Shown here piece by piece: positions 1 through 64,000 of a DNA stretch of 64,000 nucleotides. The notes beneath the pieces are model-generated. The model had not been told where the DNA came from. It did no database searches and was given only the letters and a program-made list of their open reading frames with translations. A program made the position numbers and the translations under genes. Origin of the DNA: Candidatus Magasanikiibacteriota bacterium (GTDB lineage: Bacteria; Patescibacteriota; Patescibacteriia; Magasanikbacterales; GWA2-37-8); assembly GCA_041666745.1 (NCBI GenBank), contig JBAYGI010000005.1, positions 7,748-71,747 on the forward strand. Reading direction: 5' to 3'. The number at the start of each line of letters is the position of its first letter. Within the stretch, counting starts at the first letter, position 1.

Positions 1-371
1 CCAACTATTATAAACCCAACTAACCCTACAGCTAAATAGCCAAAAGGTTTTTTATAATTGAAGTCAATTTTTTTAATAATAAATCCGGCCAACAGTCCCA
101 AAACTATCAGACTCACAACCAATAAATATGGAAACGATTCCAAAAAAGCAAAGACTCCACTATTGCCAAAACTCAAATATGCCAAATTATCCGATGCTTT
201 CAGATAAAATAAAACCAGATTGAAAAATAAAACCGCCAATAACACGGTTAGTACCAAAGCACTACGCAGTCCCAATTTTTCAGCTAAAAAAATATATTTG
301 GAACGTAATTGTACTCGCCCGCTTTTGATCTCCGCCATGACTTTTTTTTCAATTTGATTTTTATCAGTCAT
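1..371 (-). CDS. membrane protein encoded downstream of an ECF sigma factor (putative anti-sigma factor), C-terminus beyond window
   Basis: Minus-strand ORF starts at ATG 371..369, 1 nt after the sigma gene stop (373-375), and runs off the window. Translation is MTDKNQIEKKVMAEIKSG... followed by hydrophobic helices. The architecture parallels the partner of the second sigma gene at 50149..50541. Confidence 0.4.
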   Translation of the reverse strand, partial: MTDKNQIEKKVMAEIKSGRVQLRSKYIFLAEKLGLRSALVLTVLLAVLFFNLVLFYLKASDNLAYLSFGNSGVFAFLESFPYLLVVSLIVLGLLAGFIIKKIDFNYKKPFGYLAVGLVGFIIV

Positions 372-372
372 A

Positions 373-936
373 TTATTTCTTTTCTAAAAATTCTTTTAAG
401 GCGTTTTTGCCTCGCATGATAAGCGTGCCTACGGTATTGATGGGGATATGCAAAATGTCACTGATTTCTTCGTAAGATTTTTGTTCAAAAAAATATAATA
501 TTATCGGCTCACGATATTTTTCTTTCAAAAACGCGACCCCTTTTTCAATTTTGATTTTGGCGAAACCAATATCCGTATTTTTTTTCAAATCAATTTTTTC
601 ATCCACTATATCCAACTCATGCTCATCCAAAGAAATTTGTCCTCGGTTATTTTTTTTGATATGGTTGATGGCCTGATTATGGGCTATCCTATAAATCCAA
701 GCGGAAAACTTTCTCTCAATATCAAAATCGTATAAATTTTGGTAAGTCCTAATAAAAACTTCTTGAAGGACATCTTCAAGCTCATCTGGATTTTTAATAA
801 ATTTACGTAAATAGTGAGTCAGTTTCAACTGGTAACGCCTGATTATCTCAGCGTATTTTTCCTTATCATGCTCTCTGACTTCCACTACCAGCTGTTCGTC
901 GGTAAATTGATCAAGAGTCATATAACTATAATACAA
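373..936 (-). CDS. ECF-type RNA polymerase sigma-70 family factor
   Basis: 187 aa. Sigma-70 region 2 (…FIRTYQNLYDFD…FSAWIYRIAHNQAINHIKK) and region 4 HTH (…SYEEISDILHIPINTVGTLIMRGKNALKEFL). Confidence 0.8.
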   Translation of the reverse strand: MYYSYMTLDQFTDEQLVVEVREHDKEKYAEIIRRYQLKLTHYLRKFIKNPDELEDVLQEVFIRTYQNLYDFDIERKFSAWIYRIAHNQAINHIKKNNRGQISLDEHELDIVDEKIDLKKNTDIGFAKIKIEKGVAFLKEKYREPIILYFFEQKSYEEISDILHIPINTVGTLIMRGKNALKEFLEKK

Positions 937-988
937 GCGAAGAGTTTTTTTATTTCAAAATATCTCGATAGAATCGAGATATATTTTG

Positions 989-1059
989 TTCCGAGGCTTG
1001 GAATCGAACCAAGATAGACAGCTTCAAAGGCTGTTGTCCTACCTTTAGACGACCTCGGA
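989..1059 (-). tRNA. tRNA-Gln (anticodon UUG)
   Basis: Reverse complement folds as a cloverleaf: acceptor TCCGAGG/CCTCGGA with the U1:A72 typical of bacterial tRNA-Gln, anticodon loop CTTTGAA, T-loop TTCGATT. No encoded CCA. Confidence 0.7.
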
Positions 1060-1968
1060 TCATACGCGGAGTTGGCGACGCATGGCCAAACCGCTAGATA
1101 ATGTCGTGAGAATCAGTACACAAATAAACTGAACCCCAAACACATACAGGATATTCGAATTGTAGTAATTTGTCAAGGAGAAACCGTCGGTAAAAATTAC
1201 TGACAAATATGGGTCGATAAAACTCAAAGCAAAATAAAGTAGGACTACAGAAACTATCAAGCTTAAAATAGAAAAAATAAGAGATTCCACTAAATACGGC
1301 CCGCGAATAAACCAATTGCTTGCACCGACCAAACGTTTGATTCCAATCTCGGATTTTTGAGTATGAATAGCACTACGAACTGTATTGAACACTATCAAGA
1401 AAGATATACCGGCAAATAATAATACCAATCCAGCTACCGCCTTTTCGGTACGGCTGGTGATGTTTTGAATTTTTTCAATCGCACTTTCGTGTTCATCAAA
1501 ACTCTTTGCCTCGATCAGGTGTGAGTATTCGGGCACGCTCAACGCTTTGATAATTTTTTTATAATCCCCAGGTTCTTTGGTTTTAATCACCATGGTGGGA
1601 CCAAAGGGATTTTTGTCCAATTCAGACAGCGCGTCCAAAATATCTTTGCTTTGACTGTGTCTTTGTTTGAAAGAGTCCAGCACCTCGTCTGCATTTTGCA
1701 CCTTTACATTTACCACTTCCGGAAAAGCATTTACATATTTATTTATTTCCGCCACATTTTTTTCTCCGGCATCAGCACTGAAATATACACTAACATTTAC
1801 CTGATCCTTTATGAGATTGACCGCTTCTTTTGTGATAATTTTTACACACCAAAGAGCGTTGACTGACAAAAGCATCAAAATTAAAATCAAAACGGTCATA
1901 AAAGATAAACCGAAATTTCTCCAAATATCTTGCAAAGCAAATTTTAATATTCTTCCAATAAATATCAT
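1060..1968 (-). CDS. ftsX: cell division ABC transporter permease FtsX
   Basis: 302 aa with FtsX-like topology. Sits immediately downstream of the ftsE ATPase, as in the conserved ftsEX arrangement. Confidence 0.8.
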   Translation of the reverse strand: MIFIGRILKFALQDIWRNFGLSFMTVLILILMLLSVNALWCVKIITKEAVNLIKDQVNVSVYFSADAGEKNVAEINKYVNAFPEVVNVKVQNADEVLDSFKQRHSQSKDILDALSELDKNPFGPTMVIKTKEPGDYKKIIKALSVPEYSHLIEAKSFDEHESAIEKIQNITSRTEKAVAGLVLLFAGISFLIVFNTVRSAIHTQKSEIGIKRLVGASNWFIRGPYLVESLIFSILSLIVSVVLLYFALSFIDPYLSVIFTDGFSLTNYYNSNILYVFGVQFICVLILTTLSSGLAMRRQLRV

Positions 1969-1969
1969 A

Positions 1970-2650
1970 TTACAAAATATATTTTCCGGCCTCTTGATCC
2001 AATGTCAAATGGCCGTCGTGCAAAGTAATCACACGGCGACGCAAGGCATTGACCACTTCACGATTGTGAGTTAACAAAACAATTGTAGTTCCGAATTCAT
2101 TGATTTTTTTTAAAATCTGAATAATTTCCTCGGCATTGATAGTGTCTAGATTCCCAGTCGGCTCATCAGCTACTATAATTTTTGGTCTGTGCGCCAATGA
2201 TCGAGCGATAGCGACACGCTGTTGCTCACCACCAGATAATTGCATTGGATAACGTTTGTGACGATCAGACAAACCAACGATTTCCAACAATTGTGGTACC
2301 ACTTGCACGATACGGTGTTTCTTTTCGCCGGCTACTTCCAGAGCAAATGATACATTTTCATAAACAGTTTTTTGTGGTAACAGTTTATAATCCTGAAAAA
2401 TCATACCAATCTGACGGCGCAAAAAAGGAATCTCATTTTTTTTGATATTGGTGATATCCCAATCACCTATTTTGATTCGTCCTTTGGTAGGATTTTCTTC
2501 GGCAATCAAAAGCTTGGTAAAGGTGGTTTTACCACTACCGCTTTGACCGATAATCGAAACAAACTCACCGGCTTTGATATGTAAACTGATATCACGCAAG
2601 GCGACTGAATTTGCTGAATATATTTTTGTAATACCTTCAACTGTAATCAT
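1970..2650 (-). CDS. ftsE: cell division ABC ATPase FtsE
   Basis: Walker [13 protein letters not shown] signature [15 protein letters not shown], Walker [12 protein letters not shown]. 226 aa. Confidence 0.85.
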
Positions 2651-2701
2651 AAAGATTGATATATTATAACACAGTTTTCAAATAATCAAAAATCTAGATA
2701 T

Positions 2702-2777
2702 TGGAGCCATCTTCGGGAATCGAACCCGAGACCTTCTCGTTACGAGTGAGATGCTCTACCAACTGAGCTAAGATGGC
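2702..2777 (-). tRNA. tRNA-Thr (anticodon CGU), CCA encoded
   Basis: Reverse complement is GCCATCTTAGCTCAGTTGGTAGAGCATCTCACTCGTAACGAGAAGGTCTCGGGTTCGATTCCCGAAGATGGCTCCA. Anticodon loop CTCGTAA. Confidence 0.8.
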
Positions 2778-2791
2778 GTGATATTACATCG

Positions 2792-2862
2792 AGCGGGATA
2801 CGGGAATCGAACCCGCATCTTAGCCTTGGGAAGGCCACATACTACCACTGTACTAATCCCGC
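2792..2862 (-). tRNA. tRNA-Gly (anticodon CCC)
   Basis: Reverse complement is GCGGGATTAGTACAGTGGTAGTATGTGGCCTTCCCAAGGCTAAGATGCGGGTTCGATTCCCGTATCCCGCT, closely resembling canonical bacterial tRNA-Gly(CCC). No encoded CCA. Confidence 0.8.
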
Positions 2863-2865
2863 AAC

Positions 2866-2898
2866 AAAATGAGGGCTTGTTGCGCCCTCATTTTTATT
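2866..2898 (-). terminator. rho-independent terminator after the PPIase gene
   Basis: On the minus strand: AAAAATGAGGGCGCAACAAGCCCTCATTTTGTT (GAGGGC/GCCCTC stem followed by a U-run). Confidence 0.5.
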
Positions 2899-2902
2899 CA
2901 AC

Positions 2903-3949
2903 TTATTTATTTAGATCTAGAAACGGATTGTGTACCTTTGCATACAATTTGAAGGTGGCAGTTTTTGCCAACTGATCCAAAAATGTTTCCGGGGTTAAGA
3001 AACGGAACAATATATGACGTGCGTGCACTTTTTCCGCTGAAACAGTTTTGCCTTTGGCGTCTTTTGTTTTTTCGATTTTTCTTTCTTCCAATTTTATAAT
3101 GTGATAACCATATTCAGTTTGCACCAAATCCTGAGTGATTTCACTCGCCTTGAGCGCATATACCGCTTTTTCAAATTCCGGCACCATATCCCCTTTTCCA
3201 AACCAACCCAGATCACCGCCGTTGGCTTTGGTACCATCCTCACCGTATATTTTGGCTTCTTCAGCAAAATCTTTACCGGCTTTTATTTCATTTAGCACTG
3301 TCAACGCTTTATTGCGAATTTCTTCCTGAGCTTTTTGGTCACCTTGAATTTTTTCTCCGATTTTTTGTTGTAAAATAAAATTCTTAATTACTTTTTCTTC
3401 ATACTGTGCATAAGTCCAACCATAGCGTTGTTGGATTTCTTTTTCAACTTCCGTCATATCTTTAAACTGTTTCAACAAACTGGCTTTTAGATCTTCTATA
3501 TCTTTCGCTTCTACTTGTACACCGTATTTTATGGCCGCCTCTTTTACTAAAATATTATTGGCCAAACGCCACAAAACTTGATCCGACATTTGTTCGGCGG
3601 TCAAACCGGCAGCGTTACCTTGATTGGCTTTGTCGAAAGCAACCAACTTTTGAATTGCATGCACATCATCGACATAATTCGAATATAATATACTTTCGCC
3701 GTTGACCTTCAATACCGGTAGACACAAAATTCTGGCGACTGTCACGGTAAATTTATCGGTTGCCGCTTTTGCGTATACACGATAAATACCAACTCCGGTG
3801 GAAATTACGATTGCCGCTACCAAAATAGAAACCAAACCGGTTACAAACATTTTCATGTTTTTATTTTCGTCTGATGACTTATGTGTAGCCGAAACCGGCT
3901 CCTCCGCCACTGTTTTTTGTTGTTCCTCCTGAGGAATATTTTGTTCCAT
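2903..3949 (-). CDS. PpiC/parvulin-type peptidyl-prolyl isomerase (PrsA/SurA-like), membrane anchored
   Basis: N-terminal TM helix. C-terminal parvulin domain: …HARHILF…GGDLGWFGKGDMVPEFEKAVYAL…. Confidence 0.7.
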   Translation of the reverse strand: MEQNIPQEEQQKTVAEEPVSATHKSSDENKNMKMFVTGLVSILVAAIVISTGVGIYRVYAKAATDKFTVTVARILCLPVLKVNGESILYSNYVDDVHAIQKLVAFDKANQGNAAGLTAEQMSDQVLWRLANNILVKEAAIKYGVQVEAKDIEDLKASLLKQFKDMTEVEKEIQQRYGWTYAQYEEKVIKNFILQQKIGEKIQGDQKAQEEIRNKALTVLNEIKAGKDFAEEAKIYGEDGTKANGGDLGWFGKGDMVPEFEKAVYALKASEITQDLVQTEYGYHIIKLEERKIEKTKDAKGKTVSAEKVHARHILFRFLTPETFLDQLAKTATFKLYAKVHNPFLDLNK

Positions 3950-3957
3950 AGAATTAA

Positions 3958-4371
3958 TTAATTATTATTTTTAAAAAAGAAAAATTTAAACCACTTTATT
4001 GGATTTTTAACATTAGACCATTTTACCAAATTCGGTTCCGGTTGTCCAATATCGTTTTTTGATGAACCACTGGGTATTACTGCCATTTTTTCCCCCGGTT
4101 TTAATAAATTTAGCTCTGTACGGGCTTTTTCTTCCACAAAAGCTTGGGATTGGACATGTTTAAAAATCTCCATTGTCTCCAATTTTTTGGCTTCCAAATT
4201 ACCAACTTCTTCATGTAGTGTATTGATCTCACTACGAACTTTATACTCTTGATAATACGCCCGAATGTACGAAAAAATCAATAGCACCGCCAAGCCAAAC
4301 AAAACCAGTAAAAACCAGCGCGAATAAAAAACATTTTTCCAATTTCCATTTTTCGATTCTGCCATAATCAA
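3958..4371 (-). CDS. septum formation initiator FtsB/DivIC-like protein
   Basis: 137 aa with an N-terminal TM helix followed by a coiled coil (EINTLHEEVGNLEAKKLETMEIFKHVQ…). Confidence 0.5.
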   Translation of the reverse strand: MIMAESKNGNWKNVFYSRWFLLVLFGLAVLLIFSYIRAYYQEYKVRSEINTLHEEVGNLEAKKLETMEIFKHVQSQAFVEEKARTELNLLKPGEKMAVIPSGSSKNDIGQPEPNLVKWSNVKNPIKWFKFFFFKNNN

Positions 4372-4388
4372 ATTATACCACTTTTTTA

Positions 4389-5021
4389 TTATTCTTCAAT
4401 TTCTTGGTCGATTAACTTTAATTGTTCCTCAGTTAAATCGTGAATTTCACACAACTGCGCCTCATCTAAATCTGGAATTATATTTACAAATGCTTTATAT
4501 ACAGAATCCTGATCACGTAAATTTTTATTATTAACAAAATTATTTTTATGTTCCAGAATCAGATCCAAAATTCTTTGTGGATATTTAACCTGATTTAATT
4601 CCAATGACGCTTGTTCGTCATCAGTTTCAATCGTAACTGAACCGTAATTTAAAATATTTGGAAGAAAACCTTTTCTGCGAACATACACATCCACAATATC
4701 ATTGAAATGTATTACGGATAAATATTCGTCGAACCAACCGACACGATTGACATTTATCAAGCGCTCTGTGGTAATAATTGAAAAATTTTTATTATTAAAA
4801 TACCAAGTGCGAAAAATAATAAATAAACCGACAAACATCGCCAGTCCGTACAGTACATATCCCCAAGCACCTTGAGAAAACAACCAAAACATAAAAAATG
4901 AAGCACCGCTCAAAAATGCAAAGCCAAATAAGTATAACCAAAAATAAGTAAAGAAGAAAGCTTTAACAATCAAAATTATTTCTTCATTTTGTCTTAAATT
5001 AATTTTTTTGGCTAGCGACAT
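4389..5021 (-). CDS. hypothetical membrane protein (two TM helices plus a cytoplasmic PH-like domain)
   Basis: 210 aa with two N-terminal hydrophobic helices. No recognisable catalytic motif. Confidence 0.35.
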   Translation of the reverse strand: MSLAKKINLRQNEEIILIVKAFFFTYFWLYLFGFAFLSGASFFMFWLFSQGAWGYVLYGLAMFVGLFIIFRTWYFNNKNFSIITTERLINVNRVGWFDEYLSVIHFNDIVDVYVRRKGFLPNILNYGSVTIETDDEQASLELNQVKYPQRILDLILEHKNNFVNNKNLRDQDSVYKAFVNIIPDLDEAQLCEIHDLTEEQLKLIDQEIEE

Positions 5022-6306
5022 AATGTTCTAAAATTTCTCTAGCGGCGGTACGATCATCCCAAGGAATTTTTTCTCCGTTGGCAATAGCGATATACGGCTC
5101 AGTTCCTTTGGCGGTAAGCACAACCACATCTCCGGATTTTGCCAAACTAAAAGCTTTTTGAATACCTTTGAAACGATCAATCACTACAAATAAATCCTGT
5201 CCTTCTTTTTTTCCGGACAATACCGCGCCTTGAGCCAACATCTGAGCAATCTGCATCGGGTCTTCATCAAAACAATTTACATCCGAAATCACAATATAAT
5301 CACAAAGTTTGCCGGCGATCTCCCCCATTTTCGAACGCTTGGCAACATCTCGCCCACCACCATCAGAACCGATCAAAGCGATTATTTTGCCTTTGGAAAT
5401 TTTTCTTAAAGTTGTAAACAGTTCGGTCAAACTCATTGGTTCGTGAGCGTAATCCACAACTACTTTAAAATCTTGTCCCGCGTTGATAAACTCCATGCGT
5501 CCATCTATTTTCGCAATTTCTTTCAAACCGTTTGCTATTTTTTCTTCGGAAATATTTTGAGTTTTGCCGACCGCTATGGCGGCCAAGGCATTGTAAGCAT
5601 TGAAATCACCGACCAAATTTATATGATAATTTTTGTTATCCACTTTGAAACGCACCCCCAGCTCATCTGAAGACAAAATTTCTCCTTGTAAAACCTGTGA
5701 AACATTTGGGTTGGTTTTGGCATGCAAACTATAACCCACTTTTTTATCCGCCCAATATTTTAAATAAAATTCAGCGTTTTCATCATCTAAATTTACCGCG
5801 ATAACTTTTTCAATTTTTTTATCATTTAAAATTTTGTGAGAATATTTTTTTAGAGCAGAAAATAATTTGCCTTTGTCCGCTTTGAGATTTTCAAAACCTC
5901 CGTGGCGTTCACTATGTTCGGTACCCAAATTTGTAAAAACAGCGACGTCGTAATGCAAACCATAATGACGATATTGCAAAATCCCTTCAGACGATGTTTC
6001 CACTACCGCATACTGACAACCGGCTTCTACCATCTCCGCAAGCATTTTTTGAATTTGCCCCAAACCAAGCATGGTCATTTTTTTATCATTGAGCCAACGT
6101 TTTTCACCGATTTGAAACTCAACCGTCGACATCAAACCGACTTTGTACCCACCGGCTTTCAATACTTCGGCAATAAATTTGCAGGTGGTGGATTTCCCTT
6201 TCGTGCCTGTAACTCCCACTACGATTAATTTACGCGCTGGGCGACAATAGTACCAATATGCCACCAAAGCAATTATTAGATGTTTTAGATTTTTGATTTT
6301 TTGCAT
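4999..6306 (-). CDS. Mur ligase family protein (no N-terminal domain; MurT/FolC/CapB-like architecture)
   Basis: P-loop VVGVTGTKGKSTT at residue ~30 and a Mur-ligase central/C-terminal region with DYAHEP. 435 aa. Confidence 0.65.
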   Translation of the reverse strand: MQKIKNLKHLIIALVAYWYYCRPARKLIVVGVTGTKGKSTTCKFIAEVLKAGGYKVGLMSTVEFQIGEKRWLNDKKMTMLGLGQIQKMLAEMVEAGCQYAVVETSSEGILQYRHYGLHYDVAVFTNLGTEHSERHGGFENLKADKGKLFSALKKYSHKILNDKKIEKVIAVNLDDENAEFYLKYWADKKVGYSLHAKTNPNVSQVLQGEILSSDELGVRFKVDNKNYHINLVGDFNAYNALAAIAVGKTQNISEEKIANGLKEIAKIDGRMEFINAGQDFKVVVDYAHEPMSLTELFTTLRKISKGKIIALIGSDGGGRDVAKRSKMGEIAGKLCDYIVISDVNCFDEDPMQIAQMLAQGAVLSGKKEGQDLFVVIDRFKGIQKAFSLAKSGDVVVLTAKGTEPYIAIANGEKIPWDDRTAAREILEHYVASQKN

Positions 6307-6317
6307 AAAGCCCGATT

Positions 6318-6890
6318 TTAGTTTCTAATGGTAACTTCATAAACCACCTGCTCCAATTTTTGCAACGCTTGTTTGGCTTGATCAAATTTATTGCGATGAT
6401 AACCGGTCAAATCCATATCCATCAATTCACCAATAATCTCTTCAGCGTATTCGTAACATTTTTTTGTTAGATCAAAATTACGAGCAGTGGCCGCCCGAAT
6501 CGCATAACGACACAGCTCACCCGGTACATCACACAGACCGCTGATAAAAGCATCGGAATCCACCTCCACTACTTTTATTTTACCAACCGGTTTTTCGTGC
6601 ACATAGCTATTGAACAACACCGCTTCGACATATTCTTCCAAAGCGGCTTTGTAAGACCCCTCACCAAACAAGCGTCTGTCTGCCTTGAATTTTTTATTCA
6701 TTTCCAAAAGCAAGCCCTCAGCCAACTTCAGTCTTTCGCTACCACCTTCTTTATCATCGCGCTGGAGAGCAAAAATGGCCTTCTTAGCGTGTTGTTGAGC
6801 GTCACCTGACATCTTTATAACCTCACGTCTTTTTTGAGCATAGCTCAACAAATCTGACCTCACCGATTGAATATATTTCTTATCTAACAT
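6318..6890 (-). CDS. hypothetical alpha-helical protein
   Basis: 190-aa ORF with good coding periodicity. No diagnostic motif recognised. Confidence 0.4.
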   Translation of the reverse strand: MLDKKYIQSVRSDLLSYAQKRREVIKMSGDAQQHAKKAIFALQRDDKEGGSERLKLAEGLLLEMNKKFKADRRLFGEGSYKAALEEYVEAVLFNSYVHEKPVGKIKVVEVDSDAFISGLCDVPGELCRYAIRAATARNFDLTKKCYEYAEEIIGELMDMDLTGYHRNKFDQAKQALQKLEQVVYEVTIRN

Positions 6891-7009
6891 AAATTATCCA
6901 CTTTAAAAGTTAAGGGCACTTGATTTTTTATTGATTTTATTATATCATTCTTTTTGTTGTTTTGTCTATGCAAAATATACCCTCCTTCGCCAAGGCTATG
7001 GCGGGCAAA

Positions 7010-7082
7010 ATGGGCCGGTAGCTCAGCTGGTAGAGCAGATCCCTTTTAAGGATAAGGTCCCGGGTTCGAGCCCCGGCCGGCC
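7010..7082 (+). tRNA. tRNA-Lys (anticodon UUU)
   Basis: GGGCCGGTAGCTCAGCTGGTAGAGCAGATCCCTTTTAAGGATAAGGTCCCGGGTTCGAGCCCCGGCCGGCCCA. Anticodon loop CTTTTAA. No encoded CCA. Confidence 0.8.
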
Positions 7083-7130
7083 CACTAGAAAAAATACTCC
7101 AACTTGTTGGGGTATTTTTGTATATAATTA

Positions 7131-7263
7131 CGGCCGGGGCTCGAACAAAGGGGTGGTGGGGAAAGTATTTCCCCACATTGCTGAGGAAGGCTTGTGGAAA
7201 CCCGAAGGTTTCCGCAGGAGGATCCGCCGACAGGCGGAGACGACGTTCGCGCCCCGGCCGGCC
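7131..7263. other. structured GC-rich element bounded by an inverted copy and a direct copy of the tRNA-Lys 3' end
   Basis: 7131-7146 (CGGCCGGGGCTCGAAC) is the reverse complement of the tRNA T-arm/acceptor 3' half. 7246-7263 (GCGCCCCGGCCGGCCCAC) directly repeats tRNA 7066-7083. The interior carries GC hairpins (GTGGGGAAAGTATTTCCCCAC, GGAAACCCGAAGGTTTCC, CCGCCGACAGGCGG) in an AT-rich genome. Confidence 0.35.
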
Positions 7264-7316
7264 CACAAAGCAAAAACCCTCCGATTTGATTCGAAGGGTT
7301 TTTCTTTTTTATCTCT

Positions 7317-9314
7317 TTATTTCTCCGGACCAACATGCACACCTATTTTTGCCCCACCGGAAATTGATTTTCCAAAATATGTCAATTCCACATAAGGCGC
7401 ATCTTTTTTGAGGGTGTATTTCTTTTTTATATCAAGCTTCAAAGCTATGTTGGTACTTTTGGCGCCAGTCATTTTCAACCAAACATAGTTGTTGTTATAT
7501 TTAGTAACTTTAAATTGAAAAGCTACTCCACTATAAATAAATGATTTGTTGGTGCAAATAGTATAAACACCATCTACCCCTTTTTCATCAGTACAACTTT
7601 CACTGTATGAATCCTGCAAAGAAGTATTGGAATCTACTTTGAACAACGCCCTACCTTCGGCTCCGACACCAATATAAGTTATAGTCAAATATTTTCCCGG
7701 CTTATTGACAACATAGAAAGTTTCCGGAGTATTTAAAACCAAGTCTGCATCTTCTTCACTCAAGCCTGCGAGCTCTACATTGGCTTCCTCACCATCATTG
7801 CTAATCACTTTTATTTTTGTTCCACTCCAATAGTGATCAATAGCAAAACCATTACAAATCAAAACATTACTATTTCCAGATTTTATATCACTACAAGCTG
7901 GCAAAGGTTTGGTGGTTGGAGAGGAAGTGGCGGTAGTGGCGTAGGAAAAATTTACATAATCAGACCACTGGCCGGTAAAGCCATTTGGAAACATTGGTAA
8001 AACTCTAACTTTAAATTGACCGTCTCCCCATAATGGCGCAGTTTGCAAAGTGTTGGAATAAGTTTTCCATTTCATAACCGCTGACCACAATGGTTGAGAA
8101 CATTTTTCACAAGCTACTTCTACTTGATATTGGTTGGCATTATCTACTTTTTTCCAAATTAAATCCACAATTCGTGGGTAGTTTGTAAGAATAGAACCAT
8201 TGTCTGGTGAAGTAATTGTGGTTTTGGCCATTTCATCAACCCACGGAGTTTTGTTATCATCACTTTTTGGTTTAGCCAAGCAAGTTCCATCCGCACAACC
8301 ATATGGACATTTGTACCACTGAGTATGAACATAATTTTTACCACTGGCAGAACTGCAATGTGTTTCAGCTATAAAATTTCCTGACACTTTATTTTTATCA
8401 CCAATATATATACCACAAGAATCAGGATACACATCATAAGCTCCGGTTAATTCATCGTTACCGGTAGCGATACCAAAAACATTGTAATTTAATTTGTCGG
8501 TTTCTGTACATTTGGCATTTGGAGTAGCAACTGGTTTAATTTTGCACGCTCCTTTAAAACAACCATAATCGCATTTGTACCACTGGTCATGAACTTTGCC
8601 ATAAGAACAATTTTTTTCATCAATATAAGCACCCTCGGATTTTCCTGAATCCCCAACATAATTTCCACAACTATCTTCAAAAGTACCTTTGGATAAACCA
8701 TTTTCTGATTGACCGGTGGCGTTACCAAATACATTGTAATCCAAGCCTTTATCACTTTCACTACAAGCTGGAGTTTCGACGGGAGTTGGAGCCGTCATTT
8801 TTAAACAAGCGCCATTTTCACAACCGTTTTCACATTTATACCACTGGGTATGCACATAGCCATTGGAACAATTACGTTCAGCTATATATGAGCCTTTTTC
8901 TTTATTTAAATCACCTACACTGGCACCACAACTATCATTTACTGTAGCTATCGAAGTTGAACCCTCAATAATACCAGTCGCCCAACTGGAAGTGTAATAA
9001 TCTAATCCACTATCGCCTTCCGTACAACTAATTTTGGTGGCGGTTGCAGAGTCATCACAAGGTTTCCAATTTACATAATATTCAGTATCTGAAGTACATT
9101 TCATGGTATAAAACTGATAACCATACTCGGTTTTTCGACAAGCGGTCGTCAAAACATAAGTAGAATTATCTCTTGTTATCTGAATATCGTTGCCAACTTG
9201 TACACATTTGGTCACAGCTACTGGATTCCCACCAACATCTGGCAAAGCATACGTAGCCACTGGCACTGCCAACAAAAAGGCAAATACCACTAACGAAAGA
9301 AAAATTTTCTTCAT
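7317..9314 (-). CDS. secreted protein with three tandem Cys-rich modules
   Basis: Signal peptide MKKIFLSLVVFAFLLAVPVATYA. Three approximately 95-aa repeats each ending WYKC(E/D/P)xGCxxGxC(L/K)…. Confidence 0.6.
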   Translation of the reverse strand: MKKIFLSLVVFAFLLAVPVATYALPDVGGNPVAVTKCVQVGNDIQITRDNSTYVLTTACRKTEYGYQFYTMKCTSDTEYYVNWKPCDDSATATKISCTEGDSGLDYYTSSWATGIIEGSTSIATVNDSCGASVGDLNKEKGSYIAERNCSNGYVHTQWYKCENGCENGACLKMTAPTPVETPACSESDKGLDYNVFGNATGQSENGLSKGTFEDSCGNYVGDSGKSEGAYIDEKNCSYGKVHDQWYKCDYGCFKGACKIKPVATPNAKCTETDKLNYNVFGIATGNDELTGAYDVYPDSCGIYIGDKNKVSGNFIAETHCSSASGKNYVHTQWYKCPYGCADGTCLAKPKSDDNKTPWVDEMAKTTITSPDNGSILTNYPRIVDLIWKKVDNANQYQVEVACEKCSQPLWSAVMKWKTYSNTLQTAPLWGDGQFKVRVLPMFPNGFTGQWSDYVNFSYATTATSSPTTKPLPACSDIKSGNSNVLICNGFAIDHYWSGTKIKVISNDGEEANVELAGLSEEDADLVLNTPETFYVVNKPGKYLTITYIGVGAEGRALFKVDSNTSLQDSYSESCTDEKGVDGVYTICTNKSFIYSGVAFQFKVTKYNNNYVWLKMTGAKSTNIALKLDIKKKYTLKKDAPYVELTYFGKSISGGAKIGVHVGPEK

Positions 9315-9348
9315 AATTAGTTTAGATTATTAATAAATTATATTTTTA

Positions 9349-10431
9349 TTATAGCACACGACCTACCAACCGATCAATCGTACCAGTGATTTCTTCCGGT
9401 TTGGCTATTGGCATTACATTTGTTATTTTTTTACCCAATCTTCTTTTTTCGATATCATCGGCCAACAACTCTTTGATCAGTTTGGCTAAATAATTTCCAT
9501 CGGCTGTACGCTCATCAACAAAAATAGCCGCTTTTTCATCCGCGATAAATTTTACATTATCATATTGATGACCGGGTTTCGGGATTAAAATAGCCGGTTT
9601 GGACAAAGCCGCAATCTCACTAATCGATCCAAAACCACCGCGTGAAATTATGACATCAGCAATCGCATAGGCATCGGCCATTTCGTCGGTAAAAAATTGG
9701 TAGTGATGATAAAAATCAAAAAATTTTGAAGCGTGATCGACTAATTCCTGAGTCCGTTCTTTGCCTGAAAGATGAATTATTTCACAAACTCCTTGAAGGT
9801 GCGAAATGGATTCCACCACCAACTGATTTATTCTAAAAGATCCGGTACCGCCACCCATCGCGAAAATTACCGGCAAATCCGAATGAATATTGAATCTTTT
9901 TTTGGCACACTCTTTATCTCCTTGTAAAATTTGGGAACGAACCGGGTTGCCCAGCCAGACGGTTTTGTCTTGATTGAACTCGGGTAGATTTTTTTTCAAA
10001 GCTACCGTAATCGTATCAGCAAATGGAGCCATCAGTTTGTTCGCCAAACCAATTTGCCAGTCTTGTTGGTGAATCCATTGTGGAATACCGAGCAATGCCC
10101 CCGCCCAATGCAAAGGCACACTCACAAATCCACCGGCAGAAATCAAAAGATCCGGCTTTTCTTTCATTAAAAAAAAGAATGATTGAAAAAATCCAATCAC
10201 CACTAAAAAAATATCAAAAATATTCCAAATGGAAAAATATCGGCGCCATTTTCCGGAAGTCAACGCAACAAATCTAATTTGATTTTTTTCAACAAATTCT
10301 TTTTCAAGACCATTTTTGGTACCAACCCAAACAAATTCAGTATCCAGATATTTTTGAGCATAAACCTCCGCCACCGCAAGTAACGGCGTCACCGGCCCCA
10401 ACGTTCCCCCACCAGAAAAAATAATTTTCAT
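9349..10431 (-). CDS. murG: undecaprenyldiphospho-muramoylpentapeptide beta-N-acetylglucosaminyltransferase MurG
   Basis: N-terminal MKIIFSGGGTLGPVTPLLAVA Gly-rich loop and GT28 C-terminal domain. 360 aa. Confidence 0.85.
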   Translation of the reverse strand: MKIIFSGGGTLGPVTPLLAVAEVYAQKYLDTEFVWVGTKNGLEKEFVEKNQIRFVALTSGKWRRYFSIWNIFDIFLVVIGFFQSFFFLMKEKPDLLISAGGFVSVPLHWAGALLGIPQWIHQQDWQIGLANKLMAPFADTITVALKKNLPEFNQDKTVWLGNPVRSQILQGDKECAKKRFNIHSDLPVIFAMGGGTGSFRINQLVVESISHLQGVCEIIHLSGKERTQELVDHASKFFDFYHHYQFFTDEMADAYAIADVIISRGGFGSISEIAALSKPAILIPKPGHQYDNVKFIADEKAAIFVDERTADGNYLAKLIKELLADDIEKRRLGKKITNVMPIAKPEEITGTIDRLVGRVL

Positions 10432-10451
10432 AAATATTAAAGAGAGAGGAA

Positions 10452-10537
10452 GAATCCCAGTCGGTTATTTTTTGCGGGTTATGAGCCGAGGCTCATCCTT
10501 TCGACCTCGCGGTCGAAAAAAGCAAAAAAATAACCGA
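10452..10537. repeat. 20-bp inverted repeat enclosing two GC hairpins (complex terminator or structured element between rpoD and murG)
   Basis: ATCCCAGTCGGTTATTTTTT … AAAAAAATAACCGACTGGGAT flank GAGCCGAGGCTC and CGACCTCGCGGTCG hairpins. Confidence 0.4.
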
Positions 10538-10552
10538 CTGGGATGATAAAAA

Positions 10553-11905
10553 CTAGTAATCCTTTAGTTTAGAGATAAGATCAGAATGTTGAATTTTTTC
10601 CAGTGCTTTTGCTTCAATCTGACGAATACGTTCACGCGTCACCCCAAATTCCTGACCCACTTCCTCCAAGGTATGCGTAACCCCATCCCCCAATCCAAAC
10701 CTCATTTCCAAGATTTTCTGCTCACGTGGAGACAAAGATTTGATTGCCTCTTTGACATAGTCACGCAACAATTGCAAACCGGCCGCACGATCCGGTGAAA
10801 CATTTTTGACATCTTCAATAAAATCACCGAGTTGAGTATCTTCATCATCATCACCAACAGAAACATCAAGCGATACAGTATCCTGCGAAATTTTTATAAT
10901 ATGATTAATTTTTTCCACTTCTTCACCCATTTCAGCTGCTAATTCTTCCGGGGTAGGATCACGTCCCAAATCCTGAGTAAGACGACGCTGTACTTGTTGA
11001 AAACGATTGATTGTTTCCACCATATGCACCGGAATACGAATAGTGCGCGACTGATCAGCCAAAGCACGAGTGATCGCCTGACGAATCCACCAAGTAGCAT
11101 AAGTAGAAAATTTGTAGCCTTTGCGATGATCAAATTTTTTCACCGCTCTAAACAAACCGATATTTCCTTCTTGAATCAAATCTAACAGAGACAGGCTTTT
11201 ACCAACAAATTTTTTGGCAATCGAAACTACCAAACGCAAGTTGGCCTCAATGATTTTTCGCTCGGCCGCTTTGTCTCCGCGTTCTTTTCGTTTGGCCAAA
11301 GATACTTCTTGTTCGCCAGTCAATAGTGGAATTTTTCCAATTTCACGCAAATACATTTGGATTGAGTCCGAAGAAATTTCTCCCAAATCAAAAGGCACAT
11401 CCATATCCGGCTGTTCACCTTGAAACTCTTTCAAAACTTCTTGATTTTGTTGTTTGACTCCCAAAATACTTTGATTGGACTCCACCACACTGACACCATT
11501 TCTTTCGATCGCATCCAAAAAACCTTCATAGAGATCCAGATACAACTCCGGTCGCTTCATCAGCCCCAACATTTCCACGTCGGTAATAAAACCACGATGT
11601 CTACCTTTGTTTATCAATCTATAAAGATCATCGTTGGTTGGTTCAACTTCCGGTTCTGCTTCTGCAACCAGCGCTGTTCTTTTTTGTAAAAATTTTCCTT
11701 TTTTAAAAGGTTTTTCTTTTGGTAATTTAAAAATTTTCTTGCCGGCTATTTTGGGCGCTGGTTTACCAACCGTTTTATGCGCCACTTTTTTGATCACCAC
11801 TTCCTTTTTTTTAAACAACTTAACAACCGATTTTTTAATTGGTTTGATGTGAACAATTTTTTTTACTAATATTTTTTTCTTCGGTTGTTTTACCTTTTTT
11901 TGCAT
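10553..11905 (-). CDS. rpoD: primary RNA polymerase sigma factor RpoD
   Basis: 450 aa. Lys-rich N-terminus and regions 1.2-4 (…[41 protein letters not shown]…). Immediately downstream of dnaG, as in the classic dnaG-rpoD operon. Confidence 0.9.
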
Positions 11906-11920
11906 AAAATCTATAACTAA

Positions 11921-14866
11921 TTAAATACTTTGAAGTTCGATTAATAATTTTTCCATCTGTTGTTTGTCCGGATTTTTTTCAGCTGAAACCAACGCTAATT
12001 CTTGACCGATTTGTTTTCTTCTTTTTTTTGACCATTCATCTTTTATTTGCACTATCAATTCGGCCAACTCATCTTTAATCGAATCTTCTTCAATATTTTC
12101 CACCTGAATTTGGGCGATCATTTTTAAATTCTCAAAATCATCTTTGGATTCTGATTCATCAAAAAAACTTCGCCAAACTTCAACAGTATTGGCTTGGTTA
12201 GTATTATAATGTTTTTTTATGATTTCGTAAAGGTGTCCATAAAAACTCCCCTGCCAGCAACCGTCTTTTAAACCTGACCACAAAGAATTGATATATTGCG
12301 GAGAAAAAATCAAAATCATCAAAAATCTTTTTAACAACATGTCCAATCTATCCAAATCCGCCGCGCTTTTACTGTTTTCTTTATCTTTATTCTCTAGATT
12401 ATTTTTTTTGTTTTTGTCAAAACGTTTTATGTCATCTCTCAACACCGACGTGTCCGTACCCAATCTTCCCGCCAACTCTTTTAACCAGTAGTCTCTTTCG
12501 ACTGCAAACGGGATTAAATTGATAATCGGCAAAAGTTCATTGGCAATTTTTTGCTTGGCTTTTGGTTCAGAAGTATTTTTATTTAAAAAAGCCATTTCGA
12601 AAAACCAATGTAATACATCATCGGAATTTTTTACCGCCAAAAACCATACCTCCGGATTTTGTTTCAAACATTCATCGGCATCTTTTCCTTTTCCTTCCGG
12701 AATACGAATCGCTTTCACATTCAATCCCTCACCTAGAGCGATATCTATTCCGCGCTTCGCCGCTGCCACTCCGGCCGAATCACCGTCAAACGCCATGGCG
12801 ATATTGTTGGAATAGCGTTTGAGTAATTTTATTTGTTCTAGAGATAGAGCCGTACCGGAAGATGCCACCACATTTTTCATCCCCGCCTGATGACAAGCGA
12901 TCACATCCATTTGCCCCTCTACTAATACAACCAGATCCTGTGCTTTTATTTCAGTTTTGGCTTTGTCCAAACCATAGATCACTCGCGACTTGTCATAAAC
13001 CAAAGTTTGCGGTGTGTTTACATATTTTCCGCCACTATTTTCGGTCTCTACCAAAACTCGTCCGGTAAAACCAACTACATTTCCATGCACATCCCAAATC
13101 GGAAACATTATTCGTCCGCGGAAACGATCGTAAAATCCTTGTCCGGCGCGCGCCACATCTTTTTTTATTACCAAACCGGCCGCCACCAAATCATCGACTC
13201 CGATTCCTTTTTTTAAAAAATATTTTGTTAATAAATCCCACTGATCCGGGATAAAACCAATTTGCCATTTTTCGATTGTTTCTTTTTTCAAACCACGTTT
13301 TTCCAAATATTCACGCGCACCTTTGGCACCTTCCATCTCAGTCAAAATATGATGAAAAAAATAAGCCGCCTTTTGGTTGATTTCCAAAATGCGATTTTTT
13401 TGACTTTTATCTATTTCACTTCGATAGTTATCTATTTTTACCCCGGCGCGATCAGCCAATAATTTCAAAGTTTCAGGAAAATCCAGCCCCTCCATCTCTT
13501 GTACAAAAGAAAAAATATCTCCACCTTTTCCGCAATTACTAACTGCAAAATTCTCGGTCAAATACGAATGATCTTGTGATACGGTCAGATTAAAAACTGG
13601 CCCTTCAAAACTAGAACTTGTAATTTTTTTAATCGGATAGATAACAAACTTAGTCTCGCCATCCACCAGCCAATCCGTATATTTCGCTTGGACATCCTCG
13701 TACCACATTACATGGTATGACTTTTTATGATGGACTCCACGCTTATCCGTTTTTTCTTGATGTTGAAAAATACTAGGGATAATATTCAATCTCAACAATA
13801 TTTCCTTTAGTTGAAAAACTAAACTGTGTGATATCGTACTAACACTCCTATAATCAGGTCTTGATTTTTTACCACCTTTACTATTATGTCCGTCCCCTCG
13901 AAATATAGCTTCCAACAATATCCTTTGTTTACTAAAAGGCAGATACTCCCAACCATAAGGGATATGTTTATTGGCCGCGCCTTTGCCACATAAATTTTCA
14001 AAAATATTTGCTAAATTTGAATTACAACATGTTATTTCCAATCCAGTTTTTTTACCAGAACGTTTATGAATTGAAGCATTAATATTAAAAATGTTTTTAC
14101 ATAATTCAACAATATCCTGTGCGAATACCGGTTCATGACTGCCAACACTAAATCTTATATATCCACGATGATTACTACCTTCGGCTATCCAATAACCCAC
14201 TAATTTCAAAAAATCTTCGTTAATTTTTATATATTTAGGTAGCGCAAAAATCTTTTTGCCGACATTTTTTTTACCACGATTAAGATAATCAAAAAGTTTA
14301 ATTCTATTAATTTTAATTACTTTATCAACGACAGGATACAATAAATAATCATTCAATTTTAATTCGCCAGCGGAAATTTCTTCTATTTTATAACCTCTAA
14401 AAAATTTATGCGGGCAATTTTGTTTGCATTGTTTTTGGCACAATCTAGTCGCTCTTGATTTCTGTATACAATTCTTAGTTCTAACACAAAACACTTTGTG
14501 ATCATTTGTAATTTTTACTGGCATGTTTGATTTACGAATATATATTTGTCTTAACCCTCCCGAATAATTTCTAATCAGAGCACGAACAACATTGCATAAC
14601 TGTCCTTTGTGAGTATAAACAGAATCACCCACTTTAATATCCTCTATTTTGGTATGTCCACATTTAGTACGAATGAATGTTCCTGCCGGAAAACAACCAA
14701 AACATTTCCAAATTTGCTTTTCGGAATTGACCATGAAAGACGGCGTTTTTTCCTTGTGAAAAGGACACGGCGCTTTCCAATAAATGCCAGCTTTTTTGAG
14801 TGGCACATATTCTTGGATGGTCTGCACAATGTCAAGTTTTTCTTTGATGAGTTGAGTATCAGCCAT
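11921..14866 (-). CDS. dnaG: DNA primase DnaG with an in-frame intein
   Basis: Zn-ribbon CPFHKEKTPSF…KCFG, then the intein, then CGKGGDIFSFV. Primase/TOPRIM motifs follow (…VLVEGQMDVIA…AFDGDSAG…). 981 aa against about 590 aa for an intein-free DnaG. Confidence 0.85.
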   Translation of the reverse strand: MADTQLIKEKLDIVQTIQEYVPLKKAGIYWKAPCPFHKEKTPSFMVNSEKQIWKCFGCFPAGTFIRTKCGHTKIEDIKVGDSVYTHKGQLCNVVRALIRNYSGGLRQIYIRKSNMPVKITNDHKVFCVRTKNCIQKSRATRLCQKQCKQNCPHKFFRGYKIEEISAGELKLNDYLLYPVVDKVIKINRIKLFDYLNRGKKNVGKKIFALPKYIKINEDFLKLVGYWIAEGSNHRGYIRFSVGSHEPVFAQDIVELCKNIFNINASIHKRSGKKTGLEITCCNSNLANIFENLCGKGAANKHIPYGWEYLPFSKQRILLEAIFRGDGHNSKGGKKSRPDYRSVSTISHSLVFQLKEILLRLNIIPSIFQHQEKTDKRGVHHKKSYHVMWYEDVQAKYTDWLVDGETKFVIYPIKKITSSSFEGPVFNLTVSQDHSYLTENFAVSNCGKGGDIFSFVQEMEGLDFPETLKLLADRAGVKIDNYRSEIDKSQKNRILEINQKAAYFFHHILTEMEGAKGAREYLEKRGLKKETIEKWQIGFIPDQWDLLTKYFLKKGIGVDDLVAAGLVIKKDVARAGQGFYDRFRGRIMFPIWDVHGNVVGFTGRVLVETENSGGKYVNTPQTLVYDKSRVIYGLDKAKTEIKAQDLVVLVEGQMDVIACHQAGMKNVVASSGTALSLEQIKLLKRYSNNIAMAFDGDSAGVAAAKRGIDIALGEGLNVKAIRIPEGKGKDADECLKQNPEVWFLAVKNSDDVLHWFFEMAFLNKNTSEPKAKQKIANELLPIINLIPFAVERDYWLKELAGRLGTDTSVLRDDIKRFDKNKKNNLENKDKENSKSAADLDRLDMLLKRFLMILIFSPQYINSLWSGLKDGCWQGSFYGHLYEIIKKHYNTNQANTVEVWRSFFDESESKDDFENLKMIAQIQVENIEEDSIKDELAELIVQIKDEWSKKRRKQIGQELALVSAEKNPDKQQMEKLLIELQSI
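13535..14695 (-). mobile_element. intein (387 aa) with LAGLIDADG homing endonuclease, inserted in the DnaG zinc-finger CFG|CG site
   Basis: The intein begins CFPAGTFIRT… (Cys1) and ends …NFAVSN, followed by a +1 Cys. Two LAGLIDADG-like motifs are present (LVGYWIAEGSNHRGYI and LLEAIFRGDGH). The exteins rejoin as …WKCFGCGKGGD…, the canonical DnaG sequence. Confidence 0.7.
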
Positions 14867-15056
14867 ATACCATTAATTTAACACTGTTTACTATAAAAAA
14901 CAAGAGCAGGTCCAAACCAAAAACGAACGCTTAAATACTTGACAAAAGTGAGAAAAAATGATAGGTTTGGCCCATCCTCAGACGAGTGTTTGGAGGAAGT
15001 TCTGCATACCAACGCAGAATCTAGTTCCCTGACAATTCACAAGGCAGGAAAAATAC

Positions 15057-15554
15057 ATGCTTCCCAGTTTTCACTTGACCGACCTGTTCTTTTGGGTCGG
15101 ATTTCTTTTCCTTTTGCTCTTCGCGGGATACCATCTCATCATCTCCTGGCTTCGACGAGTGGATTCTTTCTCGAAGATCCAGGGAGACGTGAGTGTTGAA
15201 CGGACAATCCGTCACTTCCTGCGACCGGCCATCCTGACACTCCTAGCTATCACTGCGCTCATTTGCGTCACCATCGGCCAGGGCTCGCAGGCGAGCACGC
15301 AGAACGCCTCGCTCAATCCCGAGATGAAGGTCCGCGACGACTTCGTCAAGGCACAACAGGAGGAAGCCAAGACGGTGACCCCCAAGACTGTGCCAGCGAT
15401 GGAAGCCGAACGGAAACAGGTGGAGGAGACAAAGCGCAAACAGGCGGAGGAAGATGCGCGACGTCGCCAGGAACAGTCCGGCGAGGCGCTCAAGAACTTC
15501 CGCCAGCGAGTCATGGAGCGTGGCATCAATCCAACGGACATCACCACACCGTAG
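15057..15554 (+). CDS. membrane protein (two TM helices plus charged C-terminal tail) in GC-rich island
   Basis: 165 aa with GC3-rich codon usage (island about 60% GC against about 35% in the flanks). Two hydrophobic helices and a Glu/Lys/Arg/Gln-rich tail. Confidence 0.55.
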   Translation: MLPSFHLTDLFFWVGFLFLLLFAGYHLIISWLRRVDSFSKIQGDVSVERTIRHFLRPAILTLLAITALICVTIGQGSQASTQNASLNPEMKVRDDFVKAQQEEAKTVTPKTVPAMEAERKQVEETKRKQAEEDARRRQEQSGEALKNFRQRVMERGINPTDITTP

Positions 15555-15605
15555 CACAGAGCTTCGGTTCGGGTTTCCGTTTTTCAAGACAAGAGGAGAA
15601 TTCAG

Positions 15606-16655
15606 ATGAAGAGCTTTTCGATTCGCGCCGCAATCGCACTGATGGCGGCAATCACTCTCTCCACCCTCGCCGGCTGTGAGGGCTGTACCGGACGGGTTCC
15701 GGGCGGCTACGTCGGCATGGTCATGACCCCGAGCGGGTTTAACGGGGACATCCTTGCTCCCGGCAATCACTCCTGCTACGGCAAAGACAGGATGTACCTG
15801 CTCGAAGTGAGCGACACCCAGAAGGCCGTCGAGATCAACCAGTTGACCACCGACAAGATCAACTTCAAGGCGTCCATCGGAGTGCTTTTCTCGGTGGATC
15901 GTGGCAACAAGCAGGCGATCAAAGACGCGTTCGACAACCTCACGGCGGTGCAAACGGCCGACGCGAAGGTGTTCGTAATCTCCGCCGAGTATCTTTTCAA
16001 GACCTACGTCATGGCGATTGCGGACGAGCAGGGAAGAAAAGTATATTCAAGATACGAATCTTCAGAGGTGGTGTCCAACCGCTCGAAGATTGTCGAGGAG
16101 GTCCGAACCGGAGTCGTGACGGCCTTCCAGAACGGCCTAGTCAAGATCAAGCAGGTCACGGTCAACAACGATGACTTTCCGCACGACGTGAATATGTCTT
16201 GGGAGGCGCGTGCCAGGAAGATCATCGACACCGAGACCGAAAAGGCCGAGCAAACCCGACAACTGATCATCAAGAACAATGAGTTGGCGCTGGAGACACT
16301 CAATTACCAGATCGACTTGGTCAAGGCGGCGAACGTCGCCGACTCGAACAAGATCATCGGCTCGTCCATCACGCCCGAGTATCTGGCATACCAACAGATC
16401 AAGGTCATGGGCGACGCGGCCAAGGGTCCGAACAACTGGGGATTCATCCCCTTCACGGACTATGCCAACGGCAAGGTCAACGGTGGCCCGGCCGACCGCC
16501 TGACAAGCAAAGGTCTGGTCGACGCCGAGCTGATCAAGAGGATTCAGGATGCGCGCCAGAAAGGCGCCGACGCCAAAGCCCAACAGGACAAGGCCAAGGC
16601 ACCCACGGCACCGCCTCCCGCCGATCCTCCGGCGGCCGCTCCTGCCACTCCGTAG
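15606..16655 (+). CDS. SPFH/band-7 domain lipoprotein with Pro/Ala-rich C-terminal tail, in GC-rich island
   Basis: Strong SD AGGAGA. Signal peptide with lipobox LAGC. SPFH-like core. C-terminal …APTAPPPADPPAAAPATP. High GC3. Confidence 0.6.
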   Translation: MKSFSIRAAIALMAAITLSTLAGCEGCTGRVPGGYVGMVMTPSGFNGDILAPGNHSCYGKDRMYLLEVSDTQKAVEINQLTTDKINFKASIGVLFSVDRGNKQAIKDAFDNLTAVQTADAKVFVISAEYLFKTYVMAIADEQGRKVYSRYESSEVVSNRSKIVEEVRTGVVTAFQNGLVKIKQVTVNNDDFPHDVNMSWEARARKIIDTETEKAEQTRQLIIKNNELALETLNYQIDLVKAANVADSNKIIGSSITPEYLAYQQIKVMGDAAKGPNNWGFIPFTDYANGKVNGGPADRLTSKGLVDAELIKRIQDARQKGADAKAQQDKAKAPTAPPPADPPAAAPATP

Positions 16656-16782
16656 ATACTACACTCACCCTCGCCAGCTATCAGGCGTAAGATAGCCGAC
16701 GAAGCTCTTTCCCACCAATACGCCCGGTGACGCGTAAGCGTTCCGGTTCATCCGCCCTGTGCATTTTGTTGGCACGGGGCAA

Positions 16783-16825
16783 TCACAAAAGACACCATTT
16801 CAAATGATGTCTTTTGTTTTTATTT
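16783..16825 (+). terminator. rho-independent terminator closing the GC-rich island
   Basis: AAAAGACACCATTTCAAATGATGTCTTTTGTTTTTATTT. Confidence 0.45.
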
Positions 16826-17082
16826 ATAATTTTATTTTTTTCTGTTTATAACCCTCTAAAATTTTCTGAATTTGTTTTTTGAATTCAGGTAAATCGCTTT
16901 TTACGGTTTTCCAAACTACGAGATCATCTATTTGAAAATATTCATGTATCATTTTATCTCTCATAGTCTTGTGTCTTGCCGGATAATAAAAACTTTTCTT
17001 TGTTTAAATCGGCCACATAACTTTCCACCGCCTCAATGCTTTCAAAAATGTGTTCTAAATAAATTACAGGGTCTTTGCGCAT
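16824..17082 (-). pseudogene. HEPN/DUF86 (HepT-like) toxin gene remnant, internally deleted and frameshifted
   Basis: The N-terminal fragment MRKDPVIYLEHIFESIEAVESYV… ends in a stop after 42 codons. In the +1 frame …TMRDKMIHEYFQIDDLVVWKTVKSDLPEFKKQI… carries the conserved R-x4-HxY and C-terminal DUF86 signature. Its start codon lies 1 nt after the MNT stop. Confidence 0.5.
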
Positions 17083-17083
17083 A

Positions 17084-17386
17084 TTAAAATACTCGCACTA
17101 AATCTTTGTTAATATACGGTTTTAATTTTTTATCCACCGAACGAAAAGTAATCACATCAAATTTACGGCCAACTTTTTCTTCCAAAGAATTTTTTAAATT
17201 TACAAAAGCAAATAGGCCAACTTCTTTTTTGAAATCCACCAATAAATCTACGTCACTGTTTTTTCTTTCTTCTCCACGCGCGAACGAACCAAAAATAGAC
17301 GCCCTTTTTACTTGGTGCTTTTTTAAAATCGGAATTATGGATTTTTTTATTTTTTGGCAGGTTGTCATATGTTTGTATATTACCAT
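17084..17386 (-). CDS. MNT-type nucleotidyltransferase (antitoxin of HEPN/MNT module)
   Basis: 100 aa with the minimal nucleotidyltransferase motif GSFARGEERKNSDVDLLVDF. Confidence 0.7.
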   Translation of the reverse strand: MVIYKHMTTCQKIKKSIIPILKKHQVKRASIFGSFARGEERKNSDVDLLVDFKKEVGLFAFVNLKNSLEEKVGRKFDVITFRSVDKKLKPYINKDLVRVF

Positions 17387-17412
17387 ACCAAAACAGATGT
17401 GTCTATATTTTT

Positions 17413-18660
17413 TTATTCTCTACGCAATGCCTCAATCGGATTCAAATTCGCCGCTTTTTTGGCGGGATAAATTCCGAAGAGCAAACCGACAAAAGCGGAA
17501 AAACCCAATGACAATAAAATGGATGAAATTGGTATGGAATACACCCAAGAAAAATTATAATAGATTGCAATCCAATATACTAAAAGAGCTAATATCGCGC
17601 CCAAAGCAACTCCAACTACTCCGCCTAACAATGTCAAAGTAATCGCCTCGCTTAAAAACTGAAACAAAATATCTTTATTTTTCGCGCCTATCGCTTTGCG
17701 CAAACCGATTTCAAAAGTACGCTCGGAAACCGAAACATACATAATATTCATAATTCCCACCCCACCGACTAACAAAGAAACACAAACCAAAGCAACTAAT
17801 AAAAAGGTCAGACCATTGATTACACCGGACAACATATTCATCGCTTCTTCCATTGTGTTTACCGCAAAATCATCTTTATTTGGATCAGTTATATCATGAT
17901 TGGCGCGAATTATTTCTTCCAAATCGGTAACGGTATTTTTTATTTCATTTTTATCTTTGGCGCGCATAATAATCTCACGCACATAATCTATTCCCAAAAT
18001 TCTTTTCTGCATTGTTTTGGTTGGAATATACATCACATTGTCCATATCCATTCCAAAAATCGCGCCCCGTTTGGCGGCAATACCAACTATTTTGAATGGT
18101 TTTCCTTTTATATATACTGATTTTCCAACCGCGTCATCCTCTCCAAACAATGCGTCTTTGGTAACAGCGCCGATCACCGCCACTTGTGACAAAGAATTTT
18201 CTTCATCTTCGGTAAATAATCTGCCGGCAGATAAATTAAAAACTTCCACCTCTTGTAAATTTGCGCCTTCACCCCAGAGTAATGTGGTTTTGGTTGCTTG
18301 ATTGTATTTCACCACCGCTTGACCAATTACCATACCATACGCGGCGGCGATATTTGGATGTTTTCGAACATCATCAATATCCTTATCTTTTAAAGAAGTG
18401 ATAGTGATACCGGTAGATTGTCCCATCGCATTTTCATTGGAAGTTTTTTTTGTTGAAGGAACTTTTGTTTCAATAGTTATTGTATTGGGAGAATAAATTT
18501 CCAGTTGACCCAATACCAACTTGTCCAAACCTTTTCCAGCGGCCATAATGGTAATAACAACCGCGATTCCAATAGCAATACCAAGCACAGTCAAAAGAGT
18601 GCGTGTTTTTTGCGCTTTTAAAGATGATATAGCGAGTTGTAAATTTGTTTTTAAAAACAT
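17413..18660 (-). CDS. MacB-like ABC transporter permease (FtsX domain with large periplasmic domain)
   Basis: 415 aa with N-terminal TM, a periplasmic core of about 200 aa, and three C-terminal TM helices ending …IYPAKKAANLNPIEALRRE. Confidence 0.75.
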   Translation of the reverse strand: MFLKTNLQLAISSLKAQKTRTLLTVLGIAIGIAVVITIMAAGKGLDKLVLGQLEIYSPNTITIETKVPSTKKTSNENAMGQSTGITITSLKDKDIDDVRKHPNIAAAYGMVIGQAVVKYNQATKTTLLWGEGANLQEVEVFNLSAGRLFTEDEENSLSQVAVIGAVTKDALFGEDDAVGKSVYIKGKPFKIVGIAAKRGAIFGMDMDNVMYIPTKTMQKRILGIDYVREIIMRAKDKNEIKNTVTDLEEIIRANHDITDPNKDDFAVNTMEEAMNMLSGVINGLTFLLVALVCVSLLVGGVGIMNIMYVSVSERTFEIGLRKAIGAKNKDILFQFLSEAITLTLLGGVVGVALGAILALLVYWIAIYYNFSWVYSIPISSILLSLGFSAFVGLLFGIYPAKKAANLNPIEALRRE

Positions 18661-18663
18661 ATT

Positions 18664-19899
18664 TTATTCATAACGCAACGCTTCAATCGGATCCAATTGG
18701 CTGGCGCGTCGCGCCGGTACAATACCAAAGATCAAACCAATACCGACAGATACAACACACCCTACCACAATCGCCGAAATAGAAATCGCAAAATCCCAAT
18801 CATATCCCATATTCTGCGCCACTTTGGCCACAATATACGAAATTAAAATTCCTAAAATAATTCCGATAATTCCACCGATAAAAGTAATCCCAATGGATTC
18901 AATTAAAAACTGCTGAACGATATGACGATTTTTCGCGCCCAAGGCCTTTCGCAAACCAATCTCACGCGTGCGTTCTTGCACAGCCGCCAACATTATATTC
19001 ATAATCCCCACACCACCGACCAACAATGCAATAGAAGCCACGGCGGCGAGGAAAAATTTTAGAGCATTGGTAATTTTCGTAATTGCATCCAAACTTTGCG
19101 CCATAGAACGAACCGAAAAATCATCGTCTTCCGGCCGATCTATTTTGTGTCGTTCACGCAAAATCACATTTGCCTGATCCATCGCGTCATCTATATGATC
19201 GGCACTATCCACTTTCAAACGAGCAAAAGAAATATAATCAATACCCAACAAAAGTTTTTGCGCTGTGGTTATGGGAACAAAAATTTGATTATCCTGATTT
19301 TGCATACCGGAAGATCCGCGCGCGGCCATCACGCCGATAATATTAAAAGAAGTTTTTTTGATTTTTATTTGTTGGCCGATTGGATCTTGATCATCAAATA
19401 AATCTTTTGCGGTTTGACTGGCTAACACCGCTACTCGCGCGGAACCTTTGTCTTCATCATCGGTAAAAAAACGACCACTGGCGACTTTGGCGTCTTCTAC
19501 TTCCGGCAACGCCGCGTTCACACCAACAAAAGTGGTGTCGGTTTTTTGATCACCCCACACAACAGTATCTGTACCTTTTACATATCCGGTTGCCGCAATA
19601 AAATGTGGATATTCTTTGAGCAGTGCTTCAATATCATCTTCTTTCAACGAGGTGATAAGCACACCCATCACCGAAGCGGGCGGGCCTTTTTCGTCGGATT
19701 TTCCCGGAAGCACGCCAATTAAATTTGAGCCCAAACTTTTTACTTGATTGATAATCAAGCTCTGCGCGCCGGCACCGACCGACATCACGATAATCACGGC
19801 CATCACGCCGATAATAATCCCAAGCATCGTCAAAAACGACCGTATTTTATTACGACCGATTATGTGCCAGACGCTATGGATGTTTTCGGCGAGGTTCAT
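18664..19899 (-). CDS. MacB-like ABC transporter permease, paralog
   Basis: 411 aa with the same architecture. C-terminus …IVPARRASQLDPIEALRYE. Confidence 0.75.
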   Translation of the reverse strand: MNLAENIHSVWHIIGRNKIRSFLTMLGIIIGVMAVIIVMSVGAGAQSLIINQVKSLGSNLIGVLPGKSDEKGPPASVMGVLITSLKEDDIEALLKEYPHFIAATGYVKGTDTVVWGDQKTDTTFVGVNAALPEVEDAKVASGRFFTDDEDKGSARVAVLASQTAKDLFDDQDPIGQQIKIKKTSFNIIGVMAARGSSGMQNQDNQIFVPITTAQKLLLGIDYISFARLKVDSADHIDDAMDQANVILRERHKIDRPEDDDFSVRSMAQSLDAITKITNALKFFLAAVASIALLVGGVGIMNIMLAAVQERTREIGLRKALGAKNRHIVQQFLIESIGITFIGGIIGIILGILISYIVAKVAQNMGYDWDFAISISAIVVGCVVSVGIGLIFGIVPARRASQLDPIEALRYE

Positions 19900-19903
19900 G
19901 TAA

Positions 19904-20626
19904 TTATTTTATTAGATCCTCGGCGCCGTCGGCCATTAGGCGGTCTTTAACTTTTTCGTCACTGCTTATTTCTCCGTCTTTTATTCGCAAAATTCTTTTG
20001 GCGTGATCGGCGGTGTATTTTTCGTGTGTTACCAAAATTATAGTATGACCTTCTTTATTTAATTTTTGCAAAATTTTCATTACTTGCAAACCGGATTTAC
20101 TGTCTAAATTTCCGGTTGGTTCATCGGCAAAAATTACCGAGGGATTATTCACCAATGCGCGCGCGATTGCTACGCGCTGTTTTTCACCACCAGATAATTG
20201 GTTTGGTTGATAATTTTCACGATGTGATAATCCTACCGCGGCCAGCGCTTCTTTGGCGCGCTTGCGACGATCCTTGGCAGAAACATTGGAATATACCAAA
20301 GGCAATTCCACATTTTCCAAAACTGTGGTGCGAGGTAAAAGATGAAATGCTTGAAATACAAAACCAACTTCACTCCCGCGCATATCGGCCAACTCATCAT
20401 CGCTTAAAGTACTGACATCACGGCCATTAAAAACAAATTTTCCACAGCTGTGCTTATCCAAAAAACCCAAAATATGCATTAGGGTAGATTTGCCGGAACC
20501 AGACGGTCCCATTATCGCCACGAATTCCCCTTTTTCTATTGTGAAATTCAAATGATGCAAGACTTTGGTGGTCAAGTCCTCATTAACATAATCTTTACAA
20601 AGATCTGTTATTTCTATTAATGCCAT
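19904..20626 (-). CDS. ABC transporter ATP-binding protein (MacB/LolD family)
   Basis: Walker [10 protein letters not shown], signature [15 protein letters not shown], Walker [12 protein letters not shown]. Confidence 0.85.
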
Positions 20627-20627
20627 A

Positions 20628-22229
20628 TTATTTTGCGTTTGGATCTTTGATGCTTAAAATAACATCTTGGCCTTCTGTTAGACCTTCCACAATTTCTACT
20701 TTTCCATCATCAGCTTTCAAACCAATTTTTACTTCTACATCTTTTTCTTTTCCATTCTCCAAAACTTTTACATATTTGCCACTGTTTGTGCGTAAAGTTC
20801 TAAATGGAATATATAATACACTTTGTCGAGTTGCGCCTTTTACTATCACATTGGCAGTCATACCCGGTTTAACTTCTTTGTCGGTTTTATCCAAAGATAC
20901 CGTCACTTTGTAATACACTACATCTTGAATTTCTGTTGAAGCTAATTCAATTTGAGTAATTTTTCCGGTAAATTTCACATCATTACCAAAAGCGTCCAAA
21001 GTTATACCAGTAGTATCACCAACTTTTATTTTTGAAACATCGGTTTCTGGAATATCCACTTTTATCTGATAATTTGGCGCCAACACATTCATAATAATAT
21101 CTGCCGAAGTAACATTCTCACCAATTTTTTTATTTATTTTTGTCATTACTCCATCTATCGGTGATCGCACAGTGGCTTTATCACGATTGGCAATAGCCTG
21201 TGTCAAAGCGGCACGATATGATGCAATATCCACTTCACGCGGAGGGTTTTTGGCGTCATTTAAAGCAGATTGAGCTTTGTTTACTATTGCCTGATAAGAC
21301 ACATAACTATTTCGCGCGGTAATAATCGCATGTGCTTCATCGACAATGGTCGCATACTTCGTAGACAAAGTTGTGCGTGTAGTTTGAATACTGGTTTTCA
21401 TCGCATCTAGAGCTGTTTGGGTTAGAGTGCCGGAAGGTGGGGTCTTGTCCAGAACACCGGAAACATAAAACAAACAATCTTTCATCGCCAACATCGCTTC
21501 CTCTGATTTTTCAACCGCCTTATCGATATCCGTGTGTGAAGAATTCTTGGTGATAGAGTTCGCTACCGTGTCAAAATCAGTTTTAATTTGTTTGGCTACC
21601 AAATATTGACTTTTTGCCGGATTCAAATAACTATAATCATAAATTGATAAATAACTTTCAAAACTATCGTTAGCAAAACTATTATCAATTCCCAAAACGT
21701 TATCCGCCGCGGTTAGCGATGTGGATAATACAATTTGTACAGACTGCAAACTAACCACCAAATCATCATAGGCATTTTGAACCAATTTACTATCTTCAAT
21801 ACCATCACCGGTTCCCTTAGCTTGCATCAAATCATTTTTGGCTTTCTCTAGAGCAGACTGTAATTGCGCAATATATTCAGGTGTATTTCCGGCGAGTTGT
21901 TTGTTTAAATTGGCGTTTGCTTGCTCCACTGCCGCATTCAAATCCGCCGCTCTCAAATTCGCCAACACCTGTCCGGCTCTGACAGTTTGACCTTCTTTGG
22001 CGTATAAATTCTGAATAATACCGGAAATTTCAAACCTCAAAGGCAAGTCCTGCGCTGATTCGATTTTTCCTGTTGCATCAATGGTTTGAATCAGATCACC
22101 ACGCGTTACTTTGACAGTCTCATACACCGGTGGCGCGTTCTTTTTTTGGTATTGACTATATCCAAAATATCCGGCGATGGCGATTATCACCAGAATAAAA
22201 TAAAAACTTTTTCTCTTGAATATACTCAT
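20628..22229 (-). CDS. HlyD/MacA-family periplasmic adaptor with long coiled coil
   Basis: 533 aa. N-terminal TM, a long alpha-helical hairpin region, and C-terminal beta-barrel/lipoyl-like segments. Confidence 0.65.
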   Translation of the reverse strand: MSIFKRKSFYFILVIIAIAGYFGYSQYQKKNAPPVYETVKVTRGDLIQTIDATGKIESAQDLPLRFEISGIIQNLYAKEGQTVRAGQVLANLRAADLNAAVEQANANLNKQLAGNTPEYIAQLQSALEKAKNDLMQAKGTGDGIEDSKLVQNAYDDLVVSLQSVQIVLSTSLTAADNVLGIDNSFANDSFESYLSIYDYSYLNPAKSQYLVAKQIKTDFDTVANSITKNSSHTDIDKAVEKSEEAMLAMKDCLFYVSGVLDKTPPSGTLTQTALDAMKTSIQTTRTTLSTKYATIVDEAHAIITARNSYVSYQAIVNKAQSALNDAKNPPREVDIASYRAALTQAIANRDKATVRSPIDGVMTKINKKIGENVTSADIIMNVLAPNYQIKVDIPETDVSKIKVGDTTGITLDAFGNDVKFTGKITQIELASTEIQDVVYYKVTVSLDKTDKEVKPGMTANVIVKGATRQSVLYIPFRTLRTNSGKYVKVLENGKEKDVEVKIGLKADDGKVEIVEGLTEGQDVILSIKDPNAK

Positions 22230-22239
22230 ATATATTATA

Positions 22240-23694
22240 TTAATTTTTTTCCCAAGGTTGGGCGGAATTTAAAAATTTATCTTTAATTTTAAAAAAATAT
22301 TCTTTGGCTTCACTGTAATCATTTTTTATTTTTCCATCCAAAATCGCTTCCTCAATCGCTTCTTTTATTTTACCAATAGTTGGCCCGGATTTCAACCCAC
22401 ATGCTTTCATAATTTCGTCTCCTCTAAACGGTGACTGAAAAGCTCGTAGTTTATCGCGCTCCAACACTTGGGCAATCCGTTCTTCGAGGTGGTCGTAATT
22501 TTTTAAACGTTTTTCTTTTTTATTTGGATTGCCGGTCGTAATATCACTACGCCCCAAAATTAACAAGTCGTCAATTTCATCTCCCAAGCTCACTATCAAA
22601 CGCCGAACGGCTGAATCGGTAATACCTTCATCCATCAGGCTTATCGGCTGTTGATGCCAACGTACCAGTTTGGCCAAGTAAGCGGTTTTATCATTGGCAA
22701 TGCGCAATCGTTTACACAATTTTATAACAATTTTTTCTCCAAAAAATTCATGGGCGTGAAATGTCCAACCAATACCGCTGGCAAATCTCTTGGTTTTTGG
22801 TTTTCCAATATCGTGAAACAAACCGGCCAAACGCAACCAAATATTTTCACTGCGCAAGGCAATATTGTCCACTACTTTAAAAGTGTGGATTAAATTATTT
22901 TTGTGTTGATGTCCAAAAACTTCTTCTACTCCATCGAGAGCGACCACTTCCGGTAAAATAATATCCAACAATCCGGTTTGAAACATTAAAACCAAACACA
23001 CCGACGGAGTTTTGACCGCCAACATTTTCAATAATTCTTCCTGAACACGCTCAGCGGAAATTATTTTCAAACGCTCACAGTTTTTGTGAATTGATTCCAA
23101 AGTTTTTTTATCAATTCCAAATTCCAACTGACCGGCGAAACGAATAGCTCGCAACATTCGTAGTGGATCGTCGCTAAATGTAATATCTGGATCTAGCGGA
23201 GTACAAAGAATTTTATTTTGTAAATCTTTTTGTCCATTGAACGGATCAACTATTTGACTAATTATTTTTTTGACAGATGGCTTCAATAATCCCGCAAACG
23301 CCAAGACCGGCACGGCCATCGCGTTGACCGTAAAGTCACGTCGAGATAAATCATTTTCCAAAGTAGCGGTTTGAACTTTTGGTTTACGCGAAGTAGCTTC
23401 GTAATTTTCTGATCTCGCTCCGGCAAATTCTACGACTGTTTGTTTTTCACCCTCTCCCAACACATATCTGGCGGTATCAAAATCTGGAAATTCCACCAAA
23501 CTGCCCGACATTTTCATAAAAACATCAAATTTTTTGGCGAATTCCAAACCACTGCCAACTACCACAAAATCTATATCCTTTTTTTGTTCTCTTCCCAAAA
23601 TATAATCACGCACAAAACCACCAACCGCATAAACCGGTGTTTTTTCTTTTTTGGAACAGGTGTTGATTTTCTTTATAATTTTAAATACTTCCAT
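22240..23694 (-). CDS. cca: tRNA nucleotidyltransferase (CCA-adding enzyme) with HD domain
   Basis: PolyA-polymerase head motif GGFVRDYILGREQKKDIDFVV plus a C-terminal HD (…HDIGK…) region. Confidence 0.7.
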   Translation of the reverse strand: MEVFKIIKKINTCSKKEKTPVYAVGGFVRDYILGREQKKDIDFVVVGSGLEFAKKFDVFMKMSGSLVEFPDFDTARYVLGEGEKQTVVEFAGARSENYEATSRKPKVQTATLENDLSRRDFTVNAMAVPVLAFAGLLKPSVKKIISQIVDPFNGQKDLQNKILCTPLDPDITFSDDPLRMLRAIRFAGQLEFGIDKKTLESIHKNCERLKIISAERVQEELLKMLAVKTPSVCLVLMFQTGLLDIILPEVVALDGVEEVFGHQHKNNLIHTFKVVDNIALRSENIWLRLAGLFHDIGKPKTKRFASGIGWTFHAHEFFGEKIVIKLCKRLRIANDKTAYLAKLVRWHQQPISLMDEGITDSAVRRLIVSLGDEIDDLLILGRSDITTGNPNKKEKRLKNYDHLEERIAQVLERDKLRAFQSPFRGDEIMKACGLKSGPTIGKIKEAIEEAILDGKIKNDYSEAKEYFFKIKDKFLNSAQPWEKN

Positions 23695-23700
23695 AATTGA

Positions 23701-24735
23701 CTAAACTGATTTGTTACGACCAGAACGCTTTTCTGCGGTTTCTTCGGTAATCAATTTTTCTTTAAGCAATTGTTTGATAGAATTTTCCATACTCACCATA
23801 CCATCTTTGGATCCGGTTTGAATGGAAGATTTAATTTGATTGGTACTGTTTTCTTTGATCAAATTGGCCACACCCGAAGTGTTGACCAAAATTTCTCTGG
23901 CCGGAACACGACCACCATCTGTGGATGGCAATAACTGCTGAGCGACCACTACTTTCAAAACTGCGGATAATTGAATCAAAATTTGTTTTTGTTTTGATCC
24001 CTCAAACACATCGACAATACGCTCCACCGCTTCAGCCGCACTACTAGTATGTAGTGTAGATAACACCAAATGCCCGGTCTCCGCGGCGGTCAAAACTGTA
24101 GCGATGGTTTCCGGATCACGCATTTCACCAACCAAAATCACATTTGGATCCTGACGCAAAACGTGTTTTAGAGCGTTAGCAAAAGAATTTGTATCGGTAC
24201 CAACTTCACGCTGTTCAATTAAACATTTTTTATCTTCAAACAAAAATTCGATTGGGTCTTCGATTGTGACGATATGCGCTTTACGATTTTTATTTATTTC
24301 TTCAACGATAGATGCTAGGGTGGTAGATTTTCCACAACCGGTCGGGCCAGTTACCAAAACCAAACCATCCAACATGTTGGATACTTCTTTTAAAATCGGT
24401 TCAAAACGTAAATCTTCCGGGCTGGGAATAACAGCCGGAATCAAACGCGCGCTCAACCCGATAACATCTTCTTGGCGATGCAAATTCACACGAAAACGCA
24501 CTTCGTCTTGTTCGTAACTAAAATCCAATTCTTTTTCTTCTTCAAAACGATCTTTTTGTTCTTTATTGATTAATTCTTCAAAAACAGATACCTCCAATTC
24601 TTTGGCATTGAGTGGTTTTTGGTCTATTTCTTTTAATTCGCCTTCTACTCGAATCATCGGCAGTTCATTGCCAACCAAATGCAAGTCTGACGCTTCTTCT
24701 TTTATTGCTTCTTTAAAGTATTGTTTAATACTCAT
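23701..24735 (-). CDS. pilT: type IV pilus retraction ATPase PilT
   Basis: 344 aa. Walker A GPTGCGKSTT with PilT-type Asp box and His box. Confidence 0.85.
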   Translation of the reverse strand: MSIKQYFKEAIKEEASDLHLVGNELPMIRVEGELKEIDQKPLNAKELEVSVFEELINKEQKDRFEEEKELDFSYEQDEVRFRVNLHRQEDVIGLSARLIPAVIPSPEDLRFEPILKEVSNMLDGLVLVTGPTGCGKSTTLASIVEEINKNRKAHIVTIEDPIEFLFEDKKCLIEQREVGTDTNSFANALKHVLRQDPNVILVGEMRDPETIATVLTAAETGHLVLSTLHTSSAAEAVERIVDVFEGSKQKQILIQLSAVLKVVVAQQLLPSTDGGRVPAREILVNTSGVANLIKENSTNQIKSSIQTGSKDGMVSMENSIKQLLKEKLITEETAEKRSGRNKSV

Positions 24736-24878
24736 AAAAATAAAATAATAACTAAAAATAGCTTAATCCGCTAAATTAAGTATATCATTAAAATTAAAAC
24801 TTGAAAAGCGCAAAAAAGTGTGCTACGCTGAGGTTGACAACCCGCCGTCGCTCCTTCGGAGCTATGGCGAGGCGAGGA

Positions 24879-24951
24879 CGGGCTGTAGCGCAGTTGGTAG
24901 CGCGCGTGGTTCGGGACCACGAGGTCGCAGGTTCAAATCCTGTCAGCCCGA
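24879..24951 (+). tRNA. tRNA-Pro (anticodon CGG)
   Basis: CGGGCTGTAGCGCAGTTGGTAGCGCGCGTGGTTCGGGACCACGAGGTCGCAGGTTCAAATCCTGTCAGCCCGA with C1:G72. Putative promoter TTGAAA-17-TACGCT at 24801-24829. Confidence 0.8.
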
Positions 24952-26409
24952 CAATTCGGCAAAAGAGCAGTTTTTGGAGACCTCTGCCATACTTTGGTAG
25001 GGGTCTTTTAGTTTAAAACTAGCCAAAGTTTTGTTTTCAATAGTAAGGTTCCAAAGTATATTTCCGAGCACATTACGTTTTCTCAAATCATCACGTTGTT
25101 CAAATTCTTTTTTGGCTCTACTGGCGGTTAAAAACTTGTTTTTCGTAAGTTCCAAAGTAGTTTCACTGTTAAAATGTTTTTGTTGTAATGTTTTAAGTTG
25201 GCTTTCAGTAGCGGTAACTTCGTTGTTCAATGATTGTATTTTTGCGTTGTAGAGGTCTTCGGATACGTTACCGGCCAAATAGCTGTCCACGAGCTTGGAT
25301 TGCTTCTCACGGGCAAGCGTAAGCTGTTTGGTGAGATTCTGTAAGGCGGTTTCGGTATAGGTTTTGTCGTGTCCTAACTCTTCCTTTTTAGCTAAATACA
25401 TTATTTCGATTATTTCCTCGTCAAATTCAATATCGCTAAATATTTTAGACATGATATTATCGACACTTTCCGAGCGTAGGTATTTTTTGTGCTGTTCACA
25501 GTTGCCTTTGCCATTAGTGCAGTAATAATAATCGTGGCCTTTTTTGTTGGTAGCGGTTAAGGCACAACCGCAGACATGGCAGTTCATTAAACCACGATGT
25601 AGAAAATTGTGGGTTTGCTTCCGGCTTTTGTTTTTGCCATTGATAATGCTTTGAACATTATCAAAAAGTTCTTGACCGACAATCGAGGTGTGAGTGCCAA
25701 CAAAATATTTTCCGTTCTGCACAACAAAACCGCAATGTACCGGATTAGTAAGCGCGCGATGTAAAACGCTTTTGTGGACTTTGTAACCGCCGAGCGTTCG
25801 CAAACCTTTGTCGTACATGACATTTACTAAATCCTTTATGCTGTAATTTCCTGTTTCGTAAAGATTAAACATTTCCACTATGTTCGGTGCCCGAACCGGA
25901 TCAGGATAAATAATCTTGTTGGCTTTATCATTTAAATATCCAAACGGGGCTTTTGTCGGCCAACCGCCTTTTTCTATTTTCGTTCGTATTCCTCTTTTTA
26001 CGTTCGTGCTTAAATCGTCAACATATTTTTTGGCAATACCAAAATCTAAACTCATGAAAAATTTATCGTCCGAGATATTTTTGTAAATCTTTTCAAAAGT
26101 TCGAATTTCCACAATTAGTTTTCTGTCCATGAACCAAGATAATTGGCCACCGTCCAAAGCGTTGCGAGCGAGGCGGTCTAATTTCCAAACGTATAAAACA
26201 CATTGGCCACGTTTTTCAATATAGGCCATTACTTCTTTGAAAACTGGACGACCCGGAGCTTTGGCCGACATACTTTCGCTAAATATCTTGTCAAAAACAA
26301 TACCGTCCCGTTCAGCAAGGCGTTTCATTTCGTTTGTTTGTGATTCAATTGATAAAACTTGTCGATCCTCGGATTCAGTGGATTTGCGACAATAAGCGAT
26401 GTATTTCAT
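24943..26409 (-). CDS. large serine recombinase (integrase)
   Basis: N-terminal resolvase catalytic domain (MKYIAYCRKSTESEDRQVLSIESQ), recombinase domain, Cys-rich zinc ribbon, coiled coil. The 3' end overlaps the tRNA-Pro 3' end by 9 nt. Confidence 0.8.
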   Translation of the reverse strand: MKYIAYCRKSTESEDRQVLSIESQTNEMKRLAERDGIVFDKIFSESMSAKAPGRPVFKEVMAYIEKRGQCVLYVWKLDRLARNALDGGQLSWFMDRKLIVEIRTFEKIYKNISDDKFFMSLDFGIAKKYVDDLSTNVKRGIRTKIEKGGWPTKAPFGYLNDKANKIIYPDPVRAPNIVEMFNLYETGNYSIKDLVNVMYDKGLRTLGGYKVHKSVLHRALTNPVHCGFVVQNGKYFVGTHTSIVGQELFDNVQSIINGKNKSRKQTHNFLHRGLMNCHVCGCALTATNKKGHDYYYCTNGKGNCEQHKKYLRSESVDNIMSKIFSDIEFDEEIIEIMYLAKKEELGHDKTYTETALQNLTKQLTLAREKQSKLVDSYLAGNVSEDLYNAKIQSLNNEVTATESQLKTLQQKHFNSETTLELTKNKFLTASRAKKEFEQRDDLRKRNVLGNILWNLTIENKTLASFKLKDPYQSMAEVSKNCSFAELSG

Positions 26410-26429
26410 AACAAGAAAAATTAAGATTG

Positions 26430-27239
26430 TTACTGAGGCTTATTTAACACCAAATCAAACAGCCATGCAAGTGCTTTCGGATCGTTCCTAACGTCGTAAG
26501 TTGTTCTTGTTATTTTTCCACAATGTTTGTTATCAAAACTCACCGTGTTAATTTTCGTTTCTTCCGGCAACAATTCCACCACTAAACTAACCAAATCTTT
26601 ATCATACAAAACCGTCCAGCGTTTCAATCCCTTACTGGCAAAATATTTCTTTCGACCTTTTAATCTTCCGTCTTTCAAATTCTTTGTCATATACTTTACC
26701 ATATACCGGCCAAGGTCTTTTACATTTCGTACCGACTTCACGTTAATATTTCCATGTCGCCATATTCGTTTTATTTCGTCATACACTTTTTCAATAAATG
26801 GCAGATTGAAAAACAAAACATGATAGTGAATTACACCCTCTCTTGTTTTGTCTTGAAACTCCGTAACGGCGATGTAATGCAAAAAGTGTTTTTTTGAACC
26901 GCCAACAAAATAGTTAAGGCGTTGCATAGCGACCTTAAAAAAACTACTGGCAATATCCAAATCACGAATATCGTCCTCAAAAGTGAATGTAACAAAAATG
27001 GGCAGGTACGATGTGCCGTTTGCTTTTAACCATTTATGAGCGTTGGAATTTACAAGACGACGGACAGCCGACTTTGCACGATTGGCCGAGCTAATTTCGT
27101 TTTCTTCCGGCGTGGTCAAAGGGTGTCCGGTTGAAGTGTGTTTTTTACGATTGTCGGGGCCATACTTGATTGGCTGTTCCATAAAATCATATTCGACGAT
27201 ATGACCGGCAATCGTTATTTTCTGATTAGTAAATTGCAT
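26430..27239 (-). CDS. rolling-circle replication initiator (HUH Rep, phiX174 gpA/plasmid Rep-like)
   Basis: Motif I PIFVTFTFED, motif II HUH VIHYHVLFF, and motif III with two catalytic Tyr GRYMVKYMTK (YxxKY). Confidence 0.65.
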   Translation of the reverse strand: MQFTNQKITIAGHIVEYDFMEQPIKYGPDNRKKHTSTGHPLTTPEENEISSANRAKSAVRRLVNSNAHKWLKANGTSYLPIFVTFTFEDDIRDLDIASSFFKVAMQRLNYFVGGSKKHFLHYIAVTEFQDKTREGVIHYHVLFFNLPFIEKVYDEIKRIWRHGNINVKSVRNVKDLGRYMVKYMTKNLKDGRLKGRKKYFASKGLKRWTVLYDKDLVSLVVELLPEETKINTVSFDNKHCGKITRTTYDVRNDPKALAWLFDLVLNKPQ

Positions 27240-27269
27240 ATATTTTTCGGCGTAAGTGTTGTTTTAATA

Positions 27270-27400
27270 GAAATAACAGTGAGTGAACGGCGAACCGACG
27301 AGCGAACGAGTGAGCGACGACGAAAGCCTTAATCGGCAAAGCCGGTTTCCACAGGTCGCAATCGGGCAATTATTGCGACCCGTGGAAAGTCAATTAAAGT
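27270..27400. repeat. iteron-like GC-rich direct repeats plus a 16-bp imperfect inverted repeat (putative double-strand origin or recombination site)
   Basis: GAGTGAACGGCGAACCGACGAGCGAACGAGTGAGCGACGACG (degenerate GAG(Y)GAACG units), then TTCCACAGGTCGCAAT…ATTGCGACCCGTGGAA. Confidence 0.4.
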
Positions 27401-27691
27401 GGTGCTGACCGGTCTGGTGGTGGTTCATTGTCCCAGAACAAACCAAAAAGTTCCGCATAGGAATGCAGATATTGATTGGCCTGTTCAATAGTGATAGTTT
27501 TCTTTAAACGGTTTAAAAAATACAGTTGCAGGCGTTCGATGAGTTGTGGACTAAAATCTATGAGCATAGAAAATATTGAGGTTCTATGCCCTTTGTGGAC
27601 GAAATTTCGCTGTGAAACAAAAAAATCCCTTTGTTCTCACGAATCAAAGGGATTTTTTATGTTTACACCAGCCGAGAATTTTCCCGCCTCA

Positions 27692-28732
27692 TCAAACAGG
27701 CTTTAGAAATTCTCTTGATATTTTTGTTGTGTCGTAGATGTTCCGGTCTTTCCAATCATCTCGAAATTCCGGATCGGGTAATAACTTTATTTTTATCCTA
27801 TATTCCATATTTTCTTTGTCAGTTTCATAAAATGGGTCATCGGTAATTTGGAAATAGTCTTTGAGGTGTTGAGTGAGTGTTTGTTTTTGCTTTTTGCGTT
27901 TGGCTTTATCGGTGCCGGACAAGCGAGTGAGTGGAAAAACGCCGTTGCCGAGAGCGAGTAAGTTTAATAACTCCCAGCTTAATTTTGGTTTGGTTTCGTT
28001 GGGTTTGCGTTTGTCGGCAAAGCCCATTTGCTCGTGATTGGCGATGTATTCTTTGGTTTTATGTTTTATTCGCACTTCGTATTGGCTCCGAAAAGCAATT
28101 TCTAAATCTTCCCATTTACTATCCGGTGTTAAGCCAAGTTGTTTGACGGCCTCGGTTGGTTCTTTGGTAGTGGTGATGTTCGGCGATACCTCGTATTCTG
28201 CCAGCAAATTCATGAGCCGATGATGAAATTCATATACAGCACTTTTAATTGAAAACTGGAAACGGTATGACCCTCGCTCTATTCTGTTTTTAATGACTTC
28301 AATTTTCTTTTTAAACGGGATACGCAATATTAAGATTTGGTATGGTGTTTTAGAGAAAGCCAAACCCCAAGTGTCCAATTTCATTTTGTCTTCCTCGTGG
28401 TTTAGATTTTCGATTGGATTGTAAACAAAGCCGATTAAATATTCGTATTGTGCCCATAAGTGAAAGTGGTCAAAGTTGGACATTTGCAATGCAACCATTT
28501 CGTCTGATAGTTTTTGTTTTTCTAAATCCACCATGAAATGATACCAGCGTTTGTTTTCTTCAAAGATTAAGTCCTGTATGAGTGGGGTGGCCTCAACAAA
28601 TGCCATGTAGTCGTAAATTTTGGGAAAATCTACCACAAACACAATATTACCGTCCTTGTTTTTTGTTTCGGTGTAGGTAAGCGAAAAACGACGGTCGAGT
28701 TCTTGTTTGATTGTAGAAGTTGCGGTATTCAT
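27692..28732 (-). CDS. hypothetical protein (possibly cargo of the integrated element)
   Basis: 346-aa ORF with no recognisable motifs. Sits between the putative origin and trmB. Confidence 0.35.
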   Translation of the reverse strand: MNTATSTIKQELDRRFSLTYTETKNKDGNIVFVVDFPKIYDYMAFVEATPLIQDLIFEENKRWYHFMVDLEKQKLSDEMVALQMSNFDHFHLWAQYEYLIGFVYNPIENLNHEEDKMKLDTWGLAFSKTPYQILILRIPFKKKIEVIKNRIERGSYRFQFSIKSAVYEFHHRLMNLLAEYEVSPNITTTKEPTEAVKQLGLTPDSKWEDLEIAFRSQYEVRIKHKTKEYIANHEQMGFADKRKPNETKPKLSWELLNLLALGNGVFPLTRLSGTDKAKRKKQKQTLTQHLKDYFQITDDPFYETDKENMEYRIKIKLLPDPEFRDDWKDRNIYDTTKISREFLKPV

Positions 28733-28780
28733 ACCGCTATATTTTGGACGAAAAAGACGTAAAAGTCAAAGTTGACGAAT

Positions 28781-29584
28781 TTATACAGTCCTTAAGAATT
28801 TATCTGTAAGTTGTGGTTGAGCTTTGATTGGTTTTGATAATGGCCAAATCACTTCAAATTGTGTTTTTATCAAATCAACAAAATCGCGACTGTGAATAAC
28901 AAAACCAAAGCTCTCGGCACGAGAGGAAATAAACGCCACCTTGTCAGCATAAAGCCAATAACTCATATTCCACGTCATACTCTTTGGTGCTAAACGTAAT
29001 TCTCGCAAATGACCCTTACCCACCCCTAAAAACGGATGAGTTTTGAAATCTACTGCTTTGTCTCTCGGCCAAATTCCTCTAATTGAAATGCCTTGCTTTA
29101 TTCGTCTTCGGTTTAAATCCTCTAAATATTCTTTTCCTAAAATCTCAACCATTTCGCTAATTGGCCACATAGTTAAAGTTTCAATATCTTTGTACCACAA
29201 CATATCTTTTAAAACCTGCTTGATACCGGCCACGCCCGAATAGAATTTTATCTTTGGTTCCAAGGCTTTTGTTTTTGAAATTAAGTTTGGCAGTAAGTCG
29301 CTAATCGCTTGGTCGTTTTTCTTTAGATTCTCGATCCTTGAACGGACTAAATGCTGTAAATTTTTTACATCATCAACACTAAATAACTTTTTATTTTCTT
29401 CCTCTTTTTCAATTACCAAACCGCTGTTAATCAATACTTTTAAGCCATCATAAACAGTCGGGCGAGGTAGGTTAAGGTTTTCAGCCAATTGGCGAGCCGA
29501 GGAAAAGCCAGATTCTAAAAGACGGTCATAAATCCTTACACTATTGTCCGAAAACCCAATTTCTTTAAGTATTTTTTCTATCAT
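28781..29584 (-). CDS. TrmB-family transcriptional regulator
   Basis: N-terminal wHTH MIEKILKEIGFSDNSVRIYDRLLESGFSSARQLAENLNLPRPTVYDGLKVL. 267 aa. Divergent from the ABC transporter operon. Confidence 0.6.
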   Translation of the reverse strand: MIEKILKEIGFSDNSVRIYDRLLESGFSSARQLAENLNLPRPTVYDGLKVLINSGLVIEKEEENKKLFSVDDVKNLQHLVRSRIENLKKNDQAISDLLPNLISKTKALEPKIKFYSGVAGIKQVLKDMLWYKDIETLTMWPISEMVEILGKEYLEDLNRRRIKQGISIRGIWPRDKAVDFKTHPFLGVGKGHLRELRLAPKSMTWNMSYWLYADKVAFISSRAESFGFVIHSRDFVDLIKTQFEVIWPLSKPIKAQPQLTDKFLRTV

Positions 29585-29692
29585 ACTAAATTATGTTAGT
29601 TATCCTATTTGTCGGCTGTCGACGACAGTTTTACAAGTTGATGATATAGCACTATACTTTATTTGTCAAATTTAAGTATTTAACTAATTTTT

Positions 29693-30757
29693 ATGAAGAA
29701 AAAAATAGTCGTTGGTGTTATAGCATTAGTCGTAATTTCACTTGTTGCAATTTTAATATCAAAAAGTGCAACTAACAATGTAAGAAAGGCAGAACTAACA
29801 CCAATCCGCATTGGTTGGCAAACCTCTTGGGCACCACAGACGCAAATTGCCGAAGTTTTAAAGCATACCAATATTTTAGAAAAGAATGGTTTGGTTGGAG
29901 ATTTTAAAGGGTTTAACTATGGCGGACCATTGTCAGAAGCGGCCGTTGCCGGCCAAGTTGACGTTTTATTTATGGGTGACTTCCCAGCTATAAATTTAAT
30001 TTCTAAAACAGACAAATTCACTATCGTGGCGCGTTTAATGGATTTTAGAAATGGCATTATTGTTCCAGCTAGTTCCACCATACAATCTCTTGCCGATTTG
30101 AGGGGCAAAGTAATCTCCATTCCTTTTGGTTCCTCGCCTCATCTCCATACCTTAAATTTCATCAAAGAAAATGGTTTTGATCCGACCAAAGATTTTCAAT
30201 TGAAAAATTTAGATATTTTAGAGCAAACAAACGTCATTCAAAAAGGATCGTTAGCAAAATGGGACGGCGTTGACGCATTTGTCACTTGGGATCCAACTAT
30301 GGCTATATTTGAGGATAGTGGCAAGGCGAGGGTTTTAAAAAGATTCTCTCCAGTAGGTGTCGTTGTAATGTCCAATGATTATATTAGTCGGCATTCGGCA
30401 GCAGCCAAAGATTTTTTGAAGGCTTTCATTGAGGATTATTACTATTATGCGAAGAACCAACAGCAGGCCAACCAATGGTTTATTGATGAAACTAAATTTT
30501 CCGGTTCACAATCAGTGATAGATAAAATGTCTTCGTTAGAAAAAAATCTCTTGGCAAAAGAAATTAAAGACGTTGATGTTGGTCTTTACGATTCCCACAT
30601 TAAAACTTTACAAGCCATAGCTGATGAGGCGGAAGCAAATAAATTGATCACTAAAGCTCCGATCATATCTCAAAAAATAAATTTACAATTTCTTGATGAG
30701 GCTAAAAAAGAAATTGGTCAATCAAATTTTGATCTCAATAGTGTAAATATCAAATGA
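29693..30757 (+). CDS. ABC transporter substrate-binding protein, NMT1/SsuA/TauA family
   Basis: N-terminal TM/signal anchor and a periplasmic SBP fold. First gene of a three-gene NitT/TauT-type operon. Confidence 0.65.
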   Translation: MKKKIVVGVIALVVISLVAILISKSATNNVRKAELTPIRIGWQTSWAPQTQIAEVLKHTNILEKNGLVGDFKGFNYGGPLSEAAVAGQVDVLFMGDFPAINLISKTDKFTIVARLMDFRNGIIVPASSTIQSLADLRGKVISIPFGSSPHLHTLNFIKENGFDPTKDFQLKNLDILEQTNVIQKGSLAKWDGVDAFVTWDPTMAIFEDSGKARVLKRFSPVGVVVMSNDYISRHSAAAKDFLKAFIEDYYYYAKNQQQANQWFIDETKFSGSQSVIDKMSSLEKNLLAKEIKDVDVGLYDSHIKTLQAIADEAEANKLITKAPIISQKINLQFLDEAKKEIGQSNFDLNSVNIK

Positions 30758-31503
30758 AGCCAATAATATTAAAAATAATATTACCAATAACTACAATTCT
30801 GGTGTGGCATATATTTTCTGTAAGCGGTATGAACGCGTCGGAAATTTTGCCCGGGCCTGCCAAAGTAATATCAGCCATATTGACATTGTTTACTCAAGAA
30901 TCAGTTTTAACCGATGTAATAGTAAGCTTAAAGCATGTAGCTATTGGTTTTGCCCTAGCCACCCTTGGCGGTGTAATTGTGGGCATATTATCCGGTTACT
31001 CAAAAACTATAAAAATGATTATCGGTCCAATCTTGGAATTTCTGCGACCAATACCGCCTATAAGTTGGATTCCGTTATCAATTTTATGGTTTGGTATTGG
31101 TGATAACCCTGCTTACTTTTTGGTTTTCTTAGGTGCATTTTTCCCGATAATGAGTAATGTTTATTTTGGCGTTATATCAGTTGAAGAAAATCATAAACGT
31201 GCCGCCCTAAGCTTGGGTGCTGGAAAAAAAGAACATCTATTCGACATAATATTGCCTGCGGCTCTACCGTCTATTTTTACAGGATTAAAAACAGGTCTGG
31301 GTATTAGTTGGTTTATGGTTATTACTGCCGAACTGGTTGGTTCACAATCGGGGCTAGGCTACATGATACAGCTAAACAGGCTTTTGCTCCGAACCGATCG
31401 AGTAATCGGAGGAATGGTGATAATTGGCGTTTTGGGTTATCTCATGAGCAAGATAATGACGTATTCGGAACGCAAACTAATACCGTGGCGAGTTACTGTC
31501 TAG
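30754..31503 (+). CDS. ABC transporter permease (NitT/TauT family)
   Basis: 249 aa with six TM helices and an EAA-like loop. Start overlaps the SBP stop by 4 nt. Confidence 0.8.
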   Translation: MKPIILKIILPITTILVWHIFSVSGMNASEILPGPAKVISAILTLFTQESVLTDVIVSLKHVAIGFALATLGGVIVGILSGYSKTIKMIIGPILEFLRPIPPISWIPLSILWFGIGDNPAYFLVFLGAFFPIMSNVYFGVISVEENHKRAALSLGAGKKEHLFDIILPAALPSIFTGLKTGLGISWFMVITAELVGSQSGLGYMIQLNRLLLRTDRVIGGMVIIGVLGYLMSKIMTYSERKLIPWRVTV

Positions 31504-31509
31504 TTTGAT

Positions 31510-32274
31510 ATGGCTAAAATAATTCTTGATAATGTTTCAAAAAGATTTGTTGATAAAAGCAAACAGTCAATCCAATCTCTCAATAATTTATCTTTTGAAA
31601 TTGACGAATCGGAAATAGTCTGTATTTTGGGGCCTTCGGGGTGTGGAAAAACAACCCTGATAAATATGCTGGCCGGTTATATTTTCCCTGATGACGGTAA
31701 TATCTTGCATAATGACGAACGAATAAATGGGCCAAGTGCCGAGAGAGCAGTGGTTTTTCAAGATCACGCTCTTTTTTCATGGAAGACCGTCAGGGGAAAT
31801 ATTGATTTTGGGCTTAAATGTAAAAAAATTGATAAGGTAAAAAGGACAGAAATTATCAACGAATATATAAGCAAATTCAATCTTCACGGATTTGATAAAC
31901 ATTTTCCACATCAATTGTCTGGCGGTATGAAACAAAGGGTCGGATTAGCTCGTGCTTTGGCCATAAAACCGGAGGTATTGCTTATGGATGAACCATTTAG
32001 TTCTTTGGACGAACAAACGAGAGAATTTTTACAAGAAGATCTGTTGCGAATCCATAGCGATATTAAGCCGACGATTGTTTTAGTAACGCACAACATTGAA
32101 GAAGCTATTTTTCTTGCCGACAAAATTATTGTATTAACCAAAAGACCCGGTACCATAAAAACAATTATTAAAGTGCCTTTTAACAGGCCTCGCCAATACG
32201 AAATTAGAAACTGCACTGATTTTCTACAATTTCGACAAAGTATTTGGAAAATTATACGAGAAGAGATAAGATAG
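31510..32274 (+). CDS. ABC transporter ATP-binding protein (NitT/TauT family)
   Basis: Walker A GPSGCGKTT, signature LSGGMKQRVGLARAL, Walker B LLMDEPFSSLD. Confidence 0.85.
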   Translation: MAKIILDNVSKRFVDKSKQSIQSLNNLSFEIDESEIVCILGPSGCGKTTLINMLAGYIFPDDGNILHNDERINGPSAERAVVFQDHALFSWKTVRGNIDFGLKCKKIDKVKRTEIINEYISKFNLHGFDKHFPHQLSGGMKQRVGLARALAIKPEVLLMDEPFSSLDEQTREFLQEDLLRIHSDIKPTIVLVTHNIEEAIFLADKIIVLTKRPGTIKTIIKVPFNRPRQYEIRNCTDFLQFRQSIWKIIREEIR

Positions 32275-32399
32275 ACAAAAAATTAAGTTATTGGTATACT
32301 ATCCACCATAAATTGGTGTTGGACTAAATACGTTCCAACTTCGTCCCACAACCCCGACATCGGTCGCCATAGCCTTGGCGAAGGCGACCCCTCAACTCT

Positions 32400-33278
32400 C
32401 TATCTACCCCCTGTTTTTACAGCGGGTTTTTTAGTTCTCTCTTCAATCATCTTCAAATACATCACACTATTTTTTTTGTAAATACTAGACAGTCTAGAAG
32501 CAGACTCGAATTCTGACTTTGCTTTTGAAAAATTATTCGCAGAAAAATATGCTATCGCCAATTCAAAATGCAGATCAGGTTCTTTGTCTAAAATCAGTTT
32601 AAGGTGTTCCAAAGTAGATGTAGCAAAATCTATATCCCCTTCTCGCCTAGCAATCAAGGCACTATAATATATCCCTGGCAAATTTGTCGGATCATCTTGT
32701 AAAAATTTTTGCGCCATCGTCTTGGCTATAGCCAAACTGCTTTCGGTGGTTTTTTCATCTCCCAAAATAAAAGAATTATCCGCTAAAATTATAAAAACAC
32801 GCAGAGCGCTACGGGTGGTTTCATAATCGTTTGGGGTATTTTTCAAAACTTCCAAATAATTTTCCGCCGCCTCTTTTTCTATCCCCTCCATATACGGGAT
32901 TAAAAAGTCACAAATTTTTGCAACGGCCAAATAATTTAAATAATTTTTGGGATTTAATTCTTTGGCCTTGCGGTAATCTACCAATGCTATAGCGGACGTC
33001 TTTTGAAATTCTATTGCTTGCGCGTCGGATAAATTTTTGTTTTCACTAATCATTTGACGCATTTTTTTAAACAACACATCTCCGGATCGACGATAAAAAT
33101 TTTCATCTTTTTTAACTTCTAAATTTGTGACCGATTGTTTCAATTTGGAATCTTGTTTTGAAAAATAAATAAAAGTTCCTGCCAAAATAAAAATCAATAC
33201 CAACAACAAACAAAAAATAATAATTTTTTTCTTTTCAAATTTTAAAGTGAGAATATTTTTTGTTTTCCGTCGATACAT
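32400..33278 (-). CDS. TPR-repeat membrane-anchored protein
   Basis: N-terminal TM helix followed by TPR-like helical repeats. 292 aa. Confidence 0.5.
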   Translation of the reverse strand: MYRRKTKNILTLKFEKKKIIIFCLLLVLIFILAGTFIYFSKQDSKLKQSVTNLEVKKDENFYRRSGDVLFKKMRQMISENKNLSDAQAIEFQKTSAIALVDYRKAKELNPKNYLNYLAVAKICDFLIPYMEGIEKEAAENYLEVLKNTPNDYETTRSALRVFIILADNSFILGDEKTTESSLAIAKTMAQKFLQDDPTNLPGIYYSALIARREGDIDFATSTLEHLKLILDKEPDLHFELAIAYFSANNFSKAKSEFESASRLSSIYKKNSVMYLKMIEERTKKPAVKTGGR

Positions 33279-33299
33279 ATTTTGAAATTAATAAAATAA

Positions 33300-36200
33300 T
33301 TATGGTGTAGTGATAATTTCGGTAGCTGGTGGCACAGTCTCCGTTGGTGGTGTTTCAGCAGGAGGGGTTGTAGGGATACTTTCGACAGGAGGAGTTTCGG
33401 TTGTGATAACCGTAACTGGCTCAGTAGAAGTAGGTGCCCCTGTATCCACTATTGGCTCTGTTGAGCCAACAACAACATCACCTGACACAATATTTCCACC
33501 ATCTGTACTGCCCACAGCCGGTGCCACTACCTGATTTTTCTGTAACAAATCTTGCAACTGAGCTTCGGTAACACAAGTATTTCCAATGCACAATTCATTG
33601 GTGTGAATCTTTTCCGCAAAAAATTCTTTCACTTGCAAAAACCCGTCTTTAATAATCATTCCTAACTTACTCAAAGCATATTTTACAGTAATAGAAAATT
33701 TATCCAAAACTGTCGGAGTGCTAGTGCTGGTGGTACTGGTAACTAGTGTTTCAGGAATATCTTCCTCGGTCAAATCACCAATCGACCAATGTGGATTAAC
33801 AAAAATCTCAACTGTTCCGGTTGTGACAGTATCACCATTTGAAGACAAAGAAGTCAACGCAAAACCGATAACTCTGCCAGGTTCTTTTGCTTTTGTGGCA
33901 AAACCGGCAACGTTGGAAGCAGTGATTCCATCGCCGACATTAATTGTACCACTGGTAATGACAACATTCACAGGCACACGTCCGGCCAAAGCAACCAAAC
34001 GCGAAAATGTCGCGTCAGAATCATCTGAATTCAATCCTGACCCACCCAATATCATACCTGGGGCGGTGGAGATAACACCGATTGATTTATCACTTGATAA
34101 TTCAGAACATTTTTCTACAAAATAAACGCCCGTTGACGAACTATTTTTTGTACAAACTACATCACCGGCAACCGGACAAGAATTATTTTCCGCACAGCTT
34201 GGATCCACCGGATATGTTTCGGCCAAATCCAAAGTGGTTGTACCGGTTATAAACGAAGTGGCTTTAATGTATCCATTTACTCCAAGCCCGGCACCAGAAG
34301 CACCACCGGCATCGATGACCATTTTGTAACCAGTGACGTTGGTGGTGGTGTTCACTAAAATCGAACCAACAAAAGTAGTAGAAACTACATTCAAATTTTG
34401 AGACCAAACATTCTTCCAACGATAACTCGAAGTACCTAAATCATAAATAGAATCTGTTTCCGGAATTATGTCGTGTGTGGTAACTTTATTTAAACTAGTA
34501 TCACCGGTAACTTTCAGCGAAATCAAATTTTGATCATCACCAATTTTCAAAACATGATCAGTGTCATTGACAGATAATGCGCGGTAAATTGTATTGTTCC
34601 AACCAATGTTTACAAACACAGTAATAGACCCAACTGATGCGCCGGAATAACTTTCCATGGCGATACCAACAGTTGGTCCTTCGGCGGTTGCTTTCATAGC
34701 AACACCTGGAACATCCGAAGAAGTCAATTTGTCGCCTACCACAATCGCGCCATTCACAGTAGAAACTTTGGTCGGCACACGACCAGCCAAAGCCACTTTT
34801 CGCACACCAGCATTATCTTCCAAATTTCCAAAATCACCACCACCAAGCAACAACCCAGGATCAGTAGATACTATACCAATTACAGTATTGTCATACAAAT
34901 TAGAACATTTTTTTACTCCGGAATTCAAAGATGAATCCGAACAAACCAAATCACCTGCATTCGGACAACTTCCGTTGGCATAACAATTGGAATTTATCGG
35001 ATATGTCTCGGCGATATCTAATGTTGAAGAGCCGGTTATCAATGAAGTCGCATTAATCACCCCGCGCACTCCAATCCCATATCCTGTATCCGAACCAGAA
35101 TCTATAATCAATTTATACGCCGTAGCGCCCATATATGACGATGTGTTGATCAATACTTTACCGTCAGATTTCACTAAAAGTATATTTGCGGTTGAAGAAT
35201 TACTAACTTGAAAAATAGTTTCATAAGCTGCGTCAGTATATAATTGCAACCTTGCTGTGGGAGTGGTAGTCCCTATACCAACTTTACCACCTGAAGGAAC
35301 GATACCTAATAAACCTCCACTTGATACTGTAAAGGAAGAATAATTAGCCGAATCATAATTCAAACGAAGCTGTTCGGTTGTACTTAATACTTGCAGTTGG
35401 GAAGCTGGGGTTGATGTGCCTATACCAACTTTACCATTCATATTTATCCTCATCCTCTCAGACCAATCAGTAGTTTGATCAGACACTCCATTTGTGAAAA
35501 AAGCCAAACCAGATCTAAAATAATCTCCTTCTGCAGTTTGCAATATACCAGCAGATTTTTTCGTATATCCATTTCCATAACCTGTTTTCCATATTAAACC
35601 ACCACCAAAAGCAGTTCCAGTACCTGTTCCTGATGGGCCATTATTTATGCCGAACCTAACAGAGCTTGTATCAGTAAGACCTGTAGTAGCAAAATCAAGT
35701 TTTTCACTTGGTACAGCAGTGCCGGTACCAATACCAACATTGCCAGCATTAGAAATAATCATTCTCAGTGTTTCACCTGATCCAGTTATAAATCTAATAA
35801 CACCTTCTGTGCTTGCAGGGCTGGATGGACTACCAGCGGCAAAAAACAGATTGCCTCTTTGGTTTACAGTTGCACTATATGTATTACCACGCCCGCCGAA
35901 ATATGGACCATTTGCATTACTAAATGTTGGTGTCGCGCCAAACATATATCCACCAGTCATATCAGAACCACTCAAATATACCATGTTTGTGTCATAACTA
36001 TTCGAAGCAGCTGCTCCTAATTGTATATTGCCCTCTCCAGAACTATTGCCACCCGTCAGCTTCAAAGATGAGCCATTAGCAAAAGTAGTCGCAACAGAAT
36101 TTGCAGGAGTAATGGTCAAAGCACCGTCTGATCCTACAGAAAAATCCGTGTAGTTGGCGGCAGAACCGTCTGAATCGTTGTAGGTAAGTCGCAAATCAGC

Positions 36201-37589
36201 ACCGGTGGCGGAATTTATTTCTAATGCTTTGCCCGGTCCGGTGGTGCCAATACCTACATTTCTTGTACTATTTACCATATACAATGTTGGCGCAGTAAAA
36301 GTAATCGCCGAATCTGCATCGCCAGTAGCTGCTTGATAAAAAGAAATATCACCGTTAGAATCTCTATAATTTACAAGAGAAACATAATCTGCCGCAAGAC
36401 GTTTCCATCCACTGCTATTATATATATTATGACCCATGATAGAACCGCCAGCAATATCAAATACTAAACCGTATGCGGCACTCGCGCCGTCTAATTGTAA
36501 AGTTGATTTTGGTGTGATAGTACCAATTCCAATTTTACCGTCTCCTTTTATCGTCAAGCGAGCTGTGCTGTTGTATCCTGCATTATACAAAGAACCAAAC
36601 ACCATATCTACTGTTGTCCCATTATATCGCGTATCTATTTGACCAGTAATATTAGAGCTATCGCGCCAAGTAATAGCTTTTTGTGCGCCGTTGGCATTAT
36701 ATCCTGTTCTAAAATTTAAAATCTCACTATTTGCGGATGTTGTACCAGCATCTGTAATCTGAAATTTCGTAGTAGTACCTGTATTTGAAGGGGCAAGAGT
36801 AAGTGCTCCATTACTACCCACAGTGAAAGAAGAATAATTAGACGCGTCATAATTCAATCTCAGCTGTTCTGTAGTTGCTAAAACCCCCAACTTTGCCGAC
36901 GGTGTTGTCGTACCAATGCCTACATTACCTCCTGTAGTCGCAAAAGTCGCGCCGTATGGGAAAGTAGAAGTGGCCGAACCGTAAATCGTGGTGGTGGCTG
37001 TGCCATTTCCTACGCTAATTCCTGTGCCTGCGCCGGATTGTAATATGTTCAAGGCCGGTGAAGCGGAATTGGCAGTAATGGACAAAATATTACTAAATGT
37101 CCAAGTCGCTGTGATTGTTTCGTTTGTTGCCAACTTTGCATAAGAGGAAGAAGCTAACCCGCCAAGTTTACCTGCCTCAAATGCCGATGGCACTGTGCCA
37201 AGTTTTTTGCGAGGCAATAATGTTTCCATCGTCGTTGTGCTATTGTCACTCACCTGCATTTCAAGATACAAATCTTGATTGAAATTTACACTGTCTAAAT
37301 TCGCCACTGAACCAAGTAATACACTAAATAATCCATTGGTCACTTGCACTTGGTTGGTGCTGGTGCGCGTTTCTGTCCATAGTACCGAACTACAGCCATC
37401 ATCCGCGCACAATTGGAATTGCATGTTGTACACACCATCAGCTACCGCCGCGTCACTGTTATTAGTCAGCTTACCTTGGTAGTTTATTTGAGGGTTATAA
37501 GTGGTGGCTTTGGAAACGCCAAACATAGCCAAAGAGATCGTGGCTATTATGAGCACTATTGCTACTTTCCCAAACCGCCAATTGTACAT
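33300..37589 (-). CDS. giant Gly/Thr/Ser-rich surface protein with internal repeats (the ORF track extends to 37682; the likely start is the Met before the TM helix)
   Basis: N-terminal TM VAIVLIIATISLAMFG. Three copies of TTEQLRLNYDASNYSSFTV(G/S)S-like units. Two copies of an approximately 90-aa Cys-containing module (…LDIAETYPINSNCYANGSCPNAGDLVC… and …LDLAETYPVDPSCAENNSCPVAGDVVC…). Pro/Thr-rich C-terminus. Confidence 0.6.
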   Translation of the reverse strand: MYNWRFGKVAIVLIIATISLAMFGVSKATTYNPQINYQGKLTNNSDAAVADGVYNMQFQLCADDGCSSVLWTETRTSTNQVQVTNGLFSVLLGSVANLDSVNFNQDLYLEMQVSDNSTTTMETLLPRKKLGTVPSAFEAGKLGGLASSSYAKLATNETITATWTFSNILSITANSASPALNILQSGAGTGISVGNGTATTTIYGSATSTFPYGATFATTGGNVGIGTTTPSAKLGVLATTEQLRLNYDASNYSSFTVGSNGALTLAPSNTGTTTKFQITDAGTTSANSEILNFRTGYNANGAQKAITWRDSSNITGQIDTRYNGTTVDMVFGSLYNAGYNSTARLTIKGDGKIGIGTITPKSTLQLDGASAAYGLVFDIAGGSIMGHNIYNSSGWKRLAADYVSLVNYRDSNGDISFYQAATGDADSAITFTAPTLYMVNSTRNVGIGTTGPGKALEINSATGADLRLTYNDSDGSAANYTDFSVGSDGALTITPANSVATTFANGSSLKLTGGNSSGEGNIQLGAAASNSYDTNMVYLSGSDMTGGYMFGATPTFSNANGPYFGGRGNTYSATVNQRGNLFFAAGSPSSPASTEGVIRFITGSGETLRMIISNAGNVGIGTGTAVPSEKLDFATTGLTDTSSVRFGINNGPSGTGTGTAFGGGLIWKTGYGNGYTKKSAGILQTAEGDYFRSGLAFFTNGVSDQTTDWSERMRINMNGKVGIGTSTPASQLQVLSTTEQLRLNYDSANYSSFTVSSGGLLGIVPSGGKVGIGTTTPTARLQLYTDAAYETIFQVSNSSTANILLVKSDGKVLINTSSYMGATAYKLIIDSGSDTGYGIGVRGVINATSLITGSSTLDIAETYPINSNCYANGSCPNAGDLVCSDSSLNSGVKKCSNLYDNTVIGIVSTDPGLLLGGGDFGNLEDNAGVRKVALAGRVPTKVSTVNGAIVVGDKLTSSDVPGVAMKATAEGPTVGIAMESYSGASVGSITVFVNIGWNNTIYRALSVNDTDHVLKIGDDQNLISLKVTGDTSLNKVTTHDIIPETDSIYDLGTSSYRWKNVWSQNLNVVSTTFVGSILVNTTTNVTGYKMVIDAGGASGAGLGVNGYIKATSFITGTTTLDLAETYPVDPSCAENNSCPVAGDVVCTKNSSSTGVYFVEKCSELSSDKSIGVISTAPGMILGGSGLNSDDSDATFSRLVALAGRVPVNVVITSGTINVGDGITASNVAGFATKAKEPGRVIGFALTSLSSNGDTVTTGTVEIFVNPHWSIGDLTEEDIPETLVTSTTSTSTPTVLDKFSITVKYALSKLGMIIKDGFLQVKEFFAEKIHTNELCIGNTCVTEAQLQDLLQKNQVVAPAVGSTDGGNIVSGDVVVGSTEPIVDTGAPTSTEPVTVITTETPPVESIPTTPPAETPPTETVPPATEIITTP

Positions 37590-37596
37590 AACCTGT

Positions 37597-38052
37597 TTAC
37601 GGTCTTGTTGAGGATGCCGTAAAACCCGAAGAAACCTCTGACGAGTGTTCAGAATAAATGGTATTAAGCTGAAACGCGCCAAAGTTGAGATCTTTTTTAG
37701 AGGTAAAATCTTCTTTGGTTGTAGAGAATTTGGCTACATATAAGTAAAAAATTAATAATAAAATAATTAAAAAACCGGCCACAATAAGACCGGCTGGTTT
37801 GTTTTTTAAATTTTGTTGTTTTGAAGACACTACTACGAGCTTATCGTCACCCAATTTTTTGACCATGAACATCCGCAAGTCCGACTCCCTCACACACCAA
37901 TTTCTACCCAATCGCTCGCCGTGTAATTTACTACCACGAATTAGAGAACTCAAATAGTCCTGGTGATAACCAGAAATACGGGAGGCCTCTTTTAAAGAAA
38001 TAAGCCCACTCATATAGTATATTTTACCCATATCGTCTATCCGAGATCTCAT
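37597..38052 (-). CDS. small membrane protein with N-terminal HTH-like segment
   Basis: 151 aa. MerR/excisionase-like N-terminal helix-turn-helix (…LISLKEASRISGYHQDYLSSLIRGSKL…) and one TM helix. Confidence 0.35.
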   Translation of the reverse strand: MRSRIDDMGKIYYMSGLISLKEASRISGYHQDYLSSLIRGSKLHGERLGRNWCVRESDLRMFMVKKLGDDKLVVVSSKQQNLKNKPAGLIVAGFLIILLLIFYLYVAKFSTTKEDFTSKKDLNFGAFQLNTIYSEHSSEVSSGFTASSTRP

Positions 38053-38151
38053 ATCGGATATCCGATGTTAATAATATAAACATATTATAACACAAAAAAG
38101 CATTCCGAAGAATGCTTTTGCTCTAAAAATAAAAAAATGTGTGGATAACTA

Positions 38152-39342
38152 TTATTTTTTTCGTCGACGCTTACTCAAGAGACGTAAAATCAAAAATAAA
38201 ATTATCATAATCGACGACACCCACTGCCAAAAATATTTTTGCGCCACTGTTTTTTTAACGACACCGATCGCGGTAGATAATATTGGTGCTTTGGGTATTT
38301 GTGGAACTATTTCAGTTTGAGGAGAAACCAACACCGCTTTAGAATTAATTAAACCCTCAACACTCCCAATCATCAAGTTGTTGTTATTTAAAAAAGAAAA
38401 AATGGCTTTGATACTACCATCTACACAAAAAGCTGGTAAACCCACTACATGAGCCAAAATATCCTGATCATTTTTCAGCAAAAAAGTCTGTATTTGCCCT
38501 TTATTATCCAAAGTCACTATTACGGTTTTGGTGCCTTTGGGGATTTTTTTGTTGTCCAAATAAATATTGATCGGTAAATTATTCAAAACATCCACCTTTT
38601 TGTTATCTTCTGAAACAAAATTCTGACCATTTTGTTCAAAAATAAAATCACTAAACTCCACCGGTCGCCCCTTTGGTGGCTGTATTACTTTTGGAACACT
38701 CAATTCAGGTGTTTTTTCAATCGGTTTTACTTCTAGTTTTTTAATTTGATCCATCTCCGGTGATTGCGGAAGAGCCGAAACACTGGCTCCGGAAGAAAAA
38801 ACATTGCCGGTATTGTAAACAAAAACAGTATAAAAATACCTGACTCCATTTTTTAAACCTATATCCGCGTATTCAAAAGTATTTTTGCCAATCTCTAAAC
38901 CGACACCTTGATACAACAACCCACCGACGTCAACATTGGTTGGGAAAAAAACAGTTGACCGACGAATCATTATACCGCCGTAATCTATCAAATCTACCGG
39001 CTTCGTCCAGCGCAATACTACCTGTTTGTCCCCTGCTTGCGCTGATAGATTGTCCACATTTAAAACTATCACTACTACCGGTTTTTGTGTCACAGGAATT
39101 CCAGTGCCTCCACTGCTTGGAGCGACTACAGGGGTTACCGGTGGTGTGGTAGTGGCGACTGGGCAGTCCGCTGGACAAACCGTAGTATTTTCACCACTTT
39201 CACAAACGCCATTATTATTACAACTGGATACTAATAGATTTATGTCTATGTTTTTGCTACTATTGGTGGCCGAAACAAAAATAGGCCTAAAAAGTATGCC
39301 ATCAAAAAATAGAATAATTAAAAAAACTTTTGAACCACGCAT
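38152..39342 (-). CDS. cell-surface protein with C-terminal TM anchor and basic tail
   Basis: Signal peptide, Thr/Pro-rich linker, an FN3-like segment, and a C-terminal TM followed by KRRRKK. Confidence 0.45.
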   Translation of the reverse strand: MRGSKVFLIILFFDGILFRPIFVSATNSSKNIDINLLVSSCNNNGVCESGENTTVCPADCPVATTTPPVTPVVAPSSGGTGIPVTQKPVVVIVLNVDNLSAQAGDKQVVLRWTKPVDLIDYGGIMIRRSTVFFPTNVDVGGLLYQGVGLEIGKNTFEYADIGLKNGVRYFYTVFVYNTGNVFSSGASVSALPQSPEMDQIKKLEVKPIEKTPELSVPKVIQPPKGRPVEFSDFIFEQNGQNFVSEDNKKVDVLNNLPINIYLDNKKIPKGTKTVIVTLDNKGQIQTFLLKNDQDILAHVVGLPAFCVDGSIKAIFSFLNNNNLMIGSVEGLINSKAVLVSPQTEIVPQIPKAPILSTAIGVVKKTVAQKYFWQWVSSIMIILFLILRLLSKRRRKK

Positions 39343-39344
39343 GT

Positions 39345-40103
39345 TTAATTGGATGTTCCGGTTATTACAATTGTGGCGGTATATTCACCGCTTTGTTGAA
39401 CATTTTGAGAGCCGGATTTTGCTTTTACTTTTATTGTGGTCGTAGCGACCGTCGGATCGTTTGAGCTGTCCGATGAGCTAACCTGTTCGTCGGTAGTCAA
39501 AAAATAATCCCAACATTTGTCTGCCGTGTCACTACCACCACTTTGGTTGCAAATACTGCCATTATCTAAATATTTCTGAACCAAATCCGCCCCTTCCGGT
39601 GTAAAACCGAAAGCTGATGAAGTTTCAGCCGAGCTCCATGTAAAATCTGAATTTACCCCAGCCGGATAATTTGGAAACGAACTTGATGCGGATTTTAATG
39701 CCGGATCAGTAGTGGATTTTATTTTCAAAGAATAACCCGCAGAATTATTGGTCAAAACACCGACTGCCAATGAACCGTTTGATTCTCCACCAGTTAAACC
39801 GCCAATACTTGATAAAACAACCGGACTACCACTTACCGACATTGTTAAAAAAGTACTTTGATCCATTTGCTGATAGCCCGCTCGCAATTTAAAATTTGTA
39901 CTAGTCGCTGAACCGCTGGCAATTTCACCCATCGTATCCTCTATTTTGTAATTTGTAGAAGTTCCTATCCCTCCAGCATTATTTACAGAATCAAACTGTA
40001 CACGATAGTTGGTACTGGACATCACATACGCAAAAACCGGCTGAGAAAATATCGCGGCTAATACTACCAACAAAATGAAGTATTTTAGGGAAAACTTTTT
40101 CAT
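39345..40103 (-). CDS. secreted beta-rich surface protein (paralog of 41150..41800)
   Basis: Signal peptide. Shared blocks GLTGGESNGS…YSLKIKSTTDPALKS…SSFPNY… and a C-terminal GEYTATIVITGTSN. Confidence 0.5.
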   Translation of the reverse strand: MKKFSLKYFILLVVLAAIFSQPVFAYVMSSTNYRVQFDSVNNAGGIGTSTNYKIEDTMGEIASGSATSTNFKLRAGYQQMDQSTFLTMSVSGSPVVLSSIGGLTGGESNGSLAVGVLTNNSAGYSLKIKSTTDPALKSASSSFPNYPAGVNSDFTWSSAETSSAFGFTPEGADLVQKYLDNGSICNQSGGSDTADKCWDYFLTTDEQVSSSDSSNDPTVATTTIKVKAKSGSQNVQQSGEYTATIVITGTSN

Positions 40104-40108
40104 ACTGT

Positions 40109-41086
40109 TTATTCTTGGTCTTTCCTTTTGATTTCAAAGTTTTCCTTAAACCAACCGTGAAGAAGTTTTAATAGACCAATCAAAATTAGGAATCCGGCAA
40201 CAATCGCAGTTACTACTTTCCATGGCAAAATCCAAAAATATACTGTTTTTGTATCTATAACATCTTGATACCCTCTATTCATCTGCAAAACTGCTTTATA
40301 AAACCCAAACATGAATTTCCTTTCTACCAGATAGTCTTTTTGACGTACCGATCCGGGCATTACAAAATATGGATTGACAACTTGTTCTTCTATTTTTGTG
40401 CCCAAACTATTGTAAACAGTCAAAATACCGTACGGATTTAAATATATATTACCGGTATTTTCGTATAAAGATTTGAATGGAATCTGTGGATCGGAATAAA
40501 ACTTGGCACTGGCATAAAAATCTTGCAATTGACCACTGGTTTTGATTTCCCCATTGACTCTCACAAAAAACAATGAAGCCAATCTAGAAATAACAGTGAT
40601 GTTTCCAGCCACCACTTCTGAACCAACCGCATTTGTAGTAGTTGCCGGCCTGGTAGTTACTATAACCGCACCATACAAACCACTAGGTTGGGCATCGCGC
40701 GGTATTTCGATTTTAATAGGAATAGTAATACGCTGGCCATGTTGCAAAGTAAATTCCGCTATTTCCGGATGTAAAAAATCTCGCAAAGAATAAGGGCCCT
40801 TTTCTGACCCCAATAACACCAATGGTTCTAGTGGATTTCTTGATCCAGCAAAGTCCTCTATTTCTATTTTGAAAGACATGTCTTGACCATAACGATTGGT
40901 CACTATTAAATTTTTTGCCGCCGAACCCCCCGGATCAAGTGATAGCTCTGTTTTTCCCGGACCGATTACATAATCACCAGCAACTGGCGTTGTTACTAAA
41001 TTTTCTATTTGTATAGCCAAAACTGGACGCGCAAAAAAACAGGCAAATATAAAAATAGCTAAAAAGATGATTTTTTTACAAAACAT
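40109..41086 (-). CDS. surface protein with C-terminal TM anchor (DUF916/DUF3324-like topology)
   Basis: Signal peptide, a beta-rich ectodomain, and a C-terminal TM followed by a KENFEIKRKDQE tail. Confidence 0.45.
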   Translation of the reverse strand: MFCKKIIFLAIFIFACFFARPVLAIQIENLVTTPVAGDYVIGPGKTELSLDPGGSAAKNLIVTNRYGQDMSFKIEIEDFAGSRNPLEPLVLLGSEKGPYSLRDFLHPEIAEFTLQHGQRITIPIKIEIPRDAQPSGLYGAVIVTTRPATTTNAVGSEVVAGNITVISRLASLFFVRVNGEIKTSGQLQDFYASAKFYSDPQIPFKSLYENTGNIYLNPYGILTVYNSLGTKIEEQVVNPYFVMPGSVRQKDYLVERKFMFGFYKAVLQMNRGYQDVIDTKTVYFWILPWKVVTAIVAGFLILIGLLKLLHGWFKENFEIKRKDQE

Positions 41087-41149
41087 ACATTAAATAAAAA
41101 CTACCTTTTGTATATAGATAGTTTATCATCATTATAGAAAAATTGCAAA

Positions 41150-41800
41150 TTAAAGTGTAGCTGCTGTGATTGTTATGGTAGCGGAATAACTACCGGATGG
41201 TTGACCCTTTGCATTGCCCACTTCTGCCTTATATCGAACAGTAGTGGTAACACCACTAACAGTGGTTTGAATACTTTTGGATGCTATTTGTGTCGCATTT
41301 GTACCGTCAAAACCTACAAAACAATGATCAAGTCCGATCACTGAACCAGGTGCGCCACAAGCACTAGCACCATCATTTTTAAACGCAGCCACAACATCGG
41401 TAGAAGTAACTGAAAAACCAAATTTTGCTTCAGCAGCGGCCACAGTCCAAGAGTAATCGGGAGTAGAGGTGGCAATATAATTAGCAAAAGAACTGTGTCC
41501 GTCAGCAGTCATGAGGGCTGGCGACGTTGTTGGAGTAAGAGTAAGAGTATAGCCATTGTAATTATTAGTTTTTACATTGCAATCCACATCGGCAGTTGCA
41601 GAGCCACCGGTTAAACCAGCTATGGTGCCTAAATTAGCCGTAGCGACCGGACAAGCTAATGATAATTCATCTGATACCGTCAAAGATACTGTGGTAGTAG
41701 AAACAGAAGAAGTAGCCAAAACCACATCAGCCTCCAAAGCCGCAAAAATCCCGTAGCTTAACAAGATTGCGATAACTGATAAAAACAAAACCTTTTTCAT
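41150..41800 (-). CDS. secreted beta-rich surface protein (paralog of 39345..40103)
   Basis: Signal peptide, GLTGGSATADVDCNVKTNNYNGYTLTLTPTTSPALMT…SSFANY…, and a C-terminal GSYSATITITAATL. Confidence 0.5.
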   Translation of the reverse strand: MKKVLFLSVIAILLSYGIFAALEADVVLATSSVSTTTVSLTVSDELSLACPVATANLGTIAGLTGGSATADVDCNVKTNNYNGYTLTLTPTTSPALMTADGHSSFANYIATSTPDYSWTVAAAEAKFGFSVTSTDVVAAFKNDGASACGAPGSVIGLDHCFVGFDGTNATQIASKSIQTTVSGVTTTVRYKAEVGNAKGQPSGSYSATITITAATL

Positions 41801-41874
41801 ATAAATACATTATACCACATATTCGATATTCTGTGATCAATACACAGGTGGATAATATGTGGATAAGAATATTT

Positions 41875-43503
41875 TTATTTCAAAGTCGCTTTAATTAGCC
41901 CGACAAATAGTGGGTGCGGATGTGTTGGGCGCGATTTTAATTCCGGATGAAACTGTGTTCCTACAAAAAATGGATGATTTTTTAATTCCACAATTTCTAC
42001 GAGATCTTTTTCTTTGTTAATACCAACCACCTTTAAACCGGCCTTATCCATCATTTCACGATATGCGTTGTTGAATTCATAGCGATGGCGATGGCGCTCG
42101 CTAATTTCTTTTATACCATACAATTTGGCTGTTTTACTGTCTGTTTCAAGTGAACAATCATAAGCCCCCAAACGCATTGTGCCACCATACCTGTTTTTAC
42201 TGACATTTTGAGCTTGCTGTTTGTTGATATGAATAATCAAATTTTTAGTTTTAGGATTTACTTCTATGGTATGCGCATCTTTTAAGCCCAATACATGGCG
42301 AGCGAATTCTACTGATGCCAATTGCATTCCATAGCACAAACCAAGATATGGCAAATTGTTTTCACGAGCAAATTGAATCGCCAATATTATACCTTCGATA
42401 CCGCGAGTACCAAATCCACCCGGGACAATCAAAGCATCATAATTGGACAGTTCCTTCAGTTTTTTTGCGTCTTTTTCATAATCTTCTGAATCAATCCACG
42501 CCATCTCTGCTTCCGCGCCCAAACTCCACGCCGCATGTTTTACCGCTTGAATTACTGAAATATATGAATCTGCCAAAGTAAAATCACCGGTAGCAAAGTA
42601 TTTACCAACGACAGCGACTTTGACTTTCTTTTTGGCTGACTTCATTTTGGTAATAAACTGATCCCATTCAGTGCTTTTGTGTCCTTTATCTAACTTAATT
42701 TTTAATCTCTTGGCCAACAAATGACCAAATTTTTGTTTTTCCAAAACTTCCGGTATATCATAAATACTCTCCACATCCGGGGCAGACACTACGTCTTCTT
42801 TTGATTGCATCCAACAAAAGAAAGCCAATTTTTCACGTCTAGGCTGATCCAATTCATGTTGACCGCGAGCCACAATGAAATCCGGTTGAATTCCACAATT
42901 ATTTAAAGTACGAGCGGCGTGTTGAGTTGGTTTGGTTTTCATTTCACCCAAATGAGAGGGTACCGGTAAATAACTCACTAGCACAAAAGCCACATCGTTT
43001 GGATTGTCCAATTTCATCATGCGAGCGGCGTCCAAAAACAAAATATTTTCATACTCACCTACTGTCCCGCCAATTTCGACTACCATAATATCCGCTTTGG
43101 TTTTTTCTGACGCGGCTTTGATACGAGCAATAATTTCCATTGGAATATGTGGCACTACCTGAACACAACGTCCTTTGTAACCCATATTGCGTTCTTTTTC
43201 AATCACACTAAGATAAACACGCCCAGTAGTCATATAGTTGGTGGAATACAAGTTGGTATCCAAAAATCTCTCATAATTACCGAGATCCTGATCGGTTTCA
43301 TCACCATCTTCAGTCACAAACACTTCACCGTGCTCGACCGGATTCATCGTGCCGGCATCTACATTGATATATGGATCAATTTTAATCGCTGAAACATTAA
43401 ATCCATAATTTTTAAAAATACGACCAATCGAAGCGGCGGTAATACCCTTGCCCACACCACTCAAAACACCTCCAATAATGAAAATATACTTTGTTTTACG
43501 CAT
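41875..43503 (-). CDS. pyrG: CTP synthase PyrG
   Basis: N-terminal KYIFIIGGVLSGVGKGI and a C-terminal glutamine amidotransferase domain. 542 aa. Confidence 0.9.
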   Translation of the reverse strand: MRKTKYIFIIGGVLSGVGKGITAASIGRIFKNYGFNVSAIKIDPYINVDAGTMNPVEHGEVFVTEDGDETDQDLGNYERFLDTNLYSTNYMTTGRVYLSVIEKERNMGYKGRCVQVVPHIPMEIIARIKAASEKTKADIMVVEIGGTVGEYENILFLDAARMMKLDNPNDVAFVLVSYLPVPSHLGEMKTKPTQHAARTLNNCGIQPDFIVARGQHELDQPRREKLAFFCWMQSKEDVVSAPDVESIYDIPEVLEKQKFGHLLAKRLKIKLDKGHKSTEWDQFITKMKSAKKKVKVAVVGKYFATGDFTLADSYISVIQAVKHAAWSLGAEAEMAWIDSEDYEKDAKKLKELSNYDALIVPGGFGTRGIEGIILAIQFARENNLPYLGLCYGMQLASVEFARHVLGLKDAHTIEVNPKTKNLIIHINKQQAQNVSKNRYGGTMRLGAYDCSLETDSKTAKLYGIKEISERHRHRYEFNNAYREMMDKAGLKVVGINKEKDLVEIVELKNHPFFVGTQFHPELKSRPTHPHPLFVGLIKATLK

Positions 43504-43539
43504 AAAACATTAGTTATTTATAATTAAATATTTAAAAGA

Positions 43540-43572
43540 AAAAATATAAACAAACTAAAAACGGACAGTGAT
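43540..43572 (-). terminator. bidirectional hairpin terminator after rplI
   Basis: AAAACGGACAGTGATACGTCCGTTTTTT. Confidence 0.45.
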
Positions 43573-43583
43573 ACGTCCGTTTT

Positions 43584-44030
43584 TTAGAGGGTTTCAACCC
43601 TGACCATGATCTGGGCCTCTAGACCGTGGTTTAACTTTACTTTTACTTTGTATTCTCCGGATTTTTTAATGTTTAAATTTTCAATCCGATTTTTTTCAAT
43701 TTTGAAACCACGTTTGTGGAGCTCCTGGGCTAGCCGCTGGGATCCTATCGAAGCGTATAAAATACCGGCCTCGCTCGCCTTTTCTTTGACTACAATCTCT
43801 ACTCCATCTAGACGTCCGGCCAAAGACTGCAATTCCTTCAACTCTTTCTCGGCTGATTTGACTTCTTTGTGCTTACGTTCGCTTAATTCTTTAATATTTT
43901 TTTCTAGGGCATGTACCGCTAGGTGCTTCGGGAACAAAAAATTGCGAGCATATCCTTCGCTTACTTCCGTGATTTCGTCTGCTTTCCCTACCCCTTTTAC
44001 ATCCTGTAATAAAACAACTTTCATAGCCAT
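43584..44030 (-). CDS. rplI: 50S ribosomal protein L9
   Basis: MAMKVVLLQDVKGVGKADEITEVSEGYARNFLFPKHLA. Confidence 0.8.
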   Translation of the reverse strand: MAMKVVLLQDVKGVGKADEITEVSEGYARNFLFPKHLAVHALEKNIKELSERKHKEVKSAEKELKELQSLAGRLDGVEIVVKEKASEAGILYASIGSQRLAQELHKRGFKIEKNRIENLNIKKSGEYKVKVKLNHGLEAQIMVRVETL

Positions 44031-44089
44031 CTTGCTTTTTCCTCTAAATTACGCTAGTATTATATCACTAATGAATTAAAACTGCAATT

Positions 44090-44974
44090 ATGACAAAAGT
44101 TAAACACATTGAAGAAAAACCGCTATTCAAATCCGGCTTTATCACCATGGTTGGCCGTTCCAATAGTGGCAAGTCCACTTTACTCAATACCTTGATTGGA
44201 ACTAAGATTGCGGCTGTAACTCACAAGCCACAAACTACCAGAGATATTATACACGGAGTATTGAATACTGTGCAAGGGCAGGCCATTTTTATTGACACCC
44301 CTGGTATTCTAAAAGAACGACACAATCCATTGGCCGGCAAACTTACTGAACGCGCGCAAGAAGCTCTAAAAGAAATTGATGAGATTTTGTATGTCGTAGA
44401 TCCAACCAAAGCAATCGGCGCGGAGGAAAGATTTATTTTATCTATTCTACGAAAATTGGAAGTTCCAAAAATTTTGGTACTCAACAAATGTGATCTTCCG
44501 GAAACAGAAAAATTATATTTGGAAGATTACAAACAATTATCCAATGAGTTTGATGCTACTTTTGAATTGTCAGCTCTTTTGAATCGCCATATTCAACCAT
44601 TGGTAGAAAAAGTATTTGAACTTTTACCGGAAGGAATACCGATGTATGAAGGTGATCAAATTACGAATATTGGCAAAGGAAAATGGGTAGCGGAAGTTAT
44701 TCGTGAAAAAATATTATTGGCTTTACGCAAAGAAGTACCATATAGCATAAATGTAGAGGTACGAAACATTGAAGAGAAGCCGGACATAATTGTAATCGAA
44801 GCGGTGATTTTGACTTCTGATGCCAGATACAAAAAAATGATTATTGGTGCCGGTGGAAGGGCAATAAAAGAAATAGGGATTGCGGCGCGCAAAGAATTGA
44901 CGACGGCTTTGAACAAAAAAATATATTTGGAATTGGAAGTGGAAACTGACAGACATTGGGAAGAACGCGCTTAA
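44090..44974 (+). CDS. era: GTPase Era
   Basis: G1 GRSNSGKST, G3 DTPG, G4 NKCD, and a C-terminal KH domain. Confidence 0.85.
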   Translation: MTKVKHIEEKPLFKSGFITMVGRSNSGKSTLLNTLIGTKIAAVTHKPQTTRDIIHGVLNTVQGQAIFIDTPGILKERHNPLAGKLTERAQEALKEIDEILYVVDPTKAIGAEERFILSILRKLEVPKILVLNKCDLPETEKLYLEDYKQLSNEFDATFELSALLNRHIQPLVEKVFELLPEGIPMYEGDQITNIGKGKWVAEVIREKILLALRKEVPYSINVEVRNIEEKPDIIVIEAVILTSDARYKKMIIGAGGRAIKEIGIAARKELTTALNKKIYLELEVETDRHWEERA

Positions 44975-44977
44975 CTT

Positions 44978-46285
44978 TTATTTTATAGTTGCTACTGGTT
45001 TTACTACGACTGGTTTTTTGTTTAAAACTTCCAAAGCTTTTTTAACCATCACATCCTCACCTATTTTTTCTTTGGACCAGTCCTCTTTTACTTCAATATC
45101 TGGTTTGATGCCTTGTTCGTTTATGTTTTTATTATTTGGGGTATACCATAGGGCGACGGTAATTTTTAATGATGATCCATCGGATAAATTTTCATACTCC
45201 TGTACCGATCCTTTACCGAAAGTTTTTGTACCGACTATGGTGGCTTTGTTGTGATCCTGCAAGGCACCAGCCAAGATTTCTGACGCGGAAGCCGAACCTT
45301 CATTTACCAAAACAACTGTCTTGATATTTTGTAATGGATGATCGCCGTATGTTTCGTGATTGTTGATATCGCCATTGCTATATTTTTCAGTGACAATTTT
45401 TCCATCAACTACCCATTTGCTAGCTACGTCTACGGCTGAATCCAGATAGCCTCCCGGATTATTTCTCAAATCAATAATCAATTTACTGATTTTTTTAGTT
45501 TGAATTTGTTTGATGTATTTTTCAAATTCAGGCAGAGTGTTTTGATTGAATTGCATAATGCGCAGATATGCAACATTTTTATTTTTTATCGAAAACATTA
45601 CGGATGGAATATTAATTTTCTCACGAATAATAGAAATTTCTTTGGTCTTGGTAAAACCATTGCGCATAATAGTCAAAACCACCGGTGTGCCGGCTTGACC
45701 GCGAATTTTTTGTACCGCTATCCCGGCATCCATACCAATGGTGATTGTTTTATCGATCGCATAAATTTTATCACCCGGCAACAATCCCGCTTTATCCGCC
45801 GGAGTACCCGGTAACGGGGCGATGACTACCAGCTCATTATTTTTAACCCCAACTTCCGCGCCTATACCGCTAAATTCACCATCTAAACTTTTATTAAATT
45901 CTTCAGCGGCTTTGGGTGGAAAATAAACAGTGTATGGATCCCCCACTCCCGCCGCCAATCCCTGCATCGCGCCATAAAAAAGATCTGAGTCCTTTACCGG
46001 TTGTTTGGCATATTTAGTTTTTACTTTTTGCCAAACTTCCCAAAACTGATTAAATTCAACATCTTTGGTTAAACTTTTATCGGTTGTAAAATTAATAATA
46101 TTTGTGCTCCAATCGCTATTTTCCGCCGCATTGGTTATTGGTCTTTTGATTGCCAAAAATTGACCGGCTAAAATTCCAAAACCAAACAATACCACCGCCA
46201 TGATTACACTAAAATATATACCCGCGTATTTACGAGCACGCGCTTTGGTTGGAGTGAGATTTTCTGCTTGCATATTTTTATTCAT
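44978..46285 (-). CDS. S41 family C-terminal processing peptidase (CtpA)
   Basis: TM anchor, PDZ domain, and S41 catalytic region VLVNEGSASASEILAGALQD. Confidence 0.8.
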   Translation of the reverse strand: MNKNMQAENLTPTKARARKYAGIYFSVIMAVVLFGFGILAGQFLAIKRPITNAAENSDWSTNIINFTTDKSLTKDVEFNQFWEVWQKVKTKYAKQPVKDSDLFYGAMQGLAAGVGDPYTVYFPPKAAEEFNKSLDGEFSGIGAEVGVKNNELVVIAPLPGTPADKAGLLPGDKIYAIDKTITIGMDAGIAVQKIRGQAGTPVVLTIMRNGFTKTKEISIIREKINIPSVMFSIKNKNVAYLRIMQFNQNTLPEFEKYIKQIQTKKISKLIIDLRNNPGGYLDSAVDVASKWVVDGKIVTEKYSNGDINNHETYGDHPLQNIKTVVLVNEGSASASEILAGALQDHNKATIVGTKTFGKGSVQEYENLSDGSSLKITVALWYTPNNKNINEQGIKPDIEVKEDWSKEKIGEDVMVKKALEVLNKKPVVVKPVATIK

Positions 46286-47582
46286 TGATAATTTTAATAT
46301 CCGCGCCTACGGAATTTAAAGTTTGATATAAATTTTCATAACCACGCTCGATCGCATAAGTATTTCTCAATACTGATTTACCGCTAGCCGCCAACATACA
46401 AATCAGGATATTGACCGCTGGCCGCAAAGCCGGTGGACAAATCACTTCATTGGCAATAAACTTCGTCGGACCTTCCACCCACAAACGATGCGCATCAAGC
46501 AAAGTTACATTAGCGCCAAGTTTTTGTAATTCCAACGCCAGGACAGCACGGTTTTCATAAGCCCAGTCATGAACCAAGGTACGCCCCTGCGCCTGTGTTA
46601 AAATCGGGATAAATAATGGCAAGTTGTCAATATTTAAACCCGGAAAAGGTCGCCCATAAATTTTATCTGACAAGGCCGATAGCACGCTTGGAATAATTTC
46701 GATATCTACCAAAGTAAATTTATCATTTTTGGATTTTCTTTCATTTTTTAGTTTATACTTTTGCCCCATCACTTCCAATTTGCATAATTCCAATTCCAAA
46801 AATTCCAATGGGCAACTTTTGATTGTAATGTTTGATCCGGTGGTAATAGCAACCGCAACATATGTCATGGCTACTATTGGATCCGGCATGATCGGATAAT
46901 TTTTTACCGGTTTTAATTGTTTTGTGCCATCTATTTCCAAAGTAGTTGTACTGATGCCTTTGATTTTGGCTCCGGCTTTGTTTAAAAAATAACACAGATC
47001 CTGAACCATATAATTGGCTGAGGCCATTTTGATGATGGTTTTTCCTTGAGCCAAAACGGCGGCCATGATAGTGTTTTCCGTAGTGGTATCTCCTGATTCA
47101 TACATTACAATTTTCGCGCCTTTCAACGGAGAGTTTTTTACAACGTAAAAACAATCTTTTGAAGCTACTTGCACGCCCAATTTTTCCAAAGCATACCAAT
47201 GTGGTCGAACTGTGCGTTCACCCAAATGACATCCGCCGGATTTTGGAATTTTGTATGATTTTACACGAGCCGCCAATGCTCCCCATAAAAAAATCGAGGC
47301 GCGTGTTTTTTGTGAAGCATTGGGATCTATTTTTTCCAAATTCAAATCACCCGATGCGTCCACTTCCAGCTTTCCTTTGCCAAGCCATTTTATTTTAACA
47401 CCGATACTTTGTAACAATTCAATAATTCTCTTGACTTCTTCGATTTCCGGCATATCCACCAAAGTCGTTTTACCTAAAATTGAAACACAAGCACACAAAA
47501 TAGCCACGGCCGAATTTTTGGCTGACTGATTTTCGATAGTACCCCGCAATTTTTTACCACCGTTTATTATTAGATAGGACAT
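46278..47582 (-). CDS. murA: UDP-N-acetylglucosamine 1-carboxyvinyltransferase MurA
   Basis: MSYLIINGGKKLRGTIENQSAKNSAVAILCA… with the EPSP-synthase fold. 434 aa. Confidence 0.85.
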   Translation of the reverse strand: MSYLIINGGKKLRGTIENQSAKNSAVAILCACVSILGKTTLVDMPEIEEVKRIIELLQSIGVKIKWLGKGKLEVDASGDLNLEKIDPNASQKTRASIFLWGALAARVKSYKIPKSGGCHLGERTVRPHWYALEKLGVQVASKDCFYVVKNSPLKGAKIVMYESGDTTTENTIMAAVLAQGKTIIKMASANYMVQDLCYFLNKAGAKIKGISTTTLEIDGTKQLKPVKNYPIMPDPIVAMTYVAVAITTGSNITIKSCPLEFLELELCKLEVMGQKYKLKNERKSKNDKFTLVDIEIIPSVLSALSDKIYGRPFPGLNIDNLPLFIPILTQAQGRTLVHDWAYENRAVLALELQKLGANVTLLDAHRLWVEGPTKFIANEVICPPALRPAVNILICMLAASGKSVLRNTYAIERGYENLYQTLNSVGADIKIINE

Positions 47583-47682
47583 AGCTTACGCCTTTATTTT
47601 TTTATCATTTTATACTATACTACAAATAATAAAATTTTGCAAACTCAAATTTTAGTTAATTCTGGCTTAAATAACGATATAT

Positions 47683-49032
47683 ATGGAATATCCCGGAACA
47701 AATTTTACTCGCCCTTGGAGATTGGCTTTCCTAGCCTTTTTTATTGTTGCTTTTCTGATTTTTTCCCCACTTTTGATTTTATATACCTCCGGCTACCGTT
47801 ATGATTTTACCAATGGCATTATTCAAGAAACCGGAGCAATCAGTATCGACGTCCTACCCAAAAACACCACGGCTTATCTAAACGATGCCAAGTTAAATAT
47901 TAAAATCCCCATTCGATTAAAAAACTTAGCGAGAGGTAAATATAAAATCAAATTAACCGCCGATGGATTTTATGATTGGGAAAAAGAAGTTATAGTGGAA
48001 AACAAACAAACAGTATACATCAAAGAAATCAAGCTGATTCAAAAGTCAAAACCGCAAAAAATTTCTGATAACAAAATCGACAAGCTATATCTTGCCGGTA
48101 GTGATAATTTTATTATTTACAAAACCATTGATAACCCAACGGTATTTTGGTTGAGAGATTTAAACCAAAACAGTGAAGCGCCGATTGTTCGAGGAACTGC
48201 CGGAAAAAATTATCAAGTAAGTTGGTCAAATTCGAAAAATAATTTCGCGATGATTTCCAGTGATGATCTGTCGGAGATATATGTGATTGATGCCGATAAG
48301 CCCGAACTAATGTGGAATTTGGCTAAGGAAGAAAAAAATAAAATTACAAAAATTCAATGGGGTAATTCTCCTCAGTTGGAAATATTTTATTCTACCAAAA
48401 ATCAACTATCAATTATAAGCGCAACCAATAAACAAAAAACAACTATCGGCAAAAATATTTTTATAGATTGGTTTGTGGAAAATGATCAAATTTGGACACT
48501 GCAAAATTCTTCATCGACCGATCAAATCGATATTACCAAAGATACTTTTGGTTTTTCTAAAATCCTAAATCAGCTAAGCGGCATTTCAAATAATAACAAA
48601 GAAATAGTTTGGCAGATTGTCAGCGCAAAAGATGACCTCATTTTATTAAAAAAATCCGGCCTGTCAGACATGATATTATTCAACCATGATAAACAATTTT
48701 CCATCGTCGGTGACAAATTCCTACCTTCCAATTTCAATAACTGGTGGATAATTTGGACACCTTGGGAAATAACCACCTACAGCCAAGGTGAGGATCCATT
48801 TTTATTAAACCGCTCCGGTGAACAATTGCAAAAAGTAATCGTGCTGGATGAATACAACACTTTGGGTTTGATCTGGGCGGACAAAATGACCGCACTTTTC
48901 CCATATTATTTTGTTAGTCACAATTTAATAAACAATAAGATCAACGATGCGGTAGCTGATAGCGAAAAAAGAGAACTGTATTTCAGCGCAAACATCGACA
49001 ACCAAGATGGTTTGTGGAAAATAAAACATTAA
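47683..49032 (+). CDS. hypothetical membrane-anchored protein (PEGA-like N-terminal domain plus beta-rich region)
   Basis: 449 aa with one N-terminal TM. No catalytic motifs. Confidence 0.35.
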   Translation: MEYPGTNFTRPWRLAFLAFFIVAFLIFSPLLILYTSGYRYDFTNGIIQETGAISIDVLPKNTTAYLNDAKLNIKIPIRLKNLARGKYKIKLTADGFYDWEKEVIVENKQTVYIKEIKLIQKSKPQKISDNKIDKLYLAGSDNFIIYKTIDNPTVFWLRDLNQNSEAPIVRGTAGKNYQVSWSNSKNNFAMISSDDLSEIYVIDADKPELMWNLAKEEKNKITKIQWGNSPQLEIFYSTKNQLSIISATNKQKTTIGKNIFIDWFVENDQIWTLQNSSSTDQIDITKDTFGFSKILNQLSGISNNNKEIVWQIVSAKDDLILLKKSGLSDMILFNHDKQFSIVGDKFLPSNFNNWWIIWTPWEITTYSQGEDPFLLNRSGEQLQKVIVLDEYNTLGLIWADKMTALFPYYFVSHNLINNKINDAVADSEKRELYFSANIDNQDGLWKIKH

Positions 49033-49038
49033 AAAAAT

Positions 49039-49437
49039 ATGAAACTAACTACTTTTACAGATGGCGGAGCGCGTGGCAACCCGGGACCGGCAGCAACCGG
49101 CGTGGTAATAAAAGATGAAAATAATCTTACCTTGGACGCCTACGGTGAATACCTTGGGGAACAAACAAATAATTTCGCCGAGTATTCCGCTTTGATCTCC
49201 GCGTTAAAACGAGCCAAAGAATTGGGTGCTACCGAAGTGGAATGCGTTTTGGATAGCGAATTGGTTACCAAACAAATGCAAGGTTTTTATAAAGTGCGCG
49301 AACCCGGTCTACAGAAATTATTCATTCAGGCATACAATGCGGCGGCACAATTCAAAAAAGTAAAATATCGACACACGATGCGAGAAAACAACAAAGAAGC
49401 GGATGCTCAAGTAAATAAAATATTGGATAATCAATAA
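49039..49437 (+). CDS. ribonuclease H
   Basis: TDGGARGNPGPAATGVV…NNFAEYSALISALKRA…, the RNase H catalytic DEDD-type fold. 132 aa. Confidence 0.7.
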   Translation: MKLTTFTDGGARGNPGPAATGVVIKDENNLTLDAYGEYLGEQTNNFAEYSALISALKRAKELGATEVECVLDSELVTKQMQGFYKVREPGLQKLFIQAYNAAAQFKKVKYRHTMRENNKEADAQVNKILDNQ

Positions 49438-49486
49438 TAAAAAAATACCACAGTTCAAATCTGTGGTATTTTATTTACTGTTGTTC

Positions 49487-50125
49487 TTATTGATTGGTAC
49501 TGGTACTAACAGGGGCTGGAATGGTGGTTGTGGCGGAAATAGCACTTTGCATTTTATCTACTGCGGCTTTTTTGGCGGCGACATACACATCTTCGGCTGC
49601 CTTCTTTGAAGCATTCAACTTATCCAGCGCTGCTTTCTTGGCTACTTTAAAAACTTCTTTTGCAGCAGTTTTTTCTGCAGTTGTTTTCGCAGAAATCAAA
49701 GCTGTTTTTAAATTTGCGTTAGCGACAGCCAAAGCGGCATTATATTCTTTTTTTGCAATATTTATAGCTACATCTTTTGCTTTTTTGGCCGCATTAAAAG
49801 CGGCGTTCTTGATTTTGGTTGCTTCATTTTTTGCTTTTATTTTCGCGACTAATTCATCTTTTTTTGCTTTTAACCTATCTGCCAAATTCTTTTTTTCGAT
49901 TTTCAATTTTTCTATTTGAGCTTTTTTTTCAGCATTAACTTTTTCTATCGCTTCTTTTTTTTCTGTTTTAATTTGAACTACTTTGCCTTTTGCGTCTTTC
50001 TTTACTTCTTTGATAGAAGTCTGAATATTCTTCAAATTTGTAGTAGTGATATTTTCTTGAGCGAGAGCTGGTACGGCTGACAATATTAAACCGGCAATAA
50101 TTAATGTATATAATTTTTTTTGCAT
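49487..50125 (-). CDS. secreted Lys/Ala-rich coiled-coil protein
   Basis: Signal peptide and low-complexity KAKxxEAxK repeats. Confidence 0.35.
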   Translation of the reverse strand: MQKKLYTLIIAGLILSAVPALAQENITTTNLKNIQTSIKEVKKDAKGKVVQIKTEKKEAIEKVNAEKKAQIEKLKIEKKNLADRLKAKKDELVAKIKAKNEATKIKNAAFNAAKKAKDVAINIAKKEYNAALAVANANLKTALISAKTTAEKTAAKEVFKVAKKAALDKLNASKKAAEDVYVAAKKAAVDKMQSAISATTTIPAPVSTSTNQ

Positions 50126-50148
50126 ATGATTAATAACTATTTTAAAAA

Positions 50149-50541
50149 TTAATTTTTGTTAAATTTCTCGACCTTTGAGAAAAGAACCCTCCGATATTTT
50201 AATATAATAATAAAAATAAATATAAATAAAATTATGGCTGTGACCGCAAACGCGAATTGATACCAAGGAATAAATTCTGCTAGCTCGCTATAAAAATCTG
50301 TAATTAAAGAAAAATCTATTTTGATACTATCTATAAATTCGGATAAAAATGTCCACCCTTGATCGGCCAATAATTCTGTATAAAACAAATATCCAAAAAT
50401 CAACGCGCTAAATAAAAATCCACAAAACAATCCAATTAAATAATATTTTCGCTTCGCAACTTTCACAGCTTTCATAATCTCTTGGTGCATTTTGCTAGAA
50501 ACCGCTTTTTCATCATTTAAATTTTGAAACATTTCATTCAT
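50149..50541 (-). CDS. membrane protein downstream of an ECF sigma factor (putative anti-sigma factor)
   Basis: 130 aa with a short cytoplasmic N-terminus and two TM helices. Overlaps the sigma gene stop by 4 nt. Confidence 0.4.
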   Translation of the reverse strand: MNEMFQNLNDEKAVSSKMHQEIMKAVKVAKRKYYLIGLFCGFLFSALIFGYLFYTELLADQGWTFLSEFIDSIKIDFSLITDFYSELAEFIPWYQFAFAVTAIILFIFIFIIILKYRRVLFSKVEKFNKN

Positions 50542-51086
50542 AAAATATCTCCTATATATTTTTGTAATTCGATTTTAGCTCGACGTAAATTTGTTTTGAC
50601 AGTATTAATCGAAATTTTTAAAACTCCGGCGATGTCGTCGTAAGTTAGCTGGTCGCGATAATACAGAAGTAAAATATTCTGATATGCCGGCTTTACTTTT
50701 TGTAATATCCTTTCTACCAAGTCTTTGTCCTCTATCTTCTTATACGACCAACTTTCATCAATTGTTTCAAATGGATTTTCTGGGTCATCTACTATATATA
50801 ACTCCGTGCTTTTTTTGGCTTTTCTTAGTCAATCATAAACCGTGTTGGTGGCCACCGTATAAACCCAAGTTCTAAATTTATACTGTGGATCAAAAGTTTT
50901 GATGGCCCTAAAAATCTTGATAAATGTTTCCTGCGTCAAATCCTCAGCATTTTCTTTGTGTTGAATAAAACGAAAAATATGCCCAAAAACCGGCTTTTCA
51001 TACAAAAACAAGAGCTGTTCAAATGCTTTGATATCCCCTGCTTGGGCGCGAGCGATAATTTCACTTTCCGAAATATTTTCTACCAT
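50538..51086 (-). pseudogene. ECF sigma-70 family factor interrupted by an in-frame TGA (codon 50829-50831)
   Basis: The region 2 ORF (…IFRFIQHKENAEDLTQETFIKIFRAIKTFDPQYKFRTWVYTVATNTVYD*) and the region 4 ORF (…AYQNILLLYYRDQLTYDDIAGVLKISINTVKTNLRRAKIEL) are in the same frame, separated only by a TGA. Confidence 0.5.
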
Positions 51087-51218
51087 ATATATTTCATATA
51101 AACTCCTCGGCTCGGAAAAGCAAAATATTTTGCTTTTCTCTCGCCTTCGTCGTTTATAAAAAGCATACCATTTTTGATATGCTTTTTCAACTTGTGATTT
51201 AACACTATTTAATCCGGA

Positions 51219-52313
51219 TCAAATTTCACTCTTTAAATCTTCCAATTTTTTACGAGCTTCGCGTGAAACTTTTTTTGGCACACGAATTTTTATTTTTACA
51301 AAATGATCGGCGCGAGTTGTTCTGCCCAAATGAGAAATTCCGTGTCCTTTCATTTTTATCAGCTGACCGGATTCTATTCCTTCGGGAATTGTCAAAGTAA
51401 CCGGACCGTCGATTGTTTCCACTTCTATTTTGTCACCAAGCACCGCTTGAGTAAAATTGATTTCGTTTTCAGTATATACATCAAAACCTTCACGATGAAA
51501 ATATTTGTTTGGTTTGATATGCGCGCGCACATAAAGATCACCACTTTGACCACCGTGCGGAGCGGCCTCACCATACCCCGACAACCGCAAAGATTCGCCG
51601 GTATTTATCCCAGCCGGAATTTTTACTTTGAGATCACTGGATTTGGCTACGATGCCATCACCACCACAATGTTTGCATTTTTTGCTTGGCCGTTCTCCCC
51701 TGCCCTGACAGGTCGGACAGGTCACGATAGCTTGCATCGTCCCCAAAAAAGTTCTTTGATTTTGCGCGACTTGTCCTTGTCCGCCACAGGTGTTGCATTT
51801 TTCCATTTTACTTCCCGGTTCACCACCGTTTCCACCACAAACATCACAAGCACTTTGTTTGCGCAAATGAATTTCTTTTTCAATACCAAAAGCCGCTTCT
51901 TTAAAATCTAATTCGACATCGACCTGGATATCACTGCCACGCTCTTGTCTGGAACTACGAGATCGTCCTCCTCCGAAAATATTTCCAAAGATATCACCGA
52001 GATCTTCACCACCAAAATCAAACTGAAAACCGCCACCTTGACCACCACGAGCCTGGCGCATAAAATCTTCCCAACTGGCACCACCACCAAAACCGCCTTG
52101 TTGTTCGAAATCCGAACCAAACTGATCGTATTTAGTACGTTTGTCAGTATCGTTAAGCACCTGATAAGCCTCATTCACCTCCTTGAATTTCTTTTCGTCA
52201 CCACCCGGACGATCCGGATGGTATTGCATGGCGGCTTTTTTGAAAGCTTTTTTGATCTCATCGGTGGTGGCATTTTTTTCTATGCCTAATATTTTGTAAT
52301 AATCTTTGGACAT
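51219..52313 (-). CDS. dnaJ: chaperone DnaJ
   Basis: J-domain with HPD, a G/F region, and four CxxCxGxG zinc-finger repeats. Confidence 0.9.
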   Translation of the reverse strand: MSKDYYKILGIEKNATTDEIKKAFKKAAMQYHPDRPGGDEKKFKEVNEAYQVLNDTDKRTKYDQFGSDFEQQGGFGGGASWEDFMRQARGGQGGGFQFDFGGEDLGDIFGNIFGGGRSRSSRQERGSDIQVDVELDFKEAAFGIEKEIHLRKQSACDVCGGNGGEPGSKMEKCNTCGGQGQVAQNQRTFLGTMQAIVTCPTCQGRGERPSKKCKHCGGDGIVAKSSDLKVKIPAGINTGESLRLSGYGEAAPHGGQSGDLYVRAHIKPNKYFHREGFDVYTENEINFTQAVLGDKIEVETIDGPVTLTIPEGIESGQLIKMKGHGISHLGRTTRADHFVKIKIRVPKKVSREARKKLEDLKSEI

Positions 52314-52316
52314 AAT

Positions 52317-52622
52317 TTATCTGCGATCTATATTTCCTTCACCGGTAATATTTTCTCTAACAAAATTATCAAATTCGGCAATTTGTTCCGGTGTGTGTTT
52401 TTTATCTTCACCCTCCCAAACATTTTTTGAATCTGTTACAATTGAGTTAATCAATATTTTTTTCTGGTCTTCACTGTCTAAATACATGTCGCCATACTCC
52501 AAAAACATACAACGACCACATATGGTATGTGAAAAACCTTCGCCTTCTATTTCCATATCTTTTTTAAATGTTCTTCCACATGTACCACATTGCACAATAG
52601 TCATATAATTTACTTTAAGCAC
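52317..52622 (-). CDS. small zinc-ribbon protein
   Basis: CGTCG…CGRC pairs. 101 aa. Sits between dnaK and dnaJ. Confidence 0.4.
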   Translation of the reverse strand: MLKVNYMTIVQCGTCGRTFKKDMEIEGEGFSHTICGRCMFLEYGDMYLDSEDQKKILINSIVTDSKNVWEGEDKKHTPEQIAEFDNFVRENITGEGNIDRR

Positions 52623-52665
52623 AGAATTAAATTTCTGACTCCTAGATTATACCACTTTAAAACAA

Positions 52666-54582
52666 TTATTTCACTACTTCACCTTCAATTGGGCCTTTGT
52701 CATCTGTCGGTGCACCACCAGCCGGGTTTTCGCCTTGTGGAGCGTTGTCAGTTTTATTTTTGGCGTCCGTCTGTTCCTTCTGATACATTTTCATACCAAC
52801 CGCTTGAGCGGCTTTGGAAAGTTCTTCAGCGGTTTTTTTGATTGCTTCGACATCATCTTTATCTTTTACTTCTTTGACCGCTTTCAAAGTTTCTTCCACT
52901 TTGGATTTTTCTTCGGCGGTAATTTCTATTTTCTTTTCTTCCACATCTTTCATCATTTTTTCGGTAGTGTAAATCATCGAATCGGCAATATTGCGAGCTT
53001 CGATTAATTCTTGTTTTTTCTTATCTTCATCGGCATGCAACTCCGCTTCTTTTTTCATCTTTTCGATTTCTTCTTTACTCAAACCGGAAGATGATTCGAT
53101 ACGAATACTTTGTTCTTTGTTGGTACCTTTGTCTTTGGCCTTTACATTCAAAATACCATTGGCATCAATATCAAAAGTAACTTCCACCTGAGGAATACCG
53201 CGTGGCGCCATTGGAATACCATCCAAAATAAAGCGACCCAAAGATTTGTTGTCAGCGGCCATTGGACGCTCCCCTTGCAAAACATGAATTTCTACACTTG
53301 GTTGGTTGTCTGCGGCAGTAGAAAATGTTTGAGATTTGGAAGTTGGAATAGTAGTATTGCGTTCGATCAACTTAGTCATCACCGAACCCATAGTTTCGAT
53401 ACCAAAGGAAAGTGGTGTTACATCGAGCAACAACACATCTTTGACGTCACCTTTGAGCACACCACCTTGCACGGCTGCGCCCACGGCTACTACTTCATCC
53501 GGATTCACATTAATATTTGGTTTTTTACCAAAGAATTTTTCTACCATTTGTAATACCAACGGCATGCGAGTCATACCACCGACCATTACTACTTCATTGA
53601 GATCGCCAACTTTTAATTTGGCATCTTCGAGTGCTTTTTTTACCGGCTCCAAAGTTTTTTCCACCAAAGCGCCAACCAATTCTTCCAATTTGGAACGGGT
53701 TAGTTTCATTACCAAATGTTTTGGGCCATTGGCATCGGAAGTAATAAACGGCTGGTTGATTTCACTTTCTTGAGCGGTGGACAATTCGATTTTGGCTTTT
53801 TCGGCCGCTTCCTTAATACGTTGTAAAGACAACGGGTCATTGCCCAAATCAATACCTTGATCTTTTTTAAATTCATCCAAAATCCAACGAATAATCACTT
53901 GATCAAAATCATCACCACCAAGATGAGTATCTCCATTGGTGGAAAGCACCTGAACATTATCCGGCGCAACTTCGAGAATAGAGATATCAAAAGTACCGCC
54001 ACCCAAATCATAGACAGCGATTTTTTGTTCAGTCTTTTTATCAAAACCATAAGCCAAAGCGGCGGCGGTTGGTTCATTCACTATGCGCAATACTTTCAAA
54101 CCGGCAATTTCACCGGCGTCTTTGGTCGCCTGACGTTGAGAGTCGTTGAAATAAGCTGGCACGGTAATTACCGCTTCAGTAATTTTTTCACCCAAACGTT
54201 CTTCGGCATCCGCTTTCATTTTTTGCAAAATCATCGCTGAAATTTCCTGCGGACTATATTCTTTTCCTTGTAATATCACTTTCACGCCTTCGCCGGCTTT
54301 GACGATTTTGTATGGCATGAGTTTGAGATCTCGTTGTACTTCTTCGTCATTCCAACTGCGACCGATAAGACGCTTGATGGAAAACAAAGTGTTTTCCGGA
54401 TTAGTTACCGCCTGACGTTTTGCCAACTGACCAACCAAACGTTCGCCACTTTTTGAAATAGCCACGATGGATGGAGTAGTGCGAGCGCCTTCTTTATTTT
54501 CCAATACCTTTGGCTGACCACCTTCGATGATGGACATACAACTATTGGTTGTGCCGAGATCGATTCCTAATACTTTGGACAT
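52666..54582 (-). CDS. dnaK: chaperone DnaK (Hsp70)
   Basis: [16 protein letters not shown], the Hsp70 signatures. 638 aa. Confidence 0.95.
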
Positions 54583-54600
54583 ATATGTATATTCTTACCT

Positions 54601-54624
54601 GTCATTCCCACGAAAGTGGGAATC
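54601..54624. repeat. palindromic repeat element copy (GTCATTCCCACGAAAGTGGGAATC)
   Basis: 8-bp stem with GAAA loop, 19 nt upstream of the dnaK start. Confidence 0.7.
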
Positions 54625-54655
54625 CCAGAGTTATTAATTTATTTTATTTTTTATT

Positions 54656-54679
54656 GTCATTCCCGCGAAAGCGGGAATC
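54656..54679. repeat. palindromic repeat element copy (GTCATTCCCGCGAAAGCGGGAATC)
   Basis: Consensus copy in the dnaK 5' region. Confidence 0.7.
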
Positions 54680-54995
54680 TGCGATTATTGATTACTTAAA
54701 AATCAAATTCTTTTTTTCTGCCTTGAGCTTGATCTAACCAGCTGTTTTTGTAACCAATCTTATATCCTTCTTTGTAAACCAAATACATGATAAAAACGAT
54801 ACCAACTAATTTTAATGTCAATTCCATATATAAAAATAATTTAAATTTATTCATCATTTGGATTAATTTTTCTTTTAATTCGCCACACATCGTTTTGCAA
54901 ACCAATTATTCTACTTTTAATATCTACCACAAAATAGATCATTACGACTAATAAAACTGAAAGAATTAATAATAAAATATTTGTCATATATAAAA

Positions 54996-55352
54996 TTAAT
55001 TTAAATTTAAAATATAATTTTTATCAGAGACACCACCATCTTGCTTCGCCTTATCAAATCTATTAAATTCCAAAAAATGTTTTATTTCCATTAAAACATG
55101 GATAAACAATTCCCAATGCATACCAACATTAACATTGATTTGTTTTATCTTTTTTACGCAAAAATGAATATTATGAATTTTAGTTCCATGAACATCAACT
55201 ACTAAAATATATTCCCAATAACCCATTTTATTTTCAATTTCATGTATCAAAGTACAATTAATTTTATAATTATTAAATAAATAAACATACTTGCCTTTTA
55301 TAGAGGAACTCGCTGGGGATGTTATTAAATTAAAATCTTCATTTTGACTCAT
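54996..55352 (-). CDS. hypothetical protein in AT-rich insertion
   Basis: 118-aa ORF in a very AT-rich (<30% GC) block. Confidence 0.3.
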   Translation of the reverse strand: MSQNEDFNLITSPASSSIKGKYVYLFNNYKINCTLIHEIENKMGYWEYILVVDVHGTKIHNIHFCVKKIKQINVNVGMHWELFIHVLMEIKHFLEFNRFDKAKQDGGVSDKNYILNLN

Positions 55353-55358
55353 AAATTT

Positions 55359-56003
55359 TTAATTATTTTGCTTCAAAATATTCTGCATTTTATTACTAAA
55401 ACTAAAACATGTGATACCTAATAGCGAAAAAATAGATAAAACTAACAAAATTCCACTAGGTATATTGAACCCTCCGACAAATAATAAATGTAATAAAACC
55501 ACAAATATTAACAGTACGCAAGCCAAAGAAATTATCATGAGCATAGCTATTCTAAAATCTGTGTCGCTTCTAATTATATTAATATTAATTAAAATAAAAG
55601 CCAAAATAGCGGTAAAAATACCCATAATTTCTATAAAATTGATTTGTAAATTTTTGCTTTTTTCATCTATTTTTTTATCTATTTGATTTAAAAAATCTGT
55701 TTGCTCAATCTTTAATTTATTTACATCAAGAATCAATGGCGTTATTTCTTTCTGTATTATATCTCTTGTGTGTTCGTCAGCATATGTTCCTTTGTCGCTG
55801 TCTGATAATTTTGTAAAAACACATTCACCGGTTGCTGTGCATTTTAAACCATAATTTGGATTTGTAACATTAGACAGACTATATGAAGATGGTGTTGTAA
55901 TAGATGAAAATTCTATTCCTTTTGTAGTATCATTAGATTTACAACCAGCACCCATTAACATAACTACTACTACTACTAATACTGTAAAAATTTTTAATTT
56001 CAT
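55359..56003 (-). CDS. lipoprotein with two C-terminal TM helices
   Basis: Lipobox LMGAGC, a central coiled-coil-like region, and two TM helices. 214 aa. Confidence 0.45.
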   Translation of the reverse strand: MKLKIFTVLVVVVVMLMGAGCKSNDTTKGIEFSSITTPSSYSLSNVTNPNYGLKCTATGECVFTKLSDSDKGTYADEHTRDIIQKEITPLILDVNKLKIEQTDFLNQIDKKIDEKSKNLQINFIEIMGIFTAILAFILININIIRSDTDFRIAMLMIISLACVLLIFVVLLHLLFVGGFNIPSGILLVLSIFSLLGITCFSFSNKMQNILKQNN

Positions 56004-56009
56004 AAAAAA

Positions 56010-56561
56010 TTAAATTTTAATTTTTTCCAAACATTTTTTATATAATTCTTTTCCAATTTCTTTCGCTCTGTCCATCATCCGATTATACATATACTCAATT
56101 TTGAACTTTCCATTTTCTTTACCGTGATTTACTAAATATGGATCAAAATTGGAGTCAAAAAATGATAAACTATCTGCGTCCATTAAATAATTCGCATCCT
56201 CATCGCCACCCACCTCGTGTTTTTCCACCAATGTTTTTACCAGTTGAATAAACTTTTCATCAAAATTATACTTTTTTAATAATTCAGCAATAATTCTACC
56301 ACTTTCGTTTGCGTGCGCTTGTTTATATTCTTCATAATTAGAATATTTATCTCCCCACTGCCCTTCATTTATTCTGTTGGCACCATGAAAACCTCGCTCA
56401 ATATCGTGACCCAAAGCGGCGATTTGCAGGGCTTCGTCTGCGTCGGGTTTTAATTTCAACAACCATTTCAGAGTTGTTTGTGAGTGTTGTGCGTCAGTTT
56501 TAATAACCGAGTTAGTCATCAACCGTTCTATCTCCTTTTTTATTTCTTCAAAATTATTCAT
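56010..56561 (-). CDS. HD-domain phosphohydrolase-like protein
   Basis: H…ALGHDIER…D motif arrangement. 183 aa. Confidence 0.5.
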   Translation of the reverse strand: MNNFEEIKKEIERLMTNSVIKTDAQHSQTTLKWLLKLKPDADEALQIAALGHDIERGFHGANRINEGQWGDKYSNYEEYKQAHANESGRIIAELLKKYNFDEKFIQLVKTLVEKHEVGGDEDANYLMDADSLSFFDSNFDPYLVNHGKENGKFKIEYMYNRMMDRAKEIGKELYKKCLEKIKI

Positions 56562-56655
56562 ATTGCAATTTTTGTATTTTATGATATATTACATTCATCA
56601 CGATGAGAGGTTACCCGAAGGGTTCTGTCCCTAGGCTATACCTCTTTTTTTTGTT

Positions 56656-56700
56656 GTCATTCCCGCACCCGCTTCGCGAGTATAAACTCCAGCGGGGATC
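56656..56700. repeat. palindromic repeat element, expanded variant
   Basis: GTCATTCCCGC-[ACCCGCTTCGCGAGTATAAACTCCAGC]-GGGGATC, with a 27-nt insertion in the loop. Confidence 0.5.
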
Positions 56701-56707
56701 TTTTTAT

Positions 56708-56998
56708 TTAAAATGGTTTTAACGTTGGATAAAGATCGTTCCACTCTGGATTATCTTTTTCTATCAATTCTGTTTTCCATTTTCTATTCCACTTTTTAAT
56801 TTGTTTTTCTCTGGTTATGGCATTTCTTACATCGTCATATTGTTCGTAATAAACTAAATTGTGAATGTGATATTTTTGGGTGAAACCTTCTATTGTCTCT
56901 TGTTTGTGTTCGTGGATTCTTCTTAATAGATTATTTGTCACACCTACATACAATACGCCATTTTTCTGGTTGGATAATATGTAGATGTAATAAGTCAT
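56708..56998 (-). CDS. standalone GIY-YIG nuclease family protein
   Basis: MTYYIYILSNQKNGVLYVGVTNNLLRRIHEHKQ carries the GIY…YVG and R/E/N motif arrangement. 96 aa. Confidence 0.75.
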   Translation of the reverse strand: MTYYIYILSNQKNGVLYVGVTNNLLRRIHEHKQETIEGFTQKYHIHNLVYYEQYDDVRNAITREKQIKKWNRKWKTELIEKDNPEWNDLYPTLKPF

Positions 56999-57010
56999 AG
57001 CCCCCTCTTA

Positions 57011-57125
57011 GATCCCCGTTTTCACGGGGATGACAATTGATTAGATTCCCATTTACATGGGAATGACAATGTTTATTAGATTCCCGCTTTCGCGGGAATG
57101 ACACAATTTTATTTATTAGAATGAC
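57011..57125. repeat. tandem cluster of three and a half palindromic repeat copies (reverse orientation) upstream of the GIY-YIG gene
   Basis: GATCCCCGTTTTCACGGGGATGAC (57011-57034), GATTCCCATTTACATGGGAATGAC (57044-57067), GATTCCCGCTTTCGCGGGAATGAC (57079-57102), and partial GAATGAC (57119-57125). Stem positions covary. Confidence 0.7.
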
Positions 57126-57139
57126 AAATTAAAAATAAA

Positions 57140-57574
57140 TTATTTTGTCTTTTTTGTAATTTTTATTTCTACTTTTTTTGGTTCGGCTGTTTTGGTTTTT
57201 GGACAAGTGATTTTCAGTATTCCATCTTCAAAACTAGCTTCTACATCATTTTCCAATACCACTGTCGGCAAAGCTATCTGACGGTAAAAAGCACCACTGC
57301 GAACTTCTTTGCGATAATAATTTTTTTCTTCAATCTCATGTTCTTTGTGATTTTCACCTTGTAAAGTGAGCACACCGTTTTCTACACTCACTTTCACGTC
57401 TTCCGGGTTGAATCCGGCCAAAGGTGTTTCCACCACCACCGCCTTATCTGTTTCATAAACATCCACCGCCGGTGTAAAAGCTTTCATGGTTGAATTTACG
57501 GCCGGCAGACGATTGAAAGCTTCGTCTACTTGATCAAATGGATCCCACATTGGAGACCAACGAATTAATGACAT
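57140..57574 (-). CDS. Hsp20/alpha-crystallin small heat-shock protein
   Basis: 144 aa with the alpha-crystallin domain (…AFTPAVDVYETDKAVVVETPLAGFNPEDVKVSVENGVLTLQGE…). Confidence 0.8.
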   Translation of the reverse strand: MSLIRWSPMWDPFDQVDEAFNRLPAVNSTMKAFTPAVDVYETDKAVVVETPLAGFNPEDVKVSVENGVLTLQGENHKEHEIEEKNYYRKEVRSGAFYRQIALPTVVLENDVEASFEDGILKITCPKTKTAEPKKVEIKITKKTK

Positions 57575-57607
57575 ATATATTTTTTATTAATTGATTTAAT
57601 TTAAATG

Positions 57608-57631
57608 GATTCCCGCTTTCGCGGGAATGAC
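57608..57631. repeat. palindromic repeat element copy in the hsp20 5' region
   Basis: GATTCCCGCTTTCGCGGGAATGAC. Confidence 0.7.
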
Positions 57632-57633
57632 AA

Positions 57634-58203
57634 TCACTTCGTGATTATCACTTTTGCTACTTTTACTATTTTATTTCCCATTTTATAACCTCCAGACACC
57701 TCTTTGATTATTTCGCCAGTTTCTTTTCCTTCCATTTCCTCCTCGCCTACACTTTCGTGCATAGCGGGATCAAATTTTTCACCAACTGTTTTTATTTCTT
57801 CAATACCATGACTTTTCAAAACATCTCCAAACTGTTTCATGATATATCCGATACCATCTGTCCAACTTTTTATTTGTTTGTGTTCTTCGTTGTCTGGTTG
57901 TAAAACCGGGTGGTGGAAAAAAGCGGTTTTGAAATTTTCATATACTGGAATAAAATCCTCCAAAATCATCACTTTACTCATTTGCGCCCATTCACCGCGA
58001 CGCTCACTGGTTTCTTTTTGTAAATTTTTGTAATCCGCCAAAGCGCGTTGCCAATCTTTTTTATATTCTTCCGCTTTGTTGTTATTTTCTTCGCAATTTT
58101 TACATTTCTTATTAAAAAACTTTGATTTTTCTTTTATATCTTCGCTCGGAATGACAACTTCTTCGTCTGGTTTTTCTTCTAATGGTTTTTGATCATCACT
58201 CAT
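57634..58203 (-). CDS. grpE: nucleotide exchange factor GrpE
   Basis: N-terminal coiled coil and C-terminal GrpE beta-domain. 189 aa. Confidence 0.8.
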   Translation of the reverse strand: MSDDQKPLEEKPDEEVVIPSEDIKEKSKFFNKKCKNCEENNNKAEEYKKDWQRALADYKNLQKETSERRGEWAQMSKVMILEDFIPVYENFKTAFFHHPVLQPDNEEHKQIKSWTDGIGYIMKQFGDVLKSHGIEEIKTVGEKFDPAMHESVGEEEMEGKETGEIIKEVSGGYKMGNKIVKVAKVIITK

Positions 58204-58204
58204 A

Positions 58205-58885
58205 TTATTTTGTTAAAATAGTTTTTACCATTTCTAAAAGTGTATAATTGCGTTTGTAGTTGGTGCGTAATGGAGATAATAAAGTAACCAGACTGTTGCC
58301 AAATTTAAACGACGTGGCAGACAGCATACTTCCAAACGGATGTTCGTCACCAATAAAAATTTTTATTTCTTCAGATACTAAATTATAAAATTCCGGAATA
58401 CAATCTTCACATCGATCAAACACCTGTGAAATATCCCCTACCACACCAAGCTCTACAAATTCCGGCTTGGAAAATAAATTGGATAATCCGGTGTAATAAA
58501 TAGAATTTGGTGAAAAAGCAAAAATCACTGTTTCTTGAGTAATCACCGCCAACGATTTTGATAAATTTTTCTGAGCCTGAATTTTGTCTTCCAGAGCAAA
58601 AAAACTTTCCAAAGCATCTGCTTCTTTTTTGTTAATTTTTAATTTATCCCATTCTATTTTTTCCAAATAATATTTATAACCCTTTTCGGTAGGAATACGA
58701 CCGGCACTGGTATGAGGATGAGTAAGATAACCCACTTCCTCAAGCTCGCGAAGTTCATTGCGTACAGTAGCTTCACTCAAATCCAGCTCGGCATCCGATA
58801 CCAAAAACTTAGACCCGATTGGTTGGGCGGTATCAATGTATTTTTCAATAACCAAGGTGAGTAGTTGTTCTTGACGAGGGTTCAT
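58205..58885 (-). CDS. hrcA: heat-inducible transcription repressor HrcA (start revised to ATG 58885; the track ORF extends to a TTG at 58927 that lies inside the promoter spacer)
   Basis: MNPRQEQLLTLVIEKYIDTAQPIGSKFL…, the HrcA N-terminal wHTH. The CIRCE operator sits immediately upstream. Confidence 0.8.
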   Translation of the reverse strand: MNPRQEQLLTLVIEKYIDTAQPIGSKFLVSDAELDLSEATVRNELRELEEVGYLTHPHTSAGRIPTEKGYKYYLEKIEWDKLKINKKEADALESFFALEDKIQAQKNLSKSLAVITQETVIFAFSPNSIYYTGLSNLFSKPEFVELGVVGDISQVFDRCEDCIPEFYNLVSEEIKIFIGDEHPFGSMLSATSFKFGNSLVTLLSPLRTNYKRNYTLLEMVKTILTK

Positions 58886-58886
58886 A

Positions 58887-58940
58887 TTAGCACTCAAACT
58901 ATACGAGTGATAATATACCACCCCCAAAATTAGCTGTCAA
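58887..58940 (-). promoter_or_regulatory. sigma-70-type promoter (TTGACA-17-TATATT) overlapped by a CIRCE inverted repeat
   Basis: On the minus strand: TTGACAgctaattttgggggtggTATATTATCACTCgtatagtttGAGTGCTAA. The CIRCE consensus TTAGCACTC-N9-GAGTGCTAA is matched with one mismatch. Confidence 0.6.
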
Positions 58941-58949
58941 GGGTAAAAA

Positions 58950-59278
58950 CTTATCCACACGCGTTCGGGCTGGACTATTGCTAAAAATCCCAAACCATGC
59001 TTTAATATGGCCTATCTGCGACTGGAATGAATGGAGGCTCACAAGTGTCCAACCTAGACGCTTTTGCGCTTATGGAGCGGTACCACTTTGTCCGGCGGCA
59101 CCATGACAGAACGCGCAAGACTCTAGGTTATACTGGAGTACAACGATTCTTACCCAGTAGACAGATCCTGGACGGTTCCATGTTACTTCACGCGTCTGTC
59201 AGGCGCGAAAAAGTACGGGGACCGTCCAGGCCCCCATACTAAAATCAAAATACCAACTAAATTAGTTGGTATTTTTTT
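58950..59278 (+). ncRNA. candidate structured RNA or foreign fragment: about 300-nt block of about 52% GC ending in a hairpin terminator
   Basis: GC content is well above the flanks. Multiple GC helices (e.g. GGACGGTTCC…GGGGACCGTCC). Terminator ACCAACTAAATTAGTTGGTATTTTTTT at 59248-59278. The only ORF (59027..59242) looks spurious. Confidence 0.3.
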
Positions 59279-59280
59279 TA

Positions 59281-59304
59281 GATCCCCGTTTTCACGGGGA
59301 TGAC
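59281..59304. repeat. palindromic repeat element copy plus two 3' partial copies (59318-59326, 59340-59348)
   Basis: GATCCCCGTTTTCACGGGGATGAC, then GGGAATGAC and GGGGATGAC fragments. Confidence 0.65.
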
Positions 59305-59353
59305 AATTCTTTATGTTGGGAATGACATTTCTTTATTTTGGGGATGACATTTG

Positions 59354-59923
59354 TTATTTTATCGTCTGAACTTCATGTAAAAGTACATTTTCTACATATA
59401 TACCACGGGCATAAAAGATCCGTTCTAATTCGTTTTTTAGCTCCATTTCTACCGCATCACGTTTGGTGCTAGTGATTTCCTGTAAAGCAAATTTGCTAAA
59501 TACCATACGCACCCGACTACGAATGGTTGGACGGATAATCTTGGCTACAAAATCTTCGCCAATCTGTTGCCAAATCGAAGGAATCTGGTGAACATCCAAA
59601 CGCAACAATATTGTCCCCTCTACTGCCACACGTAGACCATCTTGAGTCAAGGCGGCAATTGGAATATCCCCCAAAGCCTTTTCATTTTCAACACCAAACT
59701 GGCGACTGATAGTATATTCCAAAGTTTGAACATTAAACAACTTGGCCTTTTGCCAAAACGGAATTTTGAGATGTAGTCCAGGGGTCAGTACTTTTTTCAA
59801 TACTCCCCGTCCCAGATCATAAACACAGGCCACATAACCGGGTGGAACCGAAATAAAAAACCCCTTCAAAACATCATCCATTACAAATGAATACATCAAT
59901 TTGTCCAAAGAATCTCCAGCCAT
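59354..59923 (-). CDS. SPFH/band-7 domain protein
   Basis: 189 aa. …PGYVACVYDLGRGVLKKVLTPGLHLKIPFWQKAKLFNVQTLEY…, an SPFH core without an obvious TM. Confidence 0.55.
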   Translation of the reverse strand: MAGDSLDKLMYSFVMDDVLKGFFISVPPGYVACVYDLGRGVLKKVLTPGLHLKIPFWQKAKLFNVQTLEYTISRQFGVENEKALGDIPIAALTQDGLRVAVEGTILLRLDVHQIPSIWQQIGEDFVAKIIRPTIRSRVRMVFSKFALQEITSTKRDAVEMELKNELERIFYARGIYVENVLLHEVQTIK

Positions 59924-59933
59924 ATATAAATAA

Positions 59934-60632
59934 TTAGTTTTTACTTTTTCTAAACGGTAAAGTTAATAGATGAATTATATCGGAAAATAGCATAGAAGTC
60001 AAAATAAACAACGACTTCACCATCGGCAATACCCACAAGATACCAAAAGTAAACAAGGGGAAAACAAACAAAAATACCACCTGACTGGATTGCCATTTTT
60101 TCTGACCACGATTTTCCAAAATAATAGAAAAAAATAAATAAATCGCTGTTATACCGGACCAAACCCAATCGTGTAATTTACCAATTTCAAAACCATAAAA
60201 AAGTGTATTTACTTTCCCAGGAAAATCTATCCATGAATACAATATCTTGGCCATTTTTTCACCGGTGATACCACGCACAAATACCTGATAAAGCAAAACC
60301 AACACCAACAACTGAATAAGCAGGGTGAGGGTTTTTGCCCAAGGAGAAATACGATTCTTTTTCATTATTTTGCGAATTTCTTCTTGTTGAGCGACATGAT
60401 CATGGCGAAAAGCTTTGGCGGCCAGCGTAGCTTCGGCTTCGGCTTTTTCTTGTTTGCTACTATTGCTTTCAGAAATAATGGTGAGAGGTAACAAAACAAT
60501 ACGCAAAAAAACAGTCAGCCAAACTACCGCCCAACCCAAATTGTGGTCAGTGAGATTGCTATAAATCCAAATCAAAGCGTTAAACAACGGTATCAGCAGA
60601 TATTGGTTCCAAATTAGTGAGAGTATTGCCAT
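59934..60632 (-). CDS. YidC/Oxa1-family membrane insertase (short form)
   Basis: …GWAVVWLTVFLRIVLLPLTI…, the conserved YidC TM2 LLPLT motif, followed by a charged loop and further TM helices. 232 aa. Confidence 0.5.
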   Translation of the reverse strand: MAILSLIWNQYLLIPLFNALIWIYSNLTDHNLGWAVVWLTVFLRIVLLPLTIISESNSSKQEKAEAEATLAAKAFRHDHVAQQEEIRKIMKKNRISPWAKTLTLLIQLLVLVLLYQVFVRGITGEKMAKILYSWIDFPGKVNTLFYGFEIGKLHDWVWSGITAIYLFFSIILENRGQKKWQSSQVVFLFVFPLFTFGILWVLPMVKSLFILTSMLFSDIIHLLTLPFRKSKN

Positions 60633-60724
60633 AGTTATTAAATATATAATAGCACAAATTCAGTTTATAGGCAACAAAAAAACCGCCCTCCACTAGGGAA
60701 AGACGGTTTTAAAAATTTTGGGCT

Positions 60725-61483
60725 TTAAACTACTCTCGGCTGTTCGCTCTGCACAAACTTCTTGATATCTGAAATAGTGCTCATCATTTGAGCTGGAAAT
60801 ATAATAGTGGAATTTTTCTCAACACTAATCTCTGCCATTGTTTGTAAGTTTCTTAGCTGTAAAGCTATTGGGTGAGCCGCTATAATATCCGCGGCATCAG
60901 CCAATTTTTGAGCAGATAAAAATTCACCTTCGGCGGCGATAATTTTGGCGCGCTTTTCTCGTTCCGCTTCGGCCTGTTTGGCCATTGCTCTTTGCATACT
61001 CTCTGGCAGTTCGATATCTTTTATCTCTACTACTGATACCAAAACTCCCCAAGCTTCAGTATGAGCATCCAACACAGCTGCAATTTCTTTGTTGATAGCT
61101 TCACGTTCACTCAAAATTTCATCCAATTGAAAACGTCCGACAATATTTCGCACTGATGTTTGCGCGATTTGGTTGATTGCTGACATCACATTTTCAATAG
61201 CCACAATACTTTTCACTCCATCGACTACTTTGTAATAGGCTACCGCGGATACATCTACTGACACATTATCCTTGGTAATAATTTTTTGTGGTGAAATTGG
61301 CAAAGTTATAACTCGAAAATCCACTTTGCGAACTTGGTCAATAAATGGAATAACCCAATTTAGACCCGGCTCTTTGGTGGTGATGATCTTTCCCAAACGA
61401 AATACTACTCCTTTTTCGTATTGTTGAATAATACGCAATCCGGCCAAGATTATGGCCACTACTACGGCTATTGCTTGATACAT
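60725..61483 (-). CDS. stomatin-like SPFH/band-7 membrane protein
   Basis: N-terminal TM plus the SPFH domain (…[12 protein letters not shown]…[33 protein letters not shown]…). Confidence 0.75.
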
Positions 61484-61597
61484 AGATGTAGATAAATTAA
61501 ATAACTTAATGATTCTAGCCTACGCCAGAGTGGTTGTTTTGTCAAAGGACACATTGACTAAACCGCTTTTTTCTGGTATAATCGGCTTTTGAAACTA

Positions 61598-61621
61598 GAT
61601 TCCCGCCTTCGCGGGAATGAC
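61598..61621. repeat. palindromic repeat element copy in the 5' leader of the ABC-F gene
   Basis: GATTCCCGCCTTCGCGGGAATGAC, between an extended -10 TGGTATAAT (61573-61581) and the start codon at 61633. Confidence 0.65.
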
Positions 61622-61632
61622 ATGATAAAAAT

Positions 61633-63093
61633 ATGGATCACGGCGATGTCATTGTCCGTTTTGACAATGTAACATTTTATTATGATGAAAATAAAACACT
61701 TTTAGAAGAAGCGAGTTTTTCGGTGCGTGAAAATGCCAAAATTACTATCATGGGACAAAATGGCGCCGGCAAAAGTACAATTTTCAAAATGATTACCGGC
61801 GAACTAAAACCGATAAGTGGCCATGTTCATCTGGGTTTAGGCGCGACTATCGCTATCGCCACCCAAGTAATGAAACAAGAAAATTTGGAAAAAACTATAG
61901 AAGAATTTTTTTCGGCGGCGTTTGATAAAAAAATGTACGATCTACCAAAACGCATCAAAGATGTTTTGGCCGTTGTTCACATGGATGCACCACTCAATAA
62001 AAAAATAAAAAAATATTCAGGTGGACAACAAGCTCGTTTGCTCTTGGCGTACGCGTTGATTCAACAACCGGATATTTTATTACTTGATGAACCGACCAAC
62101 AATTTGGATGTCGATGGTATTTGTCATCTCACAAAATTTTTAATGGAATATCCAAAAACTTGTTTAGTAATTTCCCACGATGCCAATTTTTTAAATGCTT
62201 TTACTGAAGGAATTTTGTATTTAGATTCTTATACCAAAAAAGTAGAACAATACGTTGGCGACTATTATGTAGCGCTCGAAGAAATAGAAGCCCAGATCGA
62301 ACGCGAACGCGCCAAAAATGCTCAACTGCAAAGAAGTATTCAAGATAGAAAAGATAAAATAAATTTCTTTTCCCACAAAGGTGGCAAGATGCGTGCCTTG
62401 GCCAGCAAACTGCGCGATCAGGTGGAAGAAGCCGAAGAAAATATGGTCGAGGAACGTCGAGAAGACAAAACTATTACAGAATTTAATATCCCCACTCAAA
62501 CTGAAATTGTTGGTCCGGTAGTGGAAATAAATTCAGTCGGTGTAATGATCAACTACGAACCGGTACGTAAAAAATTGTTATCCCCGGTTTCTTTACGCAA
62601 AAAACAAAAATTATTAATTAGTGGCCCAAACGGAATCGGAAAAAGCACACTATTGCGAGCGCTGGCCAGCAACAAAGAAGCTGGGGCGACAATCAGCAAA
62701 GATGTGAAAATCGGATATTATCGCCAAGATTTTTCCGGTCTAGATTTTGACAAAACCGGTTATCAGGCATTAGCGGATATGATGGATGATCCTTGGAATC
62801 AAGAAATTTATGCCACGGCCTCTAGATTTTTATTGTCTTCTGATATTTTAAAAAATAAAATCGGTTCATTGTCTGAAGGACAAAAAGGTTTACTTTGTTA
62901 CGCTCAATTTGTTTTGCAAAAACCCGGACTGTTGATCATGGACGAACCTACCAACCACATCAACTTCCGCCACTTGCCAATCATCGCCAAAGCACTGGAT
63001 GAATTTGAGGGGGCGGTAATTTTGGTCAGTCACGCTTATGAATTTGTTGATCAAATCAAAATCGATCAAACTCTAGATCTTAGTTTGTTGTAA
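61633..63093 (+). CDS. ABC-F family ATPase (two ABC domains, no TM)
   Basis: Two Walker A sites (GQNGAGKST; GPNGIGKST) and two signature motifs (SGGQQARL; SEGQKGLL). 486 aa. Confidence 0.85.
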   Translation: MDHGDVIVRFDNVTFYYDENKTLLEEASFSVRENAKITIMGQNGAGKSTIFKMITGELKPISGHVHLGLGATIAIATQVMKQENLEKTIEEFFSAAFDKKMYDLPKRIKDVLAVVHMDAPLNKKIKKYSGGQQARLLLAYALIQQPDILLLDEPTNNLDVDGICHLTKFLMEYPKTCLVISHDANFLNAFTEGILYLDSYTKKVEQYVGDYYVALEEIEAQIERERAKNAQLQRSIQDRKDKINFFSHKGGKMRALASKLRDQVEEAEENMVEERREDKTITEFNIPTQTEIVGPVVEINSVGVMINYEPVRKKLLSPVSLRKKQKLLISGPNGIGKSTLLRALASNKEAGATISKDVKIGYYRQDFSGLDFDKTGYQALADMMDDPWNQEIYATASRFLLSSDILKNKIGSLSEGQKGLLCYAQFVLQKPGLLIMDEPTNHINFRHLPIIAKALDEFEGAVILVSHAYEFVDQIKIDQTLDLSLL

Positions 63094-63163
63094 AATCACA
63101 TCCGGCTTTTACTAAATTCAAAAAAGGTGTTAAAATATAGCCAATAAATTTTAACACCTTTTT

Positions 63164-63643
63164 ATGTTACAAAAAATTCGCGGATTTTTTCTTCGTTTCG
63201 TAGATATAAAAAAATCGCTCAAAATCGCGATCATAATCATCGGGCTGATTGGTTTGACCGACGCCTCATATCTGACCTATACCCATTTCAGCAACAACAA
63301 AATCAATTGCTTTACCGAAACTCAAAAAGTGAATTCCTGCCAGGTGGTAGCCGATAGCGCTTATTCCACTATACTTGGCGTCCCTATTTCTTTGATCGGC
63401 ATGTGTTTTTATTTGGTGGTTATCGCTATTGGAGCAATCAGTTTTCAAAAAGATTTTACTTTTTTGTTAAATCTTTTATTGCCATTTTCAATCATCGCCG
63501 TGTTGTTCAGTATGCGACTTATTTATTTACAAGTTTATATCATTGGCTACATCTGTTATTACTGCCTACTATCCGCCGCTTTATCCTGTACTCTGTTGGG
63601 CATCTCTTGGAAAATTTATAATAAAATCAGTGTTCCAAACTAA
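63164..63643 (+). CDS. VKOR-family (vitamin K epoxide reductase-like) thiol oxidoreductase
   Basis: Four or five TM helices. Loop Cys pair C…C (NCFTETQKVNSC) and TM CxxC (ICYYC). Confidence 0.55.
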   Translation: MLQKIRGFFLRFVDIKKSLKIAIIIIGLIGLTDASYLTYTHFSNNKINCFTETQKVNSCQVVADSAYSTILGVPISLIGMCFYLVVIAIGAISFQKDFTFLLNLLLPFSIIAVLFSMRLIYLQVYIIGYICYYCLLSAALSCTLLGISWKIYNKISVPN

Positions 63644-64000
63644 ACCTTCTTTTGAGCGCACTCGCGCTTGGGAATTTTTTCAGTGATCTTGGAAACAAGT
63701 TTGTATTTTTCGCAATACTCCATTACCGCTTCAAGAAAAATATTACCATATTTGGACAGTTTGATATCTCCAAATCCGGAAATTTTTCGCACTTCTTCCA
63801 TTGTTTGTGGTAAATATGTCGCCAACTCCAACAAGGTAGCATCAGAAAAAATAAGATAGGCCGGCACATTTTCTTTTTGCGCGATATCAATACGCACCAG
63901 TTTGAGTTTGAGAAACAAAGCTTTTTCATAGGGCAGATCAGACAAAGCCACCTCCGCTTTGTCCACCATTTTAACTAGAAAAACTTTTTCTTTTCCCGAA
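63640..64000 (-). CDS. C-terminal HRDC domain of a RecQ-like helicase (gene continues beyond window end)
   Basis: …VPAYLIFSDATLLELATYLPQTMEEVRKISGFGDIKLSKYGNIFLEAV… matches the HRDC domain. The reading frame stays open through the window edge. Confidence 0.5.
   Translation of the reverse strand, partial: SGKEKVFLVKMVDKAEVALSDLPYEKALFLKLKLVRIDIAQKENVPAYLIFSDATLLELATYLPQTMEEVRKISGFGDIKLSKYGNIFLEAVMEYCEKYKLVSKITEKIPKRECAQKKV

Follow-up and report, generated by a model that had tools for sequence, protein, structure and literature searches.

Tyrosine-integrase elements (phages, ICEs and genomic islands) enter the 3' ends of tRNA genes, and their attP carries the tRNA 3' end; the 2002 work of Williams is reportedly an example for such integration. 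In E. coli the 3'ETS of glyW-cysT-leuZ is an sRNA carved from a tRNA precursor, and in the tRNA-like modules (the tmRNA domain, mascRNA, bacterial YrlA and viral TLS) the T-arm and acceptor are reused at the end of a larger RNA. The locus described here, at positions 7128–7266 of the 64-kb window (the whole stretch of DNA that was analysed), is probably one copy of a multi-copy family of structured RNA cassettes of ~120–140 nt, which occurs in Magasanikbacteria and related CPR and presumably owes its gain, loss and amplification to homologous recombination via the tRNA T-arm and 3' end. It shares with the tRNA-integrating elements the order of intact tRNA, insert and directly repeated tRNA 3' end, the replacement 3' end with its terminator, and clean presence or absence, but it differs from them in its size (181 nt), in having neither an integrase nor an ORF, in its association with 17 isotypes, in the variable repeat, in an extra inverted copy that pairs with the repeat, and in its absence from viral collections. 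With the sRNAs from tRNA precursors it has in common the location of an RNA in a tRNA trailer, and several cassettes abut tRNAs or lie between them and would have to share their transcript; the 3'ETS RNAs, however, are short and locus-specific, form no mobile multi-copy family and have neither a four-way junction nor a copy of the tRNA 3' end. Unlike the tRNA-like modules, the cassette has no T-loop fold, is recognised by neither ARAGORN nor Rfam, and carries a mimic that changes with the neighbouring tRNA.

The preliminary description of this locus had reported a tRNA-Lys followed by an exact inverted copy of its sequence. ARAGORN and Rfam (68.3 bits) agree on an intact tRNA-Lys(UUU) on the plus strand at 7012–7084 (end called at 7084/85), with the CCA not encoded, and its segment from the T-loop to the 3' end (7064–7085) is the source of both arms of the cassette. 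The left arm (7131–7146, plus strand) is the reverse complement of 7064–7079 in 16 out of 16 positions, just as claimed; it corresponds to tRNA positions ~53–68, comprises the T-loop, the 3' strand of the T-stem and 3 nt of the acceptor, and forms the 5' strand of the closing helix. It does lie downstream of the tRNA, at a distance of 45 nt rather than the ~50 nt given before. The right arm (7245–7266, plus strand) runs from the T-loop to the discriminator plus a C and matches 7064–7085 directly at 21 of 22 positions (84% identity across 31 nt), so the direct repeat of the tRNA 3' end is real and 22 nt long instead of the 18 nt proposed; its only mismatch (A to C at 7250) falls in the loop-derived part. 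Positions 7245–7260 pair with the left arm, which leaves 7261–7266 (GCCCAC) as a 3' tail. The T-arm itself is palindromic and inverted GTTCGAA matches therefore arise easily, which would favour a reading in which the block resembles the tRNA by chance, being GC-rich, or is the decayed pseudogene of a tRNA or tmRNA. Against the 16/16 and 21/22 matches (at up to 3 mismatches, the 16-mer should match 0.15 times per window by chance, and 4 matches are observed), against more than 110 homologues with covariation, and with no tRNA, tmRNA or other family detected by ARAGORN and Rfam on either strand of 7100–7310, we assign this reading a negligible probability. Chance similarity of GC-rich sequence is excluded, and the relatives do not keep the block with no indel (see below).

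The fold of the cassette is supported. The family covariance model R1 matches the window over its full length at 7128–7264 on the plus strand (cmsearch, 94.2 bits, E = 8e-22), and this is the single copy in the 64-kb window. The minimum free energy of the plus strand is -82.6 kcal/mol, compared to -51.9 +/- 3.8 for shuffled sequences (z = -8.0), and that of the minus strand is -70.7. Pairing of 7131–7146 with 7245–7260 (94%) closes a four-way junction around three predicted hairpins, P1, P2 and P3. P1 (7155–7177), predicted in the MFE fold and supported by covariation in the family alignment, is preceded by the purine tract J1 (AAAGGGG, 7147–7153), which mirrors GGGGAAA (7158–7164) in the 5' strand of P1. 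The purine junction J2 (GAGGAAGG, 7183–7190), which corresponds to near-invariant columns in the alignment A2, leads into P2 (7191–7218), likewise predicted in the MFE fold and supported by covariation, with a near-invariant CGAA loop at 7203–7206. P3 (7223–7238, TCCGCC GACA GGCGGA), again from the MFE fold, varies in both length and sequence in A2; it is the variable arm across the family and in other members is frequently a GCGAAGC mini-hairpin. All these elements are on the plus strand.

A metagenome scan yielded at least 119 matches to the family pattern, which came from the window copy itself, the reach of the family being judged within Magasanikbacteria-like genomes. The covariance model identified 112 distinct homologous copies in CPR (Magasanikbacteria/Parcubacteria) contigs with E-values from 1e-8 to 1e-28, a taxon being assigned for 3 family loci only. 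In 77 of these 112 copies the end of a tRNA on the same strand lies no more than 80 nt upstream (at a median distance of 41 nt), and these 77 represent 17 isotypes and 33 anticodons; 21 copies have no detectable upstream tRNA. Nearly all copies carry an exact direct copy (10–22 or more nt) of the 3' end of the neighbouring tRNA itself. The left arm also tracks its own tRNA better than other tRNAs, with 1.87 against 1.12 of 2 matches at positions 59–60 and 3.63 against 2.58 of 5 in the T-stem, and it mirrors T-loop variants such as TCCGA (L144, L163 and L170), although its complementarity is mostly to the generic T-loop and decays into the acceptor. In a few members (L104, L131 and L200) the closing helix extends over the complete acceptor strand, with NCCA at its end. 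In most members it stops at the border of the T-stem and the acceptor, and a full acceptor/T minihelix mimic that recruits RNase P, RNase Z or the CCA-adding enzyme is therefore rejected as a general feature. A second type of core (type B) uses the same kind of tRNA-derived arms as type A. Two to three copies per 10–13 kb, without any ORF, are present in L115, L136, L147, L122 and L094, and L116 has a core without arms between two tRNAs. The cassette is one copy of a widespread and apparently undescribed structured RNA family found behind tRNA genes of any type; literature searches on the motif sequence and on tRNA-linked RNAs in Patescibacteria and Parcubacteria yielded no description of it.

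Compensatory changes across many sequences and strand-specific folding signals, both of which generally characterise structured non-coding RNAs, were found in the family. P1 is 98.3% paired over 111 sequences, with compensatory changes at 7 of its 8 pairs, and P2 is 98.3% paired with such changes at 7 of 10; double-sided changes occur at 32 of the 37 pairs of the family structure. None of 500 shuffles reached the observed score, and slid controls are 36–52% paired, compared to 84% for the real structure. Pairs of the G.U type outnumber A.C combinations 12:3 in P1 and 19:4 in P2 (31:7 for both together) and 185:105 in the closing helix, and the P1 loops are mostly GNNA (~60% of members). The P2 loop is CGAA in 104 of 112 members, a caveat for the strand assignment being that the complementary strand would read the very stable UUCG. 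The GNRA-type loops and the excess of G.U point to a plus-strand RNA; both its strand and its being an RNA at all are deduced from these statistics and from the placement of the terminators. Together, the more than 110 members, the covariation in P1 and P2 and the conserved four-way junction bear out the suggestion of the preliminary description that this could be a small stable RNA with a closing helix made from tRNA sequence.

The alignment A2 contains a further, like-with-like kind of covariation. Column 68 of J2 combines with column 76 of the P2 5' strand as A:A in 39 cases and G:G in 17, with 1 exception, and column 67 with column 77 as A:A in 53 cases and G:G in 4; for J1 and the P1 5' strand the corresponding values are 27/38 and 28/36. 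If J2 paired with the 3' strand of P2 instead, the J2/P2 covariation would still not be accounted for. The mirror purines of J1 and P1 may thus be candidate base triples, a signal which is suggestive only, involves two or three variable columns and could be produced by subfamily ancestry. The comparison of run lengths does not separate mirror from parallel purine repeats, and column covariation alone favours the mirror (triple) reading.

Comparison with known RNA families gave little. At the gathering score, Rfam 15 recognised tRNAs alone in the window, and tRNAs plus a fragment of a group I intron in 16 family loci. With the tRNA and tmRNA models at E up to 10, both strands of 7100–7310 gave nothing but an 11-bit match of tmRNA_permuted overlapping the real tRNA. 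A tmRNA, a permuted tmRNA and a tRNA pseudogene are ruled out by ARAGORN and Rfam, and SRP RNA, 6S RNA and RNase P RNA by their size, by the sporadic multi-copy distribution of the cassette and by the missing Rfam match, in agreement with the earlier failure to match the region to SRP RNA, tmRNA or 6S. The sole non-tRNA match in Rfam, with E up to 10 allowed, is RF02937 (Clostridiales-2, an orphan sRNA candidate), which covers the purine tract plus P1, AGGA.GG and CGAAGG. The window copy scores 24.8 bits and L116 scores 23.0 bits, compared to a gathering score of 58.6, and ten other members have no match; the matches are confined to members with the 'GGUGGGGAAAG' variant of P1, and the RF02937 model is one hairpin without tRNA-derived arms, unlike the cassette. 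The resemblance does not amount to membership and may be due to chance. Group I introns in the tRNAs of Patescibacteria sit at position 35/36 of the anticodon loop and are therefore unrelated to the cassettes at the 3' end (PMC13011429).

The preliminary description had also considered the block an att-like scar of an integrative element and had proposed to look in relatives for its presence or absence with a clean tRNA boundary. The nearest relatives (L002, L003 and L004) lack it: the alignment A3 has a clean gap of 181 nt bounded by the direct repeat of the tRNA 3' end, and the terminator and the downstream gene align. In other loci the repeats extend over 38–62 nt, through the terminator (L146, L191 and L144). 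L152 is a tandem array, L146 has a second unit from which the core is deleted, followed by a non-tRNA flank, and L122 harbours a cassette with the arms of another tRNA-Glu. Arrays were seen in which a tRNA is followed by a type B and then a type A cassette, each of them trailed by a further copy of the tRNA 3' end, and near-identical cassettes follow two tRNA-Ser genes with a common 3' end. The scar hypothesis is only partly right: the clean indel and the direct repeat are in its favour, and the size of the unit, the range of 17 isotypes and the lack of an integrase or any recurrent gene speak against it.

A refined version of this idea, to which we give a limited probability, holds that the cassette is an integrative element in miniature, non-autonomous and using the tRNA 3' end as attP, which is moved by a site-specific recombinase (tyrosine or integron-like) that is supplied in trans and recognises the T-arm dyad or the folded arm hairpin; the core would then be a recognition site and not a functional RNA. 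The direct repeat at the clean indel and the arrays punctuated by it are as expected, and a unit that brings its own terminator and keeps the tRNA functional is the classic design of tRNA-integrating elements. A 2x2 G.A/A.G interruption is conserved in the closing hairpin (53 of 57 members), and GCGAAGC, a very stable DNA mini-hairpin, is frequent in P3. However, clustering of 654 ORFs from within 4 kb of ~100 cassette loci, all against all, revealed no family in more than 5 loci, and in these surroundings neither an integrase nor another recurrent gene was found. In the window itself the 181-nt insert and the Pfam analysis of the neighbours, a translin-family gene and a 665-aa gene of no assigned family, revealed no integrase or remnant of an element gene between or next to the repeats. 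Viral contigs and phage and plasmid collections contain no match to the family, and a phage or plasmid origin was rejected accordingly. The same core lies behind 17 isotypes, each time with the 3' end of that tRNA, and is therefore unlike the product of a single attP, which cannot supply them all; the repeat varies in length (10–62 nt) and has no fixed core, the loops of GNRA type and the G.U excess favour selection on RNA, and the armless core of L116 lies between two tRNAs.

Integron attC cassettes and MITE/REP repeats are similar in being small units without ORFs, with hairpins of imperfect inverted repeats, and in forming arrays split by a repeated recombination sequence. In the cassettes, however, the repeat is the 3' end of the host tRNA and the cargo is a conserved structured RNA, not a gene, with covariation of the RNA type; neither an intI/attI platform nor a transposase occurs among the locus neighbours of the arrays, which start at tRNA genes. 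An element of the MITE/REP/PATE type, structured as ssDNA and moved by a HUH or other transposase, with the arms as terminal inverted repeats and the purine mirrors as intramolecular DNA triplexes, appears very improbable to us. Multiple ORF-less copies, some in tandem, with inverted arms would fit such an element, as would the formation of DNA structures by the mirror purine repeats and GCGAAGC hairpins, but the direct repeat of 10–62 nt is no target-site duplication of fixed length, the arms vary with the neighbouring tRNA instead of being fixed, the copies are placed behind tRNAs, no transposase was found nearby, and the compensatory changes, GNRA-type loops and G.U bias argue for selection at the RNA level on one strand. 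In the retron msr-msd, too, terminal inverted repeats (a1/a2-like) close a structured RNA; the cassette differs from it by the lack of an adjacent reverse transcriptase (Pfam analysis of neighbours; no recurrent neighbour) and of a long msd-like hairpin, and by its link to tRNAs.

Two terminator-like hairpins flank the cassette. Hairpin 1 (AAAAATACTCCAAC / GTTGGGGTATTTTT, 7090–7119, plus strand, inverted repeat I4) is missing from the element-free relatives in A3 and has therefore arrived with the cassette; it resembles the terminators that accompany other members (L061/L163, L122, L082 and L094). A snap-back inverted duplication around it was rejected, as the flanks of the hairpin do not mirror each other. 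Hairpin 2 (7267–7308, inverted repeat I3) is bidirectional: in A3 its orthologue in L002, L003 and L004 is the terminator immediately behind tRNA-Lys, and according to the ORF list it also ends the convergent gene for the 665-aa protein (7317–9314, minus strand). Both hairpins are trailed by T-runs, and neither was called by the strict consensus terminator scan because each stem carries a mismatch or a G.T pair. The hexamer TATAAT at 7123–7128 (plus strand), read from the sequence, is a possible, weak -10 box for transcription of the cassette; the promoter scan of the window did not call it, and TANNNT hexamers upstream of other members show no sharp positioning, with no sharply placed promoter motif before the left arm. 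The weak, uncalled promoter and the terminator-like hairpin between the tRNA and the cassette count against the proposed transcription of the cassette.

Some copies (L131, L112, L198 and L116) abut the tRNA without a terminator and must therefore be co-transcribed with it. Could the cassette then regulate its neighbour? As a regulator in cis or trans, its left arm would be antisense to the T-loop and T-stem and its right arm a decoy, and the state of the core, bound to a ligand or a protein, would either lock the left arm or free it to invade the T-arm of the (pre-)tRNA and block folding or processing. The abutting copies, the left arms that follow T-loop variants such as TCCGA and the conservation of the junctions and the P2 loop, typical of ligand- or protein-binding RNAs, agree with such a role. 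We nevertheless hold it to be improbable: most copies are split from the tRNA by a terminator-like hairpin, the left arm is complementary mainly to the generic T-loop, most tRNA genes have no cassette (of the 5 in the window 1 carries it, and type A is present at 7 of the 57 tRNA-Lys loci found beside translin in relatives), and the closest relatives manage without the cassette.

We return to the reading of a recombining RNA cassette, for which the following scheme may be proposed. The RNA would be transcribed on the plus strand, from its own weak promoter or by read-through from the tRNA, and would end at hairpin 2. It would fold into the four-way junction, with the two tRNA-derived repeats as strands of the closing helix (the right arm being the sense T-loop and T-stem and the left arm their complement), a purine-rich strand before each of P1 and P2, and a variable P3. 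As the right arm is identical to tRNA positions ~53–68, the tRNA body and the right arm would serve as a pair of homology arms. By double crossover or gene conversion, a naive tRNA gene would acquire the tRNA 3' part, hairpin 1, left arm, core and right arm without being broken, and the acceptor 3' strand and terminator of the recipient would come to lie directly behind the right arm. Through the same repeats a cassette could be lost precisely or amplified in tandem, and different cassettes could be stacked. Rare crossovers in the near-universal GTTCGAA of the T-loop could shift a cassette to another isotype, after which its arms would be homogenised against the new neighbour; tracking by the left arm would need compensatory selection or gene conversion in inverted orientation. 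This route is read from static genome comparisons, in which deletion between direct repeats from an ancestral filled site yields the same empty sites. As a guess, the RNA could use its invariant CGAA loop and its purine junctions to bind a conserved partner.

A bolder proposal, which we put forward tentatively and with more doubt than belief, is a protein-free 'homing by homology', in which at least two unrelated RNA cores (A and B), with arms made of sense and antisense tRNA T-arm and 3' end, are inserted harmlessly into tRNAs, the most highly conserved genes on offer, by homologous recombination in DNA-scavenging, naturally competent CPR and build up arrays in which repeats of the tRNA 3' end separate the cassettes, the type A core containing two runs of purine triples (A.A-U and G.G-C). 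Such runs, if real, would be an unusual RNA architecture. Should the RNA prove to be a neutral passenger, the finding would be of lesser importance. If our interpretation is correct, the four-way junction with its invariant CGAA loop, purine junctions and possible base triples would offer a defined target for structural and functional work, and odd duplications of tRNA 3' ends, otherwise taken as prophage scars, would be accounted for. CPR/Patescibacteria annotation would gain an abundant RNA family, for which the covariance model has already been built. The cassettes would represent a genetic object of a new kind, in the form of small structured RNAs with ends copied from the preceding tRNA that spread and stack without an enzyme of their own, and a natural case of gene-safe insertion steered purely by homology to conserved genes.

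The tRNA-Lys(UUU) gene of the window (7012–7084 by ARAGORN and Rfam, with the end at 7085 by ARAGORN) is followed by a hairpin with a T-run (putative terminator 1, 7090–7119), an AT-rich spacer with TATAAT (7123–7128), the GC-rich block (7131–7266) and a further hairpin with a T-run (putative terminator 2, 7267–7308), shared as the end of a convergent 665-aa gene. The preliminary description had placed two copies of the tRNA 3' end around this block. The inverted one is present (7131–7146, the reverse complement of 7064–7079, 16/16), as is the direct one, which extends over 7245–7266 rather than the 18 nt originally assigned to it (21/22 identical to 7064–7085); matches of this grade are expected by chance 0.15 times per window. 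In the predicted fold, the two copies base-pair and close a four-way junction around the hairpins P1 (7155–7177), P2 (7191–7218) and P3 (7223–7238), with ΔG of -82.6 kcal/mol for the plus strand (z = -8.0) and -70.7 for the minus strand. Thus, the repeat matches and the predicted fold confirm the original observation, with slightly corrected lengths. Rfam 15 at gathering thresholds identified five tRNAs and nothing else in the window, and at E-values up to 10 the sole non-trivial match was Clostridiales-2 (RF02937), with 24.8 bits compared to the gathering score of 58.6; ARAGORN classified the block neither as tRNA nor as tmRNA. The Rfam check thus assigned no catalogued RNA to the block; the preliminary description had found no match to SRP RNA, tmRNA or 6S motifs.

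Two other regions of the window attracted our attention. A common motif, (G)CTCCTTCG..GGCTATGGCG.G, is located directly upstream of the mature 5' end in the 5' leaders, both GC-rich, of tRNA-Lys and tRNA-Pro (6975–7011 and 24815–24878), and may be a shared leader hairpin or processing signal. The region 15193–16763 has a GC content of 60–73%, compared to 38% for the genome, shows no Rfam match and overlaps the ORFs 15057–15554 and 15606–16655; since the latter encodes an SPFH/Band 7 protein, this is most likely coding sequence of odd composition.

The neighbors of the block encode a translin-family protein, a Mur ligase, MurG and sigma-70, and the homologs of the translin protein come from Candidatus Magasanikbacteria (a CPR/Patescibacteria lineage). 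The translin gene (PF01997, 6318–6890, minus strand) is divergent to tRNA-Lys (plus strand), and among 80 loci from Magasanikbacteria-like genomes retrieved via this protein (L002–L081) it adjoins tRNA-Lys(UUU) in 57; here, the gene of an RNA-binding/RNase-family protein and one tRNA gene form a conserved pair. In the closest relatives (L002–L007, L010) the tRNA is followed by a terminator and the next gene, and the block is absent. As the preliminary description had envisaged for an inserted element, the boundary is clean: the alignment A3 of the window with L002, L003 and L004 reveals a 181-nt gap at the block, and terminator 2 with the downstream gene aligns with the terminator and gene located directly 3' of the tRNA in these loci, hence terminator 1 came in with the block. 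A homologous block occupies the same position in farther relatives (L009, L017, L027, L028, L031, L051, L061), and the cassette occurs as an insertion-type polymorphism. Other rearrangements were found 3' of tRNA-Lys, namely a 157-nt tandem duplication including the terminator in L074 (tRNA at 2267–2340, minus strand) and, in L019, an 18-nt copy of the tRNA 3' end behind a short insert; these repeats with different inserts suggest that recombination in this clade generally has a hotspot at the tRNA-Lys 3' end. Behind its tRNA-Lys, the element-free L003 has two similar terminator hairpins in succession (~1950–2005), which is a local terminator duplication.

The pattern GAGGANRG N8 AACCCGAAGGTT, taken from the most conserved stretch, matched at least 119 metagenome contigs and no viral contigs. 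The covariance model R1, built on the 57-sequence alignment A2, identified one copy in the window (7128–7264, 94.2 bits). From 100 sources, it recovered 112 distinct copies, with several loci carrying 2–3 copies within 10–13 kb. A taxon could be assigned to three family loci (two Magasanikbacteria, one 'Parcubacteria group'), and no protein family was recurrent near the cassettes.

This RNA family is tied to tRNA genes. A same-strand tRNA ends at most 80 nt upstream of 77 of the 112 copies (median gap 41 nt), 4 copies lie behind another cassette, for 10 the nearby contig end precludes a judgment, and for 21 no tRNA was detected, with a group I intron fragment preceding one of the 21; the linked tRNAs represent 17 isotypes and 33 anticodons. 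In the closing stem, the T-arm/3' end of the neighboring tRNA is present twice, as a sense copy and as an antisense copy. Nearly all cassettes end with an exact copy (10–22+ nt) of the 3' strands of the tRNA's T-stem and acceptor plus the discriminator, including CCA where the tRNA gene encodes it. The 5' arm, complementary to the T-loop and T-stem, tracks the neighbor's own variants (positions 59–60: 1.87/2 for the own tRNA versus 1.12 for other tRNAs; T-stem: 3.63/5 versus 2.58), and it also reproduces the TCCGA loop, a rare variant, in L144, L163 and L170. The pairing of the arms mostly ends near the T-stem/acceptor border, therefore the acceptor copy is mostly a single-stranded tail, and the cassette RNA is in general no full minihelix mimic. 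The intron fragment mentioned above (L159 1–248, Rfam 38 bits, E = 7e-7), just 5' of its cassette, is probably part of an intron-containing tRNA missed by ARAGORN. In L115 (~3440–3470 and ~8215–8245, there directly behind a protein gene), L136 (~4870) and L147 (~3640), cassettes without a detectable upstream tRNA are preceded by a short conserved motif, GTTCYAACATCRT, with an acceptor-like 3' end and a terminator behind it. This stretch may represent the terminal part of yet another element tagged with a tRNA end, or of a split or intron-bearing tRNA that escaped detection.

The comparative analysis argues for a conserved family of putative four-way-junction RNAs with a plus-strand bias. RNAalifold recovered P1 and P2, with compensatory changes in 13 of 18 pairs. 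In the R1 alignment of 111 distinct sequences, the pairing in P1 and P2 is 98.3%, double-sided changes occur in 32 of 37 pairs, none of 500 shuffles matched the observed score, and sliding the partners reduced the pairing from 84% to 36–52%; a MAFFT alignment gave the same picture. The inner part of the closing helix pairs well, and in 53 of 57 members the helix has a tandem G.A/A.G, at which the window exhibits Watson-Crick pairs. G.U pairs exceed A.C pairs (12:3 in P1, 19:4 in P2, 185:105 in the closing helix), GNNA loops cap P1 in most members, and 104 of 112 have CGAA as the P2 loop; together with the downstream terminators, these features support a plus-strand RNA. In L184 (286–443) a 43-nt GC-rich insertion is found inside the otherwise invariant CGAA loop. 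In A2 the junctions are near-invariant (UCGAAC, a purine tract 5' of P1, UUGCYGAGGAAAG). Between two junction positions and the 5' strand of the next hairpin, the covariation is like-with-like and runs in antiparallel order (columns 68/76: A:A 39, G:G 17, one exception; columns 67/77: A:A 53, G:G 4), and a similar pattern relates J1, the strand preceding P1, to P1 (in the window, AAAGGGG at 7147–7153 mirrors GGGGAAA at 7158–7164). Base triples A.A-U and G.G-C, compare the tRNA core, would give such a pattern, which is suggestive only, because a run-length test could not tell the mirror from parallel repeats.

Several loci bear signs of recombination. The repeat of L191, L146 and L144 is 38–62 nt long and reaches across the trailer and terminator of the tRNA, and L152 is a tandem array. 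The second unit of L146 lacks the core and has a generic right arm followed by a non-tRNA flank; it is the product expected of unequal crossing-over between a tRNA T-arm and a right arm. In L122 a cassette whose arms are those of another tRNA-Glu lies between tRNA-Glu(CUC) and a matched cassette, two tRNA-Ser genes with a common 3' end are followed by near-identical cassettes, the cassette of L131 abuts tRNA-Val-CCA with a 25-nt repeat, and L116 has an armless core between two tRNAs. Moreover, a second core (type B), unrelated to the type A core of the window, follows the same arm logic, with inverted and direct tRNA 3'-end copies. It was found in five translin/tRNA-Lys loci and four metagenome loci (L032 1747–1919, L058 2045–2204, L066 2138–2304, L071, L054, L170, L167, L157 739–901, L186 860–1020), also in arrays of tRNA, type B and type A in which each cassette is followed by a further copy of the tRNA 3' end. 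The type B core comprises a hairpin GAGCGAGCAAATAGTTTTGCTCGC, then ...GGCGGTGGCTAG....

The rival explanations, i.e. a mini integrative element mobilised in trans, a tRNA-directed regulator or an ssDNA transposable repeat, are less likely and each fail at least one test. Given that the element has no Rfam family, is absent from the phage and plasmid records searched and has no description in the literature within a search of limited reach, we rate the tRNA-tagged cassette, judging from its sequence, as a candidate new kind of element. We propose that the tRNA body and the right arm (identical to tRNA positions ~53–68) would serve as homology arms. Such insertion fits the window, since the sole right-arm mismatch (7250) is in the loop-derived, cassette-side part and the acceptor part is perfect, and terminator 1 is foreign, like terminators travelling with other cassettes, while terminator 2 is resident. 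L009, in which the right arm stops at position ~67 and gives way to an unrelated flank, seems to represent the other configuration. When recombining with a naive tRNA gene, the tRNA 3' part, terminator 1, left arm, core and right arm would be inserted together, and the gene would remain undamaged.

Follow-up and report, generated by a model that had tools for sequence, protein, structure and literature searches.

The dnaG locus and its insert

The window (the whole stretch of DNA analysed, 64,000 nucleotides), from an uncultured bacterium akin to Magasanikbacteria within the candidate phyla radiation (CPR), carries a dnaG gene whose zinc ribbon is interrupted by a long in-frame insert (Table 1). 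The open reading frame contains neither a stop nor a frameshift. Its product is recognised by the NCBIfam dnaG model TIGR01391 (406 bits; cut-off 283.6) and comprises the domains Zn_ribbon_DnaG (split), DNAG_N, Toprim and DnaB_bind. The CHC2 zinc ribbon, RNA polymerase core and Toprim domain of a bacterial DnaG are all present, the zinc ribbon being contiguous only after removal of the insert. GC content is 38-40% in the exteins and 32.3% in the intein (GC3 35-42% and 23.5%, respectively).

Table 1. Features of the interrupted dnaG gene. Counts out of 60 refer to the intein family, i.e., the window copy plus 59 related loci.
Feature	Position	Strand	Details
dnaG precursor ORF	11921..14866	-	981 aa, 112.3 kDa; N-extein, intein and C-extein
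N-extein	14696..14866	-	aa 1-57; CHC2 zinc ligands C34, H37, C55; ends in ...KCFG
Intein	13535..14695	-	aa 58-444; 387 aa, 44.5 kDa, pI 9.7; Hint splicing domain interrupted by predicted LAGLIDADG endonuclease
Block A, CFPAGTFIRTKCG	14657..14695	-	Cys1 (aa 58), predicted first nucleophile
Block B, NMPVKITNDHKVFC	14486..14527	-	T120 (Thr 60/60), H123 (His 60/60)
Basic Cys4 insert, KNCIQKSRATRLCQKQCKQNCPH	14408..14476	-	loop after block B; C133, C143, C147, C151; 6 K/R, 0 D/E
LAGLIDADG motif 1, FLKLVGYWIAEGSN	14171..14212	-	aa 219-232; putative catalytic Glu in IAEG; helix at intein residues 160-172, then strand
LAGLIDADG motif 2, ILLEAIFRGDGHN	13883..13921	-	aa 316-328; putative catalytic Asp in GDG; helix at intein residues 254-268
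Blocks F and G, EGPVFNLTVSQDHSYLTENFAVSN	13535..13606	-	N426 at F:4, block F His433, penultimate S443, terminal N444
Cys+1	13532..13534	-	aa 445; predicted second nucleophile; after splicing, fourth zinc ligand of the primase zinc ribbon
Remaining C-extein	11921..13531	-	rest of zinc-binding domain, RNA polymerase core, Toprim, DnaB-binding region, stop codon

A preliminary description of this DNA, made from the sequence alone, had proposed a 981-aa DnaG with residues 58-444 as an insert, and both the reading frame and the codon coordinates agree with it exactly. The codons of C58 (14693-14695), N444 (13535-13537) and C445 (13532-13534) fall such that the interval 13535-14695 is precisely the insert. 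The sequence across the two junctions (marked by slashes) is ...WKCFG/CFPAGT...FAVSN/CGKGGD..., and the insert enters the CHC2 zinc ribbon after its third zinc ligand and before its fourth (C55-F-G/C).

Removal of the insert restores the zinc ribbon (WKCFG/CGKGGD), as had been suggested. The joined exteins form a protein of 594 aa (67.8 kDa) that aligns without gaps across the junction with Aquifex DnaG (2au3; KQIWKCFGCGKGGD versus KQIFKCFGCGVGGD), and the junction peptide expected from spliced DnaG is ...IWKCFGCGKGGDIF.... The spliced gene, at 1785 nt, is as long as the intein-free dnaG of locus L081 and collinear with it (gapless, 83% nucleotide and 88.6% amino acid identity), the intein-less site there being GAAAAGCAAATTTGGAAATGTTTTGGTTGTGGAAAAGGTGGAGATATTTTTTCC. 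In the match with the solved chain 1d0q, residues 5-95 correspond to residues 11-101 (offset +6). C34, H37 and C55 thereby equal Cys40, His43 and Cys61 of 1d0q, and residue 58 of spliced DnaG (Cys+1) maps to residue 64, all of which are zinc ligands.

The insert is absent from close orthologues. Among the matches listed, complete DnaGs at 85-89% identity (P0023-P0032) have 594 or 600 aa and lack it, as does a 93% identical N-terminal DnaG fragment (P0086); only 3 of 120 DnaG homologues among these matches carry the intein. The neighbourhood of dnaG is syntenic in relatives. Comparison with intein-free homologues thus places the splice junctions exactly where the earlier reading had put them, in frame, at a conserved site of the host protein.

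Splicing domain

The Pfam model Hint_2 matches the insert above its cut-off (E=1.3e-9, 39 bits, cut-off 28.4). Intein_splicing reaches 31.8 bits, which is under its gathering cut-off of 35.8, and the score of the NCBIfam model intein_Cterm for the full-length protein equals its cut-off. All 60 family members have conserved blocks A, B, F and G, the positions of F and G being set by distance from the terminal Asn. Cys1, Gly-1, the terminal Asn and Cys+1 are each found in 60/60 members, which bears out the proposed start of the insert with Cys followed by a +1 Cys. The block F His is present in 59/60, and the F:4 residue is Asn in 54 members and Asp in six. Neither circumstance named beforehand as speaking against an intein was found, i.e., a lack of Hint blocks or the same segment in the DnaG of relatives.

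Cys1, the block B Thr-x-x-His, the terminal Asn with Cys+1 and the Hint fold correspond to a class 1 intein; the usual penultimate His (G:6) is missing. The Ser-Asn terminus (S443-N444) had been singled out as unusual. The residues are indeed there, but they are no peculiarity of this copy: the penultimate residue in the family is Gly (28), Ala (16), Ser (13), Lys (2) or Asn (1) and in no case (0/60) His, so that an end without His is the family norm. Splicing without the penultimate His has a published precedent (Chen, Benner and Perler 2000, cited in PMC4031507), and such exceptions leave class 1 membership open to the present insert. Both the penultimate His and an Asp at F:4 are known to assist splicing (PMC4031507), so that the absence of the former together with Asn at F:4 suggests a reaction that may run slowly or only under certain conditions. 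With its 60 natural sequences, in which the penultimate His never occurs and F:4 is mostly Asn, the family could serve as a test bed for the assistance of Asn cyclisation.

Other classes do not fit these residues. Class 2 inteins (Ala1, direct attack by Cys+1) are ruled out by Cys1 in 60/60 members, and class 3 inteins (Cys at F:4, Trp at B:12, Thr at G:5, no Cys1 or Ser1) by Asn or Asp at F:4 and the presence of Cys1. A bacterial intein-like (BIL) domain is likewise ruled out on residues.

Endonuclease domain and predicted fold

Two LAGLIDADG-like motifs had been noted in the insert, and sequence and predicted fold agree on a double-motif domain. Two helices end in an acidic residue (GYWIAEGS, IFRGDGH), and the IAEGS and GDG motifs are visible in all 60 family rows. 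Pfam LAGLIDADG_3 matches with E=3.2e-13 (50.2 bits, cut-off 22.5); like that of Hint_2, this match greatly exceeds what chance would give. The AlphaFold2 model of the intein has a pLDDT of 87.3 and a pTM of 0.87. Its best Foldseek match is the TliVMA intein (7qsu, E=5e-21, TMq 0.68), followed by PI-SceI (1vde_A, 2.9e-18), PhoVMA, PI-PkoII and PI-PfuI; the central, endonuclease half matches I-DmoI, I-Tsp061I and I-SceI. By sequence, PI-PkoII (2cw7) is the sole solved chain at E < 0.001 (E=1e-8). The endonuclease part has a dN/dS of 0.19 against the copy of contig P0051, and the predicted enzyme would be a new rare-cutting endonuclease with a defined target.

A Cys cluster reported within the insert (KNCIQKSRATRLCQKQCKQNC, aa 131-153) is present and can be described more closely: four of its five Cys belong to a conserved basic insert after block B, which occurs in the window copy and 31 other members, about half of the family. 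Its spacing is C-x7-9-C-x3-C-x2-4-C, with three Cys invariant and R138 and R141 at least 90% conserved. The corresponding intein residues 75-98 are the only low-confidence part of the model (pLDDT < 50, unstructured), and a PDB search with a profile of 30 insert sequences gave no match although E values as high as 10 were allowed; assignment of the cluster to a known fold was accordingly dropped. With such a model and no solved counterpart, its role is a guess. By analogy, its likeliest function is that of an accessory module in contact with DNA, which zinc may stabilise.

Distribution and probable homing history

The same intein occupies the same dnaG site in at least 59 GTDB species genomes, mostly labelled Patescibacteria/CPR or Omnitrophota; the 59 related loci were found by tblastn at E <= 5e-79. 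The insertion point reads CFG/C or CFGG/C in 60/60 members. The same architecture is also found in the contigs P0051, P0078 and P0139. A word-indexed protein search gave only 13 matches and missed P0051 in spite of 92% protein identity; the view of a very rare family, based on these 13, was an undercount and was rejected after the genome scan.

The intein is 93.9% identical in nucleotides to the P0051 copy (dS 0.18, dN/dS 0.20), whereas the exteins of the two genes are only 64.6% identical (dS 0.94-1.7, computed for the C-extein on a codon alignment). The dS against an intein-free relative is 1.13. An intein 94% identical within DnaG genes whose exteins are about 65% identical indicates a recent horizontal transfer by homing between divergent uncultured bacteria. 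In comparisons of more distant species, the identity of the intein goes along with that of the exteins (r=0.67, 55 loci), so that much of the distribution could be vertical and not due to current homing.

The signal of co-conversion in the upstream flank is weak (85/90 versus 78/90 nt), a hint only, and a conversion tract is not claimed. As to a carrier, GenBank phages contain only relatives at no more than 26% identity, in DNA polymerase, portal and methylase genes, and IMG/VR only relatives at 22-28%; neither source gave evidence of a phage vector. Relatives of the intein elsewhere are situated at the IscU Cys (P0011) and the C5-methylase PCQ Cys (P0013).

Proposed mechanism and alternative explanations

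The exact boundaries, the collinear DnaG left on removal, residue conservation, the predicted fold, the empty sites in close relatives and the near-identical copy in a divergent host gene make it very probable that the insert is a class 1 intein with a double-motif LAGLIDADG homing endonuclease, which splices as proposed here and whose nuclease homes into intein-less dnaG. After translation, Cys58 would make an N-S acyl shift and Cys445 would accept the N-extein from it; Asn444 would then cyclise with the help of the block F His433 and not of a penultimate His. Ligation of the exteins would yield the 67.8-kDa primase, whose zinc site could form only at this stage. The released 44.5-kDa intein would act as a site-specific nuclease, cutting intein-less dnaG at the conserved ...TGTTTTGGT/TGTGGAAAAGGTGGAGAT..., and repair would copy the intein in. 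The Cys4 insert could contact DNA from the Hint-domain loop, as the PI-SceI DNA recognition region does.

Splicing could be intact while the endonuclease has lost its homing activity, the intein then being passed on vertically and fixed in certain CPR lineages. The correlation of intein and extein identities fits this, as does the loss of the second LAGLIDADG motif in at least one family member (P0008). It is nevertheless unlikely in view of the IAEG and GDG motifs in all 60 rows, the low dN/dS of the endonuclease part, the nearly identical copy in a host gene with dS > 0.9, and the empty sites in relatives at 85-93% extein identity. That the insert is never excised, being a permanent DnaG domain or a BIL domain that only cleaves, is highly improbable. 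Such a reading would suit the missing penultimate His and the Intein_splicing score, but the insert splits the zinc knuckle of an essential enzyme between ligands three residues apart, Cys+1 and the terminal Asn are invariant, and the closest relatives are collinear without it. An assembly artefact or a pseudogene can practically be dismissed: one independent contig (L102) stops 3 nt before the intein, and no other support was found, while the reading frame is uninterrupted, the dN/dS is 0.20, and the architecture recurs in 59 independently assembled genomes and the three further contigs.

Homing and class 1 splicing could be supplemented, though not replaced, by a control of primase maturation through zinc or redox state; such conditional splicing seems rather doubtful. 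Through Cys1 of the intein, the precursor keeps the full CHC2 signature (C34-x2-H37-x17-C55-x2-C58), so that a zinc ion bound to Cys1 or Cys+1 could stop splicing at its first or second step. Cys1 stands in the register of the fourth ligand, and all 60 members read CFG/C or CFGG/C here. With weak assisting residues (Asn at F:4, G:6 other than His), the reaction would fit a slow one open to control; on this reading, it is the lack of the penultimate His and of the Asp in block F throughout the family that would slow it enough. Splicing of mycobacterial DnaBi1 is reversibly inhibited by zinc on a catalytic cysteine (PMC7360933), and PMC4031507 cites further inteins that zinc inhibits. The Cys4 insert might provide another site for a metal, perhaps zinc, or for a disulfide; about half of the family, however, lacks it. 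As a rule, inteins are found at conserved residues with a catalytic or ligand role, as the relatives at IscU and the C5-methylase are, and this habit would explain the site by conservation of the homing target alone. With both putative splice nucleophiles at a zinc-ligand position, the protein offers a concrete system for the debated role of inteins as conditional switches.

Relation to known inteins

The element is of an ordinary kind, an intein with a predicted homing endonuclease. A description of its insertion site, between the third and fourth zinc ligands, was not found in the literature covered; nor is the element described in the papers covered on inteins together with Patescibacteria or CPR. 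The preliminary remark that inteins are uncommon in dnaG agrees with 14 DnaG inteins (COG0358, DNA primase) against 317 DnaB inteins in Novikova et al. 2016 (PMC4760082). Those DnaG inteins share the host protein family with the present one; they are reported from Actinobacteria and Proteobacteria, in contrast to the present family, which is mostly from Patescibacteria/CPR and Omnitrophota and lies in the zinc ribbon.

PI-PkoII (PI-TkoII; Thermococcus kodakarensis Pol, 2cw7) is likewise a class 1 Hint domain with a double LAGLIDADG endonuclease (fold match 3.1e-16), but it resides in an archaeal DNA polymerase, has 537 aa with extra domains and is about 13% identical in the structural alignment. 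TliVMA and PhoVMA (7qsu, 7qss, 7qst) and PI-SceI (1vde, 1lws) have the same layout of Hint domain, endonuclease and accessory element, although their hosts are V-ATPase subunits and their accessory domains are unrelated in sequence. All three have the canonical His-Asn end. In PI-SceI, DNA is recognised by a region inserted into the Hint domain (PMC8966425), and the Cys4 insert is placed likewise. Inteins with a residue other than His at G:6, for which splicing is expected all the same, include those of Chen, Benner and Perler 2000 and Ssp DnaE (Sun et al. 2005), both cited in PMC4031507; compared with these cases, the loss here is family-wide and accompanied by Asn at F:4 in 54/60. Mycobacterium smegmatis DnaBi1 (PMC7360933) is also an intein of a replisome protein, with a catalytic Cys that can bind zinc; it is a mini-intein of DnaB for which the effect is proven by experiment, while the zinc link suggested here is positional only, the nucleophile coinciding with a zinc-ligand position.

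With the intein recognised, the gene models of dnaG, which is essential to replication, are corrected in no fewer than 59 species genomes, mostly labelled CPR. The public names found for such proteins are 'hypothetical protein', 'CHC2 zinc finger domain-containing protein' and plain 'DNA primase'.

Position of the insert in dnaG

The dnaG open reading frame is unbroken. The insert noted in the zinc-binding motif of its product, residues 58-444, was confirmed: the codons of C58, N444 and C445, placed by codon arithmetic and retranslation (see the table of features), delimit it exactly, and in Pfam it divides the zinc ribbon, while DNAG_N, Toprim and the DnaB-binding domain lie outside. The junctions read KQIWKCFG/CFPAGTFIRT and NFAVSN/CGKGGDIF (a slash marks the splice point). 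The whole protein is assigned to dnaG in NCBIfam (406 bits, cut-off 283.6).

Joining of the exteins (residues 1-57 and 445-981) yields 594 aa and does restore a primase zinc ribbon, as had been stated: the junction is gap-free against both Aquifex aeolicus DnaG (2au3; kqiwkcfgcgkggdifsfv versus KQIFKCFGCGVGGDAIKFV) and the dnaG of L081, the locus of an intein-free relative. Chain residues 11-101 of the zinc-binding domain 1d0q match residues 5-95 of spliced DnaG, an offset of +6. With this offset C34, H37, C55 and spliced C58 (C445 of the precursor) correspond to Cys40, His43, Cys61 and Cys64 of 1d0q, which we take, with their numbering, to be the zinc ligands. The intein therefore separates the third zinc ligand from the fourth. 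Its predicted +1 nucleophile would serve as the fourth zinc ligand of the primase as well.

Coordinates of features in the window
Feature	Position	Strand	Remarks
dnaG	11921-14866	-	981 aa
Intein-coding insert	13535-14695	-	residues 58-444
Codon of C58	14693-14695	-	
Codon of N444	13535-13537	-	
Codon of C445	13532-13534	-	
rpoD	10553-11905	-	sigma-70, 450 aa
GC island	15050-16850		1.8 kb; 54-64% GC, genome 38%
165-aa protein	15057-15554	+	in GC island; no Pfam match
349-aa Band_7/SPFH protein	15606-16655	+	in GC island
Nucleotidyltransferase and split HepT-like genes	16824-17386	-	
Nucleotidyltransferase gene	17084-17386	-	mapped from L101 (offset 11605)
L102, an independent Logan contig	14699-17698		exactly 3000 nt
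1460-aa ORF	33300-37682	-	no Pfam match at E<=1e-4
665-aa ORF	7317-9314	-	no Pfam match at E<=1e-4

Intein and homing endonuclease

Inside the insert, Hint_2 (E=1.3e-9) and LAGLIDADG_3 (E=3.2e-13) exceed their Pfam gathering scores, Intein_splicing falls just under its own, and the intein C-terminal region of the whole protein scores exactly at the NCBIfam cut-off. The only solved relative by sequence is the PI-PkoII intein endonuclease (E=1e-8). An AlphaFold2 model of the intein (14 family sequences as input; pLDDT 87.3, pTM 0.87) is poor only at intein residues 75-98. Its best Foldseek matches in the PDB are intein homing endonucleases (TliVMA, 5e-21; PI-SceI, PhoVMA, PI-PkoII, PI-PfuI); the central half matches free-standing LAGLIDADG enzymes, e.g., I-DmoI, I-Tsp061I and I-SceI, and the Hint part matches mini-inteins. 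The two LAGLIDADG motifs proposed earlier are modelled as helices (intein residues 160-172 and 254-268) ending in Glu (IAEG) and Asp (GDG). Together, the domain and fold matches bear out in substance the preliminary description of an intein with a LAGLIDADG endonuclease; the insert is predicted to be a class 1 intein, ordinary in kind.

By the usual class 1 route, splicing would begin with an N-S shift at Cys58 and continue with transesterification onto Cys445, cyclisation of Asn444 (helped by His433) and an S-N shift. The 112.3-kDa precursor would yield the primase (67.8 kDa) and a nuclease (44.5 kDa), and this nuclease would go on to cut empty dnaG alleles in the conserved sequence that encodes the zinc ribbon.

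The precursor still reads a complete CHC2 signature, C34-x2-H37-x17-C55-x2-C58, with the intein Cys1 as the last ligand, so zinc could tie up a nucleophile, which is how it acts on mycobacterial DnaBi1 (PMC7360933). For the DnaG intein this likeness is speculative, and zinc-gated maturation of the primase through a sequestered splice nucleophile is improbable.

Intein family

Full-length relatives (39-60% identity) were found in 59 genomes of a scan covering one genome per GTDB species. Most are labelled Omnitrophota or Patescibacteria/other CPR groups (Saccharibacteria, Levybacteria, Daviesbacteria, Nealsonbacteria, Magasanikbacteria and others). All 60 aligned copies, the window intein included, share the insertion site CFG/C...N/C. 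Two genomes (loci L010 and L020) have an additional Gly ahead of the intein (CFGG/C), so their spliced zinc knuckle would be C-x3-C rather than C-x2-C.

Cys1, Gly-1, block B Thr and His, the terminal Asn and Cys+1 are present in 60/60 sequences, and block F His in 59/60. Block F position 4 is Asn (54) or Asp (6). The SN terminus had been regarded as unusual. The penultimate His is indeed lacking, but since it is absent from every copy (Gly 28, Ala 16, Ser 13, Lys 2, Asn 1), SN belongs to the family norm and is not exceptional. G:6 His, F:4 (mostly Asp) and F:13 (mostly His) are assisting, less conserved intein positions, and precedents for splicing without the penultimate His are cited in the same work (PMC4031507).

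Two subsets of the alignment differ in the stretch following block B. The window copy and 31 others carry a short, very basic insert, C-x7-9-C-x3-C-x2-4-C, with three invariant Cys and with Arg138 and Arg141 at least 90% conserved; in the remaining 28 this location holds a K/R/Y-rich insert of ~30-40 residues that lacks Cys. The Cys cluster reported earlier exists, its four-Cys pattern being common to 32 of the 60 copies. The insert is the sole unmodelled part of the intein, sits in a loop of the Hint domain and gave no match to solved structures. It could be an accessory DNA-binding element, possibly zinc-stabilised. The pattern recurs in P0010, whose intein is more distantly related and has GN/S as its C-terminal junction.

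An exhaustive HMMER search gave 4772 representatives of the wider LAGLIDADG-intein superfamily at E<=1e-30; ~25 of the best 150 have the DnaG architecture (intein start ~58-61, total ~960-1020 aa). With the intein as query, a word-indexed protein search did not return the intein-bearing DnaGs P0051 (92% identical), P0078 and P0139, so its hit counts are lower bounds. Distant relatives of the intein occur in P0011, an IscU/NifU-like protein, ahead of the cysteine in CGD, and in P0013, a C5 DNA methylase, at the catalytic Cys in PCQ; phage collections likewise gave only distant relatives, in other genes.

DnaG inteins are indeed uncommon: 14, reported from Actinobacteria and Proteobacteria, were counted against 317 in DnaB (PMC4760082). 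The literature searched returned neither "DnaG intein" nor "primase intein", and that on inteins with CPR or Patescibacteria treats rRNA introns and describes no zinc-ribbon DnaG intein. The insertion site is thus apparently undescribed, the sites of the 14 counted inteins lying outside this comparison. The family is a sizeable clade, most of whose members are labelled CPR or Omnitrophota; its assisting residues are non-canonical, and the Cys4 insert is a putative accessory element.

Empty sites and horizontal transfer

Close relatives do not carry the segment as ordinary protein sequence. With spliced DnaG as query, P0023-P0032 (594 or 600 aa) are 85-89% identical over 100% of its length and lack the insert, as does P0086 (N-terminal fragment, 93% identical); among 120 homologues listed only P0051, P0078 and P0139 (984-989 aa) carry an intein. 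Names on the homologues suggest Candidatus Magasanikbacteria. Locus L081, which encodes P0023, is syntenic with the window (ABC transporter/FtsX genes, dnaG, rpoD, murG in order). Its 1785-nt dnaG equals the joined window exteins in length and aligns gaplessly (83% nt, 88.6% aa identity); at the insertion point the flanks are near-identical, the sole difference being TGC versus TGT at the +1 codon. This point is taken to be an empty homing site.

P0051 comes from an unrelated sequencing run. Its intein and that of the window share 91.7% of residues and 93.9% of nucleotides, versus only 63.7% and 64.6% for the C-extein. Between the two, dS is 0.18 for the intein, 0.94 for the N-extein and 1.7 for the C-extein (aa 445-800); window exteins versus intein-free P0023 give 1.13. 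The two inteins thus diverged far more recently than their hosts did. Such young copies, with empty sites in closer hosts, are the signature of horizontal homing. The intein dN/dS (0.20 overall, 0.19 in the endonuclease part) indicates purifying selection on both predicted activities since transfer. The intein is also compositionally distinct (GC3 23.5%, exteins 35-42%).

Directly upstream of the intein, 85/90 nt match P0051 and 78/90 the close relative; farther out the order is reversed (60/81 versus 66/81). At most, these flank matches hint at co-conversion. Intein identity correlates with extein identity across distant species (r=0.67), and the element has probably both been inherited vertically over long periods and been transferred locally. 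In the DnaG intein of P0008 the second LAGLIDADG motif has been lost, as expected under the homing cycle, so the endonuclease is degenerate.

Contig L102 stops at dnaG codon F56, 3 nt short of the first intein codon. The assembly graph could have broken here because intein-plus and intein-minus alleles coexist; given the round length of the contig, coincidence or truncation could also account for this end.

Other features of the window

The rpoD gene starts 15 nt beyond the stop codon of dnaG, and murG comes next; the dnaG-rpoD order is the classic arrangement, kept in L081. The GC island directly upstream of dnaG is absent from L081, where only a 124-aa ORF is found. L102, from an independent run, is 100% identical to the window through both island junctions. 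The island is therefore real and horizontally acquired rather than an assembly chimera. By the island, a nucleotidyltransferase gene is followed by a HepT-like gene split into 46-aa and 42-aa ORFs, which resembles an MNT/HEPN toxin-antitoxin pair that has decayed.

What the first reader, a model, noticed from the sequence alone, without database searches (positions are those of the whole stretch)
14985..16795. A 1.8-kb island of about 60% GC (two-gene membrane protein plus SPFH lipoprotein cassette) embedded in a 35% GC genome
Base composition changes abruptly at about 14990 and again at about 16790. Both ORFs (15057..15554 and 15606..16655) have extreme GC3 codon usage unlike every other gene in the window. 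Gene 2 has a strong SD, a lipoprotein signal (LAGC), an SPFH/band-7 core and a Pro/Ala-rich tail. Gene 1 is a two-TM protein with a charged tail, i.e. an NfeD/YqiK-style membrane partner plus SPFH pair. The cassette has its own terminator and abuts an MNT/HEPN toxin-antitoxin remnant. This is either very recent horizontal acquisition from a high-GC donor of an SPFH membrane-scaffold module (the host already encodes two SPFH proteins at 59354..59923 and 60725..61483) or a chimeric assembly. Either explanation needs to be established before further interpretation.
Basis: seen in the sequence. Interest (0 to 1): 0.8.

Follow-up and report, generated by a model that had tools for sequence, protein, structure and literature searches.

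The report
Foreign phage-type SPFH gene pair island
A 1.7-kb GC-rich stretch in a low-GC Candidatus Magasanikbacteria genome is a real horizontally acquired two-gene unit, encoding a small two-helix membrane protein and a lipid-anchored SPFH scaffold protein of a rare type otherwise seen mostly in phage-like DNA, and related pairs appear as GC-rich islands in several other low-GC genomes.

Summary
Window 15116..16780 is 58% GC, against 35-36% in the flanks. GC3 of the two genes is 0.71 and 0.79, and no other ORF exceeds 0.47. The tetranucleotide z-score is 11.5.

It is not an assembly chimera. A second assembler reproduces both junctions exactly. Two syntenic relatives (DnaG 85-88% identical) keep the same gene order on both sides but carry different DNA between dnaG and macB. 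The variable segment is 14907..17412.

Gene 2 is a lipoprotein with an SPFH domain and a long coiled coil, like cage-forming prohibitin, HflK/C and QmcA. It matches no cellular NCBIfam family. It matches phrog_200 and phage proteins at 24-27% identity.

Gene 1 is not NfeD. It is all-helical, with two TM helices, a charged tail and a conserved C-terminal FRxRxxNR motif. This partner sits upstream of the SPFH gene in 16 of 18 loci, including two cultured Pseudomonas phages.

The pair is very rare: 2 of 185,579 GTDB species genomes encode it. In at least six other low-GC contigs it again forms a GC-rich two-gene island.

Best reading: capture of a self-contained, moron-like envelope module at an insertion hotspot. 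The donor and the function are unknown. Interest is moderate.

The parts
14907..17412 (.). Variable segment between the conserved dnaG (11921..14866, -) and macB (17413..18660, -). It contains the GC-rich cassette and the MNT/HepT module.
   Evidence: Nucleotide homology to the syntenic relatives L044 and L046 ends at 14906 (81% identity over 215 nt) and resumes at 17413 (76-77% over about 1085 nt). The relatives carry unrelated ORFs at this position.
14939..14967 (+). Putative promoter of the cassette: TTGACA (14939..14944), 17-nt spacer ending in TGa, then TAGGTT (14962..14967).
   Evidence: Read from the sequence. It falls below the threshold of the consensus scan. Equivalent TTGACA-N17-TAnnnT elements lie 90-120 nt upstream of gene 1 in L003, L024, L026, L031, L040 and L041. 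Its function is inferred, not shown.
15057..15554 (+). Gene 1: a 165-aa partner protein with two TM helices, a charged helical tail and a C-terminal NFRQRVMER motif.
   Evidence: GC3 is 0.71. There is no Pfam, NCBIfam or PADLOC family match. The single-sequence AF2 model is all-helical: H7-42, H46-78, H88-104, H114-154. Homologous partners lie upstream of the SPFH gene in other loci. Only 16 relatives were found among 1.84e9 cluster representatives. The positive-inside count puts the tail outside the cytoplasm.
15592..15599 (+). Shine-Dalgarno sequence AGAGGAGA, 6 nt upstream of the gene 2 ATG.
   Evidence: Read from the sequence.
15606..16655 (+). Gene 2: a 349-aa SPFH lipoprotein. It has a signal peptide with lipobox LAGC, an SPFH domain, a long coiled-coil helix, an invariant GPNNWGFIP motif and a Pro/Ala-rich tail.
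16656..16784 (+). GC-rich 3' untranslated stretch with predicted hairpins, for example 16754..16780. It is probably residual donor DNA.
   Evidence: Composition. The fold of 16650..16835 has z = -5.3. No Rfam match.
16785..16850 (+). Intrinsic-terminator-like element: 16-nt arms (16785..16800 and 16802..16817, 94% complementary) followed by a long T-rich run. It marks the right edge of the GC island.
16824..17082 (-). Degraded HepT (HEPN) toxin gene in two overlapping ORFs: 16954..17082 (N-terminal part) and 16824..16964 (C-terminal part, carrying the Rx4H motif).
   Evidence: HepT-like Pfam E 2.4e-10 matches only profile positions 86-120. ORFs. There is no single open frame across the region.
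17084..17386 (-). Intact MNT-type nucleotidyltransferase (antitoxin). It lies in the same variable segment but has host-like GC.
   Evidence: Polbeta E 2e-16 and NTP_transf_2 E 4e-13.

Best explanation
The island is horizontally acquired DNA, not an assembly artefact. A self-contained transcription unit (promoter, 5' UTR, two genes, terminator) was inserted into a variable intergenic hotspot between dnaG and macB of a Candidatus Magasanikbacteria (CPR/Patescibacteria) chromosome. The insertion happened after this lineage split from relatives whose DnaG is 85-88% identical, and it has hardly drifted towards host composition since.

The cargo is a rare two-gene envelope module with phage relatives.
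- Gene 2 is exported and lipid-anchored on the outer face of the cytoplasmic membrane. Like other proteins with an SPFH domain followed by a coiled coil, it most likely assembles into a ring or cage on the membrane.
- Gene 1 spans the membrane twice. By the positive-inside rule its charged helical tail lies on the same outer side, where the conserved C-terminal FRxRxxNR motif would dock to the SPFH assembly.
- Together they would fence off or stabilise a patch of membrane, or enclose a client protein.

Shown here: the compositional anomaly, absence from syntenic relatives, reproducible junctions, the SPFH fold, the lipobox, and conservation of the gene pair including in phages.

Inferred: topology, oligomeric cage formation, contact between the two proteins, and the biological role. 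The role is most likely protection of the envelope or exclusion of phages, given the phage relatives and the position next to a toxin-antitoxin module.
For: Composition: GC 0.58 against 0.35-0.36; GC3 z 7.6 and 9.2; tetranucleotide z 11.5.

Junctions: both are reproduced 100% by a second assembler.

Synteny: L044 and L046 keep the order T2SSE-CCA-MFP-ABC-MacB-MacB | variable | DnaG-sigma70-MurG but carry other DNA in the gap. Homology breaks at 14906 and 17413.

Family relations: no NCBIfam or PADLOC hit. phrog_200 E 1e-29. tblastn hits in 68 cultured phages. Two IMG/VR contigs. A 175-kb phage-like contig context.

Partner gene: a two-TM partner lies upstream in 16 of 18 distinct loci, including the phages HPP-Temi and Ab03. 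The positive-inside pattern is consistent across the 16 of 18 partners in which two TM segments could be scored.

Rarity: 2 of 185,579 GTDB species genomes, and 16 partner relatives among 1.84e9 representatives.

Recurrence: GC islands that coincide with the gene pair occur in L003, L005, L024, L031, L041, L019 and, more weakly, L026. Each has its own promoter-like element and terminator.

Background: genomic islands and gene transfer are known in Patescibacteria (PMC12455944).
Against: - No donor was found. The closest relative of gene 2 is only 61% identical and sits in a 47% GC contig.
- No integrase, attachment site, flanking direct repeat or inverted repeat lies at the junctions, so the insertion mechanism is unknown.
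- The second assembly may use the same reads as the first. It is independent in method, not necessarily in data. Read-level coverage could not be examined.
- Members of one clade (W, L003, L005, L041) are all GC islands although only 47-57% identical to each other. This requires several independent captures from unsampled sources.
- Cage formation, topology, contact between the two proteins and biological role are inferences. No member of this lineage has been studied experimentally, as far as the literature searches showed.
Confidence: 0.75

Rival explanations
1. Assembly chimera: reads from a GC-rich organism were joined into a low-GC contig.
For: The change in composition is abrupt. The source is a metagenome. 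Read-level support could not be checked with these tools.
Against: - Two assemblers (MEGAHIT k141 contig and a Logan contig) give identical sequence across both junctions.
- A chimera would need two joins that happen to frame exactly one intact promoter-to-terminator unit.
- No repeat is shared between the island and its flanks.
- The same architecture recurs in other projects and assemblers, including an NCBI MAG and Rifle groundwater contigs.
Confidence: 0.03
2. Long-resident native genes whose high GC is actively maintained, for example by selection on the mRNA or codons, or by biased gene conversion, rather than recently acquired DNA.
For: Whole clades of the family are GC-elevated in low-GC genomes although the proteins are only 30-57% identical. 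This is awkward for a single recent transfer.
Against: - The pair is absent from the same locus in two close syntenic relatives.
- It lies at different loci in different genomes.
- Family members in ORFan-rich, virus-like contigs and in high-GC contigs match their own flanks. GC therefore follows context rather than being intrinsic to the genes.
- No mechanism is known that would hold GC3 at 0.79 in a 36% GC genome.
- Any foreign gene entering a 36% GC genome is expected to look GC-rich.
Confidence: 0.07
3. Last remnant of a larger degraded prophage or other integrated element. The SPFH pair would be a moron (a self-contained promoter-to-terminator unit carried in a phage genome), and the MNT/HepT module would be its addiction cassette.
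For: - The family has phage relatives.
- The unit has a moron-like build: promoter, terminator, deviating composition.
- It lies beside a decaying toxin-antitoxin pair inside the same variable segment.
- A serine-recombinase/Rep element elsewhere in the window shows that such elements do integrate in this genome.
Against: - No other phage gene, integrase or attachment site lies within 14907..17412.
- The TA module has host-like GC, unlike the cassette, which suggests separate histories.
- In other genomes the island is exactly the two genes, set between housekeeping genes.
Confidence: 0.12
4. As to function: an FtsH-type protease regulator like HflK/C, or an NfeD-stomatin-type pair, rather than a phage-related envelope or exclusion module.
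For: - The fold is the same as HflK/C, which also faces the periplasm.
- The genes are adjacent and co-directional, with a small membrane partner, as in SPFH-NfeD operons (QmcA-YbbJ, PDB 8z5g, appears among the hits).
Against: - There is no sequence match to the HflK, HflC, QmcA or YqiK families in NCBIfam.
- The partner lacks the NfeD OB fold.
- The anchor is a lipid, not a TM helix.
- The host already has two ordinary SPFH genes.
Confidence: 0.2

Closest known systems
Cage-forming SPFH proteins (HflK/C, prohibitin, erlin, stomatin, QmcA, flotillin)
   Different: Sequence identity to any solved member is only 9-16%. No NCBIfam family matches. The anchor is an N-terminal lipoprotein cysteine, not a TM helix or hairpin. 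The invariant GPNNWGFIP motif is specific to this lineage. Oligomerisation was not tested.
SPFH-NfeD operons (QmcA-YbbJ, YqiK-YqiJ, Pyrococcus PH1511-PH1510)
   Same: A small multi-TM protein is encoded next to, and in the same direction as, an SPFH protein. The pair is conserved across distant genomes.
   Different: The partner has no NfeD OB-fold domain and no protease domain. It is all-helical with a charged coiled tail and an FRxRxxNR motif. It lies upstream of the SPFH gene. Both soluble parts are predicted to be outside the cytoplasm.
PHROG phrog_200 'lipoprotein' / SPFH proteins of phiKZ-like jumbo phages, Nankokuvirus and pf16
   Same: The profile match is significant (E 1.2e-29). tblastn gives 24-27% identity over about 75-80% of gene 2 in 68 phage records. 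The phage genes are also preceded by a small two-TM protein with a charged tail.
   Different: The relationship is distant. The phage partners lack the FRxRxxNR motif. The function in phages is also unknown.
Phage morons and small genomic islets
   Same: It is an autonomous unit with a promoter-like element and an intrinsic terminator. Its base composition differs from its neighbours, and it is inserted between conserved genes.
   Different: It sits in a bacterial chromosome between dnaG and macB, not in a recognisable prophage. No mobility gene is attached.
Genomic islands and gene transfer in Patescibacteria (PMC12455944)
   Same: It is foreign DNA detected by composition in a CPR genome from an aquatic or subsurface-type metagenome.
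   Different: It is very small, with two genes. This gene family is not mentioned in that study. The same cargo recurs across several genomes.

Membership tests
SPFH / Band 7 superfamily (PF01145) | Sequence match to the Band_7 profile above the curated cutoff | tested here: met
   33.6 bits against a cutoff of 23.6, residues 31-217.
SPFH / Band 7 superfamily (PF01145) | SPFH alpha/beta domain followed by a long coiled-coil helix | tested here: met
SPFH / Band 7 superfamily (PF01145) | Membrane attachment | tested here: met
   Signal peptide with lipobox LAGC. A cysteine aligning with C27 of gene 2 (three residues after the LAGC cysteine C24) is invariant in all 34 family members. Lipidation itself was not tested.
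SPFH / Band 7 superfamily (PF01145) | Assembly into large rings or cages | not testable with these tools
   Only monomer prediction was available.
NfeD-SPFH operon | Partner carries the NfeD C-terminal OB-fold domain (PF01957) | tested here: not met
   Gene 1 has no Pfam or NCBIfam match. The predicted structure is all-helical.
NfeD-SPFH operon | Conserved adjacency of a small membrane protein gene and an SPFH gene on the same strand | tested here: met
   Seen in 16 of 18 distinct loci.
HflK/HflC modulators of FtsH | Membership of the HflK or HflC sequence families, with an N-terminal TM anchor and a paired HflK and HflC | tested here: not met
   No NCBIfam hit at E 0.1. The protein is a lipoprotein rather than TM-anchored. 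The cassette has a single SPFH gene.
PHROG phrog_200 (phage SPFH lipoproteins) | Significant profile match | tested here: met
   E 1.2e-29, 104.6 bits, residues 2-275. 68 phage records matched by tblastn.
PHROG phrog_200 (phage SPFH lipoproteins) | Encoded in a phage genome | tested here: not met
   The flanks are chromosomal core genes (dnaG, rpoD, macB). No phage genes lie in 14907..17412.
Horizontally acquired genomic island | Atypical base composition and codon usage | tested here: met
Horizontally acquired genomic island | Absent from the orthologous locus of close relatives | tested here: met
   L044 and L046.
Horizontally acquired genomic island | Mobility signatures: integrase, tRNA target or flanking repeats | tested here: not met
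   No significant flanking direct or inverted repeats. No recombinase within the segment. The nearest tRNA and recombinase are about 8 kb away, beyond conserved genes.
Horizontally acquired genomic island | Identifiable donor lineage | tested here: not met
   Best relative is 61% identical. No plasmid DNA match.
Phage moron | Own promoter and factor-independent terminator around the cargo | tested here: inconclusive
   The terminator is clear. The promoter TTGACA-N17-TAGGTT is below the scan threshold, but better versions exist in six related loci.
Integron gene cassette | attC site after the ORF and an integron integrase or cassette array nearby | tested here: not met
   No GTTRRRY-bounded imperfect palindrome in 16656..16790. 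No integrase and no array.
Two-component spanin (Rz/Rz1) | TM plus coiled-coil inner-membrane spanin (i-spanin, Rz) with a small lipoprotein outer-membrane spanin (o-spanin, Rz1), inside a lysis cassette | tested here: not met
   Gene 1 gives only weak Rz-like PHROG hits (E 0.01-0.05), likely from coiled-coil composition. The lipoprotein is a 349-aa SPFH protein. No holin or endolysin is adjacent.
Known anti-phage defence systems (PADLOC) | Match to any PADLOC model | tested here: not met
   No hit at E 0.1 for either protein.

The most novel reading that the evidence does not exclude
The two-TM protein plus SPFH lipoprotein pair is a distinct, virus-borne membrane-cage module that moves as a self-contained promoter-to-terminator unit. 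Ultra-small CPR bacteria have captured it repeatedly, because it gives them an envelope function they need. That function could be blocking phage entry (superinfection exclusion) or stabilising the membrane interface of an episymbiotic cell. This would make it a new kind of SPFH system with a non-NfeD partner, and a new case of repeated domestication of a phage gene in CPR.
Probability: 0.25. Interest if true: 0.7.

Novelty: new variant of a known kind. Interest (0 to 1): 0.5.

Why it matters
The island is real foreign DNA, not a chimera, so the contig can be trusted.

It defines a small uncharacterised SPFH module: a lipid-anchored SPFH protein with a conserved helical two-TM partner that is not NfeD. 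The module links cultured jumbo and Nankokuvirus Pseudomonas phages, phage-like metagenomic contigs and several low-GC genomes, at least two of them CPR. Because cultured phages carry a version of the pair, its function can be tested by knockouts in a tractable system.

Repeated appearance of the pair as an unameliorated island in low-GC genomes (two of them Magasanikbacteria MAGs) suggests a selectable envelope function. It also marks the dnaG|macB gap as an insertion hotspot in this Magasanikbacteria lineage.

The general phenomena are already known: gene transfer into Patescibacteria, SPFH scaffolds and phage SPFH genes. The advance is incremental.

Tried and rejected
- **Mobile-element ends.** A search for flanking direct or inverted repeats in 14600..17200 found only short chance-level matches.
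- **Integron cassette.** No attC-like site and no integrase were found.
- **Structured RNA in the cassette.** Rfam gave only sub-threshold noise in 14700..17100.
- **Plasmid origin.** blastn of the island against PLSDB found no match.
- **Defence system.** PADLOC gave no hit.
- **Gene 1 homologues.** The word-indexed search found only the protein itself. Homology was recovered by local phmmer against upstream ORFs and by the exhaustive HMMER search.
- **Strain without the island.** An exact-sequence look-up of the MNT protein returned only the same Logan contig.
- **Nature of the 0.7-0.94 Mb marine contigs carrying a relative.** PHROG and Pfam annotation was too sparse to call them virus or cell.
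- **Spanin reading of gene 1.** Rejected as a coiled-coil composition effect.
- **Paralogy with the host SPFH genes.** Rejected, with no BLASTP similarity.
- **afdb50 fold library.** It was unavailable.
- **Literature.** Searches for a function of phage SPFH lipoproteins found only genome annotations.
Full report
**1. Observation**

Fine composition profiles show a single sharp GC plateau. Windows of 200 bp read 0.55-0.63 from about 15100 to 16800, against 0.24-0.39 on both sides. A three-segment likelihood fit puts the boundaries at 15116 and 16780, with GC 0.581 inside and 0.354 and 0.362 outside.

Across the whole window no other 1-kb bin exceeds 0.44. Outside the island, 300-bp windows exceed 0.50 only at about 6950-7350, which holds tRNA-Lys, and marginally at 51551 (0.51).

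The two ORFs have GC3 of 0.71 and 0.79. Fifty other long ORFs have mean GC3 0.344, sd 0.048 and maximum 0.468, giving z = 7.6 and 9.2. The tetranucleotide profile of the island lies 11.5 sd from the distribution of 147 equal-sized windows.

**2. Chimera or real?**

The window is part of ENA contig ERZ27249449:k141_294892 (80 kb). NCBI names its proteins as Candidatus Magasanikbacteria.

A Logan assembly of run SRR6484324 yields a 3,000-nt contig identical to window 14699..17698. It crosses both junctions. This is independence of assembler. I could not establish whether the underlying reads are the same.

A chimera would also have to frame exactly one complete promoter-to-terminator unit. No repeat is shared between the island and its flanks.

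**3. Comparison with relatives**

The closest intein-free DnaG proteins (85-88% identical over the extein) lie on contigs with the same gene order as the window. The order is T2SSE, CCA-adding enzyme, membrane-fusion protein, ABC ATPase, two MacB permeases, a gap, then DnaG, sigma-70, MurG, translin and Mur ligase.

Nucleotide homology with the window runs up to 14906, which is 40 nt upstream of the dnaG start. It resumes at 17413, the macB stop. The 2.5-kb segment 14907..17412 is therefore lineage-specific.

In the gap, L044 carries a 124-aa ORF. L046 carries a 346-aa and a 109-aa ORF. All are unrelated to the cassette, and the small ones are also somewhat GC-elevated.

The dnaG|macB gap is thus an insertion hotspot. 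In the window it holds two things with different composition: the GC-rich cassette, and a host-like MNT/HepT pair whose toxin gene is broken.

No integrase, tRNA or flanking repeat lies at the junctions. A separate small integrated element lies about 8 kb away, beyond conserved genes. It consists of tRNA-Pro, a serine recombinase, a rolling-circle Rep and a TrmB-like regulator.

**4. The genes**

*Gene 2 (349 aa).*
- It has a signal peptide with the lipobox LAGC.
- It matches Band_7 at 33.6 bits.
- With a 34-sequence alignment, AF2 gives pLDDT 81: an SPFH alpha/beta domain, a 60-residue helix (193-253), a second helix, and then a low-confidence segment. That segment contains the invariant motif GPNNWGFIP.
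- Sequence identity to these is 9-16%. A profile of the family reaches prohibitin only at E 4e-4.
- It matches no NCBIfam model and no PADLOC model.
- It matches phrog_200 ('lipoprotein') at E 1.2e-29.
- By tblastn it matches 68 cultured phages at 24-27% identity: phiKZ-like jumbo phages, Nankokuvirus, pf16, and Erwinia and Alteromonas phages.
- It is unrelated by BLASTP to the host's own SPFH proteins.

*Gene 1 (165 aa).*
- It has no family match.
- A single-sequence model is all-helical: two TM helices and two tail helices. It is therefore not NfeD, which is defined by an OB-fold domain.
- ORFs upstream of the SPFH gene in other loci are its homologues. Local phmmer gives E from 6e-33 down to about 1e-5.
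- They share the layout: short N-terminus, TM1, basic loop, TM2, GQG-like turn, charged tail and a C-terminal [DSN]-F-R-x-[RK]-[IVM]-x-N-R motif.
- An exhaustive HMMER search found only 16 relatives among 1.84 billion cluster representatives, all 131-200 aa long.
- K/R counts are 0-1 in the N-terminus, 3-8 in the loop and 0-4 (mostly 0-2) at the start of the tail, in the 16 of 18 partners where two TM segments could be scored. By the positive-inside rule this puts the tail outside the cytoplasm, on the same side as the lipoprotein. This is an inference.

**5. Distribution of the pair**

The SPFH lineage is rare.
- 37 proteins in the 5.8-billion-protein index.
- 2 of 185,579 GTDB species genomes: another Magasanikbacteria MAG and an unclassified bacterium.
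- 2 IMG/VR contigs.
- 18 JGI metagenome loci.

The contexts fall into three kinds.
- ORFan-dense, co-directional, phage-like contigs. Examples are a 175-kb contig with HNH, Cpn10 and ChaB genes, and marine contigs of 0.46-0.94 Mb of unresolved nature. In these the pair has the GC of its flanks.
- High-GC bacterial-looking contigs (L013, L036). Here the SPFH gene is native-looking and has no partner.
- Low-GC contigs, where the pair lies between housekeeping genes such as thyA, ligA, gatA, pheST and murE-like genes.

In the third kind the pair forms a GC-rich island whose edges coincide with the two genes.

| Locus | GC of pair | GC of flanks |
|---|---|---|
| Window | 0.58 | 0.38 |
| L003 | 0.60 | 0.45 |
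| L005 | 0.61 | 0.47 |
| L024 | 0.54 | 0.38 |
| L031 | 0.52 | 0.36 |
| L041 | about 0.55 | about 0.40 |
| L019 | 0.55 | 0.45 |
| L026 | 0.44 | 0.39 |

In a neighbour-joining tree the island cases fall in three to four separate branches. Within the window's own clade the proteins are only 47-61% identical. The nearest relative (P0002, 61%) sits in a 47% GC contig with no composition contrast.

Seven of the related cassettes carry their own AT-rich TTGACA-N17-TAnnnT element 90-120 nt upstream of gene 1, and each has a hairpin with a T-run after gene 2. This is the build of a phage moron, meaning a self-contained promoter-to-terminator unit.

In the cultured phages HPP-Temi and Ab03, the SPFH lipoprotein gene is likewise preceded by a 117-123-aa charged-tail membrane protein that aligns with the two-TM partners. 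Both lack the C-terminal motif, and only one TM segment passed my hydropathy threshold in Ab03.

**6. Interpretation**

The simplest account is repeated horizontal capture of a self-contained two-gene envelope module. Its natural reservoir includes phages or phage-like elements of higher GC.

A 36% GC recipient makes almost any newcomer look GC-rich. The range of contrasts, from 0.20 down to 0.05, fits captures of different ages. In the window the capture post-dates the split from relatives with 77-81% nucleotide identity in the flanks, and it shows almost no amelioration.

The alternative is a resident pair whose GC is somehow maintained. The empty orthologous loci and the context-dependent GC of the family make this unlikely. 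It is not excluded.

Mechanistically I propose a lipid-anchored SPFH ring or cage on the outer face of the cytoplasmic membrane, with the two-TM partner docking through its tail. Shown: the fold, the anchor signal and the conserved pairing. Inferred: assembly, topology, contact between the proteins, and the role.

The role is unknown. Three things make envelope protection or phage exclusion my first guess: the phage relatives, the position beside a toxin-antitoxin module in a hotspot, and the precedent that phage lipoproteins often mediate superinfection exclusion. That precedent is my own background knowledge and was not tested here. An HflK/C-like control of a membrane protease is the main rival.

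Literature searches found no functional study of this lineage. Gene transfer and islands in Patescibacteria are already documented in general (PMC12455944).

**7. Verdict**

This is a real and well-delimited foreign island, not an artefact. It is an SPFH system, but not an NfeD-SPFH operon and not HflK/C.

I class it as a new variant of a known kind. Interest is moderate (0.5). The recurrence of the same rare cargo as an island in several low-GC genomes, and its link to cultured phages, make it testable. The underlying phenomena are familiar.

Noticed in passing
window 7131..7306 (+): A GC-rich, highly structured non-coding stretch lies just after tRNA-Lys (7012..7085). It has a 10-bp closing stem and three hairpins, followed by its own terminator-like hairpin. 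The fold z-score is -8.3. No Rfam family matches at gathering score or at a convincing E-value. It may be an unannotated small RNA.
   Followed up: partly
window 24879..29584: tRNA-Pro is immediately followed by a large serine recombinase (24943..26409, -), a rolling-circle Rep of the ORF2/G2P type (26430..27239, -), a 346-aa unknown ORF and a TrmB-like regulator. A syntenic relative has CTP synthase next to T2SSE instead. This looks like a separate small integrated element.
   Followed up: partly
window 11921..14866 (-): DnaG carries a Hint/LAGLIDADG intein (981 aa). The closest relatives (85-88% identical exteins) have intein-free DnaG of 594-600 aa. More distant CPR DnaG proteins carry inteins at what appears to be the same place.
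   Followed up: no
L044 7492..7866 and L046 7623..7952 (the dnaG|macB gap of relatives): The same intergenic hotspot in two relatives holds other small ORFs with no Pfam match (124 aa and 109 aa). These ORFs are also GC-elevated (0.42-0.56 against 0.36-0.37).
   Followed up: no
L008 / L017 (TARA scaffold, 938 kb; MDTG01008174.1, 712 kb): Very large marine contigs carry a relative of the pair. It sits amid dense co-directional ORFans, a Ser/Thr kinase, a spore-photoproduct-lyase-like gene and an ADP-ribosylglycohydrolase. Whether these are giant viruses, megaphages or cells was not resolved.
   Followed up: partly
L003 7400..8000 and L041 601..900: Other short GC-rich islets with small unannotated, partly secreted, ORFs lie near the SPFH pair in two other low-GC contigs. 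This suggests that such mini-islands are common in these genomes.
   Followed up: no
L013 5983..6975 and L036 10001..10975: In two high-GC bacterial-looking contigs, the SPFH lipoprotein of this lineage has no upstream two-TM partner. The partner is therefore not obligatory everywhere.
   Followed up: partly
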